A stretch of DNA of 50,038 nt from a virus. Its lineage: Duplodnaviria; Caudoviricetes. How positions within the stretch are numbered: the stretch's first letter is position 1; every line of letters starts with the position of its first letter. Below, in pieces: positions 1-50,038 of this stretch. The notes below the pieces were generated by a model. That model saw only the letters and a list, made by a program, of their open reading frames with translations, did no database searches and was not told where the DNA came from. Made by a program: the position numbers and the translations under genes. Location of the stretch: IMG/VR virus record IMGVR_UViG_3300029309_000068, positions 1-50,038 of that record; one strand, given 5' to 3'.

Positions 1-1129
1 GCATTGGGAAATGAAGATGGAGGATGACGATACTGCTCCTTCAGACACAGAGCGTTGGCAAGTCCTAGAGTTCTGGGGTTATGTAGATACAGAAATCCTA
101 GAAGAGAATGGTATCAAGATACCTGCTGACATGAAAGAGTTAGACGAAGTAAGTGCTAACATATGGATAGTCAACGGTAAAGTAATTCGATGTGTACTGA
201 ATCCATTCAAACCTGCACGTATCCCTTACTATGCTGTACCGTATGAGCATAACCCATACAGCTTCTTTGGTGTTGGTATTGCTGAAAACATGGACGATAC
301 ACAAACGTTGATGAACGGTTTCATGCGAATGGCTGTTGACAATGCTGTACTTTCTGGTAACCTTCTGATTGAGATAGATGAAACTAATCTAGTGCCAGGC
401 CAAGACATGAGTGTGTATCCTGGCAAGGTCTTTCGCAGACAGGGGGGTGCTCCTGGTCAAGCCATCTTCGGCACTAAGTTTCCAAACGTTGCAGGTGAAA
501 ACATGCAGCTATTTGACAAAGCAAGAGTATTAGCAGATGAATCAACTGGTTTCCCATCTTTCGCTCATGGTCAAACAGGCGTTAGTGGAGTTGGCCGTAC
601 TGCTTCTGGTATTTCTATGCTTATGTCTGCTGCCAACGGTAGCATTAGGACTGTTGTAAAGAACGTAGATGATTATCTTCTAGCACCTATAGGTAGAGCT
701 TTCTTTGCATTTAACATGCAGTTTGACTTTGACGAAGGTATACGAGGTGACCTAGAAGTAAAAGCTAATGGTACTGAAAGCCTAATGGCTAACGAAGTAC
801 GTAGCCAACGCTTGATGCAATTCTTACAGGTAGCTTCTAACCCAATGTTAGCACCGTTTGCTAAGATGGATTATATTGTACGAGAGATTGCTAAGAGCAT
901 GGATCTAGACCCTGACAAAGTTACAAACTCTATGGCAGATGCTGCAATACAAGCTGAGATAATGAAGGGTTTTCAACAGCCAATGCCTGAGCAACCACAG
1001 GCTCCACCTCAAGAAGAGTCACCTGCAGGAGCAGACGTACAAGATCCTACAGGAGCAGGAGGCGGTAACATAGGTACAGGCACAGCCCCAGTTCCAGGAG
1101 AGCAAGGATTTAGCGGTAATGTCGCTTAA
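1..1129 (+). CDS. Portal (head-tail connector) protein, 5'-truncated by the window edge
   Basis: Frame is open from the window start. Podovirus portal-like motifs PYEHNPYSFFGVG, GVGRTASGISML and DLEVKANG. Located upstream of scaffold and capsid. Confidence 0.88.
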   Translation, partial: HWEMKMEDDDTAPSDTERWQVLEFWGYVDTEILEENGIKIPADMKELDEVSANIWIVNGKVIRCVLNPFKPARIPYYAVPYEHNPYSFFGVGIAENMDDTQTLMNGFMRMAVDNAVLSGNLLIEIDETNLVPGQDMSVYPGKVFRRQGGAPGQAIFGTKFPNVAGENMQLFDKARVLADESTGFPSFAHGQTGVSGVGRTASGISMLMSAANGSIRTVVKNVDDYLLAPIGRAFFAFNMQFDFDEGIRGDLEVKANGTESLMANEVRSQRLMQFLQVASNPMLAPFAKMDYIVREIAKSMDLDPDKVTNSMADAAIQAEIMKGFQQPMPEQPQAPPQEESPAGADVQDPTGAGGGNIGTGTAPVPGEQGFSGNVA

Positions 1130-1313
1130 GTCTTTTGTAAACAACAAAGCAGAGTGGGATGCATTCTGTGAAGAACTTGATTTAGAGATTGCAGATTTAC
1201 ACAAACGCTTAGAGCAATCAGAAAGCGTAGTGGAGATCCACCAAACTCAGGGTGGCATTCGTGCATTACGTAGACTAAAATATTTGAGGGAAAAATTTAA
1301 TGGCACTAGATGA
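1119..1313 (+). CDS. Small protein downstream of portal
   Basis: 64-aa helical ORF overlapping both neighbours; EIHQTQG..RALRRL pattern is typical of this position in marine podoviruses. Confidence 0.7.
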   Translation: MSLKSFVNNKAEWDAFCEELDLEIADLHKRLEQSESVVEIHQTQGGIRALRRLKYLREKFNGTR

Positions 1314-2610
1314 AGACAACCAAATGGTATTAGCTTTTATGACAGAGGCTGAAGAGGTAGACCCAGTATCAGGTAATGAAGTACCTCCAGGCTCACTGCC
1401 TGAAGAAGTACGTGATGACATTCCTGCACGTTTATCTGAAGGTGAGTATGTAGTACCTGCTGATGTTCTTCGTTTTTACGGTGTTAAGTTTTTTGAAGAC
1501 CTACGAGAAAACGCTAAGATGGAACTAGCTCGTATGGACAGGGAGGGGCGTATTGGTGGTGAACCCATACCAGAGGAAAGACTTTCTGATGAAGAGAAAG
1601 CAGAGTTAGACGCTATTGGTGCAGCGGTTGGTGGCTTCATTACAGAACAACCTTCACAGTCTACAATGTCAGATCCGTATCAACAGCAGCAGATGATGTA
1701 TCGACAAGGTGCACCTGTTGCTATGGGTAACGTAGGTTATGACAAAGGTGGATTAGAAGATGGTACAGAACCTACATATACAGATGAGCAACTACGTAAT
1801 GCTTTTGCCCCAGGTTTTAGCTTTCTTGATACACCTGTAGACTCTGCAGCAACTAGCAGTGTAATACTTTATGGTCCTAGCGGTGAGGTAGTAACTTTAT
1901 TCTTACCTGCACAGAAAGACTTGTACGATGAATACATAGAAAAAGGCTACTCAACAGAGCAAGTAAAAGTAACTACAGAAACTGAAGTAGGTCAGCCTCA
2001 AGGTGGCGGTGGAGGAGCAGCACCTAAACAAGAAGTAGAAGATATAAATTTAGAAGACATGGGTGACGAAGACCTTCTAAAAACAGCTAGAGGTTTTGGT
2101 GTATTAAACAATGTAGCTACTGCAGTGGCTTCTGCTGCAGGATTACCTATAGCTGCAATAGTAAATACATCTATGATAGCCAAGTATAATGATACCTTGG
2201 ATGAATTAAATAGTAGAAATATAGATCACGGCTTAGAACGTAAAGGTAGTATCTTCGGTGGTGAGTCTAGTTTGTTTGAAGATTTAGAAGATACAGACGG
2301 TATAGCAGGTCCAAGTTTTGGTGACACGTGGCTAGGCGATTTATTAGGCTTTGACAAAAAAGGATTCGGTGTACAGGGTGATAGCTTGAAAGACTCATTT
2401 GGTGGATCACGAAGAGAGATTGATGATGATACTTTAACGACTACAACAATTAAACCTAAAGCTAGACCTAAAGATAAACCACAACCAAAGGTAAAACCTA
2501 AAGTCAGCAGTCCAAGTGTAGACGATGATCCAATGGAAAATATAGGAGTAACATCATCTTCAAGTTCATCACAAGGTCCATCTTTTGATGATTCATCATT
2601 AGGAAAATAA
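1300..2610 (+). CDS. Putative virion-associated protein with a DDIPARLSEGEYVV domain
   Basis: 436-aa acidic ORF. The motif resembles the SDSIPARLSNGEFV segment of tape-measure-type proteins. Low-complexity C-terminus. Confidence 0.6.
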   Translation: MALDEDNQMVLAFMTEAEEVDPVSGNEVPPGSLPEEVRDDIPARLSEGEYVVPADVLRFYGVKFFEDLRENAKMELARMDREGRIGGEPIPEERLSDEEKAELDAIGAAVGGFITEQPSQSTMSDPYQQQQMMYRQGAPVAMGNVGYDKGGLEDGTEPTYTDEQLRNAFAPGFSFLDTPVDSAATSSVILYGPSGEVVTLFLPAQKDLYDEYIEKGYSTEQVKVTTETEVGQPQGGGGGAAPKQEVEDINLEDMGDEDLLKTARGFGVLNNVATAVASAAGLPIAAIVNTSMIAKYNDTLDELNSRNIDHGLERKGSIFGGESSLFEDLEDTDGIAGPSFGDTWLGDLLGFDKKGFGVQGDSLKDSFGGSRREIDDDTLTTTTIKPKARPKDKPQPKVKPKVSSPSVDDDPMENIGVTSSSSSSQGPSFDDSSLGK

Positions 2611-2637
2611 TAAAAATAAAATTCCATATAACTATAA

Positions 2638-2672
2638 GGCTACCCAGTTACGACTGGCCCCAACATAAGGAG
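2638..2672 (+). promoter_or_regulatory. Hairpin plus SD in the scaffold gene leader
   Basis: CCAGT-TACG-ACTGG stem-loop flanked by CTACC and GCCCC, followed by AAGGAG. Confidence 0.5.
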
Positions 2673-2679
2673 AAAAACA

Positions 2680-3627
2680 ATGGCTGAAGTAGAACAAGTA
2701 GAGGTGCATTCCGCATCTCATATGCGTAACCAAGCAAGAATCGATAAGGATGAAGCGGAGCTACGTGAGATACTAAAACAGGCAGGGTATACACAGGAAG
2801 ATGAAACCCCAGAAGAAACTGCTGAAGCTGAACCCGATAGCAAAGAGCCTGAAGCTAAACCAGTACAGGCAGAAGGTGATTCCAAACAAAAAGAAGAACC
2901 TAAAGCAGAAGCACAAGAAGCAGATGAAGATGATGACCTGAGTGCTGAAGAGAAGACTTTCAAGCAACGCTACGGTGACATCAGGCGGCACATGAAAGAT
3001 AAAGAACAAGAGTGGAAACTTAAGTTCGAAAAGCTAGAGTCACAACTAGAGTCTGCAACTAAGAATGAGCTTGTACTACCTAAGTCAGAGAAAGAGATAG
3101 AAGCTTGGTCTAAGAAGTATCCTGATGTAGCAGGTATAGTAGAGGCTATAGCAGATAAGAAAGCACAAGAGCGTTCATCAGATATAGACAAGCGTTTGAA
3201 AGAAGTAGAAGAGCTAAGAGTTACAGCTAAACGTGAAAAAGCTGAAGCTGAACTAGCTGTGATGCATCCTGACTTCAACACCATTCGTGATGATGATACA
3301 TTCCATGAATGGGCTAAGGAACAACCTAAGTGGGTACAAGATGCTTTGTATGAAAACGTAGACGATGCTAAGTCTGTATCTCGTGTAATAGATTTATACA
3401 AAGCCGACAAAGGTATCACAACTAAGAAGAAGCCTACTGAAGACAAAGGTGCAGCAGCTTCTGTAACAACAAAACGTACTACGACACCTAGCGAAAATGA
3501 AGAGTCTACTTATATTAGAGAATCTCAGGTAGCTAAGATGACTATGAAAGAGTACGAGAAGCGTCAGGAAGAAATAATGGATGCCCAACGCTCAGGAAAG
3601 TTTATTTATGATATGTCAAGAAAATAG
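2680..3627 (+). CDS. Capsid scaffolding protein
   Basis: Acidic coiled-coil protein with FKQRYGDIRRH and HPDF motifs, directly upstream of the capsid gene; SD AAGGAG. Confidence 0.8.
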   Translation: MAEVEQVEVHSASHMRNQARIDKDEAELREILKQAGYTQEDETPEETAEAEPDSKEPEAKPVQAEGDSKQKEEPKAEAQEADEDDDLSAEEKTFKQRYGDIRRHMKDKEQEWKLKFEKLESQLESATKNELVLPKSEKEIEAWSKKYPDVAGIVEAIADKKAQERSSDIDKRLKEVEELRVTAKREKAEAELAVMHPDFNTIRDDDTFHEWAKEQPKWVQDALYENVDDAKSVSRVIDLYKADKGITTKKKPTEDKGAAASVTTKRTTTPSENEESTYIRESQVAKMTMKEYEKRQEEIMDAQRSGKFIYDMSRK

Positions 3628-3656
3628 TTGACAAAACAAATTTCATAAGTAAAACT
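3628..3656 (+). promoter_or_regulatory. Putative promoter TTGACA-N16-TAAAACT for the major capsid gene
   Basis: Same architecture recurs at 18019, 47124, 47479 (+) and 35081 (-). Confidence 0.7.
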
Positions 3657-3659
3657 ATG

Positions 3660-3812
3660 GCATATACACCATAATCGTGTGTATGCTTTAACAAGCACTA
3701 GCCACAAAAAGACTTACCTCAAAGTATAGGCCCAGTTCAGATAGGTAGGCCAACCTTTCTGTAAACTGACTACCCTACAACCAAGAGCCTCTTTATAGTG
3801 GATATGTAGTGT
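3660..3812 (+). ncRNA. Structured 5' leader of the major capsid mRNA
   Basis: Hairpin GCATATACAC/GTGTGTATGC, then nested stems CACTA/TAGTG, CCAC/GTGG, AAAGA/TCTTT, CAGTT/AACTG and CAGA-AGGT/ACCT-TCTG. Confidence 0.5.
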
Positions 3813-3848
3813 CAATTCTCACGCCATATCTATAAAGGAGATTTAACT

Positions 3849-4913
3849 ATGGCTATAGCAGTTGCCTCTGGCAAAACGGGATTTGACGGTAATTTTAGCC
3901 CGATAATCTATTCCAAACAAGCGCAGATTGCTCTAAGAAAAGCATCTGTTGCAAACGCAATAACTAACAACTCCTACTTCGGAGAGATTGCAAACCAAGG
4001 TGATGTAGTTCGCATCCAGAAAGAGCCTGATGTAACAGTCAACGCTCTTGAGCGTAAAACTGCAATCAGCGTAGAAGACTTAGACGATTCTGAGTTTTCA
4101 CTAACCATTGACAAAGCTAACTACTTTGCTTTTAAAATGGATGACATCGAAGATCAGTTCGCATCTGTTGACTTCGTAAGCCTAGCTGCAGATAGAGCAG
4201 CATACAAAATGGCTGACGCAATGGACGCTGACTTACTTCAGTACATGTCAGGTCACTCTGCTGCAGGTGCAATTACTACTACAACTTCAGGTACAGCACA
4301 GCACCCAACATCAGGTGAAATAAACGGTGAATTTTTGAAAGTAAACCGTTTAGATATGTCCGACATTGGACACATCACAACATCAGCTTCATCAGGTACA
4401 ACTGGTGACTCCATTCCTCTAGCTGCACGTCTTCCAGGTGCAACAGCGTTGTCTACATCTGTGACATCTCCGTTGACTGTGATTGCACGTATGGCTCGTC
4501 AGATGGATACAGCAAATGTTGATTCACGAGGCAGATGGCTCGTTGTTGACCCAGTGTTCATGGAAATCTTAAAAGACGAAGATTCACGTCTATTAAATTC
4601 TGATTTCGGTGGCTCAGGTCTACAAAACGGATTAGCTGTTAACAACTTACATGGCTTCCGACTTTATGTATCTAACAACCTACCTGCAAAAGGTACAGGT
4701 GCAGGTACATCAGGTTCAACTGCCCAAGACGATAATTATGGCGTTATTTTGGCAGGTCAGGAAGATGCGGTTGCTTCTGCAGAGCAGATCAACAAAGTTG
4801 AAAACTACCGTGATCCAGACTCATTTGCAGACATTGTACGTGGTATGCACCTATATGGTCGCAAAATCTTGCGCCCACAAGCATTGGTGTCAGCCGTTTA
4901 CAACGCTGCTTAA
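3849..4913 (+). CDS. Major capsid protein
   Basis: 354 aa. FSPIIYSK, GEIANQGDVVRI and YRDPDSFADIVRGMHLYG motifs of HK97-fold podovirus coat proteins; strong SD and biased codons. Confidence 0.93.
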   Translation: MAIAVASGKTGFDGNFSPIIYSKQAQIALRKASVANAITNNSYFGEIANQGDVVRIQKEPDVTVNALERKTAISVEDLDDSEFSLTIDKANYFAFKMDDIEDQFASVDFVSLAADRAAYKMADAMDADLLQYMSGHSAAGAITTTTSGTAQHPTSGEINGEFLKVNRLDMSDIGHITTSASSGTTGDSIPLAARLPGATALSTSVTSPLTVIARMARQMDTANVDSRGRWLVVDPVFMEILKDEDSRLLNSDFGGSGLQNGLAVNNLHGFRLYVSNNLPAKGTGAGTSGSTAQDDNYGVILAGQEDAVASAEQINKVENYRDPDSFADIVRGMHLYGRKILRPQALVSAVYNAA

Positions 4914-4929
4914 TACTAAATATACTGTT

Positions 4930-4956
4930 GGGCGAGCTATGTCAAGCTTGCCCTTC
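4930..4956 (+). terminator. Hairpin after the capsid gene (weak terminator or mRNA stabiliser)
   Basis: GGGCGAGCT-ATGTCA-AGCTTGCCC with only a short T tract. Confidence 0.55.
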
Positions 4957-4982
4957 AGCGTATAAAACAGTAGGATAACTCT

Positions 4983-5708
4983 ATGGCTACTTATGTTACA
5001 TTAGTAAATGAACTGCTAAGGCGCATGAATGAGGTTACACTTGATACTGCAGGTGATGGCTTTGATACTGTGAGGAATGTACAAGCTTTAGCTAAAGATG
5101 CAGTTAATAGTAGCATTAGACTTATTCTACAGGATGGTCAGGAGTGGCCTTTCCTTAAAACAACTTTTACACAGACCCTTACTGTAGGTACAAGGCAGTA
5201 CGATTTTCCTGCGGATTATTCTAGTACAGATTGGGATACATTCTATCTTAAAAAGCTAGCTTCCGAAAACAATAGTCCTATGCCTTTAAGTACAATATCT
5301 TATGAGCAGTATATACAGAATGTGCGTCCATCAGATGATACAGGGGATCAAGTAAATGGAGATGGTCCTCCTGCGATAGTGTATCAAACACTAGGTAATG
5401 CTTTTGGTGTTAGTCCTATACCTGATGCAGCCTATGAGATAGAGTATGTGTATTGGAAATTTCCTACAGACTTAACTGCTTTTAACGATGTAGCAATTAT
5501 ACCAGATCGTTTTAAACATGTAGTTATAGATGGTGCTATGATGTTTATGATGCGTTTCCGTAGTAATGAACAGAGTGCTGCTATGCACCAGAATAACTTT
5601 GAAGATGGCATCAAGACAATGCGTAGAGTTACCTTCGATGATACCTTATTTGTACGTTCTACTGTTGTAGGTGATGCAAGAACAAGCTCCTTTACTAGTG
5701 GTATATAA
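4983..5708 (+). CDS. Head-tail adaptor / tail tubular protein A
   Basis: TYVTLVNELLRRMNE N-terminus, WPF and PIPDAAY motifs; position after the capsid gene. Confidence 0.75.
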   Translation: MATYVTLVNELLRRMNEVTLDTAGDGFDTVRNVQALAKDAVNSSIRLILQDGQEWPFLKTTFTQTLTVGTRQYDFPADYSSTDWDTFYLKKLASENNSPMPLSTISYEQYIQNVRPSDDTGDQVNGDGPPAIVYQTLGNAFGVSPIPDAAYEIEYVYWKFPTDLTAFNDVAIIPDRFKHVVIDGAMMFMMRFRSNEQSAAMHQNNFEDGIKTMRRVTFDDTLFVRSTVVGDARTSSFTSGI

Positions 5709-7246
5709 TGGCTGATAATCTAGCTTCCTTCAAAGTCTTCTGTCAGGGAGGGCTTAACACTAGTAGAGATGTGCTTTCTCAAGGTGAGACACAGCCTGGA
5801 TCAGCTATATCATTGCTTAATTATGAACCTGCTGTTACTGGTGGTTACAGAAAGATAAGTGGCTTTGCTAACAACTACGGCACAGTTACAGGCACAGGAA
5901 GTGTGCTAGGTGTTTGTGTAGCTGATGGTATAAACGATGGCATATTAGCGTGTAGAAAACCATCATCAGGTAATAACTATTTACATAAATGGAATAACTC
6001 TAGTTCAGCTTGGGATGCTGTAACGACTGCAGGTTCACCTACAATGGTAGGTGTAACTAAAGTTAGATTTTCTAGGTTTAACTTTGCTACACCAAAGGTT
6101 GTTTTAACTGACGGTATAAATCCTGCAGCTACATATGATGGTACAACATATACTCAGATTACGCACTCTGATGCACCAACAGATCCAAAGTTTTCTGCTA
6201 TATTTCAAAATCATTTATTTTTAGCAGGTGACCCTGCCCATCCAACAAAGTTATTCTTTAGTGCTCCACTTGCAGAAACAGACTTTGCTGCAGGTAATGG
6301 AGCAGGTGTAATAAATGTAGGTTTCCCTATAGTTGCAATTAAGTCATTTAGAAATGAGCTATTTATATTTGGCTCTACTAACATTAAGAAACTATCAGGT
6401 ACTGCATTAGCCAACTTTGTACTACAAACTGTTACTGACGATCTTGGATGCCTTGCCACAGATAGTGTTATAGAAATTGGTGGTGACTTACTATTCTTAT
6501 CTCAAGATGGTCTACGTCCTATATCAGGTACAGATAAGATTGGTGACGTTAACCTTGAAACTGTATCAAAAGACATTCAATCTATCTTTACAGACATTGT
6601 ATTTGATGTAGATCTAGAAGGGCTTAACGCTGTAGTAATTAGACAAAAAACACAGTTTAGGTATTTTTTTGCAGCCTCAGACTCTCAGGGTATTATAGGT
6701 GGTTTTAGACAGACACCTAATGGGTTACAGTTCGAGTATAGCCAAATGCTAGGTATTACAGCTACTTGTGCAGCTAGCGGTTATATAGGTCAAAATGAAA
6801 TTGTTATACATGGTACTTCATTAGGTAAAGTACAACAACAAGAAGTGGGTAATAACTTTGATGGAGAGCCTATATTAAGTGTGTTTCAAACACCTTTTTT
6901 TCATATGCAAGACCCAGAGCAACGCAAGATATTTTACACTGTAGCAACTTATCTAAGATCAGAAGGAGATAACTCTATTGTTATGTCGGCTTTGTATGAC
7001 TACGCAGATGTAGATACACTAAATCCAACTAACTTTAATTTATCTACTGCAGGTGCTGCAGCTTTTTATAACGAAGCTACATATAATAGTACAGCAATTT
7101 ACGATGGTAATCCATCACCAGTGCAACGCACTAATATATCAGGATCAGGTAAATCCGCATCTTTAAAATACGTAACTAATGATTCCAATGCATCACACAG
7201 TATCCAAGGTTTAGTGATTACGTTTGGAGTAGGAGACAGGTTGTAA
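5708..7246 (+). CDS. Tail nozzle / tubular protein B (P22 gp10-like)
   Basis: GGLN start, beta-propeller-like composition, LGCLATDSV..GGDLLFLSQDGLR motif. Confidence 0.75.
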   Translation: MADNLASFKVFCQGGLNTSRDVLSQGETQPGSAISLLNYEPAVTGGYRKISGFANNYGTVTGTGSVLGVCVADGINDGILACRKPSSGNNYLHKWNNSSSAWDAVTTAGSPTMVGVTKVRFSRFNFATPKVVLTDGINPAATYDGTTYTQITHSDAPTDPKFSAIFQNHLFLAGDPAHPTKLFFSAPLAETDFAAGNGAGVINVGFPIVAIKSFRNELFIFGSTNIKKLSGTALANFVLQTVTDDLGCLATDSVIEIGGDLLFLSQDGLRPISGTDKIGDVNLETVSKDIQSIFTDIVFDVDLEGLNAVVIRQKTQFRYFFAASDSQGIIGGFRQTPNGLQFEYSQMLGITATCAASGYIGQNEIVIHGTSLGKVQQQEVGNNFDGEPILSVFQTPFFHMQDPEQRKIFYTVATYLRSEGDNSIVMSALYDYADVDTLNPTNFNLSTAGAAAFYNEATYNSTAIYDGNPSPVQRTNISGSGKSASLKYVTNDSNASHSIQGLVITFGVGDRL

Positions 7247-7247
7247 C

Positions 7248-10200
7248 ATGGCAGGTTATTCAAGACAATCAGCAGCAGATATTATCGCTAATGCGGTTAT
7301 TAAAGCTGCACCAGTAAACGCAGAGTATAATGCTTTACGAGATGCATTTGCTTTAGCTACTGGGCATAAACATGATGGTAGCTCCACTGAAGGTGGATAC
7401 GTACCTTTGATAGCTGATAGTGATGCACTAAATAAAGTTGTAATAGATACATCTAACAATCGTATAGGTTTCTTTAGTGAGGTATCTTCTGCTGCAGTAG
7501 AGCAAATACGTATTCAAGATGGTGCCATACTTCCTGTAACTGATAATGATATTGACCTTGGTACATCAACACTACAATTTAAAGATCTGTACATTGATGG
7601 TGTAGGTTATTTAGACTCCGTAGATATAGATGGCGGTTCAATAGATGGAGTAACAATAGGTGGGTCTTCTGCAGGGGCAGGAACATTTTCATCTTTAGTT
7701 GCTACTACAGCAGATATAAATGCAGGTACTATTGACAACGTAGTTATAGGTGGTAGCACAGCATCATCAGGTAGTTTTACCACAGTAGCAACATCAAGTA
7801 ATGCTACAGTAGGAGGCACACTTGGCGTTACAGGTAATGTTACTATGGGTGGCACACTTGCTGTAACTGGTACGTCTAGTTTTACAGGAGCAGCAACCCT
7901 TACATCTGTTGACATTAATTCAGGAGCAATGGATAATACTACTATTGGTAGTTCTACTGCAGCAGCAGGTAGCTTTACTACTTTAAGTGCTTCAGGTACT
8001 TCTACATTAACTACTGTTGATATTAATGGTGGCGCAATTGATGGTGTCACTATAGGTGCAGCCTCTGCAGGTGCAGGTACATTTACAGATGTAACAGCTT
8101 CTGGAACAACTACAATAACAACTGCAGACATAAATGGCGGTAATATAGATGGTACAACTATTGGTGCTTCTAGTGCTGCAGCAGGTAGCTTTACAACTGT
8201 ATCGACATCTGGACAAGCTACATTGGCAAGCGTTGATGTTAACGGTGGTAATATTGACGGGGCTATTATCGGTGCGTCAAGTGCTGCTGCTATAACAGGT
8301 ACAACTATTACAGCAAGCTCTGGTTTTGTCGGAGATTTGACAGGTAATATTACAGGAGATATAGATGGTGACATCACAGGAAATATTACTGGTAATGTTA
8401 CAGGTAACGTAACAGCTAATTCTGGTGCATCTACATTTAATAATGTAACAGTCAACGGAACACTGGACGTTACAGGTACAACAATTGCTAACGTTACAGA
8501 TCCTAGCAATGCACAGGATGCTGCTACAAAAAATTATGTTGACACAGAAGTAGCGGCACTTGTTGACTCTGCCCCAGGTACACTAGACACACTAAACGAA
8601 CTAGCTGCAGCCCTGAATGATGATCCAAACTTCTCTACAACTATTACAAACTCTATAGCTACCAAGCTACCGCTTGCAGGTGGTACAATGTCTGGTGCTA
8701 TAGCAATGGGTACAAACAAGATTACAGGCTTGGGTGATCCAACAGCTAACCAAGATGCAGCAACCAAGAAGTATACAACAGACACATTCTTACCGTTAGC
8801 AGGTGGTACTGTTACAGGTGCGATAGACATGGGCAGTAACAAAATAACTGCTAGTTATACGCCAAGTGCAAACACTGACCTCGCAACAAAAATATATGTC
8901 GATAATATTGCAGGGTCTGGAACCGCAGCCGCTGCTTCTGCAACTGCTGCTGCTTCAAGTGCAACAGCCGCTGCCTCCAGTGCTACTGCTGCAGCTTCAT
9001 CTGCAACAGGAGCAGCTTCTAGTGCAACCTCTGCAGCAGCTAGCTTTGATTCGTTTGATGACAGATACCTTGGCGCAAAGTCATCAGCACCCTCTACGGA
9101 CAACGATGGAGATGCTCTTCAGGTAGGAACTCTCTATTTTAATACTACTACAAACTCTATGCAGGTTTATGGTGGTTCTGGTTTTACTGCAGCAGGTTCA
9201 TCTGTGAACGGAACTTCAGATCGTAACACTTATACAGCCACTGCAGGTCAAACTACCTTTGCAGCTACATATGATTCAGGTTTTGTAGATGTTTATCTTA
9301 ACGGTGTAAAACTACTAGCAGGTACAGACTTTACAGCTACAAATGGTACTTCAATTGTATTAGCCTCTGGTGCTGCAGTAAATGATATAGTAGACATTGT
9401 AGCCTATGGTACATTCACACTATCTACTCATTATACTAAAACAGAAGCTGATGCCCTTTTAGCTGCTAAACAACCTTACCACACCATAGCCGTTACTGTT
9501 CAAAACGTTGGTGGTGCTAACAAGTACTTTCTTGATGGAACGCAGCAGCAGACTGCACTACTACAAAAGTCTGTGACTATAAGATTTGATCAAAGTGACA
9601 GCAGTAACTCTAACCACCCTCTAAGACTGTCAGAAACTTCAAACGGTACTCATGGTGGTGGTAGTGCATTTACTACAGGTGTAACCGCAGTAGGCACTCC
9701 AGGTTCTGCAGGAGCGTACACACAGGTAACTCTTGAGCAAGATGCACCAGATGTGTTGTACTACTACTGTACCAACCATTCAGCTATGGGCGCAACTGTA
9801 TATAGCGGAAAAGACTTTAGTACACTAACCTCTACAGTAGCTGAGTTAAACATTTTAGATGGGGTTACATCAACAGCAGCAGAGCTTAATATACTTGACG
9901 GTGTAACTGCGACAGCTACTGAATTAAATTATGTTGATGGTGTTACGTCTAATGTACAAACTCAGTTAGATGCTAAACTACCTTTATCAGGTGGTACGCT
10001 TACTGGCGCAATAACAGGTACAACCGCTACTTTTACAACTTCTGATAACAGTGCACAACTTAACCTTACATCTACAGATACTGATGCTAATAATGGTCCA
10101 AGACTTGTACTACAAAGAAACAGTAGCAGTCCTGCTGATAATGATGTTTTAGGACAAATTGAATGGTATGGTGAAAACGATGCTTCTGAAGCTATTGAAC

Positions 10201-11510
10201 AAGCAAAAATTACCGTAACCGCTATTGATGTAACTGATGGATCAGAAGACTCAGCTTTAAATATAACTACAAAAATAAACTCTTCTACTAAAAGTAGAAT
10301 CTATATGCCACCAACTGAAACTGTGTTTAATGAAGAAAGTGTTGACGTAGACTTCCGTGTTGAAAGCAATGGCAATGCTAACATGCTATTCGTTGATGGT
10401 GGAAATGATCGTGTTGGCATTGGGACGAGTTCGCCTAACGCCACTCTCACTCTATCTGACGGAACAGATGAGTTTGATTTTGGCGTTACGACTAACTTAT
10501 TAATGATAAAAACTGTTACCTCAGATGGCTCTGATGACCAAAGAATTATTCTTGATGCAGGAAATGGAGGTCAATCTTCTTCAAGAGGGGCATATATAGC
10601 ACTCTCAGGAAATGAAGCATCTTCTAATGGAGGACAAGCCATTTATCAAATGGGTAATGTGTCAGGAGCATCCCACGAATTTAGAAAGGCAGGGGGAACT
10701 TATGCTGCAAGCATAGACAGCTCTGGTAACTTGCTTGTGGGTTCCACTAATACTGCCCCTGCATCAAACAACGTTGATGGTGTATCTTTAAGAGTAAACA
10801 ACAGTTCTCAGTTTTCTAGATCAAACGATCCTGCTTTTGCTGTAAACCGAAAAGGAAACGATGGTGGATTAGCTACGTTTATGAAAGACGGCTCCACTGT
10901 GGGGAGTATTGGGGTTTCTGGTGGAAACAACTTATATATATCAGGAGAAGCAACTAACCACTCTGGACTAACCTTTGCAACAGATTCAGTTTTGCCAACT
11001 CGACAAGGAACGATTACCGACAACATTACTGACCTTGGTCAAAACGGTAACGCATTTAAAGACGCTTACTTTTCAGGCACAGTAATCGCAGGTGGTGCTA
11101 CTATAGATGGTACGCTTGATATTGAGGAGGTATTTGAAAAAGTATTAGTAAATACTAATACAGGTTTTAGCCTTTTCAGTTTTGACATTTTAAGTCAAGG
11201 CGTTTATTTTCTTACTGCCAATCAAGACCAAAACAGAACAATTAATTTTAGAGGGGATGCGTCAACTTCCTTGAATAGTGTTCTTGCAGTAGGTCAGTCT
11301 GTAACTTGCGCAGTTCTTGCTACACAAGGTTCTACAGCATATTACCTCAACGCTTATCAAGTAGATGGATCATCAGTTACACCTAAATGGTCTGGAGGAT
11401 CAGCACCATCAGCAGGTAACGCAAGCAGTATTGACGCTTACTCATTCACGATTATTAAAACAGCAAATGCTACATTCACAGTGTTAGCATCAGTTACACA
11501 GTTCGCATAG
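7248..11510 (+). CDS. Primary tail fibre
   Basis: 1420 aa, G/S/T/A-rich. N-terminal GHKHDG anchor, DINGGxIDG repeats, DAATKxYVD and APGTLDTLNELAAAL fibre motifs, ELNILDGVT repeats. Confidence 0.88.
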   Translation: MAGYSRQSAADIIANAVIKAAPVNAEYNALRDAFALATGHKHDGSSTEGGYVPLIADSDALNKVVIDTSNNRIGFFSEVSSAAVEQIRIQDGAILPVTDNDIDLGTSTLQFKDLYIDGVGYLDSVDIDGGSIDGVTIGGSSAGAGTFSSLVATTADINAGTIDNVVIGGSTASSGSFTTVATSSNATVGGTLGVTGNVTMGGTLAVTGTSSFTGAATLTSVDINSGAMDNTTIGSSTAAAGSFTTLSASGTSTLTTVDINGGAIDGVTIGAASAGAGTFTDVTASGTTTITTADINGGNIDGTTIGASSAAAGSFTTVSTSGQATLASVDVNGGNIDGAIIGASSAAAITGTTITASSGFVGDLTGNITGDIDGDITGNITGNVTGNVTANSGASTFNNVTVNGTLDVTGTTIANVTDPSNAQDAATKNYVDTEVAALVDSAPGTLDTLNELAAALNDDPNFSTTITNSIATKLPLAGGTMSGAIAMGTNKITGLGDPTANQDAATKKYTTDTFLPLAGGTVTGAIDMGSNKITASYTPSANTDLATKIYVDNIAGSGTAAAASATAAASSATAAASSATAAASSATGAASSATSAAASFDSFDDRYLGAKSSAPSTDNDGDALQVGTLYFNTTTNSMQVYGGSGFTAAGSSVNGTSDRNTYTATAGQTTFAATYDSGFVDVYLNGVKLLAGTDFTATNGTSIVLASGAAVNDIVDIVAYGTFTLSTHYTKTEADALLAAKQPYHTIAVTVQNVGGANKYFLDGTQQQTALLQKSVTIRFDQSDSSNSNHPLRLSETSNGTHGGGSAFTTGVTAVGTPGSAGAYTQVTLEQDAPDVLYYYCTNHSAMGATVYSGKDFSTLTSTVAELNILDGVTSTAAELNILDGVTATATELNYVDGVTSNVQTQLDAKLPLSGGTLTGAITGTTATFTTSDNSAQLNLTSTDTDANNGPRLVLQRNSSSPADNDVLGQIEWYGENDASEAIEQAKITVTAIDVTDGSEDSALNITTKINSSTKSRIYMPPTETVFNEESVDVDFRVESNGNANMLFVDGGNDRVGIGTSSPNATLTLSDGTDEFDFGVTTNLLMIKTVTSDGSDDQRIILDAGNGGQSSSRGAYIALSGNEASSNGGQAIYQMGNVSGASHEFRKAGGTYAASIDSSGNLLVGSTNTAPASNNVDGVSLRVNNSSQFSRSNDPAFAVNRKGNDGGLATFMKDGSTVGSIGVSGGNNLYISGEATNHSGLTFATDSVLPTRQGTITDNITDLGQNGNAFKDAYFSGTVIAGGATIDGTLDIEEVFEKVLVNTNTGFSLFSFDILSQGVYFLTANQDQNRTINFRGDASTSLNSVLAVGQSVTCAVLATQGSTAYYLNAYQVDGSSVTPKWSGGSAPSAGNASSIDAYSFTIIKTANATFTVLASVTQFA
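8923..9041 (+). repeat. Coding low-complexity repeat (AAASSAT)n
   Basis: About five imperfect 21-nt units within the fibre gene. Confidence 0.7.
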
Positions 11511-11519
11511 GGAATATAC

Positions 11520-13535
11520 ATGCCTTTACTTTCAACATTTGGTGCAGCTTCAGCTAGAAGTTTTGGCGGCATTGGTGGAGCAGCAGCAGGTGCAGGTCTT
11601 GATATTACAGACGCTTTCTCAACATTTTTGTATCAGGGAACAGGGTCTGCACAATCCATAAATAACGGTATTGATCTTAGTGGTGAAGGTGGTTTGGTTT
11701 GGATTAAAAGTAACCAATCAAGAGCTCATGCTTTATTTGACACAGAAAGAGGCGTGGGTAAGGTTCTAATTACAGCCGAAACTGCTGCTCAAGCTAATAC
11801 GGCAAACGCTTTAACTGCATTTAACTCAAATGGTTTTTCTTTAGGAATAGATGATTCTGATCTCGTAAATAAAAACTCTTCTGGTAATAGAATGGTAGCT
11901 TGGACATTTCGCAAAGCCTCTAAGTTTTTTGATGTTGTGACGTATACTGGAAATGGATCATCTAGAACCATAAGTCATAATCTTGGATCAGTTCCAGGTA
12001 TGATAATAATAAAAAGCACGACTAGTCAAGAAGATTGGGTGGTATATCATAGATCATTGGGTGGCGGTTATTATTCAAAACTACAAGACACAGCTCAATT
12101 CCTTGGCGTAAACACTAGCGTGTTTAATGGAACGGATGCTACTAATTCCGTTTTTAGTGTTGGCACAAGCAGTAAAAGTAATGGATCGGGTCAAACCTAC
12201 GTAGCCTACGTATTCGCACACAACAACAGTGACGGTGGGTTCGGCCCTGATAGTGACCAAGATATTATTAAGTGTGGGAGTTATACTGGGAATAATTCAT
12301 TAACTGGCCCTAGTGTTAATCTTGGGTTTGAGCCTCAGTTTGTTTTGTTAAAACGTGCAACTAGTGGTGCTGGCTCTTGGTTTATGATGGATGCTATGCG
12401 TGGTATTACATCAGGAATTACAAACGGTGATAAATACTTTCAAACAAATTATAGTGTTTCAGAGCAACAAGATAACTTTATTAAACTTACAGCAAATGGT
12501 TTTGATGTTGAGTCAACTAATAGCGCTATTAATAACTCTGGTGACACCTACATCTTCATGGCAATTAGACGTGGTTCACTAGCTGTACCAGATGATGCGA
12601 CTAAGGTTTTTGATGTTGAAATAGGTGGTTCTTCTGTTGCCGATAATGCATTGGCTACAACAACAGGTTTTCCAGTAGATATGTTTATGCACTATGATAA
12701 CTATTCAAGTGGTGGTGAAACTTTTGTTGTTGATCGGCTGCGAGGAAGAAGTGCGCAAGTTCGCACACAAGTTACAAACGCAGAGGGAACTTATAGCACA
12801 AACAATCCAAGCTTAGATAGTAATTCAGGTTTAATTAATAGAGCAGGGTCTACTAAAAATTTAAGCGGAGGTGTATATTGGCAGTGGAAGCGTGCTCTTG
12901 GCTATTTCGATGTGGTTGCTTACACAGGAAACGGAACAGCAGGTACAAGCATAAATCACAATCTTGGTGTAGTGCCAGAAATGATCTGGTTAAGAGGTCG
13001 TAATGCTGTTAGTAACTGGTTTGTATATCACAAGGATCTTAACGGTGGTACAAATCCAGAAGATTATCATCTTAGAATAAACACATCAGGCGCTGAAAAT
13101 AACGCAACCACATCATTGAATGATACTGCCCCAACTGCATCTAGTTTTTCAACAGGAACTGCATTGAGTACAAGCGGTAACACCTACATAGCCTACCTTT
13201 TCGCTACCGTAGCAGGTGTATCCAAGGTGGGAAGCTATACTGGAAATGGTGAGTCAGTGGTTCAGACTATTGATTGTGGCTTTAGTAGTGGTGCTAGGTT
13301 TGTGCTGATTAAAAAAAGCAGCAGCACTGGTAACTGGATTGTTTACGATGCTGAAAGAGGTATTAGCACAGCAACAAGTGACGGTGTTTTGTTATTAAAT
13401 AGCGGTGATGCAGAAAGTCCTGAGTCCTCGTTTTTTGCGGGGAACGCAATGCAGCCTGACTCTTCTGGCTTTAAAGTTACTACTGATGATTTGAATAGAT
13501 CAGGTAACACCTACATATTCTACGCAATCGCATAG
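11520..13535 (+). CDS. Fibre-tip adhesin-like protein, copy 1
   Basis: 671 aa, internally duplicated (FDVVxYTGNG, HNLGxVPxMI, YIAYLFA, YIFxAI). Paralogous to 15484..17490. Confidence 0.7.
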   Translation: MPLLSTFGAASARSFGGIGGAAAGAGLDITDAFSTFLYQGTGSAQSINNGIDLSGEGGLVWIKSNQSRAHALFDTERGVGKVLITAETAAQANTANALTAFNSNGFSLGIDDSDLVNKNSSGNRMVAWTFRKASKFFDVVTYTGNGSSRTISHNLGSVPGMIIIKSTTSQEDWVVYHRSLGGGYYSKLQDTAQFLGVNTSVFNGTDATNSVFSVGTSSKSNGSGQTYVAYVFAHNNSDGGFGPDSDQDIIKCGSYTGNNSLTGPSVNLGFEPQFVLLKRATSGAGSWFMMDAMRGITSGITNGDKYFQTNYSVSEQQDNFIKLTANGFDVESTNSAINNSGDTYIFMAIRRGSLAVPDDATKVFDVEIGGSSVADNALATTTGFPVDMFMHYDNYSSGGETFVVDRLRGRSAQVRTQVTNAEGTYSTNNPSLDSNSGLINRAGSTKNLSGGVYWQWKRALGYFDVVAYTGNGTAGTSINHNLGVVPEMIWLRGRNAVSNWFVYHKDLNGGTNPEDYHLRINTSGAENNATTSLNDTAPTASSFSTGTALSTSGNTYIAYLFATVAGVSKVGSYTGNGESVVQTIDCGFSSGARFVLIKKSSSTGNWIVYDAERGISTATSDGVLLLNSGDAESPESSFFAGNAMQPDSSGFKVTTDDLNRSGNTYIFYAIA

Positions 13536-13599
13536 CACAAATTGGAATTAGTTCATGCCGAACTGATATTAGAACCATAACATAAAGGAGAATGGTACA

Positions 13600-13818
13600 A
13601 TGGGAAAAGATAAAAAGACCCCAATCACTATCAACGACAAAGAGTATATCGTAGAGGATATGACTCCAGAACAACGAACAATGGTCAACCATATTGCTGA
13701 CCTAGAAAGAAAGCTTAACACCGCACAGTTCAATATGGATCAGTTACGTGTAGGCAGAGATGCATTTGTAAATTTACTAACTGCAAAACTAGCAGAAGAG
13801 GAAAAAGAGGCTGCATAG
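13600..13818 (+). CDS. Small coiled-coil protein, possible fibre chaperone
   Basis: 72 aa, SD AAGGAG, ITINDKEY start typical of genes that follow fibres. Confidence 0.6.
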   Translation: MGKDKKTPITINDKEYIVEDMTPEQRTMVNHIADLERKLNTAQFNMDQLRVGRDAFVNLLTAKLAEEEKEAA

Positions 13819-13845
13819 CAGTCTAACTTGAAAGGACTTTAACTT

Positions 13846-15474
13846 ATGACTAGAGCAAGAGATTTAGCTGACTATATTTCAACAGGTGTTTCAGACACTG
13901 AGCTTGATGTATTGGACGGTGTTACAGCAGGTACTGTTACAGCATCTAAGGCTCTAGTCGTAGATGCAAACAAAGATGTAGCAAGTCTTAGAAATATTAC
14001 AGCAACAGGAACTATTACTGGTAATGTAACTGGAGATGTAACTGGAGATGTAACAGGAGATGTTACTGGTAATGTGTCAGGATCATCTGGTTCTACAACA
14101 GGTAATGCTGCTACTGCAACTGCCCTTGCAACAGCTAGAAATATAGGTGGTGTGTCTTTTGATGGTACTGGAAATATAAACTTACCAGGAGTTAATACAT
14201 CAGGTAATCAGGATACATCTGGTAACGCAGCCACTGCAACAACAGCAGGTACAGTTACAACTGCTGCACAAACTAACATCACATCACTAGGTACACTAAC
14301 GACTCTCACTGTAGATGACATTACAATAAACGGCTCAACTATATCAGATGCTGCTGATTTTACCATAGATGTTGGTGGTAATATTACACTTGATGGCGAT
14401 GATGGAGGCCAAGTAAGATTTAAAGACGGTGGAACAGAATACTTATCAATATATAACTCTAGTTCAGATGCTATATTTCAAACTCAAGTTTCAGATAAAG
14501 ATATTCTTTTCAAAGGCAACGATGGTGGTTCTGTAATAACCGCCCTCACACTAGACATGTCAGATGCAGGGTCTGCTAGTTTTAACCATGATATAAAATT
14601 AAGTGATAATAGCAAAGCAATCTTTGGCGCAGGGTCTGACCTACAGATTTATCACGATGGTTCTCATAGCTATATTGATGAAGCTGGCACAGGCGATTTA
14701 AGGATTCGTGCGGAAGGTAATCTTACTCTTAGCGATATGTCAAACAGGGTTTACCTAACAGGTGCATCTCAAGGTGCAGTTCATCTAAGGTTTAATGATA
14801 GCAACAAACTCGCCACCACCGCAAATGGAATTAACGTAACAGGTGATGTAGTTGTTACTAATGATATTTATGTTTCAAATGACCTATTACATCAAGGAGA
14901 TAGCGATACAAAGATATCGTTTGGTACTGATACTATTACATTACTCACAGGCGGCACTACAAGATTACTAGCAAACAACTCTGGAATAAGTCTTAATAAC
15001 GAGCCTTTGCAAAATGTTGAAGATATTTATGTTAATGACAAAATTTTTCACAATGGTGACAGTGATACCTATATCCAATTTAGTACAGACACTATTCAAC
15101 TTTATGCTGGTGGTTCGTATGCTCAGTTTAGTTCTGGCATGTTCTTACTTAATGACGGTTCTCTTGGAGAGGATTACGATGCTTTATCAGGAACATCGCC
15201 AACAATTAATGTTAGTAATGGTGGTATGTTTAGTCTTAGTATGTCAGGCAACACCACCTTTACGTTCAGTGGTGCATCTAGCGGATACAGCCAAGGTTTT
15301 ATTCTTCAGCTAACTGGAAACGGTGGCACGGTCACATATCCGAATACTGTTGATTTTGCTGGCGGTACTGCTCCCGATGCACCAGCGAACGGAGAAACTG
15401 ATATACTTGTTTTTGTTACAAGAGATGGCGGTAGTAACTGGTATGGCGCACTAGCAGTAGACGCAGCAGCATAG
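13846..15474 (+). CDS. Secondary tail fibre
   Basis: MTRARDLAD N-terminus, GDVT repeats, ATALATARNIGGVSFDG and FGAGSDLQIYHDG fibre motifs, GGTAP C-terminal domain. Confidence 0.82.
   Translation: MTRARDLADYISTGVSDTELDVLDGVTAGTVTASKALVVDANKDVASLRNITATGTITGNVTGDVTGDVTGDVTGNVSGSSGSTTGNAATATALATARNIGGVSFDGTGNINLPGVNTSGNQDTSGNAATATTAGTVTTAAQTNITSLGTLTTLTVDDITINGSTISDAADFTIDVGGNITLDGDDGGQVRFKDGGTEYLSIYNSSSDAIFQTQVSDKDILFKGNDGGSVITALTLDMSDAGSASFNHDIKLSDNSKAIFGAGSDLQIYHDGSHSYIDEAGTGDLRIRAEGNLTLSDMSNRVYLTGASQGAVHLRFNDSNKLATTANGINVTGDVVVTNDIYVSNDLLHQGDSDTKISFGTDTITLLTGGTTRLLANNSGISLNNEPLQNVEDIYVNDKIFHNGDSDTYIQFSTDTIQLYAGGSYAQFSSGMFLLNDGSLGEDYDALSGTSPTINVSNGGMFSLSMSGNTTFTFSGASSGYSQGFILQLTGNGGTVTYPNTVDFAGGTAPDAPANGETDILVFVTRDGGSNWYGALAVDAAA
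14019..14075 (+). repeat. 12-nt coding tandem repeat (TGDV/TGNV)
   Basis: ACTGGAGATGTA-like units, about five copies. Confidence 0.6.
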
Positions 15475-15483
15475 GAATAATTT

Positions 15484-17490
15484 ATGGCAAGTCCAAGAGT
15501 AAAACAAACGTTAATGGCTGCTGCTGGTGCGGCTGGTGGTGGTCTTGATGTAGACGAGGTGTTCAGCACGTTTTTGCACACTGGAACAGGTTCTGCACAA
15601 ACGATTGCCAACGGCATTGATCTTACTGAAGGTGGTCTAGTTTGGATTAAAGATAGAGACTCGGGATCAAGAGCACATTATTTATTTGATTCAGAAAATC
15701 TTGCTGCTCCTAATTACAATCAGTATTTAAGTTCTAATGATACAGATGCAATTTATTCTGCGTCTGGTACTGGTAACGGACTAGGAGGTGCTTTTACTAG
15801 CAATGGTTTTCCAGTGCAAGGTAATCATAGTTCATCAGGTCAAGATTACGTCTCTTGGACATTTCGCAAAGCCCCTAAGTTTTTTGATGTAGTTACATAT
15901 TCTGGAGATGGAAACTCTACAAAAACTATCAGTCATAGTCTTGGATGTCAGGCAGGAATGATTTGGGTAAAGCGGTTGGATAGTTCTAATAACTGGTGTG
16001 TTTGGCATAGAGATCAATATAGTTATGGAGGTAATTCTTACGAAGGTCGTTTAGAAAGCAATATTGAATTTGGATATAATACTTTTGATGGAGCATCTTC
16101 AACAACCTTTACAGTTAAAAATGACACAGGTGTAAATGCAAGTGGTGGTTCATATGTTGCTTATGTTTTTGCCCATAATAATAATGATGGTGGGTTTGGC
16201 CCTACTTCAGATCAAGATATTATTAAATGTGGAAGATATACTGGAAATGGATCTAACAATGGGCCTGAGATTGACTTAGGATTTGAACCTCAATTTCTTT
16301 TGGTAAAACGTACAGATGGAACAGGTAATTGGATCACGGTAGATAGCATGAGAAATTTTGGTAGCGGTGTAAATAGTGCTTATCTTTATGTAAATGGTAA
16401 TAATTCTGAATTTAACGATTACGAATTATTTAGAAATCAGTCACAGGGTTTTCAACCCAGACAAAACTTTAGTGTAATAAATGGAAATAATGCTAATTAT
16501 ATTTATATGGCAATAAGGCGTGGCCCAATGGCTACACCTGAAAATGCGACTGATGTATTTAAGGTAGATAAAACTGCATCTAGCTCAAACCCTGCCTATA
16601 CAAGTGGTTTCCCTGTAGATATGGGGTTGGAAAGACGAACTGTAAACGGTGGAAATTGGTCAATATCTTCTAGATTAACGCATGGAAGATTTTTGTCTAG
16701 TCAAAGCAATGATCAAGAATCTGTTGATCCTGAAATGGATTTTGATTATATGACTGGTTGGCAAGAGCAAGGCTACGCTCTTAACGATCAAGTTGCATGG
16801 ATGTGGAAAAGAGCACCAGGTTATTTTGATGTAGTCTGTTATACAGGAGGAGGTGATGCAACCTCAACACACACCAAAAAACACAATCTTGGTGTTGCAC
16901 CTGAAATGCTTTGGGTTAAATGTAGATCAAATAATGGTACTAATTGGATGGTTTGGCACAAAGACATGAATTATAGCACTGGTGAAAGCTATACGAATAA
17001 AGCATTTATGAATTTAAATAATAGTAATGCAGCAACTTTATCATCTAACTATTGGTCATACAGTGGTAATCCACAAATGACAGATTCAGTTTTTTCTGTG
17101 GGTAGTACTTATGACGAAGTAAACGCCACTAACCGAACTTACATAGCTTACCTATTTGCAAGTGTATCTGGTGTATCTAAGGTAGGGGCTTACTCAGGAA
17201 ATGGGGGAACATCAGCAAACGGTAACGGTCAAGACATTGATTGTGGCTTTAGTAATGGTGCTAGATTTGTTTTAATTAAGCCAAGTAATGCAGGTGATCA
17301 CTGGTTTTTGTTTGACAGTGAAAGAGGCATTGTTGCAGGTAATGATGCAACTCTCTTGTTAAATGATAATGCAGGGGAAAGCTCAAGTTCAGATGAAATA
17401 GACCCATTAAATTCAGGTTTTAGGGTGCTTAACCAAAACAATCAACTTAACAGAACAGGGCGTAATTACATTTTTTACGCAATTGCATAA
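15484..17490 (+). CDS. Fibre-tip adhesin-like protein, copy 2
   Basis: 668 aa, collinear paralogue of 11520..13535; both end in YIFYAIA. Confidence 0.7.
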   Translation: MASPRVKQTLMAAAGAAGGGLDVDEVFSTFLHTGTGSAQTIANGIDLTEGGLVWIKDRDSGSRAHYLFDSENLAAPNYNQYLSSNDTDAIYSASGTGNGLGGAFTSNGFPVQGNHSSSGQDYVSWTFRKAPKFFDVVTYSGDGNSTKTISHSLGCQAGMIWVKRLDSSNNWCVWHRDQYSYGGNSYEGRLESNIEFGYNTFDGASSTTFTVKNDTGVNASGGSYVAYVFAHNNNDGGFGPTSDQDIIKCGRYTGNGSNNGPEIDLGFEPQFLLVKRTDGTGNWITVDSMRNFGSGVNSAYLYVNGNNSEFNDYELFRNQSQGFQPRQNFSVINGNNANYIYMAIRRGPMATPENATDVFKVDKTASSSNPAYTSGFPVDMGLERRTVNGGNWSISSRLTHGRFLSSQSNDQESVDPEMDFDYMTGWQEQGYALNDQVAWMWKRAPGYFDVVCYTGGGDATSTHTKKHNLGVAPEMLWVKCRSNNGTNWMVWHKDMNYSTGESYTNKAFMNLNNSNAATLSSNYWSYSGNPQMTDSVFSVGSTYDEVNATNRTYIAYLFASVSGVSKVGAYSGNGGTSANGNGQDIDCGFSNGARFVLIKPSNAGDHWFLFDSERGIVAGNDATLLLNDNAGESSSSDEIDPLNSGFRVLNQNNQLNRTGRNYIFYAIA

Positions 17491-17517
17491 TAAAACTCAT
17501 AAAAAAGGATTAATCTA

Positions 17518-18012
17518 ATGAGTGAGTATAGGGACCGTACAAGCGGTGAAATCAAAACAAAAGATCAACTAAAGCAAGAAAACATAAACATGTCGATGCC
17601 GAAGGTTTGGAACGAGATGACCTTCGATGCGCTAAACGTAGATCCTATTCTTGCTGCACCAAAGCCAACAGAGGGTATTGGGCAATATCAGGTTGTTTCT
17701 CGTAATGGTGCAGTACAAGATGCCAACGACAACTGGGTGGAAGCTTGGGAAATTGTTGACATGTTTGTTGATATTGAAGGTGGGCAAACTAAAGCAGAAC
17801 AAGAGACAGCATATCAGGATAGATTAGACATTGAAGCAGCAGAACTTAATCGTAATCAACGAAATAATTTACTCTCTAATACAGATTGGTGGGCAGTATC
17901 AGACAGAACAATGACATCTGAGCAAACTACTTATCGTACTGCTTTACGAGATTTACCAACACATTCTAACTGGCCTCATTTAGAAGCTGACGATTGGCCT
18001 ACTAAGCCTTGA
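17518..18012 (+). CDS. Tail fibre assembly chaperone
   Basis: C-terminal RNxLLxxTDW...YRxALRDLP...WPTKP signature. Confidence 0.82.
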   Translation: MSEYRDRTSGEIKTKDQLKQENINMSMPKVWNEMTFDALNVDPILAAPKPTEGIGQYQVVSRNGAVQDANDNWVEAWEIVDMFVDIEGGQTKAEQETAYQDRLDIEAAELNRNQRNNLLSNTDWWAVSDRTMTSEQTTYRTALRDLPTHSNWPHLEADDWPTKP

Positions 18013-18018
18013 TAAAAC

Positions 18019-18047
18019 TTGACATTTTAACATTTGTGAGTTAAACT
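18019..18047 (+). promoter_or_regulatory. Putative promoter TTGACA-N16-TTAAACT
   Basis: Matches the recurrent phage promoter architecture. Confidence 0.6.
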
Positions 18048-18302
18048 ATGAGTGACATCAAACTCTCCCCAGAAGAACTAGAAGAGATGCTAGATAACGC
18101 AGCTAGGCGTGGTGCTAAAGAGGCACTACGTTCTATTGGGCTACTTGATGATGATGCACAAAAAGATATACTAGAGATGCGTAACTTGATAGAAGCGTGG
18201 AGAGATACACGTAGATCAATATGGTCTACAGTAGTTAAATTAGCTACCGTTGGAGTCCTGACATTTATTGCAGGTGCGGTATGGATGACAATGGGAAAGT
18301 AA
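18048..18302 (+). CDS. Small membrane protein (DUF6127-like)
   Basis: AARRGAxxALxxxGLxD..A..DI.E.R.L..AWR pattern plus a C-terminal TM helix; family recalled from alphaproteobacterial phages and GTAs. Confidence 0.65.
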   Translation: MSDIKLSPEELEEMLDNAARRGAKEALRSIGLLDDDAQKDILEMRNLIEAWRDTRRSIWSTVVKLATVGVLTFIAGAVWMTMGK

Positions 18303-18312
18303 GGAATAGAGT

Positions 18313-21300
18313 ATGGCAGTAACTTTTAATAAAGGTGAAGTAGTAACAGATGTATACGGCAACACTAGAACTCTTTCTGGTAGTTATTCAGATAGAAGAG
18401 ATGTTGTAAATGCAATTGAAAGAGAAAAAGCTCTGTTAAACGCTGCCCAAACTGGTGACTACTCTGGTCTTATTGGTCCAATTAAAGATAAGGAAGATAG
18501 GGAAAGAGCAGGAGAAATTAAATTTGCAGCAGAGCAAATACTTAAAAAAACTAATGCTCTTCAAGGTGTTCAAACTGGTGACTATAGTAATGCTAGTAAA
18601 GATGCGCCTATGTTGTATGATACTAACACAAACTATGAAAGAACTCTAGGTAGTGGTTCTCCTGATACAGCTACAGGGGGTAAAACCTCTTCTAATAAAG
18701 GGTATGCTGTTTATGGCAGTGTTACAGATGCAAATGGTGATCAATATGTAGCTGTATCTGGTAAAAACTCTAGCTTTATTAATAAAATAAGTGCTGATGG
18801 AACTGTTGAAAGAGTATCAAAACCACCTGCAAAAAAAGGGAAAAGAAATACTAATGTAAACAGAGTTCTTGGAGCTTTTGAGGCTTTAAAAGCAACACTA
18901 GATTTAAGCGAAGGTGGAGGTGATGAAACACCTGTTGATGAAACACCTGTTGATGAATTGCCAGTTGATGAATTGCCAGTTGATGAGACACCAGTTGATG
19001 AGACACCAGTTGATGAAATACTGACAGGGTTCGAACAACCTGTAGACTCTAGTGTAGCAGGTGGTGGTTTTGAACCTGTGATACCAGATACAACAGTACA
19101 ACAAGTACCTGCAGGTGGTGTTGCTACTATTGACCCCAATAGACCTCAGACTGTAGTACAACAAGTATCCCCTGTAACTTATCAAGATGTTGTTCCTACT
19201 GGAACAATGACACCTGTAGGTCAAGTAGATCCTACAACAGGCACAGTATCTACACCAACACAAACAGGTGGCATGTCTGCTGTGCCTCAACAAGTATCAT
19301 ACAAGACACACTATGCAGGTACACAAGGTGCAGTACCACAAACACTTGTAACTACTCAGCCAGGAACAGGTGCTGCGTATCCTGCAGTATTTCAGGGATA
19401 CCAAACTGTACCTTATGGTAATGATTTAGGACAAAGAATAATGATTACTGAATTTAATGGTGTACCTACAACATATGTACCTCCAGGTTTTTTTAAAATA
19501 ACTAAAGAAACAGAGACTACAGGCGCTGCAGAAGGTGGCTTAATGGAGAATATGACTTTAGAAGGTAAAGACCGTATCTTCCGAAAGATGGGTTACAATG
19601 GTCCTAAGACACGAGAAGGTCATGCCAAGTTTGAGGAAGCTAACCCTGCTGCTAAAGCTAAAGGTCTTGCCATAGGTGGTTACATACAGAAGTTTAGTCA
19701 AGGTGGTGCGGTAAGAGCTTTTAATGAAGGTGGTGACACTACTGATGTTAAAAACTTTACATCAGCAGACTTAGCTGAAATGCAGAAGAGGGCTGTACAA
19801 CAAACGATGCAACCCATGCAAGCTACTACAGCCATGATACAACCTACTGCTGCTGATTTCATTCCAGTAGATGCAGGGATGACTGTACCCATAGCTCCTT
19901 TTGCTGAGGCCGCTACAGTAGGCAATGTACAACAAGCTGTGTTACCAACTGCTCCTGCTACAAATATTGCAGGTGTTACTACTGTTGCACCTCAAGTAGC
20001 TACAGAAGCTGCAAAGCTACAAGCTGCTACAGGAGAGCCTACACAACAGATCACTGCACAACAGCAAATAGGTACATCCATCACAGGTATGGAAGCTGCT
20101 CAAGGTAACGCTATAAAAGTAGATAGCCCTACAGCTAGAAAGTTAGAAACAGATCCTGTATCAGGTGAAAGTGAAATAATATCTGGTGCTGCTAATGCAC
20201 AAACTGCTGCTGCATTTACTGAAGCAGTAGACGCTGCAGAAGCTACACCAAGTAAACAAGCAACAGTTGCAGGTCAGCTAGAAAAACTAATGGCTGACTT
20301 TGAGGGTGGTGAGACACCTGCTTGGGCTGCAGGATCTATGCGTACTGCGATGGCTACATTAGCTGCTCGTGGTTTAGGTGCGTCTAGTCTTGCAGGTCAA
20401 GCTGTCATACAAGCTGCAATGGAAGCGGCACTACCTATCGCTCAGATGGATGCTTCTACTGTAGCACAGTTTGAAATGACTAATCTATCCAACAGACAGC
20501 AAAGACAAATGCTTGCTGCACAGCAACGTGCTACATTCATGGGTATGGAGTTTGATCAAGCATTCCAAGCTCGTGTAGCTAACTCTGCTCGTATCGGTGA
20601 CATTGCTAACATGAACTTCACGGCTGAACAACAGATAGCTTTAGAAGACTCTCGTGCAGCAAACACCATGAATCTTAGCAACTTGTCTAACTCACAGGCA
20701 ATGATAATGGCTGAGGCTGCTGCTCTGTCACAACTAGACATGGCTAACTTGTCAAACAGACAACAGGCTGCTGTACAGAATGCATCTAACTTCTTACAGA
20801 TGGATATGGCTAATCTGTCTAATGAACAACAGACTGCTATATTTAAATCACAACAAAACATACAGGCTTTGTTTACAGATCAAGCTGCTGAGAATGCTGC
20901 TGCACAGTTTAACGCTACGAGTGAGAATCAGACTGATCAGTTCTTTGCTAACTTAGCTAACCAAACCTCACAGTTTAATGCTACACAACAGAATGCTATG
21001 GATCAGTTCAACGTCAATAGTGTCAATGCATTGCGTGAGTTTAACTCAGAGCTACAACAACAGCGTGACATTTTCAATGCACAGAACGGATTAGTGATAG
21101 CACAATCTAATGCAGCATGGAGACAAAGCATAGCTACCGTAAACACAGCTACACAGAACCAAAGCAACATGGACTTTGCTAAAACTATCAATGCCCTTAC
21201 TGCATCTAACATGGATCAGATATGGCAACGAGAGCGAGACATTATGAGTTTTGCATTCGCTGCTTCTGAGAGTGCTGCAGACAGAGCCAACAGTATTGCA

Positions 21301-21408
21301 GTAGCAAAACTTACAGCAGATGCACAGGCTGAGGTAGCGGATAATGTAGGTAAAGGTAAAATAGGAGCTTTAGTAGTAGATAGTTTCTTGAAGAAGTGGT
21401 TAGGTTAA
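18313..21408 (+). CDS. Putative internal virion (ejection) protein
   Basis: 1031 aa with a long A/Q/N-rich helical C-terminal half (NLSNRQQ repeats). Confidence 0.65.
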   Translation: MAVTFNKGEVVTDVYGNTRTLSGSYSDRRDVVNAIEREKALLNAAQTGDYSGLIGPIKDKEDRERAGEIKFAAEQILKKTNALQGVQTGDYSNASKDAPMLYDTNTNYERTLGSGSPDTATGGKTSSNKGYAVYGSVTDANGDQYVAVSGKNSSFINKISADGTVERVSKPPAKKGKRNTNVNRVLGAFEALKATLDLSEGGGDETPVDETPVDELPVDELPVDETPVDETPVDEILTGFEQPVDSSVAGGGFEPVIPDTTVQQVPAGGVATIDPNRPQTVVQQVSPVTYQDVVPTGTMTPVGQVDPTTGTVSTPTQTGGMSAVPQQVSYKTHYAGTQGAVPQTLVTTQPGTGAAYPAVFQGYQTVPYGNDLGQRIMITEFNGVPTTYVPPGFFKITKETETTGAAEGGLMENMTLEGKDRIFRKMGYNGPKTREGHAKFEEANPAAKAKGLAIGGYIQKFSQGGAVRAFNEGGDTTDVKNFTSADLAEMQKRAVQQTMQPMQATTAMIQPTAADFIPVDAGMTVPIAPFAEAATVGNVQQAVLPTAPATNIAGVTTVAPQVATEAAKLQAATGEPTQQITAQQQIGTSITGMEAAQGNAIKVDSPTARKLETDPVSGESEIISGAANAQTAAAFTEAVDAAEATPSKQATVAGQLEKLMADFEGGETPAWAAGSMRTAMATLAARGLGASSLAGQAVIQAAMEAALPIAQMDASTVAQFEMTNLSNRQQRQMLAAQQRATFMGMEFDQAFQARVANSARIGDIANMNFTAEQQIALEDSRAANTMNLSNLSNSQAMIMAEAAALSQLDMANLSNRQQAAVQNASNFLQMDMANLSNEQQTAIFKSQQNIQALFTDQAAENAAAQFNATSENQTDQFFANLANQTSQFNATQQNAMDQFNVNSVNALREFNSELQQQRDIFNAQNGLVIAQSNAAWRQSIATVNTATQNQSNMDFAKTINALTASNMDQIWQRERDIMSFAFAASESAADRANSIAVAKLTADAQAEVADNVGKGKIGALVVDSFLKKWLG
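18922..19017 (+). repeat. 15-nt coding tandem repeat (DETPV/DELPV) x6.4
   Basis: GATGAAACACCTGTT x2, GATGAATTGCCAGTT x2, GATGAGACACCAGTT x2. Confidence 0.92.
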
Positions 21409-22277
21409 TGGATAGCATAATAGATAAAACAGCAATACAGAACGTAATTAAACAATACACTGGTGTGGACGATGCTGACGAGGCACGTAACAAACTTTTA
21501 TCTAGGGGACTATTTAGTAAGGCAAGAGAGTCAGCAGAAGAAACTAGAGGACAAGTAAAGTCTGCTGTATCCCAAACTGTTGAAGACGCACTAGCATCAG
21601 TGGCAGGGTTAACTAATTTAACTATAAGTAAACGTACCTTACCTGAAGATCAAGAGACACCTGATTTACCTGAAGACCAACCAGGAGAGTTATTTGACGA
21701 TCCTGCTATGCGAACATTTGAGACAGACTTGTATGAGGCTAAAAGGGAGAAACCTACAGATGCCAAAGTTATTAGTGATCCTAATGATGCTGACGGTGGT
21801 GCAGCAAGTGGGAAAGAATTTGATGCTACCGTTAAGGATTTTTTAGAGCTTAACGAAGGTAATGAAAACACACCTTATCAAGACACATTAGGTAATTGGA
21901 CTGTAGGTATTGGACATTACATAGGTAAAACCTTACCTGAAAGATTTAAAAACTCTGATGGCACTCCAAAAAAATTAACAGATACACAAGTAAAAATGTT
22001 GTTTGAAAAGGATTACAAAGAACATAAAGAAGATGCTGCTAAACTTCCTATGTACAGCCAATTAGATAATAAAGGTAAGCAAGCTTTAATAGACTTGACT
22101 TTTAATATGGGTAATGAAAAATTTAATGAAGATGAGTGGAAACTGTTTTTTACAGCTTTAAAAAATAAAGATTTAAAAACTGCAGCTAAAGAATTAAAAA
22201 ATTCTAAATGGTATAATCAGGTAGGAGACAGAGCACCTAGAGTAATAAATTTAATTAAAGGAGCTAAATTTATTTAA
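21408..22277 (+). CDS. Lysozyme (GH24/T4-like C-terminal domain) with N-terminal extension
   Basis: EG..PYQDTLGNWTVGIGH catalytic loop, LIDLTFNMG and SKWYNQVGDRA. The ATG at 21408 overlaps the upstream stop (TAATG). Confidence 0.88.
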   Translation: MDSIIDKTAIQNVIKQYTGVDDADEARNKLLSRGLFSKARESAEETRGQVKSAVSQTVEDALASVAGLTNLTISKRTLPEDQETPDLPEDQPGELFDDPAMRTFETDLYEAKREKPTDAKVISDPNDADGGAASGKEFDATVKDFLELNEGNENTPYQDTLGNWTVGIGHYIGKTLPERFKNSDGTPKKLTDTQVKMLFEKDYKEHKEDAAKLPMYSQLDNKGKQALIDLTFNMGNEKFNEDEWKLFFTALKNKDLKTAAKELKNSKWYNQVGDRAPRVINLIKGAKFI

Positions 22278-22720
22278 TGTTTGGACTACCACTAGAATTA
22301 ATCACTATGCTCTTCTCCACTGTGCTAGGTGGAGTAATGTCTATCTGGGGTCAGTCAATGAAGAACCGCCAGATGCAGCAAGAGATGTTGATGCAACGTG
22401 CAGAGTTCAATCGTAGTGCTGTAGCTGATGCAAGAGATGCAGGTAAGAATGACAAGCACTTTGCATGGACACGTAGGCTTATAGCTCTATCTGCTGTGTT
22501 CTCTATAATTGTATTGCCAAAGCTAGTCGCTGTATGGTATCCTGAAGTGAGTGTGTACGTAGGATATACTGAAGCTACTGGTGGTTTCTTTAGTTGGATG
22601 TTTGGACCAGATGAAGCTATCAAGTGGAAGATGGCACAAGGTTTTGTAATCACACCACTAGACACACACATCGTATCAGCCATAGTTGGATTATACTTTG
22701 GCGCAGGATTTACAAAATAA
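22277..22720 (+). CDS. Membrane protein, possible holin
   Basis: Three hydrophobic segments, translationally coupled to the lysozyme gene. Confidence 0.55.
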   Translation: MFGLPLELITMLFSTVLGGVMSIWGQSMKNRQMQQEMLMQRAEFNRSAVADARDAGKNDKHFAWTRRLIALSAVFSIIVLPKLVAVWYPEVSVYVGYTEATGGFFSWMFGPDEAIKWKMAQGFVITPLDTHIVSAIVGLYFGAGFTK

Positions 22721-22732
22721 GGTACATATAAA

Positions 22733-23299
22733 ATGGAATTACTAAAAGCGCCTATCCCAGGTCAATCATTGACAGATGAACCTAAGAACTATCCTTGGGA
22801 GAATCCACCAGAGATAACTGATCCTGAAGAAGCCATTGCTATGCACATGAGTAAGTTCAATGACCCTGAAGTTGTTGACAACATGATCGATCTACTTGAT
22901 CTAGGCTTTCCAGTAAAGGCATTAGCAGAAAGTGTTCTTACAGCTAGTGTTGCTGCAGGGTGGCACACGATAGACATCAGCCTTATCATTGCACCATTTA
23001 TGCATGAGCATATAAAGTCTATAGCTCAAGAGGCAGGTGTAAACTTTGTAGAAGGGCTAGATGAATCTGATAGAGATAAACAAGAAAGAGAGCGTAAAGC
23101 TATCAGAGCTAGAGTAAGTAAAGCATTATCTGACACACCTCAAGATGAAAGAGATGCAGGTTATGACATGGCTATGGAAGCATTAGGTGTGCTAGACAAA
23201 GCTGAAGAGGACTACGAAACAATGCAGGAAGCTCCTGAAGAGTCTGTAGAAGAAACACAAGAGCCACAGATGCAACGTGGCCTAATGGCAAGAGGTTAA
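22733..23299 (+). CDS. Conserved virion-associated protein
   Basis: APIPGQSLTDEPKNYPWENPP N-terminus; ends RGLMARG. Confidence 0.6.
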   Translation: MELLKAPIPGQSLTDEPKNYPWENPPEITDPEEAIAMHMSKFNDPEVVDNMIDLLDLGFPVKALAESVLTASVAAGWHTIDISLIIAPFMHEHIKSIAQEAGVNFVEGLDESDRDKQERERKAIRARVSKALSDTPQDERDAGYDMAMEALGVLDKAEEDYETMQEAPEESVEETQEPQMQRGLMARG

Positions 23300-23303
23300 T
23301 AAC

Positions 23304-25463
23304 ATGGCAGGGTTTTGGGCAGGTTTTGGTGAGCAGCTAAGTGAAAACGTTGAGCAACGTAAAAAGACTCTAGATCGTTTGATCGAAGAGAATTTAGCTA
23401 ATGCTCGTGCAGCTAAAGGTAAATATACAAAGCAGAAACAAATTGCTAACACAGTAACAAAGTCTGCTGAGTCAATAAAAAGTAGATATGGTCTTAGTAA
23501 AGGACAGGCTTTAGCTCTAGCAGAAGCATACGGTTCAGATCTACCTAGATTAGAAGCAACTTTAGACGCAAACAACAACAAGTTAAAAGCTAATGTAGGT
23601 ATAGGCTATGATGCTACAGATGTAATGGCGTTTGTAAATATGTCAGGAGATCTAGAGTTTCCTGAAAATGCCAATATAGCTGAGGGTGTTGAAAAGTTGA
23701 TGGGCCTACACTACAATGAAGCTGTTAAAGAAGACAATCCTAAAAGTGAAAGTGCTAAGACTCGTAGCTTTATTCGTGCAGCAATGGCATTTGACCCACA
23801 GATGCAAGCAATGGAAAGAATGGAGTCTATCAAAGGGCCAGAGGGTATGACTTATGCACAGCTTCTTGAGCTAGAAGCAGCAGGGTTTGCACCAGATGAT
23901 ATATACGGTGGCGTAACAAGAGGTGCAGGACCAACATACGACTACACTGAAGCTACTGGTAGAACTACAAATAACTTCTTTTCACGAGAGTTATCACAAA
24001 AGATATTCCAATCTGATTTAACTAATCCAATAGACTATAGTAATTACACCGCTAATCAAGGTAGAGATAAAGCATTACTAAAAGTTAAGATAAACAATGG
24101 TGGTACAGCAATGCAAAGGTTAGAGAAAGAGATAGTCCTTGCGTTTAGAGGTACAGACATGGGCTTAGACTCTTTCCGTAAAGGTGTACTACAAGATATA
24201 TATGACAACATAGAAACAGAAGCACAGTTAGATAGCTTTATTAAAAGTGTTAACAGCCAAGCTGCACTTGGTATCATCAAGGCTAAGAATGGTCAGTTAA
24301 GTCCTGAAGATATTCAAGGTATTATAGCAGGTAGTAGAATAGATCCAGAAACAGAAAAGAAAGAAGAAAAAGTTACAGTCATTAGTGATAATCTTGAGGA
24401 AGCTATTGTTGATCAAGATGATGCTGACGCAATGGAAGATTTAGGAGTCACTAAGACTGCTACTGTTGATGACCAAGACTCAATGGAGAATATTGGTGTT
24501 ACTAAAACTAAAGTCAGCCCTCCTACTGTAAAAACAGATAAAGGTGAAGCACCTGCAGTTTTAACTTCTATAGACGATCTACAACTTAGAGATACTTACT
24601 TTGATGCACCTGAGTCTATACAAGAACAAATAAATAACCTAGACCCAACAGTTAAAACAGACGTTGATGTAGCTAGAATGTTGTTATTACAAAACCAGAA
24701 ATCTATGAAAGAACGTACTCCATTTATAGATGCTGCAGTAGATAAGATAAATATGCTTAAAAATGCAGAGGGATTATCTGAGGATCAAAAGGCTGCAGAA
24801 ACTCTGAAAGTACTTGTACAAGAAGCAAACATTACTATACCAACAAATGAAACAGAAATGGGTTTCTTTAGAGATGACTTAAAAGAAGCTATTGAAGATC
24901 ATGGGCTAGATATAACTCCATCCGTAGAGCAAGCTATAATTAAGAGAGCGTCTAAATTTGACTTAGCATCAATGCAGCTACCTGATGATACACCTAAATT
25001 ATCTGAGCAATTACCTGAGCTTAACAAAGCAGGTTTTGTAGCAGGTAACGCAGGTCAAGTAGCCTTACGTAATATAGAGGCTGCTGATAATCTCAGAGAC
25101 AGTATGTCTAACTACACTCGTGCAGAATGGAATGAGATGTCTCGCAAAGAGCGTAAAGAAAAAGGTTTACCAGAGAACAGGTTAAACTTGTACTTCGCAG
25201 GTAGCGATGCATTTAAAGAACCAAAAAAACAAGCTCCTGAAAACACTAAGATACAAACATCTCAAGACTTTATTGAGCAAGAGTTCCGTAGCGTCATAGA
25301 GTACCTTGAAGAAGAAGAGGTTGACTATGAAGATAGAGAAGACATCAAGTCAGGTATAGCTGCATGGTTTGCTGATAATGATGCAAGACTAGATATATCA
25401 TCTAGCTTAACAACAGACGAAATAACAGATGGTCTTATGCAGGTCTTACAAGAACAAGGATAG
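23304..25463 (+). CDS. Putative internal virion (ejection) protein
   Basis: 719 aa with an MAGFWAGF start; position in the ejection cluster. Confidence 0.55.
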   Translation: MAGFWAGFGEQLSENVEQRKKTLDRLIEENLANARAAKGKYTKQKQIANTVTKSAESIKSRYGLSKGQALALAEAYGSDLPRLEATLDANNNKLKANVGIGYDATDVMAFVNMSGDLEFPENANIAEGVEKLMGLHYNEAVKEDNPKSESAKTRSFIRAAMAFDPQMQAMERMESIKGPEGMTYAQLLELEAAGFAPDDIYGGVTRGAGPTYDYTEATGRTTNNFFSRELSQKIFQSDLTNPIDYSNYTANQGRDKALLKVKINNGGTAMQRLEKEIVLAFRGTDMGLDSFRKGVLQDIYDNIETEAQLDSFIKSVNSQAALGIIKAKNGQLSPEDIQGIIAGSRIDPETEKKEEKVTVISDNLEEAIVDQDDADAMEDLGVTKTATVDDQDSMENIGVTKTKVSPPTVKTDKGEAPAVLTSIDDLQLRDTYFDAPESIQEQINNLDPTVKTDVDVARMLLLQNQKSMKERTPFIDAAVDKINMLKNAEGLSEDQKAAETLKVLVQEANITIPTNETEMGFFRDDLKEAIEDHGLDITPSVEQAIIKRASKFDLASMQLPDDTPKLSEQLPELNKAGFVAGNAGQVALRNIEAADNLRDSMSNYTRAEWNEMSRKERKEKGLPENRLNLYFAGSDAFKEPKKQAPENTKIQTSQDFIEQEFRSVIEYLEEEEVDYEDREDIKSGIAAWFADNDARLDISSSLTTDEITDGLMQVLQEQG

Positions 25464-25466
25464 ATA

Positions 25467-28400
25467 ATGTCTAACGCTTTTTCGTATTATACTGCTGAGA
25501 GTATGCAGGATAAAAAAGTATCTGACTTAGTAACAAACGCTGACTTCCTCAAGGATAGTATAACCTTTCTAAAGTCTAACAGAAAGGGTTACACAGATGA
25601 AGATATTAGCAAGATGTCAGGTGACGATGTTGTATCTGAAGTCTTAGAACATTTTCGTTATCAAGTTAGTAACGAAGTTACTATGGCTAAAGATGTGTAC
25701 TACATGAAAGATGATAGTGTAGACATGTCTGAGAAACAATCCTTTGGTAGGCTCATGTTTGCCTTTGATAATTCAAAAGGTGAGGGTTTGTTTGACAGAG
25801 GTGGTGAAGCATTCTTTGATTACGTTCAGGGTGGTGGTAGTGCACCTAGTACATACGGATCTATCCTAGCAGGGTTTGCTTCTGCAGGTACTGGTGCTGC
25901 TGCAATACAAGGTACAAAAGCTGCATCGTTACTTGCCCTGAGAGAACTAGGTAAGAAAGCTATCAAGCGTAGCTTAATGGCAGGTATGGCAGATGGTGTT
26001 GTAGCTGCAGGTCAAGAGTACGGCAATCAGAAGATTAGAGAAAGTATAGCACCTGAAGTAGGTGTAGACTACGAGGGTAGTAAGGGCGCAGTTGCATTAA
26101 GCGGTGCGTTGGGTTTTGGCATGGGAGCAGCAGGTTATGGTATACCTGCATACACGCAACACCAAGGTGCTAAGAAACTAGCTGATACTATTGACATGGG
26201 CAGGAAAGCTAGTGAAGACAGGATTAAAGCTAGTGCCGCAATAGCTAGAAAAAGAGCAGAGGATGCACTTAAAGACAGTAAGAAGTCTGCTAACATGGAG
26301 GGTGCTACCAAAAGAGTTCTTCAGTCTATTGACCCTAGTCTTGTACGTGAAGGTAACTTAGTTAAAAAGTATCTACTTAGTGAAGGAATGCCTGATGGAT
26401 TGATAGGTGGCCTCAGCCTAGAGACAGTACAAAGGTTATCTGCTGCATCCTATGACTTAGCTGAAAGACTTGGTGTAAATCTAAGTGACCCTAATATACG
26501 CATCACTGAAATACTAGCAGACAACATCGGCAAGAACAAAGATTCATTCTTTCAAGTAGCAGAGTCCTATGGTCTTACACCAAGGCAACTATCCGCAACC
26601 TATGCTGCTGAGGTGTCACAAGCTGCTAAGATATTAGGAACACAAAGCGGCTTATCTAAGAGAGCAAGAAAATCAGACTTAGCTAATCTATCTAAAAAGG
26701 TAGACGAATTGTTTGAGGCAGGTATGGCTCCTGCAAAAGCAGAAGACTTAGCAGTTATAGCTAAAGCTACTCGTGACAATCGTAACATTATCTGGCGTAA
26801 CTTTAAAGATGTAGAGAATGCTAGGCGTTTGTTTATGACATCCCAACCTGCTACAACAATGCGTAACAACATATTCTCTGTAGCTATGACAGGTATAGAC
26901 ATCATTGATCAGCTAAATGCTAGTGTACTTAAGACGGTGAGTGGTAAGTCTGGTATGCCTGAGTTCAAAGGCTCAGTATCTAATTTAAAATACCTAACCA
27001 AAGATAACTATGTAGCTGATGCACTTGTAACTATGCTACAAGGACAATCACCAGAGAAGTTTCAAAAAGTATTCTTTGATGCAGCTATCGTAGAAGCTAA
27101 CGTTGTAAAAGATAGTAAACTAACCAAGCTAGGTGCTGCTGCCAACACATTAAACACCTTATCGGACTTTGTAGTTAAACGTGCTATTATTACTGGCAAT
27201 ATAGACAGGACACTACGACAAAGAAAAGACTTACACAAAAGTATTGGTAACAGTGTAATGGATATGTTGGAGAAAGGTACAGCAGATCAGCTACCTGAAG
27301 ACATACTTGATGCAGCTATAGATGAATCACTAGCCTTTACATTTCAACGTAGATTTGGCGGTAAGGATGCTAGTCAATTAAACAAAGGTGTAGGAAACTT
27401 AGTTAGGTTTATACATAACACAGGCTTAACTGTTGTTATACCTTTCCCTAGATACCTAGCTTCTCAAGCTAAGTTTGTATCTGACTATACAGGTTTAACT
27501 TTATTGAGAAGACCATTGCTTGACGGTGTAAAACCTACTACTCAAGAGACAGCCAAGTTTATGACAGGTGCAATGACATTTGGTGGACTCTACAGTATAA
27601 GTAAAGATAAGATACACAGAGGTCTTGAGTGGTTTGAAGCAGAGGGTGAAGATGGTAGAGTGTATGATGCACAAGCTGCTCTTGGTCCTGCATCTGCACA
27701 GGTATACGTAGCAGACTACTATGCTAGGATAATGGAAGGTTTACCTGTCAAGCCTTTGTCAGAGGCATCTAAAGATCTAACAAAGATACTAGGTGGCACA
27801 GAGTTTAGACCTGGCGTTGGGCTTGCTGATAATATCATACGTGCTGCAGAAAGCGGTAATTGGGAACCTCTTACAAATCAAGTAGGTGATTACTTTAGTT
27901 CTTACACATATCCTGCTGCAGTGCTGAAAGACTTCTATGGTCAGTTTGATCCACGTTCATCCTACTTACCTGAGACAAGAGATGCTACCGTATCTGTTGT
28001 AGAGTTTATGGGTATGGACTTTACCATGTCTACCATACAGAGAATTACTAGACATCTTCCAGACTTCAATAGTGATAAAATGTCTGAGGGTTTAGAGAAA
28101 GGGCTAGGAATAAAGATAGCTCCTGAGACACTAGCTAAGTATCTAGAGTTTGCTAACACATCCACACGTACATACTATCAGACTCAGTACACGAAAGATG
28201 CTGATGCCAATAATATGAGACAAGATGCTATACGTTATGATGTTTTTGGTAATGGTCCTATCAGGATACTTGATCCGCTAGTAAAACAGCTTACTGGGTT
28301 TGTAGGTAGACCACCAAAGAATGCATTACAACGTGAGATGACTAGGCTACAAGTAGATCCTTTTAGGATATACAATCCATACATGGAAAAGAATCAAGTA

Positions 28401-28853
28401 CTAGAGTTGTTTACTCAGCAAAAGTTACAGGGTAATCTAGCAGCTAAAGCTAGTTTGTTTATGATGTCACCTAGATATGCAGAATCTAACGATCAAGAAA
28501 AGCAAGCAAGGCTTAGAGAGTTCTTGAAAGCAGAGGTTAGAGTAGCTAGAGCAGATGCTGAGGACACATTACAAAGAATGTCACAACTACCCGAAGCTAC
28601 ACAAGACTACGAATCTTTTATGCGTGGTGAGTTAAAAGCTATGGGTAGACAAGAAAGAAAGTTTGCTGATTTAGGATGGGCAGAAATAAGAGGTGAATAC
28701 GGATATGAAGGTCTGTCTTTTGATGAAGCTCTTGATGTAGTTGATGCAGACAGAGTATTTACTCCTGAAGAAAAAGGCATATATAAAACTAACTTGATAG
28801 ACTTATACATAGGACTCAAAGACTATCAGAAGTACATAAGAGATACACAATAA
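25467..28853 (+). CDS. Large internal virion protein (T7 gp16-like position)
   Basis: 1128 aa, last late gene, Gly/Ala-rich segments and VIPFPRY motif. Confidence 0.65.
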   Translation: MSNAFSYYTAESMQDKKVSDLVTNADFLKDSITFLKSNRKGYTDEDISKMSGDDVVSEVLEHFRYQVSNEVTMAKDVYYMKDDSVDMSEKQSFGRLMFAFDNSKGEGLFDRGGEAFFDYVQGGGSAPSTYGSILAGFASAGTGAAAIQGTKAASLLALRELGKKAIKRSLMAGMADGVVAAGQEYGNQKIRESIAPEVGVDYEGSKGAVALSGALGFGMGAAGYGIPAYTQHQGAKKLADTIDMGRKASEDRIKASAAIARKRAEDALKDSKKSANMEGATKRVLQSIDPSLVREGNLVKKYLLSEGMPDGLIGGLSLETVQRLSAASYDLAERLGVNLSDPNIRITEILADNIGKNKDSFFQVAESYGLTPRQLSATYAAEVSQAAKILGTQSGLSKRARKSDLANLSKKVDELFEAGMAPAKAEDLAVIAKATRDNRNIIWRNFKDVENARRLFMTSQPATTMRNNIFSVAMTGIDIIDQLNASVLKTVSGKSGMPEFKGSVSNLKYLTKDNYVADALVTMLQGQSPEKFQKVFFDAAIVEANVVKDSKLTKLGAAANTLNTLSDFVVKRAIITGNIDRTLRQRKDLHKSIGNSVMDMLEKGTADQLPEDILDAAIDESLAFTFQRRFGGKDASQLNKGVGNLVRFIHNTGLTVVIPFPRYLASQAKFVSDYTGLTLLRRPLLDGVKPTTQETAKFMTGAMTFGGLYSISKDKIHRGLEWFEAEGEDGRVYDAQAALGPASAQVYVADYYARIMEGLPVKPLSEASKDLTKILGGTEFRPGVGLADNIIRAAESGNWEPLTNQVGDYFSSYTYPAAVLKDFYGQFDPRSSYLPETRDATVSVVEFMGMDFTMSTIQRITRHLPDFNSDKMSEGLEKGLGIKIAPETLAKYLEFANTSTRTYYQTQYTKDADANNMRQDAIRYDVFGNGPIRILDPLVKQLTGFVGRPPKNALQREMTRLQVDPFRIYNPYMEKNQVLELFTQQKLQGNLAAKASLFMMSPRYAESNDQEKQARLREFLKAEVRVARADAEDTLQRMSQLPEATQDYESFMRGELKAMGRQERKFADLGWAEIRGEYGYEGLSFDEALDVVDADRVFTPEEKGIYKTNLIDLYIGLKDYQKYIRDTQ

Positions 28854-28885
28854 AATAGGGGCGCATTTAGCGCCCTTACTTTTTT
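28852..28885. terminator. Probable bidirectional intrinsic terminator
   Basis: AAAAT-AG-GGGCGC-ATTTA-GCGCCC-TTAC-TTTTTT between convergent modules. Confidence 0.75.
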
Positions 28886-29082
28886 ATACCATTGAGTCTT
28901 GAGCTACGCTCTGCCCACAGTTGTACTATGATTAAGTGTTTTATAGCCTCCCTTGTTTCAGTAGTGTGATACAGATTGTCAGTTATATACTTGTCTAACG
29001 CTTCTATGCGTTCCTGTATCCCTTCTTTGAAATGATCGTGTCTCCTAGATACAAAGTCTTTTGCTTCTTTTTCTAGGCTCAT
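28876..29082 (-). CDS. Small helical hypothetical protein
   Basis: 68-aa ORF with GGAGGT SD; last gene of the - strand operon. Confidence 0.7.
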   Translation of the reverse strand: MSLEKEAKDFVSRRHDHFKEGIQERIEALDKYITDNLYHTTETREAIKHLIIVQLWAERSSRLNGIKK

Positions 29083-29088
29083 ACTTGG

Positions 29089-29280
29089 CTACACCTCCTG
29101 TGGTATCTCTGTGCAGTAAGCAAATACATTAGAGTTAGGCGATGGTCTAGTGTCCATAAGATCATTACGGATAATTGAAGCATTTCTTTTACAATCTTCT
29201 AAAGTAGAATAAACTGTATTTACTGCTTGTACTTGTACATAACCACTTCCGATAGAAAGTATGAACACTAAGACATACAT
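29089..29280 (-). CDS. Small two-cysteine protein (family copy A)
   Basis: MYVLVF...VYSTLEDC...AYC; coupled to the upstream ORF. Confidence 0.7.
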   Translation of the reverse strand: MYVLVFILSIGSGYVQVQAVNTVYSTLEDCKRNASIIRNDLMDTRPSPNSNVFAYCTEIPQEV

Positions 29281-29462
29281 TATTCTGACTCTACAGGGAT
29301 AGGATCGTCAGTAGTTATATCTTTAATAACGTCTACACTTTTCTCATAAACAACTACACCTGTTTCCCAAGTGGCTTTAGCTACAGGTTTAGCTACATTA
29401 TCGTAAGTGCCTACTGCTGTTAAAAGATAAACTACAGGTACTAATAAATTAAATAACAACAT
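29280..29462 (-). CDS. Small membrane-anchored protein
   Basis: Hydrophobic N-terminus, SD AAGGAG and its own promoter. Confidence 0.65.
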   Translation of the reverse strand: MLLFNLLVPVVYLLTAVGTYDNVAKPVAKATWETGVVVYEKSVDVIKDITTDDPIPVESE

Positions 29463-29489
29463 AATTAACTCCTTTTATTACTTATAAAA

Positions 29490-29518
29490 ATTATAACATA
29501 GCGATTATACTATGTCTA
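29490..29518 (-). promoter_or_regulatory. Sigma70-like promoter TAGACA-N17-TATAAT
   Basis: Read directly on the - strand upstream of 29462. Confidence 0.65.
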
Positions 29519-29960
29519 CTATTTGTGCTTCTTGATATGGGATATGATAAAATGTTTCACCTTTTGGTATCCTGTAAGTAGGACCAGTAGCTTCTTTAAT
29601 AATAGCATCTACCATTTGTGTACCCTGTATCTTCCAAGCTTTATTGTAATGTTTGTTAAAAACATAAAAGTATAAGTTCTCCAACTGATCTTTGTATTTC
29701 TCTATAAGTCTCCTCTTTCTCCCTGGTATTCGTATCTCTGACCAATACGTAGGCCACTCCTCTTTCCACTGTGCTTTTCTTTCAGCTTCGTGAAAGTAAG
29801 TAACACCATCTTTTTCTGATACAACATCAGCATAGTAATCTTCTTTCTTGCTGACAATTGTATGTCCTTCTGATTGTAAATACTTAATCAAAGCTTCCTT
29901 AGATGGTCCGTCTACTTTGTCGTAAACTTCTTTTTGGAATGGCCTAGTATATACTTTCAT
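29505..29960 (-). CDS. Putative PD-(D/E)XK-fold protein
   Basis: AD-x11-EAERK motif in a 151-aa ORF. Confidence 0.5.
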   Translation of the reverse strand: MKVYTRPFQKEVYDKVDGPSKEALIKYLQSEGHTIVSKKEDYYADVVSEKDGVTYFHEAERKAQWKEEWPTYWSEIRIPGRKRRLIEKYKDQLENLYFYVFNKHYNKAWKIQGTQMVDAIIKEATGPTYRIPKGETFYHIPYQEAQIVDIV

Positions 29961-29963
29961 TAA

Positions 29964-31862
29964 TTATGCCCCTATATCCACCACTTCACATACGCCACCA
30001 GTACAAGCCATAGACTGCGTAGCAACTGTATTATCCTCTTGTTCATACTCACTAAGCTTGGACCAGTCAATAGACTTTGGCATTATAGCTGAAAGCTTTT
30101 TGTAATCATCTTTCGTACAATCTTGATAAGGAGCTTGCTGATAAGTGTGATCTGAGTGTGGCAAAAATGATACACCTGACATTTCATCAAAGTGTTTATA
30201 AACAAATGCACCTACTTCCATCCATTCATCAGAACGAACTGTCACTGTTACAGAAGGTTTATGCTCACACCAGTGTCTTTGATAGGTTAGCCATGTCTCC
30301 AACTGTTCAATGGCTGACATATCGTTACGAGTTACAGCTTTATTGGGTGACTTCTGTGGGAAGCTAAACACTGTAGTGGTATCAGGCTTCATCACACAAG
30401 GTGAGTTAGGTATGCCTTGGTCTTTCATCATTTGTGTAAGTGGGTCTTTATTGTCACCACGCACAGTTCTAATGTAATGTAATGCATGACGTGCATGTAT
30501 ACCAGATGCTGAGTCAACTAATTGTGATACTGTTCCGCTTGGCTTGACACAGGTAATTGCTGCACTTGGTGCAATGCCAAGGCGGTTAGCACAATCACTA
30601 TTAGTACGAACAGCAGTTTGTCGTAAATGCTCAAGAGTCTTCTCCAATCCTTTGTTTGCTGATGTCATAAGAGGGTTGTCCATTATTCCTGTGAGTGACA
30701 CACCCAACAGACGCTCCTCTTCTGTGTTGGTTGTCCACACCTTACGCAAGTATGGAAACTTGGTGTATGTGGATTGAATTGTACCAAGAATAGTAGCGAG
30801 TTCCACTTTTCTTTCAAGGTCATCCACAGTATCTGTAGCCCTAACCACCACTTCAGTAAGATTACAAAACTGATTTGGTCGTAGTATAATTTCACTACAT
30901 GGGTTAGTTCCAAACTCATGGTTAGGATCACGTCTTCCATACTTCTCAGCTTGTTTCTTGGACGCTTCACGATTAAATATACCCCTCTCCCCTGACTTGC
31001 TTTCTACTAAAGCTAACCACTCACGCATAAACGTTTCTGAATCTGGCTTCTCTGTATATGAAACACTGTTATTAGCTAACGCTCTATGGGCAGCTTCGTT
31101 CCACCACTGCCCTGACTTAGCGTGACGCATCCTATCATCACTGAGGTTAGACAAACTAATCATAGCACTACGTCTAACACCACCAACAACAACTATCTGA
31201 CCAATGAAACACATTAGGTCATGGCACTCTAAACTAGAAAGCTTACGCCCTTGAGCATCCTTGAATGTCTTTACTGCAAAGTTGAATAGCTCCACAAGAG
31301 GCGCAGGTCCACTAGCTCTACCACCAAATGTTTTTAGCCTTGCACCTGCAGGGCGTACTCTGCTAACATCCCACTGAGGAATCTCTCCTGCCCACAAGAG
31401 TGCCAATACTTGTCTGAACGCTTTAGCCCACCCCTCCTTGCTGTCCTTTACCACAACGGTAGTATCACTCTCGAAGAGTTCAGGAACTTCGGGAAGCTTG
31501 CTAATGAATTGTCTCTCGACACTGAATCCGACACCAGTGCCACAGAGGAGGATGTACATAGCTTCATCAAAGGACTTTGGGTCATCTACGGTTAAGTAGC
31601 TACAGTTATATCCTGCAGTGTTGTCTCTCTCAAGTGCTGCTCCTGCTGTCATCATAGCTCTCATGCTAGGCATGATTTCTAAGTTAAGTATAGCAAACAT
31701 TAATTCATCTTTAGTATCTACATCTACTTTATTACCTACAACATTTTCCATATAACGATCTACAGTTTCAGACCAAGACTCTCTGCCTTTACCATCAATG
31801 TATTTAGCGTAACGTGACTTGTGTATAAAACTTTGGTAGTCGGTTGGTAAGTAGTTATTCAT
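29964..31862 (-). CDS. nrdJ: Class II (adenosylcobalamin-dependent) ribonucleotide reductase
   Basis: YNC, GGVRRSA, TNPCSEI, FCNLTE, VKPSGT and C-terminal CTGGVC; no nrdB gene in the window. Confidence 0.93.
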   Translation of the reverse strand: MNNYLPTDYQSFIHKSRYAKYIDGKGRESWSETVDRYMENVVGNKVDVDTKDELMFAILNLEIMPSMRAMMTAGAALERDNTAGYNCSYLTVDDPKSFDEAMYILLCGTGVGFSVERQFISKLPEVPELFESDTTVVVKDSKEGWAKAFRQVLALLWAGEIPQWDVSRVRPAGARLKTFGGRASGPAPLVELFNFAVKTFKDAQGRKLSSLECHDLMCFIGQIVVVGGVRRSAMISLSNLSDDRMRHAKSGQWWNEAAHRALANNSVSYTEKPDSETFMREWLALVESKSGERGIFNREASKKQAEKYGRRDPNHEFGTNPCSEIILRPNQFCNLTEVVVRATDTVDDLERKVELATILGTIQSTYTKFPYLRKVWTTNTEEERLLGVSLTGIMDNPLMTSANKGLEKTLEHLRQTAVRTNSDCANRLGIAPSAAITCVKPSGTVSQLVDSASGIHARHALHYIRTVRGDNKDPLTQMMKDQGIPNSPCVMKPDTTTVFSFPQKSPNKAVTRNDMSAIEQLETWLTYQRHWCEHKPSVTVTVRSDEWMEVGAFVYKHFDEMSGVSFLPHSDHTYQQAPYQDCTKDDYKKLSAIMPKSIDWSKLSEYEQEDNTVATQSMACTGGVCEVVDIGA

Positions 31863-32019
31863 GTTTCTTCACCTCTATCTTTCTAATTACTGCACCATCA
31901 ATATCATAAATAATATCTTGGAATAACTCAGTAACTGCCTCCTCGTGCATCTCTGCCACTATTGGTAGTATACGTTCTTCCTCGTCTATTTCTATTGTTA
32001 GTTTAATGTTGAACTTCAT
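31855..32019 (-). CDS. Small acidic protein not in the ORF track (54 aa)
   Basis: MKFNIKLTIEIDEEE...KKHE fills the gap and overlaps both neighbours. Confidence 0.7.
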   Translation of the reverse strand: MKFNIKLTIEIDEEERILPIVAEMHEEAVTELFQDIIYDIDGAVIRKIEVKKHE

Positions 32020-32372
32020 CTCTTATCGCCACTGCCCTTTATGGTTCCTCTCTCCATACGACTGTGAAGTTTATCTAAGTTACACCTGGCTATATATCCC
32101 ATGTCAAAGTTTAGGTCACGACATAAAGCTGCAATGTACCACAGGCAGTCACCCACCTCTGCAGCTACATCTTCTCTGTTAAACTTTCCATCCCTTAACA
32201 TCTTCTTTACTTTGTTGGCTACTTCACCTGCTTCACCTGCGAGTCCTAACGCAGGGTAAACTATCTTGTGTTCATCAGGATATATGGCAGTCTTACGTGC
32301 CTCTATCTGATAATCACCGAATGTCATTTCATACATATCTTTCCAAGCATTTATGTCATCTGCTGTTATCAT
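32016..32372 (-). CDS. mazG: MazG-like nucleotide pyrophosphohydrolase
   Basis: LGLAGEAGEV, EVGDCLWY and GSGDKR motifs; start at 32372 overlaps the upstream stop (32390 is an alternative). Confidence 0.88.
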   Translation of the reverse strand: MITADDINAWKDMYEMTFGDYQIEARKTAIYPDEHKIVYPALGLAGEAGEVANKVKKMLRDGKFNREDVAAEVGDCLWYIAALCRDLNFDMGYIARCNLDKLHSRMERGTIKGSGDKR

Positions 32373-32635
32373 TTGTGCATCTCCATCCAACGTTTTTCTA
32401 GTCTGTCAAGATACCATTTTGCTTTTCTTATATCTTCTAATCCATTCTTATACTCATGCCGCCACAAATACTTTAACACATTAGCAGCGTGTGGCGCTGT
32501 AGCTCCTGACATATTCTCTGTCATTGCTTCTATAGCTTCGATGCATTCTATACCACTGTGATTGTAGTGTACTGGATTGTTTACTTGATCATGATCTAAA
32601 GTTGTATCACCAGTTAGTGTTATTGTATCTATCAT
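32369..32635 (-). CDS. DUF3310 / T7 gp1.7-like nucleotide kinase family protein
   Basis: VNNPVHY, ECIEAI, NVLKYLWR and KNGLEDIRKAKWYL. Confidence 0.82.
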   Translation of the reverse strand: MIDTITLTGDTTLDHDQVNNPVHYNHSGIECIEAIEAMTENMSGATAPHAANVLKYLWRHEYKNGLEDIRKAKWYLDRLEKRWMEMHK

Positions 32636-32967
32636 GCGCTTCCCTTTGTCTTTGTCCACTTGTTAAGTGTATATACATTACCCTCTCTTGTTACAACAGG
32701 TTTTTCATCCTCTGCATCCATAGCTACAAGATAATCTCTGTGCTCTTTGACTAGCTGATAAATATCTGGATGTTCATTTGCTATATCTAAAAATGCTGAC
32801 ATCATAGTTGCTACATCTACTATACCGTTGATGATAGGATCAGGTAAGTTATGCTCAGGTGATATTGCTATAGACACATTTGTTTCACCCTCCCAACTAC
32901 CATCATCCTTGTAGTCTACTGGGCTTATAACTATTGCTATTTCATCATTGTCTAAGTCGTGACCCAT
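32632..32967 (-). CDS. Hypothetical protein
   Basis: 111-aa ORF coupled to its neighbours. Confidence 0.7.
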   Translation of the reverse strand: MGHDLDNDEIAIVISPVDYKDDGSWEGETNVSIAISPEHNLPDPIINGIVDVATMMSAFLDIANEHPDIYQLVKEHRDYLVAMDAEDEKPVVTREGNVYTLNKWTKTKGSA

Positions 32968-33386
32968 TAGTCTTTCCTTTTTGTTTTTAATTCTATCTTC
33001 TTAACTGTAATCTCTTTACCTTTTTCTTTCAGCCAATCTTCAGGTATCACACGATTAGCCCACCGAAACTTATATCGCTCACACCAATGACAATACCTAG
33101 ACTTAGCACCCTTATATAGCTTGGCGTTTGCGTTACTGAAAACAAACCGTATGTCTAGCTCAGGATGCTGTCTCTGTATCTCACGATGCTTACGTCTGTC
33201 GGCACTATCAAAGATACCTTTAGTCTCAATAATGATACCATTGTCTAAAATAAAATCAGGAGTGTAAGTACGGTAACGTAGATCCTCCCATTCTATCTTG
33301 AGCACTTCATATCTAACTTTTGTTTGTTTCTTCCTTAGATAAGAAGCGATATTTTTTTCTAGGCCACTACGATATTTTATAGCCAT
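32967..33386 (-). CDS. Endonuclease I (T7 gp3-like Holliday junction resolvase)
   Basis: YRSGLE, YTPDF, IIETKG, DRRKH and DIRFVF. Confidence 0.92.
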   Translation of the reverse strand: MAIKYRSGLEKNIASYLRKKQTKVRYEVLKIEWEDLRYRTYTPDFILDNGIIIETKGIFDSADRRKHREIQRQHPELDIRFVFSNANAKLYKGAKSRYCHWCERYKFRWANRVIPEDWLKEKGKEITVKKIELKTKRKD

Positions 33387-34147
33387 TTAGGTAAATCAAT
33401 AACGCTGTAGTTACCCCACCCTGTTCCATAATCTAAAGAAAGATCAGCGAAAGCTATTTGATCTAGTGTGTCATGCATACGCTTCTTAGCGTTATTCAAC
33501 AGGTCTGAACTGACTACATGCATGTGTGAAACATAAGGACTAGATTTTTCACAAGCTATAAAAGAAAACTCTTTGACTTCAATACCTGCTAATTCTATTA
33601 CGTATTTGTAAAACGCTGCCTGAATATCGTATGCGTATTTAAAACACTCTTTAGAAAAACCTGAAGGAGAAGCATCTATGGTTGTTTTAACATCATAGAC
33701 TGCACCCTCTTCGGTTATCATAAGGTCTGGTCTTGTCTTTAATTCTAGTCCTGATCTAGGACATCTTTCAAAAATACTAACTTCGTTAACTCTATCTTTG
33801 TGTCTTAGTGCTTTACCACATTTGTTATTTTCCAAAGCAGACTTAGCCATCTTGTGTGCCATATAATATTCTGCTTCACTAAGAAGAATCTGATCTTCCT
33901 GTAATTCTTTTTCTAGCTCTTTAAAAGCTTTAGATGTTTTAGTTTTTGGACCCTTTACAACTAGGTCTTTATCTTCTTCTAAGAGTAATGCATGAACTGC
34001 ACTACCTAAATTAAAAGCTGACGATTGTTTTTGTTTTTGCCCTCTCCAGTGTGCTAGTGATTTTTTATATACTGTCTTGACTGCCGAAGAAGAGATACCA
34101 CTCATTGAATGATACCTCGTATTCGATAAGTCTTTGATTACACCCAT
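33377..34147 (-). CDS. Exonuclease VIII / RecE-like PD-(D/E)XK nuclease
   Basis: YH..GISSS, GSAVHALLLE, KTRPD, DVKTT and YDIQAAFY. Confidence 0.85.
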   Translation of the reverse strand: MGVIKDLSNTRYHSMSGISSSAVKTVYKKSLAHWRGQKQKQSSAFNLGSAVHALLLEEDKDLVVKGPKTKTSKAFKELEKELQEDQILLSEAEYYMAHKMAKSALENNKCGKALRHKDRVNEVSIFERCPRSGLELKTRPDLMITEEGAVYDVKTTIDASPSGFSKECFKYAYDIQAAFYKYVIELAGIEVKEFSFIACEKSSPYVSHMHVVSSDLLNNAKKRMHDTLDQIAFADLSLDYGTGWGNYSVIDLPKWL

Positions 34148-35016
34148 TAGTCTGCCTCTTCTACGTTGACAAACTCAGCAACGATAGCAGCATCATCATC
34201 AGAGATAGTCTCCTTATTCTTTTCATCCCACTGTTCTAAGATGTAAGAATTTTGCGTAGTAATGTAAGCTAAGAACTTATGTAGAGTATCTTGATCTTCA
34301 GGTTGTAACTCTACCTTGTCACCTACATCTAGACTCATAACGGCAAAGCTATTACCTGTTTTAGAATCAACTGCATTGGCACTTAATTTTAACATGCACT
34401 GAATAGGTAATACGTTCTTACGTCCAAGTGCATTTACTGTTAAGTCTAAAGGTTTTATACTTGAAGGTGGTACTTCAAAAGAGAAAGGCATATTAGTAAT
34501 ATCATCTACTGGATTACCTGCTTCATCAGTAACACCTGATGCAGTAAACTCACCAAAGAGAATCTTCTTACGTTTGATGCTACGAATCAAATCCTTTGTC
34601 TTCTCAGGTACGCTATCCCAATCTTCAATGTAACCTGATGGTCTGCCAAGATTAAATGTACCAACGTTATCTTTGAGGTCACCTTTTAGATCATTAGCCA
34701 TGACTGTCTTCATCATCATCTCTTCTTTGGCATCCCACTTTGACCACTGCTGTCGGATTGCAAAAATACGTATGGTAGGACTAGTTGCGTAGACAACATC
34801 ATCTTCACCTCTTGTAATCTTGTATGCACCTGCAGGTACAACCTCAGTCTTGATAGGCTTACCGTTAACTTCAATCTCACCCATGATACCTGTGTGCATC
34901 AAGTTGACTCTAGCTAAAATGGAACTCTTTCTTTCTCCACCGCTTTGAGGATTTACACCTACTGCCTCTGCGAGAGACATACCTAAATCATTTTGTATTG
35001 CTAGTTCTGTATTCAT
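34147..35016 (-). CDS. Putative ssDNA-binding / annealing protein
   Basis: 289 aa with an acidic C-terminus, between polymerase and exonuclease, with its own promoter. Function is inferred from position. Confidence 0.5.
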   Translation of the reverse strand: MNTELAIQNDLGMSLAEAVGVNPQSGGERKSSILARVNLMHTGIMGEIEVNGKPIKTEVVPAGAYKITRGEDDVVYATSPTIRIFAIRQQWSKWDAKEEMMMKTVMANDLKGDLKDNVGTFNLGRPSGYIEDWDSVPEKTKDLIRSIKRKKILFGEFTASGVTDEAGNPVDDITNMPFSFEVPPSSIKPLDLTVNALGRKNVLPIQCMLKLSANAVDSKTGNSFAVMSLDVGDKVELQPEDQDTLHKFLAYITTQNSYILEQWDEKNKETISDDDAAIVAEFVNVEEAD

Positions 35017-35052
35017 TTATTTTTTTCACTTCCTTGAAAGTTAAAGATGGTT

Positions 35053-35081
35053 AGTTATACTCTAAACATCAATTGTGTCAA
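35053..35081 (-). promoter_or_regulatory. Putative promoter TTGACA-N16-TATAACT
   Basis: Overlaps the 3' end of the polymerase gene and matches the recurrent motif. Confidence 0.7.
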
Positions 35082-37110
35082 GCCAATTCTTACCAATTTT
35101 GGCTTCTAATAATAGAGGCACATTCATTTCTACATCGTATGCGTCTTTTATAACACAGTTTAGATTAGAGTTGATAGTCTCAACAATAGTCAAGACTTTT
35201 TTTACTTCGTCAGGGTGTACATCTATCACCATAGAATCATGTACAGTGTTGACTAAGCATGATTGTAGAGGCTCAAGCAATCGCTCAAACTCTAGTAGTA
35301 CCACAGGTACGATGTCACCTGTAGCAAATCCTTGGACAGGATAATTCTTTATCATAGTAAAGTGTGACACACTACCATTACTCCTACGAGTTACATCAGG
35401 GAATGCGTACTGTCTGCCACTTACATTGGTGATCTTTAGAAACCTCATGGCTTCATCACCTAATCTCTTGTGCCACTTAGCTACGCCTTTGTACTTCTGT
35501 GTAAAGTGTTCGTAGTATGCAGCTACAGCCTTTGGTCTACCATATCCAGTAGCGCCAAAGAGAGGGGCGAATGTATGCTCCTTTGCTGCCTGGCGCTGTG
35601 TAGGTTGCCCTGCATCACTGATAACCTTTGCCGTGTAGGAGTGTACATCAAATCCTGTATTGATCTCCTCCATTGCTGTGCTGTCCTGTGAGAGGAATGC
35701 AGCAACTCTAAACTCCAATTGAGCAAAGTCGCACTCACATATTTGTCCACCCTCCCATCGTGATACGAACACACGTTTTACTGGAAAGGTTCCTCCTCTT
35801 GGCATGTTTTGCATGTTGGGGTTTCGTCCAGAGAATCTACCTGTACTGGTAACACTTTGGGTAAGGTTGACGTGAAGGATTCCGTTGGGCTTGGTGAATA
35901 TGTCGATACCATCCACGAAGCTACTAAGGTAACTGCTGATAGCAGAGAGGCGCTTAAGATCAGTAAGAAAATCAAGAGCAGACTCCATACCGTTGCTTGT
36001 AGCGGTAGCCATAAGACTTTCAAGATTGCCTTTACTAGTGCTGAAGCCATTTGCGCTTATCCATTTCTTGCTTGGCGCAGAGAAACACAGCCCTGCTACT
36101 TGTTTTGTCTGTGTTAGAATGTAGCCTCTACCTTCACACTTCTTACATATGTTTGGTATCTTGTACAGCGTACCATCTTTTCTTGTCCTCCAAACTTTAC
36201 CACCGCCATTACAGTTAGTACAGGTGGATGCTTTAGTTTTTCTAATAATAGAACTGTTTGCATCTATGGCATCCCTAAACTCTTGTTGTGTTTCAGTGTA
36301 GTCAAACAAGTCAGCCCATTCTTTCTTGTTGTGTATACGTCTACTGAATATAACTTGAGATGCTTGCTCAGGACTGTTGAGGTTGATAGGTGTGTCACCC
36401 ATAAGATCACGAGTCTTGCGCTGCAGTCTGTCTTCTATCTCAGCTTTCTCTTTCTCAAACTCTATTCGGACTTGCTGAAGGGCGGTTCTGTCCACACGGA
36501 TTCCTGACATATACATTCTGGTGAGGGCTTTACAGGTGCGGAAGGTAATGTCTCTGACATTATGTAAGGACTCTGCTTCTGGCTTGGCGTAGTCTTGTTC
36601 CAAGGCAAGGAACAACTCACGAGTAATGTCGAGGTCACTCCTAAGATAAAAAAGAAGCTCTTGTAAAGGTATCTCATTGGTGTTGTATCCTTTCTTGTAA
36701 TACTCTTTGAGAGTGTCTTGCTTCTGATAGTTTAGATTCCTACGTTCAGCACAAGCCTCAAGACTTATAGGTTCTTTCTGCCCACGTTGCAGTAGATACT
36801 CAGCTAACATCGTGTCATAGATGTCACCATCATACTTAAATCCTGACTCCCATAGCCACATCAAGTCATGCTGTGCATTGTGCATGATCAATAGTGTTGT
36901 ATGATCTAGTAGGATCTGTATGTTTCTAGCTCTTGATCCACCTACGTCTTGATCTTCTTTGTGACTCAGTGTAAACAAGTGTGTCTCGTCTACGTTATCC
37001 ACATTCTGCACACCTACTTGAACAAGCTCAAGTCCAGGCTCGAATGGGTCAAGTATGTTTTTATTGTCTCTCTTAGTTATTGTATTTTCTACATCTAGTA
37101 CAAGTCTCAT
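35062..37110 (-). CDS. polA: Family A DNA polymerase with DnaJ-like zinc-finger insertion
   Basis: Exo motifs DVE and HNAQHD; pol motifs TGRFSG, DFAQLEFR, RQAAKEHTF and VHDS; CTNCNGGG and CKKCEGRG at 36124-36222. Confidence 0.96.
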   Translation of the reverse strand: MRLVLDVENTITKRDNKNILDPFEPGLELVQVGVQNVDNVDETHLFTLSHKEDQDVGGSRARNIQILLDHTTLLIMHNAQHDLMWLWESGFKYDGDIYDTMLAEYLLQRGQKEPISLEACAERRNLNYQKQDTLKEYYKKGYNTNEIPLQELLFYLRSDLDITRELFLALEQDYAKPEAESLHNVRDITFRTCKALTRMYMSGIRVDRTALQQVRIEFEKEKAEIEDRLQRKTRDLMGDTPINLNSPEQASQVIFSRRIHNKKEWADLFDYTETQQEFRDAIDANSSIIRKTKASTCTNCNGGGKVWRTRKDGTLYKIPNICKKCEGRGYILTQTKQVAGLCFSAPSKKWISANGFSTSKGNLESLMATATSNGMESALDFLTDLKRLSAISSYLSSFVDGIDIFTKPNGILHVNLTQSVTSTGRFSGRNPNMQNMPRGGTFPVKRVFVSRWEGGQICECDFAQLEFRVAAFLSQDSTAMEEINTGFDVHSYTAKVISDAGQPTQRQAAKEHTFAPLFGATGYGRPKAVAAYYEHFTQKYKGVAKWHKRLGDEAMRFLKITNVSGRQYAFPDVTRRSNGSVSHFTMIKNYPVQGFATGDIVPVVLLEFERLLEPLQSCLVNTVHDSMVIDVHPDEVKKVLTIVETINSNLNCVIKDAYDVEMNVPLLLEAKIGKNWLDTIDV

Positions 37111-38354
37111 GCTAAGTACTGACTCCTGTCTCCATCTAACTCACAGTGAATAGTACCATGCCATCCACCCTTGAGTTTGTTCTTTGCTATACAAAGATGT
37201 CTTTGATTTGTTTCATCTTCGTCTTGCCCCTCTACTACTTTGTTCTTTGATATGAGTATCATTAGATCAGCCTCTGCTGCTTTACCAGTACGGCTACCCT
37301 CAAGCATTGATTGATCAGGATGTACCAAACCTTCTGCTGCTGCACTCAACTGTGACATCCATATGATTGCACACTTGTGTTCCTTAGATATGTTACGTGC
37401 ATGTATGGCTGCTTCCTTGAGATAGATGTCTGACTTGTCACTTGTCTTGGACGCAAACTTGTCACCCATATCAAGCACTACAATGTCAGGCTCGTATGCC
37501 TTGATGATAGCTTCAACCCATGCCATGTCTTTACCTGTGCTGTCTTTGATAAAGACGTTCTTCTCCACTGGATCGTAACGTAGTGCAGCCACCGCCATGT
37601 TAGTCTTCACTTCATCCATGCTCATACTTGTAGCAGCACTAAGGTATCTTGCACCTACACGCTCATAGCTTTCTTCGTTACACAGCACCATGCATTTAGC
37701 ACCCTGTGATGCAAACCCATCAGGTGCAGCTATTGTGCTAGCATGAAAGCTAGTCTTACCTGTGTTAGGTCTAGCACCTACTACAACTAGGTGTCCTGCA
37801 CTTATGCCCTCTGTCCTACGTTTAAGTGTAGGTATGTTCCACTTCCATTGTGACTGTATGTCATTGGCTTTTAATAATGTATCGATACTTGTATCATCCC
37901 ACTCTACTTTTAGGTTGGGTAGGAAATCATCTTGGTAATTACTAAGTATATTTCTCAAGGGTTCAAGACTAGACTGTGATCCGTTAACGTAATCAAATCC
38001 AAGGTTAGCAATCTCTTCACCTACCACTTGTTGAAATAACTTAGACAACACATCATCAGCTATCTCTGTAGACAATGGCTTCTCTCTTGCAACCTTTTGA
38101 AACAACTCACTAAAGACTAGCTTGTTAGCTGTAGTCATACTGGTGTTGTTAACAAAGAATAGAGATTCTAACTCTGTGGGTGTAATGTTCTTACCGTATG
38201 TGTCCATAGCGTAGTCAAGAGTCTGCTTGATCTTACGTGCATCCTTACTGAATATCTTATCTGGACAGCGTATACCTTTGTGGTTATCGTAGAACTCTTT
38301 GTCCAACATAGTGCGGATCAATGCTAGTTCCATCATACTTGTCTCCTCTCTCAA
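37107..38354 (-). CDS. Replicative DNA helicase (DnaB / T7 gp4 family)
   Basis: Walker A GARPNTGKT, VVLD, SQLS, ADL and AKNK. True start may be 38336. Confidence 0.92.
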   Translation of the reverse strand: MREETSMMELALIRTMLDKEFYDNHKGIRCPDKIFSKDARKIKQTLDYAMDTYGKNITPTELESLFFVNNTSMTTANKLVFSELFQKVAREKPLSTEIADDVLSKLFQQVVGEEIANLGFDYVNGSQSSLEPLRNILSNYQDDFLPNLKVEWDDTSIDTLLKANDIQSQWKWNIPTLKRRTEGISAGHLVVVGARPNTGKTSFHASTIAAPDGFASQGAKCMVLCNEESYERVGARYLSAATSMSMDEVKTNMAVAALRYDPVEKNVFIKDSTGKDMAWVEAIIKAYEPDIVVLDMGDKFASKTSDKSDIYLKEAAIHARNISKEHKCAIIWMSQLSAAAEGLVHPDQSMLEGSRTGKAAEADLMILISKNKVVEGQDEDETNQRHLCIAKNKLKGGWHGTIHCELDGDRSQYLA

Positions 38355-38512
38355 TCAAAACTTGTCTCCTTGTTGTAAACCTTAGCCAACTCTTTATCAA
38401 AAGCTTTATCTGAGGCATACCTCTTACACGCCTCTAACACTTCGTCTACTGTTAAGTCAACGTATACTTTACCTAATGGTACACGTTTATCTATTATCGC
38501 TGTCTTCACCAT
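38351..38512 (-). CDS. Small protein not in the ORF track (53 aa)
   Basis: MVKTAIIDKRVPLG...ETSFD with SD AAGGAG. Confidence 0.65.
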   Translation of the reverse strand: MVKTAIIDKRVPLGKVYVDLTVDEVLEACKRYASDKAFDKELAKVYNKETSFD

Positions 38513-38681
38513 TTGTATCTCCTTGTATGCATGTAAGCCTTACTCCTACCCTACTTTCTGGTGTCATTGAATAGTACAACATATCATAGTTATTGAAACA
38601 TTGATACATATCATCATACGTTCCTATCTTCCTGACTTCTGGCTCACCATTGAACAACCATATGAATACTAACGTCCACAT
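38487..38681 (-). CDS. Small two-cysteine protein (family copy B)
   Basis: MWTLVF...GTYDDMYQC...LTC. Confidence 0.7.
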   Translation of the reverse strand: MWTLVFIWLFNGEPEVRKIGTYDDMYQCFNNYDMLYYSMTPESRVGVRLTCIQGDTNGEDSDNR

Positions 38682-38830
38682 CAGAACATCGGATTCATTA
38701 GGTCAAATCTTTCGTACCAACTGCTACCCTCTAAGGCTAACCACATCAGTACAGGCACACCTAGTATAAGGATTATACAAACTAGGAATGCCCATCCTAA
38801 ACCTTTTGTTGTACAGTAATGTTCAGCCAT
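38681..38830 (-). CDS. Single-TM peptide not in the ORF track (49 aa)
   Basis: MAEHYCTTKGLGWAFLVCIILILGVPVLMWLAL...; overlaps both neighbours. Confidence 0.65.
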   Translation of the reverse strand: MAEHYCTTKGLGWAFLVCIILILGVPVLMWLALEGSSWYERFDLMNPMF

Positions 38831-39038
38831 AGTTTTTCCTATACTTCTTAGGGAAGTGCTCTTTGTTCAGCCCTCTGCTAACTTGCTCTGCTGCCCACGA
38901 GTAGTTCACATTCCAGTGTCTCGCTGCATCAGCTATACTCTTGAAGTCTTTACCGTGTAGCCTGCAAGCCCTGCCTCTCTGCTTTTGCGTTGGCTCTACC
39001 TTGATACGGATATGGCATGGTACATTCTTTGGTTGCAT
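38823..39038 (-). CDS. Small basic HTH (NUMOD1-like) DNA-binding protein
   Basis: GKDFKSIADAARHWNV pattern. Confidence 0.6.
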   Translation of the reverse strand: MQPKNVPCHIRIKVEPTQKQRGRACRLHGKDFKSIADAARHWNVNYSWAAEQVSRGLNKEHFPKKYRKNYG

Positions 39039-39241
39039 TATTTGTCTCCTATATTTCTTGGTGCATATACTTCACCGTTGTATTGGCTACCTGTTTCAGT
39101 ATCTGTTCCGAAGTTGAAGTACGCTAGTACCACTAGCATTGCCATTATCCAGTAGAAGGTAACCTTCACCCACTTGATAAATGCCTCGTACGTTTGCTTT
39201 GCTTCTAGCTCTGCTGCGTATCTTGGTTCTACACCTTTCAT
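39038..39241 (-). CDS. Single-TM peptide resembling aa3 cytochrome c oxidase subunit IV
   Basis: TYEAFIK...AMLVVLAYFN; see findings. Confidence 0.5.
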   Translation of the reverse strand: MKGVEPRYAAELEAKQTYEAFIKWVKVTFYWIMAMLVVLAYFNFGTDTETGSQYNGEVYAPRNIGDK

Positions 39242-40029
39242 TAAACTATCTCCTCTAGTTTCTTAATGTCTGCATCTACTTTGTATTTAATATCATCATA
39301 GAGTCTTAACGCTATAGTTTCTAACCCTGTGTAAGCCTCTATCTCTCTCTTGTACTCTAGTGTTTTATATGCAGCGTCAGGGTCTAATGCTACAATAACC
39401 TTATAAAAATTATCTAAGTGTTGCATATTAGATACACTGAATGATGTACCCAATATAGCCAAACCTGTTAGCCCAGGAAATAGTTTAGCTGCTACGGTAG
39501 CACTAATAACATCCTCAACTACTATCACCACACCACTGGGTTTACCTACAACACGAGTGAATACAGTGGGTGTTTTGTCATAACGCCTCCATTTAACTTG
39601 CCCTGCATAAGATGTACACCTACCTATCGCTCCTACAAGTCTGCCTTTGTCATAGATAGGGAAGACTACTCGTGAGTCCATCACATCATACATCAAGTCT
39701 TCACCATACAAGCCCCACCTACCAATGAATCTCTCAAACTGCTTATGCTCTACAGTAGGCTTGACTATATACTCAGGCCAAGTAAATAACTCATGCTCCG
39801 ACTCAGGCTCTTCATACTGATTAAGCCTACGTTGTATCTCTTGGGCTGTCATACCTGATGACACAACACCTTTAACTCTACAGTCAAGCTTGTAACAATT
39901 GTAAAGCAGAGCACTACCATCTCGTGTAGCAGTGAACGTGTTCTTACCTCTACACACAGGGCAGTCACCTCTATGTCTGTAATCCTCTTTTAGATCAAGG
40001 GCTTCTAGGTAGTTCTTAATGTTGTTCAT
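39241..40029 (-). CDS. DNA primase (zinc-binding plus TOPRIM domains)
   Basis: CPVC...CYKLDC, RVVFPI, VVED, LGT, LDPDA and DIK. Confidence 0.9.
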   Translation of the reverse strand: MNNIKNYLEALDLKEDYRHRGDCPVCRGKNTFTATRDGSALLYNCYKLDCRVKGVVSSGMTAQEIQRRLNQYEEPESEHELFTWPEYIVKPTVEHKQFERFIGRWGLYGEDLMYDVMDSRVVFPIYDKGRLVGAIGRCTSYAGQVKWRRYDKTPTVFTRVVGKPSGVVIVVEDVISATVAAKLFPGLTGLAILGTSFSVSNMQHLDNFYKVIVALDPDAAYKTLEYKREIEAYTGLETIALRLYDDIKYKVDADIKKLEEIV

Positions 40030-40960
40030 CTCTGCTCCTCCGCTTATTCAATGCATTACTTGCGCCACTAAATGTGTTGACAAGGTAAGGCTTGACTGAC
40101 TCAGGATTCACATGCCCTGTTACTTGCATCAACTCAAGAGTCTCAACACCTGCCTCCACCATCTCAGTGATTGCAGTCCTGCGTAGATCCATAGCTGTCA
40201 GTTTCTTTGGTAGTCTTGCAGCTTCCTTGACTTCATTGATTGCATCATCGATGTGGTCAATAGCGTATGGAACGTATGCCCCTGCCACTGGTGTAGTCTT
40301 TGGTGCTACATAGTCTTGAAATCCAAAGTCCTGACTCTGTTGTCTGAGCATAGAAAGTAGATCATCAGGTATCGGCAAGTGCACATCAGCACCACGTTTA
40401 CTTTGTGTTAAATCAACACGTTGTGCGCTGAAGTTAATGTTATCCCAAGTCAAGGTACGCATGTCACCAACACGCTGCGCCCACTCGTATGCCATGTGTA
40501 CAATCAATCCAATGCTACGCCACTTGAAGTTACCGTATGCTGTGTCAAGAAAAGATACTACTTGATCACGAGTCCACTTGACCTTGCGTGGCTTAGTGCT
40601 CTTCGTCTTGATCAAACGTACTGGGTCATTGTCCATTACGTCTAACCTCATGCTGTACTTCCATGCCGTAGACAGGACAGCCTTGCGATAGTTAGCTGTG
40701 CGTACACCAGACACAAGCCACTTCTCGTAAGCCAGGTTAGTGTGTCTAGCTTTGATGCTGCGTACTGTGTAGTTACCTAAGAGCCTACCCTCTACGTTAG
40801 TCTTAAGTATTACATCCAAGTGTGTCTCGTAGTCTTTCTGTGACTTAGCACTCAAGTTACGAAAGTTATTGCTGTGTAGATAGAAGTCTACAATAGCTGA
40901 CAACTTCGATGTATGTTTAGGTATGTCTACCACTTTCTCCTCACTTTCCAATATACCCAC
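40016..40960 (-). CDS. int: Tyrosine recombinase / integrase
   Basis: QRVGD (R), QSK (K), MDLRRT, TGH and PY catalytic boxes. Confidence 0.88.
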   Translation of the reverse strand: MGILESEEKVVDIPKHTSKLSAIVDFYLHSNNFRNLSAKSQKDYETHLDVILKTNVEGRLLGNYTVRSIKARHTNLAYEKWLVSGVRTANYRKAVLSTAWKYSMRLDVMDNDPVRLIKTKSTKPRKVKWTRDQVVSFLDTAYGNFKWRSIGLIVHMAYEWAQRVGDMRTLTWDNINFSAQRVDLTQSKRGADVHLPIPDDLLSMLRQQSQDFGFQDYVAPKTTPVAGAYVPYAIDHIDDAINEVKEAARLPKKLTAMDLRRTAITEMVEAGVETLELMQVTGHVNPESVKPYLVNTFSGASNALNKRRSRDEQH

Positions 40961-41187
40961 GATTCCATGCAGTGACCTTCACCAATCAGCATGTCAATCA
41001 AATAAACTATATTAAGTCTTCCCTCCTTTTGCCACTGGTGGTTTCTTGCGCTGAACGTCTGATTGTTTTGTCCTCCTAGTATTACGTTTAACAGGACGCT
41101 CATTGCTATCAGTATTCGTTTTAGGTAAATCCCCAAGCCTGTCGGTAATATCATCATGTGGATCATCTTTCGGGTCAACTTCATCAT
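40927..41187 (-). CDS. Hypothetical protein (start uncertain)
   Basis: SVLLNVILGG..QTFSAR..ID..HC..W pattern looks like a real phage family. Confidence 0.6.
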   Translation of the reverse strand: MMKLTRKMIHMMILPTGLGIYLKRILIAMSVLLNVILGGQNNQTFSARNHQWQKEGRLNIVYLIDMLIGEGHCMESWVYWKVRRKW

Positions 41188-41194
41188 CTGTCAT
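41012..41194 (-). CDS. Overlapping hydrophilic ORF
   Basis: ATGA coupling with the upstream mini-ORF and an AGGTG SD-like site. Confidence 0.4.
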   Translation of the reverse strand: MTDDEVDPKDDPHDDITDRLGDLPKTNTDSNERPVKRNTRRTKQSDVQRKKPPVAKGGKT

Positions 41195-41265
41195 ATAACA
41201 CCTATAAATATTAAGAAGATATAAATGAATGGTGATAAGAGATAAAACCCTATCAAGCCTCTCAT
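41191..41265 (-). CDS. 24-aa hydrophobic peptide
   Basis: MRGLIGFYLLSPFIYIFLIFIGVI fills the gap. Confidence 0.5.
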   Translation of the reverse strand: MRGLIGFYLLSPFIYIFLIFIGVI

Positions 41266-41269
41266 TATA

Positions 41270-41476
41270 CTAAAACAAAGGTTCATTATTCTCGTCCAAT
41301 ACATCCCTCCTAAAATAATTTGTTTCACTTCTCCAAGGCACATCGATGTTATTAATACCATCATCCTCATGTGTCACAGGTAACAAACCCATAGCCTCCA
41401 TGTGTTGCAGTAAACTAACTGGCAACTGAGGTATCTCCATATTTGGTAGACTGTCTATAAATTTCTTTGTCTTCAT
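41270..41476 (-). CDS. Hypothetical protein
   Basis: Likely start MKTKKF after GGAGA. Confidence 0.6.
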   Translation of the reverse strand: MKTKKFIDSLPNMEIPQLPVSLLQHMEAMGLLPVTHEDDGINNIDVPWRSETNYFRRDVLDENNEPLF

Positions 41477-41624
41477 CTGTCTCTCCAAAACACTCCTTGA
41501 TATAAACAAATTCATTCTTAGCATACAGATCTTTTAAATACAATATATCTCTACGACTGTCACTTGAATGATAAGCAAACATCTTCTTTGTTGTCTTACT
41601 ATATATGTCTAGTGCATAATACAC
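41415..41624 (-). CDS. Hypothetical protein
   Basis: 69-aa ORF in the early operon. Confidence 0.55.
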   Translation of the reverse strand: MYYALDIYSKTTKKMFAYHSSDSRRDILYLKDLYAKNEFVYIKECFGETDEDKEIYRQSTKYGDTSVAS

Positions 41625-41761
41625 TATTTCTTCCCTCTCTTAGCAAAGTTTTCTACTATTCTTTTGTTCCTGCATATGACAATGACATACCCATCCTTGT
41701 CATACGCTACCCATTTCTTCTTACGTTTCATAATGACTACTCTACTTGTAGCTCTAGACAT
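41624..41761 (-). CDS. Small basic protein not in the ORF track (45 aa)
   Basis: MSRATSRVVIMKRKKKWVAYDKDGYVIVIC... Confidence 0.55.
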   Translation of the reverse strand: MSRATSRVVIMKRKKKWVAYDKDGYVIVICRNKRIVENFAKRGKK

Positions 41762-41910
41762 GCCACTGTCTCACTTTTGTTTGATACTAGGATGGCAGCT
41801 TCACTCATTGCCGCAAGGCATTCTTCCTCACTGGCATATGTCTCAACGTGATAATACTTCACTGTTTGAGATGTCACTAGTAGCTGCATCCATATTAATG
41901 CCCAAACCAT
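41737..41910 (-). CDS. Small two-cysteine protein (family copy C), not in the ORF track (57 aa)
   Basis: MVWALIW...ETYASEEEC...VAC; TAATG coupling and GAGGA SD. Confidence 0.7.
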   Translation of the reverse strand: MVWALIWMQLLVTSQTVKYYHVETYASEEECLAAMSEAAILVSNKSETVACLELQVE

Positions 41911-42134
41911 TATGCTGCATCCTCAGCAGAACGCCATACATATCGTGTGTAGCGTTGGCCTGTCACTGGGTGTCTACTCTTTATACCATCAATAGCATAC
42001 CCCATTCTGCGTAGCTCTGCGATACGTGCAGTGAATGACTGTATGCTGTAGTCAAGCAATGCCTCACGTTGTGTCAAACCTTTGGTTGCTTTAAGGTGTT
42101 TAAGTATCTTTGTGTATTGTGTAGTTCTAGCCAT
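41910..42134 (-). CDS. Winged helix-turn-helix protein
   Basis: Q..KIL.HL...LT..EA......ARIAELRR.GY.I pattern. Confidence 0.75.
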   Translation of the reverse strand: MARTTQYTKILKHLKATKGLTQREALLDYSIQSFTARIAELRRMGYAIDGIKSRHPVTGQRYTRYVWRSAEDAA

Positions 42135-42135
42135 C

Positions 42136-42351
42136 TTATTTCTCCTCTGTAATAGATGTTATTATATCTCGTAAAGTCTTAGTAGACTCTGGTGGTATGC
42201 TCAGTGTGTCACCTGTAGCATCTTGTGTAAGTACGAGTCGGTCATTGTCATACAATGTAGCTTCCCATCCGTACCCTAAGTTTAATTGTTTGACTACTCT
42301 GTTGTAGCCATCGTCTGATATGATTGCACCTTGTGCTGTCTTGTAATTCAT
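42136..42351 (-). CDS. Hypothetical early protein
   Basis: Coupled ORF with SD AAGGAG. Confidence 0.65.
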   Translation of the reverse strand: MNYKTAQGAIISDDGYNRVVKQLNLGYGWEATLYDNDRLVLTQDATGDTLSIPPESTKTLRDIITSITEEK

Positions 42352-42683
42352 TGCTGTGTCTCCTTCTGTTTATCTGCAATGTCATGTACTCTATCCATGA
42401 ATACAGCTAATGCCACATTAAAATCTGTAAGGCTACAGTTTTCCGCAACATCTCTAATATTATCCCAGAAATCATACTTGTGTGGTTTTCTTGCCACAGT
42501 TCTAGGGTCTGGCTTGCTGTCTATAACTTCTTTAGCTGCATCATCTATTGCACCAGTGAATGTGTTAAGCCACTTGAGTAGGTTGGGCTTGTCCGTTGGT
42601 ACTTCTACCATGTCAGCTTTAATCTTCTTAGCTTCAGCCTGGGTTCCTACCCATTCACCTTGCTTATTCATGTATAGTCTCAT
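42348..42683 (-). CDS. Hypothetical early protein
   Basis: WVGTQAEA..EVPTDKPNLLKWLN; ATGA overlaps. Confidence 0.7.
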   Translation of the reverse strand: MRLYMNKQGEWVGTQAEAKKIKADMVEVPTDKPNLLKWLNTFTGAIDDAAKEVIDSKPDPRTVARKPHKYDFWDNIRDVAENCSLTDFNVALAVFMDRVHDIADKQKETQQ

Positions 42684-42892
42684 TTGTCTAGCATCCTCTG
42701 TAAATCTTCATCAGTTGTTTCTTTGACGTATACCCAATCGTATATGTGTTCATTTGTGCCTAGTCGTGGCTGAAAATATCCGACATCACCTATCTCACCC
42801 ATGACAACCTTCGCTGCGTTGGATGCATCAATGCAACTGTAGCCTAGAAACTGTACAGCTTTACCGTTCTTATGATATGTCCTAACTTCCAT
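42680..42892 (-). CDS. Hypothetical early protein
   Basis: 70-aa ORF in a tightly packed operon. Confidence 0.6.
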   Translation of the reverse strand: MEVRTYHKNGKAVQFLGYSCIDASNAAKVVMGEIGDVGYFQPRLGTNEHIYDWVYVKETTDEDLQRMLDK

Positions 42893-43076
42893 TATTTGTA
42901 CTTACCCTCACATCTAATCGCCAATTAAAACCTACCAAAGTTTTAGATGTTGCTAAACCTATATCTATTATGTGTTCTTGTATTACATCAGCAATTGTGT
43001 CTATTGTGTGACAGTCTAAGTCTTCTGCTGATATAACAATGTCTTTAAACTGTTGTTTTTTATAAGGCGTGTTCAT
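42882..43076 (-). CDS. Hypothetical early protein
   Basis: 64-aa ORF with GAGGAG SD. Confidence 0.6.
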   Translation of the reverse strand: MNTPYKKQQFKDIVISAEDLDCHTIDTIADVIQEHIIDIGLATSKTLVGFNWRLDVRVSTNNGS

Positions 43077-43252
43077 TCTAGTATCTCCTCTAGTTGATTG
43101 ATAATAGTATTGCCTTTACAGATTTTATCTACTGCTAGGTATCTCTCTTCCTCAGTGTTGAACGGAGACACAGCATCTACTTCCAGTTGTTTGAAGCTAC
43201 GTGCCACGTTAACTATCTTCTGTCTGTTAAAGAATAAATCTTGTAGTTGCAT
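43073..43252 (-). CDS. Hypothetical early protein
   Basis: Likely start MQLQDL after the AGGAGG SD at 43261-43267. Confidence 0.6.
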   Translation of the reverse strand: MQLQDLFFNRQKIVNVARSFKQLEVDAVSPFNTEEERYLAVDKICKGNTIINQLEEILE

Positions 43253-43253
43253 A

Positions 43254-43529
43254 TTATTCATCCTCCTTTTTGTGAAACCATGCCCTATCATCGTCAGGTA
43301 AAACGTATGGCCTCCAATGATTAGGATCACCCTCACTATCTGTTGGTGGCCTGAAGTCAAACATGTTCTTCAATGTGACAGACATCTCCTCTAACTTACG
43401 GATTTTACTAATATCAGTGTCAAACATTTCTCTAAAGTCTGTGCATATTGCATCCATACTTCGATATACTTCTAGTATTTCTTCTAGCTCATTGCGAGTT
43501 AGTGTTAGTTTTACTTCTTTGTTTGCCAT
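43254..43529 (-). CDS. Hypothetical early protein
   Basis: 91 aa with SD GAGGAGG. Confidence 0.7.
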   Translation of the reverse strand: MANKEVKLTLTRNELEEILEVYRSMDAICTDFREMFDTDISKIRKLEEMSVTLKNMFDFRPPTDSEGDPNHWRPYVLPDDDRAWFHKKEDE

Positions 43530-43530
43530 A

Positions 43531-43632
43531 TCAATAGTCCTCCTCTAATCCTGACCATATGTATGCTAGGTATCGCCAAAAGGTTTTACCAAATGCTTCA
43601 TTCATTATGTCTTCTAGTTCTTGTTCAGTCAT
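43531..43632 (-). CDS. 33-aa peptide not in the ORF track
   Basis: MTEQELEDIMNEAFGKTFWRYLAYIWSGLEEDY; AGGAGG SD and TAATG coupling. Confidence 0.6.
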   Translation of the reverse strand: MTEQELEDIMNEAFGKTFWRYLAYIWSGLEEDY

Positions 43633-44570
43633 TATGCTTCCTCCTTTAATCCTTCAAAGATATGCTTGATAACATCTACTGTCCATCCGTTGCCTAGCAT
43701 CTTGTAGCGTTGTGTGTTACTTACGCCACAGGTATACCCATCAGGTACAGTTTGTAATCTCTCACATTCTGTCACAGTAAGCTTACGCCAATGCATATTA
43801 TCTATGCTATCCCATTCGTGTCTGTCATAAGACAAACGCCCTCCTGTCCTGACACATTTAGATTTATCTCGTATCTCAGGCACATAACCAATGGCGTAGC
43901 CATGCGTACCCGAACAAACACAGCCTGATTTACCATCAACATCGTGAATAGTATTAGCTTGACTACGATAGTCAGGGTTGAGCATATCAGGGTTCTTGTC
44001 GCTGGCTCTTCGCTTCTCCTGCAAGTAAGCACCTGCACGATAGAACTCTGCTGTCTCTTCTTCTAGTATATCTTTGAGCATGATACCTTTGTCCTCTGGC
44101 ACTCCATCAAAGGGAATGTTTGTCCAGTAAAGCCTCTTGCGGTTCTGCGCTGAGACAAGGTTGCTGTTTATCTCCACAGGTTCTACACCTAGATAGTCAG
44201 TAATGACTTGCTCACTCTCCCTCTTCATCTTGACATTCTCAAGTAGGAAATACTTTGGCTTGAGTTCTTTTAACAGTCTGTCAAACTCAAAGAATAATTT
44301 ACTGCGTGGATCATCAAAGTTTAAACCCTTACCGCCAAACGAAAATCCCTGACAAGGTGAACCGCCAATTAGCAAATCAATCTTGGGTAGAAGTTTGGAT
44401 GTCACCCATTTAACATCACCAACGTGCACCATGTCAGGGTAATTTTTCCTGGCAATCTGGATTGCATACTTGTCAATCTCAGCTGCATAATATTTGTTAA
44501 CTGGTATGCCTAGCTGATCTAATGCAATCTGCCCACAAGACATACCATCAAATAGACTTAATACGTTCAT
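43632..44570 (-). CDS. DNA (cytosine-5) methyltransferase
   Basis: LSLFDG (I), GGSPCQ (IV), ENV (VI), QNRKR (VIII), ERLQ (IX) and LGNGW (X). Confidence 0.93.
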   Translation of the reverse strand: MNVLSLFDGMSCGQIALDQLGIPVNKYYAAEIDKYAIQIARKNYPDMVHVGDVKWVTSKLLPKIDLLIGGSPCQGFSFGGKGLNFDDPRSKLFFEFDRLLKELKPKYFLLENVKMKRESEQVITDYLGVEPVEINSNLVSAQNRKRLYWTNIPFDGVPEDKGIMLKDILEEETAEFYRAGAYLQEKRRASDKNPDMLNPDYRSQANTIHDVDGKSGCVCSGTHGYAIGYVPEIRDKSKCVRTGGRLSYDRHEWDSIDNMHWRKLTVTECERLQTVPDGYTCGVSNTQRYKMLGNGWTVDVIKHIFEGLKEEA

Positions 44571-44782
44571 GTTTGTCTCCTCTCGTCTGCTCTATCTGTG
44601 TACGTGCAATACCCCTCGTCAATTAGTCGTTTAGCTGTACGTCCAAACCACCCTTGCAATTGCCACACAACACCTGTGTCTATCAAGTATTGCCACGCTG
44701 CCGTTTCTTCATCGATGTCGGACATCACTGTCTGTTCACAAATCTCAACAGCGTTTGCTAATGTGAAGTTATACTCTTTCAT
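44567..44782 (-). CDS. Conserved small phage protein
   Basis: WQYLIDTG..WQLQGWFGRTA..LIDEG pattern. Confidence 0.7.
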   Translation of the reverse strand: MKEYNFTLANAVEICEQTVMSDIDEETAAWQYLIDTGVVWQLQGWFGRTAKRLIDEGYCTYTDRADERRQT

Positions 44783-45143
44783 GCTTGAACCCTTCCTCTG
44801 CCTGTGCGTCAGTAAGCTTGTACTCTATGCCTGTCTTTAGGTCTTGCACAATCCAAGGCATCTTACGTGCTTTACTCTTGTAGCCTACCAAACTGAAAGA
44901 CATACCTTGATAGTCGTGTATCTTAGACGTATCCAAACCCATTAGTTTAGCCATCTGTGTCAAGTCTTTCTGTTCTTTCGTTTCTGCTCCATCAAGCAAT
45001 ACATTTACTTTGTATGTAGCCTCTCCACCATTGTAGGTACAGTTAGCTACATTGAATGTCATACCCTCATAATCCAATCGCTCTAATGCTGATTGCATTG
45101 CTGCTCGTATTGTTTTTAGTTGTGGTTTTGTAAAGTTAGTCAT
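44769..45143 (-). CDS. Hypothetical early protein
   Basis: 124 aa with AAGGAGG SD. Confidence 0.7.
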   Translation of the reverse strand: MTNFTKPQLKTIRAAMQSALERLDYEGMTFNVANCTYNGGEATYKVNVLLDGAETKEQKDLTQMAKLMGLDTSKIHDYQGMSFSLVGYKSKARKMPWIVQDLKTGIEYKLTDAQAEEGFKHERV

Positions 45144-45156
45144 TTGTAATTCCTCC

Positions 45157-45873
45157 TTATATGTCTACTACAAATCCTGTTGTATCTTTCTTGGCTTTAC
45201 CCTTTGCGTACAATGCCACAATGGAATTGCTAGGGTCAAGAAAGCGTAAGTCATCTTTGTCTCCGTCTGTCACATTTATGCCACGCCACTGTGGTAGCTT
45301 GTATTCCTTACGGAACACCACAGCCGCATTCATACCGTTGTCGAGTGCATCTTGTAGCTTGTCAGCATACTGGACATTCGCACCTGAGTAAGACCACGTT
45401 AAGTGATAGTTGAATATGTCCTTAGTCTTTCTGTTAGAAATCTTGGTGTAGTCGTAGAATTGCACAGATGGGAATAACTCAAAGATATTTTTACCATCTA
45501 GCTTGACTGTCTCCCACCTAATGTCTGTCGTACCGTTCAACCTAACACATGGCTGAATGCCACGTTTGTCACAGTAAGCTTGAAACTTGGTAATGTCCGT
45601 GTGTAGTTGACGCATAAAGCTTTCCCTATCACGATAGTACCATTCAGTCTTACGCATTCGTGCAGCTTGCACATTGTTGAACGCACCACGCCCTGCTGTG
45701 TACAAACAAGCGTCAATACAGTTTGCTTGTTCAGCCATAGGGCAAGAGTTGAAAGCTTTACCCTCAACCATAACTTTCCAAGGTGTCATATATAGGATAG
45801 CTGTTAGGTATTCACTTCCATCACCTTTGATTGTTTTGGCATTAGTGCCAACTCCTAATAGTTTGTATGTCAT
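45157..45873 (-). CDS. GP88-like protein (possible degenerate radical-SAM / Fe-S enzyme)
   Basis: CX7CX3C cluster, VRLNGTTDI, FYDYTK, NYHLTWS and DGDKDDLRFLDP. Confidence 0.65.
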   Translation of the reverse strand: MTYKLLGVGTNAKTIKGDGSEYLTAILYMTPWKVMVEGKAFNSCPMAEQANCIDACLYTAGRGAFNNVQAARMRKTEWYYRDRESFMRQLHTDITKFQAYCDKRGIQPCVRLNGTTDIRWETVKLDGKNIFELFPSVQFYDYTKISNRKTKDIFNYHLTWSYSGANVQYADKLQDALDNGMNAAVVFRKEYKLPQWRGINVTDGDKDDLRFLDPSNSIVALYAKGKAKKDTTGFVVDI

Positions 45874-45874
45874 C

Positions 45875-46135
45875 TTATTTTGTTCTCCATATACGCACAG
45901 ACTTTTTGTCTTTTATTGTGCGGATAGCAAAAAGTTTTTCTGGTTCTCGTTTTTTATGACTTTGTATAGCTGATGTAAGCCTACTAGCTACCTGTTTGTA
46001 ATTAAGCTTTGTAGTTGGATCAACAGTAACAGCAAAGCTATCTCCTACATCCATATCTGTAAAAGGATATTTATGGCTAGATACACCACCCCAAATAGGA
46101 TTAGGCATTTCAATATTTTTTTCTATTTTGTACAT
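45875..46135 (-). CDS. Small putative DNA-binding protein, first early gene
   Basis: IEKNIEMP...KYPF..MDVGDSF...VRIWR; ATG at 46135 after AGGAGG. Confidence 0.7.
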   Translation of the reverse strand: MYKIEKNIEMPNPIWGGVSSHKYPFTDMDVGDSFAVTVDPTTKLNYKQVASRLTSAIQSHKKREPEKLFAIRTIKDKKSVRIWRTK

Positions 46136-46147
46136 TGTGTTTCCTCC

Positions 46148-46660
46148 TGTTAGTACATAAAGGTACACCTAATTGGGAGGTTTTTTAGATGTACCCATAT
46201 GTAACAACAGATTTAGTAAGTCACACCCTGAACCCATACGTCAAGAGCATAAGGATAGGTTGGCCTATCTTAGCTCAGGGTGTAACCGAATAGTCACAAT
46301 CTGTTAGCTCTAACGTGTGCACATCTGTGTACTGTGCATAGTATCCACCCTTTAAGAGCACCCTATAGCCAGGCATAAATATACCAGTCCTGGCCTTGCA
46401 GGTTAGCCCATGCAATTAAGCAAAATCGGCAACATACGTTCATCACGAGTATACTATCAGGCATACTAGCTGTCTTAAGTTATTCTATAATCGTTAGTCT
46501 GTTTGTTGTTCTTTCTAGTTAGTTTGTTTGTAGTCGTTTAGTCTGTTAGTCATTTAGTTATTTGATAGGGCATTTCACCGTATCTGTCTAAGGACTCTGT
46601 TAGTATGAGGATCAAGAGTTTTTAAACTTACTCTCAAGCTAACTTGTCGCTTTCGATGTA
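46148..46660 (-). ncRNA. Long structured early leader / candidate ncRNA
   Basis: Several stems whose mismatches are G-U only on the - strand; no ORF of 60 aa or more. Confidence 0.5.
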
Positions 46661-46663
46661 TCT

Positions 46664-46693
46664 ACATTAACCCGAACATCTTTTGAATTGCAA
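46664..46693 (-). promoter_or_regulatory. Putative early promoter TTGCAA-N18-TAATGT
   Basis: Best sigma70-like match pointing toward the early genes; spacing is suboptimal. Confidence 0.4.
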
Positions 46694-46700
46694 TAGGTTT

Positions 46701-46773
46701 TTTGCAGATTGTGTGCAGATTGTTGTTAAGCTATTGATATTAAACAAAAAGAATTTGCAGATTGTGTGCAGAT
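46701..46773. repeat. Perfect 20-bp direct repeat flanking an IHF-like box
   Basis: TTTGCAGATTGTGTGCAGAT at 46701-46720 and 46754-46773. Confidence 0.9.
46727..46739 (-). promoter_or_regulatory. IHF consensus site
   Basis: TATCAA-TAGC-TTA matches WATCAANNNNTTR. Confidence 0.55.
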
Positions 46774-46789
46774 AGTATGCTTGTCCTTA

Positions 46790-46877
46790 TTTGTGATCAC
46801 AAAAGGTATGTGTGACCATGCATGTCTGTTGTATTTGTGACCACAAACTTGATGGGGGTATGCTTTTTTGTGATCAC
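46790..46877. repeat. Cluster of palindromic TTTGTGAYCACAAA sites
   Basis: 46790-46803 (perfect), 46834-46847, 46867-46877, and a partial copy at 46811-46818. Confidence 0.8.
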
Positions 46878-47003
46878 GGTACAACTATTGAAGCTATATC
46901 AGTAGTAAAACACAGTAAAAACAATAGTTTACATGCTATATTACTAGATAGAATAACAATAAATATTTATGCCTAGTAAGAACCAATAATAAATATGCAA
47001 TAA

Positions 47004-47016
47004 TATCAAAGACTTA
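47004..47016 (+). promoter_or_regulatory. IHF consensus site
   Basis: TATCAA-AGAC-TTA. Confidence 0.55.
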
Positions 47017-47123
47017 ACAGAATCAAGGTGGGTAGGGCGAGGGCCACGGTGGGGTACTACGTTATACGTATATGTACAAATACACACACGAGGTTTTTTC
47101 ACTGGGTGACGCAACGTAACTTG

Positions 47124-47152
47124 TTGACAGACCCTTGACTGTGGCTATAACT
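47124..47152 (+). promoter_or_regulatory. Putative promoter TTGACA-N16-TATAACT
   Basis: Matches the recurrent motif. Confidence 0.7.
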
Positions 47153-47284
47153 ATGGGGGTAAGGGGGCATGTTAAACATTAATGTTAAAACATTATAAAA
47201 GTAATTAAACATAAATCATCTAAACATTAAATGTATAACATAGGGGTATCTACTTCCCTATACTAGTAACGATAAGAAAAGTTA

Positions 47285-47314
47285 TTGACACTCTTAAAAC
47301 ATTAATGCTACACT
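47285..47314 (+). promoter_or_regulatory. Putative promoter TTGACA-N18-TACACT
   Basis: Lies 45 nt upstream of the 47360 hairpin. Confidence 0.5.
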
Positions 47315-47359
47315 TACATTAGTTACAATCAATATAATAACTATACAACTTGTTGTAAC

Positions 47360-47451
47360 TACGTGTGTAGATTATCTGTGTAAGTTTAAACCACAGTGTC
47401 TCCTCCTCCCTCTATGTAGTTTGTACTTAGGCCTGGTAGTCTACACACGTA
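47360..47451 (+). ncRNA. Candidate sRNA: long hairpin with a CCUCCUCCC loop
   Basis: 17-bp basal stem with 2 G-U pairs, inner stems, loop GUGUCUCCUCCUCCCUCUA. Confidence 0.62.
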
Positions 47452-47478
47452 TTTGTTGTAGTTTATGTAAAGTTTTTC

Positions 47479-47507
47479 TTGACAATGCGAAACAAAGGCG
47501 TAAAACT
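47479..47507 (+). promoter_or_regulatory. Putative promoter TTGACA-N16-TAAAACT
   Basis: Matches the recurrent motif and overlaps the start of the next ORF. Confidence 0.65.
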
Positions 47508-47742
47508 ATATGCATCCGAAGATGTACTACACGACTTCTACGATGCATTAGCTAATAATGATGCTCGTGCTATACGGAAGGTACACATTCCAAAGTCGGA
47601 TGTGTTTTACGTAAGAGAAGCAATATATAATCGTACTGGTGAGTGGTATACACTGGACCATGTAGAACGTGCCATGTATCTTGAAGGTATGCTTACTAGA
47701 TATGAGGTACTAGATCCAGACAGGGAACGTGAGTATGGATAA
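47485..47742 (+). CDS. Conserved hypothetical protein (start uncertain)
   Basis: HIPKSDVFYVR...LDHVERAMYLEG. Confidence 0.65.
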   Translation: MRNKGVKLYASEDVLHDFYDALANNDARAIRKVHIPKSDVFYVREAIYNRTGEWYTLDHVERAMYLEGMLTRYEVLDPDREREYG

Positions 47743-48091
47743 CATGAAACTACCTATAGCACTTGTAGTAGCGATGGGTGCACAACTGGCAGGTGGCGTG
47801 TGGTGGGTATCACAACAAGCTGCTACTATAACTAGCCTCGAAGAGACTGTATCACAGTTTGCTAGTAAGATGGCTGTAGAAGATAGTGTGAATCTCAAGC
47901 GTGATGTGCTAGAGAACATGGATTACATCGATGGTGCATTCGCTGAGATAGAAGAACTGTGGGAAGAAACAGAAAGCCTAACTAAAACAATAGGGGCTAT
48001 CACTGCCTTACAACAACGTATGGCTTTAATGGAAAACAGTTTGAAGTTTATGAACCGTGACCACATGGAAATGCTAGACCCAAGGAAATAG
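47729..48091 (+). CDS. Membrane-anchored coiled-coil protein
   Basis: N-terminal TM segment (LPIALVVAMGAQLAGGVWWV) followed by heptads. Confidence 0.7.
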   Translation: MSMDNMKLPIALVVAMGAQLAGGVWWVSQQAATITSLEETVSQFASKMAVEDSVNLKRDVLENMDYIDGAFAEIEELWEETESLTKTIGAITALQQRMALMENSLKFMNRDHMEMLDPRK

Positions 48092-48092
48092 T

Positions 48093-48377
48093 ATGGCAAC
48101 GACTAAGGATGTAGAGCGACTCCCCAGTGGAAAGTTAAAGTACAGGGGTGAGATATACCCGGGATACAACAAACCTAAAAGCTTGAGAGGTGAAGCTAAG
48201 GCTTCAGCAGTTTTAGCTAAGAAAGGTACTGAAGTAAAAGTTGTACGCTTCGGTGACCCTAAGATGGCTATCCGTAAAGATAACCCTGCTGCACGTAAGA
48301 GCTTCAGGGCTAGACACAATTGTGATACAGCAACTGACAAGTTTACTGCAAGATATTGGAGTTGTAGAGCATGGTAA
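48093..48377 (+). CDS. Small basic conserved protein
   Basis: VRFGDP..RKSFRARHNC..ARYWSC..W. Confidence 0.75.
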   Translation: MATTKDVERLPSGKLKYRGEIYPGYNKPKSLRGEAKASAVLAKKGTEVKVVRFGDPKMAIRKDNPAARKSFRARHNCDTATDKFTARYWSCRAW

Positions 48378-48556
48378 AGAAAGCAAAGAGTAAAGTTAAT
48401 GCTGCTGGTAACTACACCAAACCGACAATGCGTAAGAACTTATTTAACAGCATCAAAGCAGGTGGTAAAGGTGGAAGCCCTGGACAATGGTCAGCACGTA
48501 AAGCGCAGATGCTTGCCAAGCAGTATAAAGCCAAAGGTGGAGGATACAAAACATGA
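48371..48556 (+). CDS. Small basic protein (N-terminal half of a DUF5872-like family)
   Basis: YTKP..R...IKAG.KGG.PGQWSARKAQ..A..YK..GGGY. Confidence 0.7.
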   Translation: MVKKAKSKVNAAGNYTKPTMRKNLFNSIKAGGKGGSPGQWSARKAQMLAKQYKAKGGGYKT

Positions 48557-48627
48557 GAAGATACCTAAAGAGATTGTGGTGTGCGATTATCAATCGTAAG
48601 TGCCACCCAGATTGTGATTGTTGCTAG
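48553..48627 (+). CDS. 24-aa Cys-rich peptide not in the ORF track
   Basis: MRRYLKRLWCAIINRKCHPDCDCC; GGAGGA SD and ATGA overlap. Confidence 0.6.
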   Translation: MRRYLKRLWCAIINRKCHPDCDCC

Positions 48628-48759
48628 ATGGCATTAAGTAAATCAAATAAAACAAAAGTAAAAAAAGTTGCTAAGGGTTTGAACAAAGCCTCTAAGCTTC
48701 ACGCTGCTCAGGCAAAGACCTTAAAAGGTATGCTTAAAAAAAGTACAAATAAAAAATGA
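48628..48759 (+). CDS. 43-aa Lys-rich peptide not in the ORF track
   Basis: MALSKSNKTKVKKVAKGLNKASKLHAAQAKTL...; abuts the upstream stop and has an ATGA overlap downstream. Confidence 0.65.
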   Translation: MALSKSNKTKVKKVAKGLNKASKLHAAQAKTLKGMLKKSTNKK

Positions 48760-49091
48760 GAGCGCCTCAAAAGTCATTAAAGAAGTGGGGTGACCAGAAG
48801 TGGAGGACCAAAAGTGGTAAACCCTCTACGCAAGGTCCTAATGCTACTGGTGAACGTTACCTCCCTGCTAAGGCTATTAAGTCTCTTAGCAGCAGTGAGT
48901 ATGCAGCTACAACCAGAGCTAAACGAAAAGGCAAGGCGTCAGGTAAGCAGCATGTATCTCAACCTAAAGAAGTCGCAAAGAAAACTAGGAGATTTAGAGC
49001 CAACAAAGGTGGTGTTGCTAAAAGTCCTAGACAACAGGCTGCAATAGCTGTTAGTATGAAGAAGAGAGGTAAAAAACCGAAAGGAAAGTAA
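48756..49091 (+). CDS. Small basic protein (C-terminal half of a DUF5872-like family)
   Basis: QKSLKKWGDQKWRTKSG..RYLP..AIK.LS..EY..T.RAKR. Confidence 0.7.
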   Translation: MRAPQKSLKKWGDQKWRTKSGKPSTQGPNATGERYLPAKAIKSLSSSEYAATTRAKRKGKASGKQHVSQPKEVAKKTRRFRANKGGVAKSPRQQAAIAVSMKKRGKKPKGK

Positions 49092-49765
49092 TGCCCTATC
49101 TTACTAGCAGCATACCGTACTTTAAAGCATGGGTACGTAGAGAATACACTAAGAACTTAGAAGAATATCACGGAGAGTTTTTACATTGTATGGTCATAGG
49201 TGTAACCACCATGCCAAACAGAACGTTAAGCTTTCAAGTTTTATTTACTGGATTTGAATCAGACATAGATGATTCAGAGAATATACACGGTGGTGCAATG
49301 TGGGCTAGGATGCCCTTGACTGCACTTGTAGCTGACACGCCATACGAAGAATGGCCTGAAGAGTTACCACCCTATCTGGCACAACCTTGGGATTGTATGT
49401 CTCATACACATTCCGTATATAAATTAGACAGGGCAACACCTGCCCCTTGGATAGCAAAAGTAGATGGTGAGTTCTATCCTGCAAAGTATTACTTCACTGT
49501 TGACTACACAGATAATGAAGTAGCTGATGATCCTGCACAACACAAACAGTCACACGTACTGGAGTTGTTAGATGCAGGTGAGTACACAGGTAACATAGTT
49601 GCGTTACCCAATAATAGAGTGAGAGTAACTCACCCTGCATGGTTTGAAACAGGTCAAGGTGCTCCTGACTTTAGACCAAACCAACATATATATAACTCGA
49701 AAGAAAACGTAGACTATGTATGGGATACGCAACGAGTCTTTAACAATTTATATAGTGAGGAATAA
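49091..49765 (+). CDS. Conserved hypothetical protein of marine podoviruses
   Basis: 224 aa; WVRREY, GAMWARMP, QPWDC, YYFTVDY, HKQSHV and ALPNNR. Confidence 0.75.
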   Translation: MPYLTSSIPYFKAWVRREYTKNLEEYHGEFLHCMVIGVTTMPNRTLSFQVLFTGFESDIDDSENIHGGAMWARMPLTALVADTPYEEWPEELPPYLAQPWDCMSHTHSVYKLDRATPAPWIAKVDGEFYPAKYYFTVDYTDNEVADDPAQHKQSHVLELLDAGEYTGNIVALPNNRVRVTHPAWFETGQGAPDFRPNQHIYNSKENVDYVWDTQRVFNNLYSEE

Positions 49766-49767
49766 AA

Positions 49768-50038
49768 ATGAAAAAGAAAAAGGGAATGGCCGTAGGTGGC
49801 ATGAAGAAAAAGAAAGACATGAAAGGCATGGGCATGAAAGATGGCGGTGTGTCTAAAAAGAAAAAAGGCATGGCAGTAGGCGGTGCTAAAATGAAGAAGA
49901 AGGGTATGGCTGTCGGTGGTGCTAAAATGAAAAAGAAAGGCATGGCTGTCGGTGGTATGAAGAAAAAAGGTATGGCCGTTGGGGGCATGAAAAAGAAGGG
50001 TATGTCCGTAGGCGGTTTGAAGAAAGCACCAAACAAAG
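49768..50038 (+). CDS. Lys-rich repeat protein (KKKGMAVGG)n, 3'-truncated by the window edge
   Basis: ATG at 49768 after GAGGA; open to the end. Five GMAVGG, one GMSVGG and one GMKDGG with varied synonymous codons. Confidence 0.85.
   Translation, partial: MKKKKGMAVGGMKKKKDMKGMGMKDGGVSKKKKGMAVGGAKMKKKGMAVGGAKMKKKGMAVGGMKKKGMAVGGMKKKGMSVGGLKKAPNK

Follow-up and report, generated by a model that had tools for sequence, protein, structure and literature searches.

Two divergent DUF7483 genes for putative fibre tips in a tandem locus of a marine podovirus: near-identical short stretches and mosaicism between phages

Two tandem fibre modules and their putative tip genes

The window analysed here is the whole 50,038-nt stretch of the viral record IMGVR_UViG_3300029309_000068. 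It carries two fibre modules in tandem, each composed of a fibre gene and of the tip gene that ends the module, with one chaperone gene placed after module 2:

7248..11510, + strand: fibre gene of module 1, 1420 aa, matching PHROG tail-fiber families (phrog_38058, E 2.9e-26, and others)
11520..13535, + strand: copy 1 (P0001, P1), 671 aa, putative tail-fibre tip protein with two DUF7483 domains
13600..13818, + strand: small ORF between the modules, 72 aa, phrog_21153 of unknown function (E 1.5e-18)
13846..15474, + strand: fibre gene of module 2 (P0003), 542 aa, matching 15 PHROG families
15484..17490, + strand: copy 2 (P0002, P2), 668 aa, putative tail-fibre tip protein with two DUF7483 domains
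17518..18012, + strand: tail-fibre assembly chaperone-like gene, 164 aa, Pfam PF16778 Phage_tail_APC (E 7.7e-10), PHROG tail fiber assembly

The 72-aa ORF gave no Pfam match. P0003 contains 12-nt periodic repeats at 13996-14082, and nine of its 15 PHROG matches belong to the tail category (eight to tail fiber protein and one to tail protein), the best being phrog_6722 with E 2.1e-19. The two modules belong to an HMO-2011-type marine podovirus, and this membership (CRP-1 subgroup) was judged on the structural genes, whose content and order matched. Fibre, tip and chaperone genes follow the same order in CRP-1, and neighbouring and structural genes are 62-82% identical; the fibre gene of module 1 shares 72% identity with CRP-1 gp43 over 739 aa, and the chaperone-like gene 62% with gp40. 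SAR116 and RCA roseobacters are among the hosts of HMO-2011-type phages. Among 50,697 phage records, the top DNA matches were CRP-1, CRP-13 and CRP-4, the first of which is counted as HMO-2011-type in PMC6918029, which defines the group.

Both copies match Pfam DUF7483 (PF24299) in two stretches and score above its curated cut-off of 27 bits, copy 1 with 361 bits (E 7.5e-108) and copy 2 with 255.7 bits (E 8.2e-76), and a six-frame search of the record with the same profile gave four domain matches of 121.8-207.6 bits. The AlphaFold2 model of copy 1 is all-beta (pLDDT 89, pTM 0.87), and each tip protein is predicted to consist of about six beta-sandwich sub-domains, whose structural likeness to lectin-type beta-sandwiches is weak (Z at most 6.1). 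Copy 1 carries the PHROG label tail fiber / virion structural protein. The position of the genes next to fibre and chaperone genes, the PHROG and family labels and the lectin-type likeness suggest a role as receptor-binding tips of the tail fibre. The family is very large, since at least 7,985 proteins match copy 1 and at least 7,183 match copy 2 at E<=1e-5 (8,000 scored for each).

The initial annotation described two strongly diverged paralogues of about 670 aa, in agreement with the 49% protein identity (312/634 aligned residues) and 56% DNA identity found between the two ORFs. Their dS is 1.6. Each copy stands at about the 100th place of 206 in the identity list of the other, and neither appears among the best 120 matches of its companion. 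The sequence comparisons indicate that the copies separated long ago within a single, very large tip family of marine phages.

The anchors and their synonymous identity

Within these diverged genes, two short pairs of matching stretches (hereafter anchors) had been pointed out as possible sites of cassette exchange:

11899..11935, + strand: anchor 1 in copy 1, residues 127-139 (AWTFRKASKFFDV), beta-strands 124-131 and 137-143
15854..15890, + strand: anchor 1 in copy 2, counterpart of 11899-11935
13269..13303, + strand: anchor 2 in copy 1, residues 584-595 (IDCGFSSGARFV), strands 582-585 and 594-599
17236..17270, + strand: anchor 2 in copy 2, counterpart of 13269-13303

Anchor 1 spans 37 nt with 1 mismatch and anchor 2 spans 35 nt with 2 mismatches, exactly as first reported, and the identity does include synonymous positions, 9/9 degenerate codons of anchor 1 and the first 8 of anchor 2 being the same in both copies. 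Copies of the decamer ACACCTACAT were likewise found near 12544, 13180 and 13507. The suggestion that conserved blocks prefer C-ending codons did not stand, these being 18% vs 15% in copy 1 (p=0.34) and 12% vs 12% in copy 2, and the family-wide C3 fraction of NNY codons was 0.299 at conserved sites vs 0.295. In the predicted model of copy 1 the anchors are located on core beta-strands, and the codons of the motif SWTFRKxPKFFDV are common to 31 sequences of the family alignment.

To judge these lengths, synonymous codons were shuffled within each gene, keeping its codon usage. Allowing at most 1 mismatch, the copies share a run of up to 37 nt, where the null averages 21.9 (p=0.001), and two distinct runs of 35 nt or more have p=0.00075 under the same null; the synonymous identity exceeds what the codon usage of the two genes would give. 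The expected minima of synonymous divergence were borne out at anchor 1, with the lowest pS of 622 windows of 13 codons (0.12 vs 0.66 for the whole gene). Such stretches are not peculiar to these two genes. Among 316 pairs from different phages whose proteins are about as similar, 6.6% have a stretch of at least 37 nt and 107 have their longest near-identical one within the anchor-1 columns, and 9/60 sampled inter-phage pairs beat the shuffle null at p<=0.05.

CRP-1 gp41 (QBQ72450.1) belongs to the same family and is 46% identical to each copy. With at most 1 mismatch, the stretch it has in common with copy 1 measures 48 nt and that with copy 2 38 nt, values that 0/400 shuffles reach for either copy. 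In a ranking of 62 DNA neighbours, gp41 takes the first place for both copies and the companion copy takes the second, and anchor 1 of copy 2 differs from gp41 at 2/39 nt and from copy 1 at 3/39 nt. Hence a gene in another genome is nearer to each copy than the copies are to one another.

Mosaic blocks in the tip family

One segment of copy 1 recurs in a different phage:

12189..13244, + strand: segment of copy 1 also present in contigs L003 and L002, which belong to another phage, 98-100% DNA identity

The flanks of this 1,056-bp segment are about 55-60% identical, and mismatch positions place its edges at 12188/12189 and 13244/13245, both at conserved motifs. In L003 and L002 the gene order is different and the neighbouring genes are unrelated; each of these two metagenome contigs stops within the common segment, and their mosaic may be a chimeric assembly at a conserved motif. 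High-identity blocks with copy 1 number 22, in 19/205 homologues, and those with copy 2 number 15, in 12/205, mostly at protein level, P0004-P0216 having been compared as protein only. Additionally, the relatives of copy 2 P0124-P0126 (72-76% identity) are near-identical to it only from residue ~289 onwards.

An all-versus-all comparison of the family gave 149 blocks with 44 unique boundaries, at which mean conservation is 0.729 against null values of 0.536±0.035 and 0.546±0.035 (p<1e-4). This enrichment at conserved motifs held in 27/27 parameter settings and with a null that used the identical extension rule. The prediction that breakpoints would coincide with the anchors was thus upheld in part: the enriched boundaries include the anchor-1 motif region (residues 126-147), and no significant enrichment remained when the test took in just the blocks that involve P1 or P2 (p 0.34-0.82, n=10-21). 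Taken together, the alignments indicate that the tip gene family trades domain-sized blocks between phages, and domain-block swapping is already known for other phage tail fibres.

Two nuclease genes of the phage may be relevant to such exchange:

33377..34147, - strand: predicted RecE-like PD-(D/E)XK exonuclease, phrog_412 exonuclease VIII (E 1e-55), Pfam DUF3799/PDDEXK_1
32967..33386, - strand: phage endonuclease I, Pfam PF05367 (E 3.8e-47)

The first agrees with the RecE-like exonuclease named in the initial annotation; the 289-aa ORF that adjoins it, the putative ssDNA protein of that annotation, matched no Pfam or PHROG family. A tyrosine integrase at 40016-40960 was the sole recombinase found.

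Origin of the anchors and comparison with known systems

Several explanations may be considered for the anchors. If conserved, low-degeneracy peptides and genome-wide codon bias were sufficient to produce such stretches, they would be a matter of pure chance. In this sense, W, F, K and D abound in anchor 1, identical codons between the copies amount to 150/297 sites vs 124-134 expected at saturation (z 1.9-3.2), and the family-wide synonymous excess at the anchors is small (about +0.09 and +0.04 vs +0.04±0.11 at 175 conserved columns). However, both the single 37-nt stretch and the pair of stretches exceed the codon-shuffle null, and the same excess appears against gp41, which makes chance quite improbable. 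A nucleotide-level selection on the motif, related to translation accuracy or speed, avoidance of slippery runs or an RNA feature, could also fix synonymous sites, and some codons of anchor 1 are indeed nearly fixed across the family (AAG in 22/23 lysines before TTT TTT, TTT in 29/30, ACA in 21/27). Neighbouring columns of the same motif nevertheless vary freely (TTC 17 vs TTT 11; AAA 20 vs AAG 9), and C-ending or preferred codons show no enrichment at conserved sites, so we consider this explanation very unlikely.

The cassette swapping proposed in the initial annotation implies that the co-resident copies exchange variable segments by homologous recombination or gene conversion begun in the anchors, aided by the RecE-like exonuclease and a partner protein. 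The excess over the saturated null is consistent with it, as are the exonuclease VIII-like and endonuclease I genes. From their coordinates, both anchors have the same codon phase in the two genes, and therefore a crossover there would keep the reading frame. P1 and P2 are each other's nearest sequences at anchor 2, with 3 differences vs at least 5 for any other sequence (29 of 31 aligned sequences, two partial contigs lacking one anchor each), and in the 20-codon window 11697-11756, 20 informative sites group P1 with P2 vs 5 and 5 for the other groupings. Against this, gp41 shares equal or longer stretches and comes closer in DNA to both copies than any other neighbour ranked, only 1/78 DNA windows has P1 and P2 as strict mutual nearest neighbours, and the motif YVAYVFAHNND differs at 11/11 codons. 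Synonymous identity along the two genes shows no significant clustering in the runs test (p=0.185; longest run p=0.25), and the variable segments are never close, with 10-45% identity in 20-aa windows between motifs. Tandem tip copies in four other phages (L058, L060, L080, L040) are equally diverged, at 43-50% identity. No P1/P2 hybrid was seen, and 0/205 homologues carry high-identity blocks of both copies. A P1+P2 clade stays unrejected (p-AU 0.136). In the sequences compared there is no sign of exchange between copies 1 and 2; some past exchange may have occurred, because of the excess over the shuffle null, the mutual closeness at anchor 2 and the patch at 11697-11756. Swapping is unlikely to operate between the two copies, and the part of the proposal that is retained is a mosaic family, with exchange between phages.

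The explanation that we consider likely as a whole combines old family members, anchors that are constrained strands, and diversity generated by recombination between phages. The near-identical DNA would exist because the anchors encode the most constrained core strands of the tip family, and the same codons would have been retained there in the lineage of copy 1, copy 2 and CRP-1 gp41, so that the anchors would represent residual or lineage-shared identity and not parts of a dedicated swap system between the copies. Receptor-binding diversity would arise from ordinary recombination between co-infecting phages that swaps blocks of sub-domain size, in which the exonuclease and endonuclease encoded by the phage itself may take part, and surviving junctions would lie preferentially in conserved motifs at sub-domain borders. 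Such junctions may reflect homology-driven crossover or selection for foldable hybrids. A wider proposal, which we hold tentatively and which may well prove too broad, is that the DUF7483 tips of HMO-2011-type podoviruses, abundant in the ocean, and of related ones trade whole sub-domains between otherwise unrelated phages, with conserved border strands (including the anchor-1 motif) as crossover sites, so that receptor binding would have a combinatorial repertoire; two copies in one genome would be maintained only if divergence had left them no more than about 37 nt of identity, which would protect the tandem from deletion.

Passages of PMC12032242 describe conserved glycine-rich motifs interrupted by hypervariable segments in T-even gp38 and, citing Tetart et al. 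1998, present these motifs as proposed recombination hot spots whose modular shuffling changes host recognition. The tip family shares with gp38 and with the distal fibre locus gp37/gp38 an alternation of conserved motifs and hypervariable segments, and the junctions of its mosaic blocks are enriched at conserved motifs. In contrast, the tip protein is predicted to fold as consecutive beta-sandwiches, unlike the gp38 architecture, an exchanged unit is an entire sub-domain of ~100 residues instead of a short loop, and the host group is marine Alphaproteobacteria. The tip family resembles gp38 in logic and not in family; membership in a gp38-type adhesin family was rejected, the Pfam scan of both copies having given only PF24299. 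Phage-genome mosaicism through relaxed homologous recombination is associated with lambda Red and Rad52-like recombinases (PMC2327257, PMC3945230). The tip family likewise exchanges diverged sequences at short identity and the phage carries its own nuclease genes, whereas no recombinase or annealing protein of those systems was identified here.

Diversity-generating retroelements of the Bordetella phage BPP-1 type diversify a phage receptor-binding protein and depend on a reverse transcriptase together with a template/variable repeat pair, the template nearly matching the 3' end of the target gene. Such an element was rejected here: the window has no repeat pair or direct repeat of this kind, and the scanned ORFs included no reverse transcriptase (some ORFs below 130 aa lay outside the scan). 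Invertible tail-fibre segments (Mu Gin, P1 Cin) place alternative fibre ends in one genome and need inverted repeats and an invertase. An invertible segment or shufflon was discarded as well, the copies being in direct orientation on the same strand and the window having no invertible segment and only two inverted pairs, of 29-34 nt, 76-79% complementary and ~24-25 kb apart. This agrees with the initial annotation, which proposed diversification without a reverse transcriptase or invertase.

If the tip proteins, which probably set host range, are made of exchangeable sub-domains, host range in this phage group would be more fluid than genome similarity suggests, and read recruitment to tip genes would mix different phages. 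Since no paper on 'DUF7483' was found by name, the sub-domain map and the junction positions may serve as a first basis for studying structure and host range in the CRP phages, which can be cultivated. Furthermore, short near-identical stretches between divergent paralogues should be compared with homologues in other genomes before intragenomic exchange is inferred. The CRP-1 module gp43-gp40 is similar in layout, with the same tip family and the same fibre-tip-chaperone order; unlike CRP-1, which has one tip gene, this phage has two modules in tandem. In CRP-1, gp43 is annotated as 'putative tail fiber protein' and gp41 as 'hypothetical protein'.

Putative tip genes in tandem in the fibre region

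The record of 50,038 bases, estimated to be 91% complete, holds four DUF7483 domains in all. Its fibre region comprises five genes, all on one strand, plus a 72-aa ORF between the modules:

7248-11510, same strand as the copies: fibre gene, 1420 aa
11520-13535: copy 1, putative tail-fibre tip gene, 671 aa, Pfam DUF7483 twice (E 7.5e-108)
between copy 1 and the 542-aa fibre gene: 72-aa ORF
13846-15474, same strand as the copies: fibre gene, 542 aa
15484-17490: copy 2, paralogous tip gene, 668 aa, Pfam DUF7483 twice (E 8.2e-76)
17518-18012: tail assembly chaperone family gene, 164 aa, Pfam PF16778

The families of copy 1 and copy 2 carry the PHROGs labels 'tail fiber protein' or 'virion structural protein', and we infer a receptor-binding role for the tip proteins. 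Among 50,697 phage records, the closest relatives of the window are the Roseobacter phages CRP-1, CRP-13 and CRP-4. The adjoining structural genes share 62-82% identity with those of CRP-1, described as an HMO-2011-type podovirus (PMC6918029), and their order is conserved. CRP-1 contains a single tip gene (gp41), as do 39 of the best 40 related loci; tip genes in tandem are also found in the loci L058, L060, L080 and L040. The tandem layout of the window is confirmed by a second assembly (L045), which matches 13206-18935 at 99.98%. In L040 a three-gene module is duplicated in tandem (2657-9026; 263/444/344 aa and 263/445/353 aa), with 43-45% protein identity between the module copies and a single DUF7483-like domain in the final gene of each.

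Both fibre genes of the window present a 12-nt periodic repeat of one kind (8331-8428 and 13996-14082), corresponding to a four-residue unit of G-x-x-T type. The conserved fibre motif 3' of the repeat (about 14004-14241) has DNA matches to tail-fibre genes of cyanophage, Acinetobacter, Aeromonas and Escherichia phages.

The shared DNA stretches of the two copies

The initial annotation had described two near-identical DNA stretches between the copies, and we found both: anchor 1 (11899-11935 vs 15854-15890) spans 37 nt with 1 mismatch and anchor 2 (13269-13303 vs 17236-17270) 35 nt with 2 mismatches, in genes that share 49% protein identity (312/634) and 56% DNA identity. The proportion of synonymous differences, pS, is 0.66 over the whole gene (dS 1.6), falls to 0.12 at anchor 1, the minimum among 622 windows of 13 codons, and is 0.27 at anchor 2. 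Codon bias as the sole source of this identity was confronted with a nucleotide-level null in which synonymous codons were shuffled inside each gene. The null was rejected for the 37-nt stretch (p=0.001) and for two stretches of at least 35 nt (p=0.00075), so the anchors exceed what codon bias alone would give. A runs test of synonymous identity (p=0.185; longest run p=0.25), which passes over intervening replacements and has little power for contiguous tracts, had suggested no more than chance, a reading that the shuffle null reversed. The preference for C-ending codons also attributed to the conserved blocks did not hold, either in copy 1 (18% vs 15%, p=0.34), in copy 2 (12% vs 12%) or family-wide, where C at the third position of NNY codons amounts to 0.299 vs 0.295.

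The anchor 1 lysine ahead of two phenylalanines (11922-11930; alignment columns 223-225) is AAG in 22/23 family sequences, unlike lysines elsewhere, for which AAA is the more frequent codon, and the second phenylalanine is TTT in 29/30. As a speculation, AAG at this position may avoid a slippery run of the A-AAT-TTT type.

Are these stretches specific to the two copies? Across 31 family sequences the peptide SWTFRKxPKFFDV recurs with most of its codons, and over 39 nt of anchor 1 copy 2 shows 2 differences from gp41 and 3 from copy 1. Between phages, 6.6% of the pairs with 40-58% protein identity (n=316) share 37 nt or more in one stretch, and in 107 of the 316 the longest stretch lies within the anchor-1 columns. 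Under the shuffle null, p<=0.05 was obtained in 9 of 60 sampled inter-phage pairs; against gp41, the 48-nt stretch of copy 1 and the 38-nt stretch of copy 2 were each equalled or exceeded in 0/400 shuffles. When DNA is compared in windows of 12 codons, gp41 comes nearest to both copies (mean rank fraction 0.21 and 0.25) and the other copy ranks second of 62 (0.31); the copies are strictly each other's nearest in 1/78 windows, and of the two anchors they are mutually closest at anchor 2 only (3 differences vs at least 5). Moreover, YVAYVFAHNND (12198-12233 vs 16153-16188) is the same peptide in both copies with 11/11 codons different, being the longest run of synonymous differences (permutation p=0.046), which counts against a general homogenisation of motif DNA between them.

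Sites informative for the relation of copy 1, copy 2 and gp41 give a near star-like split (265, 319, 270), and each pairing is favoured in local patches; each of the three lineages is itself a mosaic. In the best tree the copies are not sisters, but a clade uniting them is not rejected (p-AU 0.136), and a single tree is unreliable because of the mosaicism. High-identity protein blocks link copy 1 to 19 of 205 homologues (22 blocks) and copy 2 to 12 (15 blocks), and 0/205 have blocks of both. A cassette-swapping system between the co-resident copies is not supported, with gp41 the nearest neighbour of both and no homologue of the 205 sharing blocks with both; the anchors probably reflect conserved strands shared within their lineage.

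In public sequencing runs, studied as assembled contigs in which rare hybrids are invisible, the sides of the 15 joints listed (of 64) measure 20-40 nt, and the skip of 3,955 or 3,967 nt expected of a copy 1/copy 2 hybrid joined inside an anchor is absent among these 15. The joints probably stem from relatives matching conserved motifs, over which the depth maxima also fall. Four of the runs contain 85-94% of the sampled words. Two short pieces, one from run X8 (record 25; 12609-12888 covered, 6 differences, 996-nt contig) and one from X5 (record 2; 12596-12928, 16 differences, 694-nt contig), are compatible with the copy 1 cassette in other contexts.

Probable exchange at conserved motifs across the family

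At the DNA level, mosaicism is found in L003 and L002, two contigs of one metagenome whose tip gene has three parts relative to copy 1: about 55% identity up to 12188, 98-100% over 12189-13244 and about 60% from 13245. The other genes of these contigs either have no relation to the window or are arranged differently; a terminase gene is located 3.7 kb upstream from the fibre gene, and the chaperone is 52% identical. Both contigs end within the shared part, and this mosaic might be a chimeric assembly. Its junctions are at the start of GQTYVAY and directly after GSYTG, which are conserved motifs and neither of the anchors. Inside the 98-100% segment, 12566-12592, the linker between the DUF7483 domains of copy 1, has 11 mismatches in 27 nt against L003, a pattern suggestive of the replacement of a very short tract.

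The other evidence of mosaicism is at the protein level. With copy 2, three homologues (P0124-P0126) share 20-60% identity in the first ~230 residues, an intermediate level of about 60-90% as far as ~290, and mostly 90% or more beyond that. Block boundaries were scanned all-vs-all among 207 family proteins. The unfiltered test was confounded by blocks consisting of conserved motifs alone and was refiltered, retaining blocks with 15 or more matched variable columns (149/1,235, from 120 pairs; 44 unique boundaries). Conservation, taken as the mean over five residues inside the block edge, was 0.729 at the boundaries vs 0.536+-0.035 at random breakpoints (p<1e-4), and 29 of the 44 reached at least 0.7 vs 30% under the null. 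The enrichment was robust in 27/27 parameter settings and persisted when the null applied the same extension rule and flank filter (0.546+-0.035). Restricted to blocks shared with copy 1 or copy 2, the comparison showed no significant enrichment (p 0.34-0.82, n=10-21).

The boundaries cluster at copy 1 residues 126-147 (the anchor-1 region), 234-273, 345-366, 454-488 and 556-573, with isolated ones at other positions, among them 592 and 598 in the anchor-2 region.

Copy 1 was modelled with AlphaFold2 from an alignment of 126 sequences; the model is all-beta (mean pLDDT 89.0, pTM 0.87) and places anchor 1 (residues 127-139) on predicted strands 124-131 and 137-143, and anchor 2 (584-595) on 582-585 and 594-599. 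A second-look search of the model gave aligned ranges that suggest sub-domains at about 28-132, 133-234, 246-352, 457-561 and 562-671, from which we infer a sixth at 364-456; the boundary clusters bracket these putative borders. The enrichment may arise from crossover in the longest shared DNA or from the persistence of hybrids whose joints fall at fold borders, and the data favour neither. At the level of the family, the data support the broader idea that recombination at conserved motifs diversifies a putative receptor-binding gene, a kind of process already known.

The best predicted-structure matches of copy 1 are other DUF7483 proteins. No clear relative emerged from the fold searches: the 3 Foldseek matches at E<=0.001 all have low TM-scores, and lectin-type and phage baseplate beta-sandwiches show only a weak resemblance (VIA-align Z at most 6.1). 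Sequence search matched no solved structure to copy 1 or the 542-aa fibre protein. Residues 1-28 of copy 1 (11520-11603) have low model confidence, with pLDDT under 50 for residues 1-23, and are 96-97% identical in the homologues P0078 and P0082, which elsewhere share about 48%, a pattern compatible with the separate exchange of a docking peptide.

Recombination genes and related systems

Three genes of the window are related to recombination:

32967-33386: phage endonuclease I gene
33377-34147: exonuclease VIII-like PD-(D/E)XK gene
40016-40960: tyrosine integrase gene, among replication genes

In the account of PMC6918029, CRP-3 integrates at a tRNA-Met gene, and integration is given as unknown for CRP-1 and CRP-2. 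The 289-aa ORF adjoining the exonuclease matched no Pfam or PHROG family; in the Atlas it falls in unnamed viral clusters only, a minority of whose members carry PF23977 or PF19247. No reverse transcriptase was found in the scanned ORFs, and no template/variable repeat or usable inverted repeat in the window.

A literature search on 'DUF7483' found no paper. In T-even gp38, conserved motifs lie between hypervariable segments and are proposed as recombination hot spots (PMC12032242, citing Tetart et al. 1998). The DUF7483 family follows the same logic of conserved motifs as proposed exchange sites, but differs from gp38 in family, fold and size of the swapped units. Its pattern also matches relaxed recombination, which is described as giving rise to mosaic phages (PMC2327257).

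Two further repeats were observed. A 15-nt unit occurs seven times in tandem at 18903-19037, as a five-residue acidic repeat, within a 1031-aa gene (18313-21408) that matched no Pfam or PHROG family. Near the record end (49771-50016), a 30-nt unit occurs six times at a spacing of 30-84 nt, each being a lysine- and glycine-rich decapeptide; 4/6 start with ATG and 2/6 with AAA (lysine).

Follow-up and report, generated by a model that had tools for sequence, protein, structure and literature searches.

A conserved structured RNA with an anti-Shine-Dalgarno-like loop in the control region of one subgroup of HMO-2011-type phages

The immunity RNAs C4 of phage P1 and CI of phage P4 are derived from leaders, and their loops base-pair with the phage's own ribosome sites, located downstream within the same transcript. 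The PR'-tR' '6S' transcript of lambda, which goes with Q antitermination, is a short promoter-proximal RNA heading a long phage operon, and the put RNA of HK022 forms two stem-loops right after its promoter, with loops that are not CU-rich. In T4 a protein nuclease, the endoribonuclease RegB, shuts off early messages by attacking GGAG Shine-Dalgarno (SD) sequences. C/U-rich apical loops of small RNAs serve as the seed against SD regions, according to the available part of PMC4615179. The cuckoo/CcsR family (Rfam ar14 group, NfeR) is defined by two to four hairpins side by side, every one of which carries CCUCCUCCC in the loop (PMC4615179, available part), and a DUF1127 gene is often adjacent (PMC4615179 and PMC8034643, available parts).

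The window analysed here is a stretch of 50,038 bases, the whole of one IMG/VR virus record with an estimated completeness of 91%, and its nearest isolates are the Roseobacter phages CRP-2 and CRP-603 (HMO-2011 type). HMO-2011-type phages are among the most abundant marine viral groups. Nothing about their transcription control was found in print in the literature searched, and the words promoter, intergenic, noncoding and sRNA were absent from the comparative paper on these phages.

Genes for ribonucleotide reductase, a PD-(D/E)XK nuclease and family A DNA polymerase were located on the - strand between 29.5 and 46.2 kb, together with those for a DnaB-like helicase, an integrase and a C5 methyltransferase, and the portal gene and large structural-looking genes were on the + strand. 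No RNA polymerase domain was revealed among the 30 window proteins scanned. The integrase gene of the replication module encodes a tyrosine integrase (40016-40960, - strand; Phage_integrase, E 3.9e-18), giving a hint that the phage may be temperate, in which case its control region might serve to switch between lysis and lysogeny and not simply from early to late genes.

The divergent - and + units are separated by a 1.3-kb non-coding region (46170-47484), in which the hairpin element sits. The first rightward gene (47485..47742, + strand) encodes a conserved 85-aa protein; it has no SD sequence upstream, and the duplex energy of its start with the anti-SD was about zero. For this protein Pfam gave only a sub-threshold KRAB match and PHROGs none, while the AlphaFold2 model had four helices at a mean pLDDT of 66, with the best Foldseek match in the PDB at E 2.0. 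Further to the right, several very basic small proteins (48371-49091; PHROG families only) were encoded ahead of an open-ended ORF with tandem KKKGMAVGG-type repeats (49768-50037, + strand). The control region also has a G-rich block that resembles a G-quadruplex motif, with at least four G runs (47027-47054), and after it comes a conserved ACGTTATACGTATATGTAC...ACACACGAGGTTTTTT block (47027-47100 for the whole). Both blocks were kept in all clades, with 75% identity to CRP-2; folded as RNA, the stretch 47020-47105 was no better than shuffles (z -0.01). The G-rich block (47027-47100) is a possible origin.

The hairpin, named SL2 (47361..47450, + strand), is long and irregular, about 90 nt with a stem of about 30-40 bp in total, and is composed of a lower stem of about 17 bp, upper helices and an apical loop some 20-30 nt long. 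Towards its base the stem is richer in G+C (ACGUG/CACGU). The initial annotation had proposed this structure, and the sequence, read directly, bore it out: 47360-47376 (tacgtgtgtagattatc) pairs with 47435-47451 over 17 bp, two of the pairs are G-U (T47372-G47439 and T47375-G47436) and would turn into A-C mismatches if read from the - strand, the inner helices agree with the description, and CCTCCTCCC lies in the apical loop at 47402-47410. The + strand of 47360-47451 folded at -38.5 kcal/mol (shuffle mean -18.7, sd 3.2; z -6.28), with none of 200 shuffles as good; the - strand folded at -26.4 kcal/mol (z -2.87), and 2 of 200 shuffles were as good. Since many of its pairs are G-U, SL2 was assigned to the + strand, and it is confirmed as an RNA structure of that strand.

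About 500 relatives of the adjacent 85-aa gene were found in IMG/VR, 504 of 515 candidate stretches being confirmed. The homologue set was composed of the window, CRP-2, CRP-603 and the best 80 of the 504 IMG/VR loci (83 sequences), of which 82 had enough upstream DNA to be assessed for the hairpin (the window, CRP-2, CRP-603 and 79 IMG/VR contigs). When each was folded separately, a long hairpin with a pyrimidine tract in the apical loop was present at 81 of the 82 loci. The only one without it (L035) had lost the 3' arm of the SL2 lower stem, which may reflect decay of this copy or a fault in the assembly.

At least 21 different pairs of lower-stem arms were observed, and the stems were wholly unlike between clades. 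Counted from the invariant G47363-C47448 pair for 10 steps inwards in the 61 unique sequences, 606 of 610 lower-stem cells held standard pairs (G-U in 89 of the 610), and most of the four unpaired cells came from two mis-anchored rows, L006 (truncated) and L069 (one mismatch). With the partner slid by 1-3 positions, only 126-365 of the 610 cells paired (21-60%). This anchored count, together with a covariance-model alignment, superseded a MAFFT alignment read by RNAalifold, in which the arms were out of register, with 0 pairs for all clades and 6 pairs for 32 sequences.

A covariance model of SL1 (the 5' stem-loop ahead of SL2) and SL2 was built from the window's clade. It found a single copy in the window, scoring 180.8 bits on the + strand and 43.6 bits on the - strand, and matched the + strand in 59 of 62 sources. 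In these 59 rows 1851 of 1981 cells were paired (slid controls 22-43%) and double changes, on both sides, occurred at all 36 pairs, in an alignment that was fitted to the model and so is biased towards structure. Among the 37 best rows, 95.3% of cells were paired, against 75.4% in shuffles and 22-41% in slid versions, and the covariation score was 0.518 against 0.175 in shuffles. A covariance alignment was the check that the initial annotation had named, and by it the stems covary, with compensatory changes at 23 of 36 pairs and none of 500 shuffles as high. Taken with the fold z-scores and the pairing counts, these results give a conserved + strand RNA structure the best support that computation can offer.

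The loop motif (47396..47413, + strand) consists of a core, GU(G/A)UCUCC (47396-47403), and then a variable pyrimidine tract; CCUCCUCCC is included at 47402-47410. The core was present in 57 of the 61 unique sequences, its columns being nearly invariant; UCUCC was in all 61 and CCUCC in 49, while exact CCUCCUCCC (CCTCCTCCC as DNA) was in just 17. The 9-mer CCUCCUCCC singled out by the initial annotation is thus the local form of a broader anti-SD-like loop. The 9-mer by itself was unremarkable in the window (2 matches at up to one mismatch, 3.4 expected), and takes its weight from its conserved position in the loop. In CRP-207 two tandem GUCUCCUCC cores occur within one SL2 loop (about 1375-1445 of its locus, L084). 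A scan of the collection for the loop motif (GTGTCTCCTCYYCCCTC) gave 27 loci, of which 19 were the same phage clade; the remaining 8 contigs had no SL1-SL2 by the model and unrelated contexts, and were put down to chance or to complements of SD sequences.

More belongs to the unit than was first described: a promoter (P2) and SL1 come before SL2, and after it come a U-rich tail and a third promoter-like site. P2 (47285..47314, + strand) is sigma-70-like, with TTGACA, N18 and TACACT with a TG extension (10/12 match), and an operator-like half-palindromic site, AACATTAATGC (47298-47308), lies within its N18 spacer. In 58 of the 59 + strand rows TTGAC[AT] preceded the RNA model start by no more than 60 nt, mostly at a fixed -31, and the single row without it was at a contig end. 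SL1 (47321..47360, + strand) starts about 7 nt past the -10 box, at about the expected start of the P2 transcript. It is formed by AGUUACAA and UUGUAACU, and has an A/U-rich loop with a AAUAAUAAC-like motif. Helix 1 of SL1 was 98% paired in the 37 best rows, where one pair switches from CG to UA (19 vs 18 rows), and double changes were seen at all 8 SL1 pairs in the 59-row set. The 149-nt SL1-SL2 stretch folded at -44.5 kcal/mol (z -5.15).

Directly past the SL2 stem there is a U-rich, terminator-like tail, UUUGUUGUAG (47452..47461, + strand). Of 44 distinct stem-plus-tail types, 34 had at least five T in the first 8 nt, a content reached by 10.6% of 8-mers in the background; the tails were poor in some clades (L025, L048, L049, L069) and only moderately U-rich in the window's own clade. 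A terminator scan of the window, which allows loops of 3-8 nt only, gave no match at SL2; compared with a textbook terminator, the hairpin of SL2 is far longer and its loop far larger.

The element had been placed between two TTGACA boxes, and these stand at 47285 and 47479. The second belongs to the P3-like site (47479..47506, + strand; TTGACA 47479-47484, N16, TAAAAC 47501-47506), in which the -35 box directly adjoins the ATG of the 85-aa gene; across loci this TTGACA comes 14-38 nt past the hairpin end. The start of the gene carried TTGACAATG in 83 of 83 sequences and in 80 of 80 loci of a second set, and kept it too in CRP-1, CRP-345 and HMO-2011. GTAMAACTAT in the P3 region was almost invariant, synonymous sites included. 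Reading P3 as a promoter is supported by CRP-9 and CRP-13, in which the arrangement TTGAC(A/T)-N16-TACAAC stands upstream of the homologous gene. Transcripts from the P3-like TTGACA-N16-TA(A/C)AAC would begin within the 85-aa gene, and could not encode the 85-aa protein. At one locus (L006) an additional small hairpin of about 20 nt was observed between SL2 and P3.

A further promoter, P1 (47124..47151, + strand; TTGACA 47124-47129, N16, TATAAC 47146-47151), lies upstream, and its transcripts would start with a G-rich leader, GGGGGTAAGGGGG (47155-47167, + strand), and likewise enter SL1-SL2. The promoter scan as a whole was not above chance (6 found vs 7.0 expected), so the promoters rest on their conservation. 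Just downstream of P1 is a perfect palindrome, AACATTAATGTT (47175-47186), with a near copy inside the P2 spacer and more GTTAAAC-type half sites between P1 and P2 (47170-47260); equivalents of the palindrome were kept in relatives (e.g. CACTTAAGTG in HMO-2011). Palindrome, near copy (47298-47308) and half sites together look like an operator array for a regulator, and since the AACATTAATGTT-type palindrome is tied to both P1 and P2, the RNA would probably be under operator control.

Among the genomes examined, the hairpin was borne by the window, CRP-2, CRP-603 and CRP-207, which form one clade, and the RNA element marks one subgroup of HMO-2011-type phages. In CRP-1, CRP-345 and HMO-2011, P1 and TTGACAATG/P3 were kept, and P2, SL1 and SL2 were all missing together. 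Promoter and hairpins have thus been gained or lost as one, which argues for P2-SL1-SL2 as a self-contained cassette, and with this a small-RNA gene standing on its own would agree better than just a structure in a leader. In CRP-1 and CRP-345 the usual place of SL2, about 60-90 nt upstream of TTGACAATG, was taken by a small GCC-GNNA-GGC stem-loop that recalls boxB-type hairpins.

In sum, the results support the initial annotation in the + strand RNA structure, which is conserved, the sigma-70-type promoter and the anti-SD-like loop, and do not support a place for the RNA in CcsR/cuckoo or its 'late' timing. The explanation preferred here, tentatively and at somewhat less than an even chance, is a terminator-ended small RNA or attenuator of about 135-140 nt, whose anti-SD-like loop pairs with purine-rich ribosome sites. 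P2 would drive a transcript of this length that opens with SL1 and closes with SL2 and the U-rich tail, resembling an intrinsic terminator, and SL2 would keep open a single-stranded loop of 20-30 nt that copies the 16S anti-SD sequence. Part of the transcription from P1 and P2 would end at SL2 and yield the small RNA; its loop would then pair with, and might repress, purine-rich ribosome-binding sites (GGAGG, GGAGA(Y)AC), chiefly on the leftward mRNAs of the replication module and possibly on host mRNAs. The remaining transcription would read through, and the 85-aa gene would be expressed. Downstream of SL2 this gene lacks a separate promoter, so termination at SL2 cannot be complete. A discrete small RNA would fit both the U-rich tail and the way in which promoter and hairpins occur, or are missing, together. 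None of the sequencing runs with parts of the phage was on record as RNA; contigs of one run that may be RNA (6% of the words) covered parts of 45140-45736 and 48190-50038 and no position in 45840-48190, so that this run was uninformative for the element.

Strong SD sequences had been ascribed to early genes, and GGAGG-type sites were indeed present ahead of 5 of 34 called - strand genes (starts near 39241-40029, 43073, 43254, 44769 and 45875) and at 0 of 27 called + strand genes; the late SDs at 2667, 3836 and 13586 were AAGGAGA-type, also as described. The median energy of the predicted duplex between loop and ribosome site was -13.3 kcal/mol for the 34 leftward genes and -7.8 for the 27 rightward ones (p 3.5e-5); a plain anti-SD probe, used as control, gave a smaller difference (p 0.019) for the same comparison. 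Nine genomes were then compared by placing the window's loop on each, with our own crude gene calls, and taking the difference of duplex medians, replication minus structural strand. The difference was -5.4 kcal/mol in the window, -1.4 in CRP-2, -1.5 in CRP-603 and -4.5 in CRP-207, which bear the hairpin, and -0.5 in CRP-1, -0.7 in CRP-345, -0.2 in HMO-2011, -0.8 in CRP-9 and -2.1 in CRP-13, which do not. The asymmetry thus tends to be larger in the four hairpin-bearing genomes than in the five hairpin-less ones, a trend in line with the initial annotation, in a comparison confounded by the hairpin phages being one clade, and the predicted pairing favours the ribosome sites of the replication module only weakly.

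GGAGAYAC, the complement of the loop core, had 7 matches in the window against 2.0 expected. On the - strand RNA there were 5 copies, 3 at ribosome sites and 2 internal to genes. Leaving out the complement of the loop itself, the replication strand carried 5 copies in CRP-1 and 4 in CRP-345, which are hairpin-less, and 3 in CRP-2, 4 in CRP-603 and 2 in CRP-207, which bear the hairpin. As a signature of co-evolution GGAGAYAC was rejected, being no rarer in hairpin-less phages and gene-internal in 2 of its 5 window copies; its occurrence as a target motif is thus independent of the hairpin. The complementarity is moreover of low specificity, as an SD of any kind will pair with a CU-rich loop of any kind. 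The GGGGGTAAGGGGG leader was among the best predicted + strand partners of the loop (-21 kcal/mol), and was rejected as a partner as well, since it occurs in only one supergroup, is altered in CRP-603, and is absent or different in the other supergroup.

As to timing, the RNA had been supposed to be made late. P1, P2 and P3 have the only perfect TTGACA boxes of the control region, are the best host-type promoters there and all point rightward, and no leftward promoter of their quality was found in the region, so the RNA could equally be made early. A bolder form of the preferred explanation is unlikely as matters stand: a self-terminating phage small RNA would mimic the 3' end of 16S rRNA, would be made from its own operator-controlled promoter, and would use its giant CU loop to blanket the strong SDs of the replication module, perhaps of the host too, while SL2 would meter read-through into the structural operon.

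It is quite possible, though on balance doubtful, that SL1-SL2 has no target in trans and is purely a cis-acting leader, a regulated attenuator or antitermination signal of the rightward operon. Its loops would then bind a phage regulator, host S1, Hfq, a Nus factor or RNA polymerase itself, and the binding would set the share of P1 and P2 transcripts that reach the 85-aa gene and the structural genes. The position of the element speaks for this, just downstream of promoters and heading a transcription unit of at least some 30 kb, with two adjacent stem-loops at the 5' end, much as HK022 put RNA is laid out; a terminator-like tail before an essential-looking conserved gene implies regulated read-through. 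Two different conserved loops, one A/U-rich and one CU-rich, would suit recognition by a protein or polymerase, CRP-1 and CRP-345 bear other small hairpins (GCC-GNNA-GGC) at the same place, and the target-motif test showed no specificity. However, a dedicated promoter that is gained and lost with the hairpins would be superfluous for a leader of P1 transcripts, no candidate binding protein was found, the 85-aa neighbour being without a recognisable fold, and the anti-SD-like composition of the loop is left unexplained. Ribosomal protein S1 prefers pyrimidine-rich single strands, and the element could instead be a translational enhancer or ribosome standby site whose pyrimidine loop recruits 30S via S1 to the 85-aa gene. 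The SD-less start of this gene, its anti-SD duplex energy of about zero, the hairpin end 14-38 nt ahead of the TTGACA that abuts the ATG, and the pyrimidine preference of S1 would all suit such a role, which is nevertheless improbable: the hairpin-less CRP-1, CRP-345 and HMO-2011 keep the SD-less TTGACAATG start, which argues against a need for the hairpin in translating the gene, the spacing varies (L006 even has the hairpin insert of about 20 nt), and the U tail and the dedicated promoter are unexplained.

An element acting as DNA, whether replication origin, packaging or nicking signal, or polypurine-polypyrimidine H-DNA tract, would be in keeping with the repeats, palindromes and G-rich block of the control region, which are typical of origins. 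It is very improbable in view of the 89 of 610 lower-stem cells that are G-U and would be A-C on the other strand, the much weaker fold and model scores of the - strand, and stems that covary while only the loop sequence is fixed. Least credible of all is membership in CcsR/cuckoo, the family whose motif the initial annotation had pointed to, by which the phage would have taken over one of these small RNAs from a host. Exact CCUCCUCCC in the window's loop and hosts within the Rhodobacteraceae, where CcsR/cuckoo occurs, would agree with it, but there is one CU loop instead of two to four, and the exact motif is in 17 of 61 sequences. When 46100-47600 was searched with Rfam cmscan up to E 10, only a chance-level mir-199 match appeared (13.8 bits, gathering score 60) and no family reached even E 1, and no DUF1127 was found in a Pfam scan of 10 flanking proteins.

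The RNA element is new to the databases and the literature searched, in which it was not described. With it a conserved control region is defined, in which three host-type promoters stand in tandem beside operator-like palindromes and a new, very strongly covarying structured RNA, and a testable candidate is provided for RNA-based regulation in phages in which no RNA polymerase is recognisable. Should the anti-SD loop work in trans, phages would have a further, new means of reprogramming translation; should it work in cis alone, it would still be a new RNA motif deserving an Rfam entry.

With cuckoo/CcsR the SL2 hairpin has in common a CCUCC-containing pyrimidine loop resembling the anti-SD, a conserved loop on highly variable stems with many compensatory changes, and the host lineage (PMC4615179 and PMC8034643, available parts). 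The phage-borne element differs in having the CU loop in SL2 only, the loop of SL1 being A/U-rich, in the core GU(G/A)UCUCC instead of CCUCCUCCC, and in a far longer stem (about 30-40 bp in total) that doubles as a terminator-like element. The likeness is functional, and may be a convergence in the same host lineage. As far as the accounts available go, the RNAIII/Rsa RNAs of S. aureus (UCCC loops) and sX13 of Xanthomonas have a C/U-rich loop seed like SL2; they are chromosomal and unrelated in sequence, and their short seed loops are separate from the terminator, unlike SL2.

Among phage RNAs, the cassette would resemble lambda 6S and put in layout alone, as two promoter-proximal stem-loops ahead of a long operon, and in contrast to lambda 6S/Q no Q-like or other antiterminator gene was recognised in the phage. 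C4 and CI differ in that the best predicted targets of the SL2 loop are on the opposite transcription unit. The proposed SD-directed switch would follow the same logic as T4 RegB, with an RNA as the agent in the phage, and if this is true, it would be an RNA-only counterpart of RegB-type early-gene shut-off in highly abundant ocean phages.
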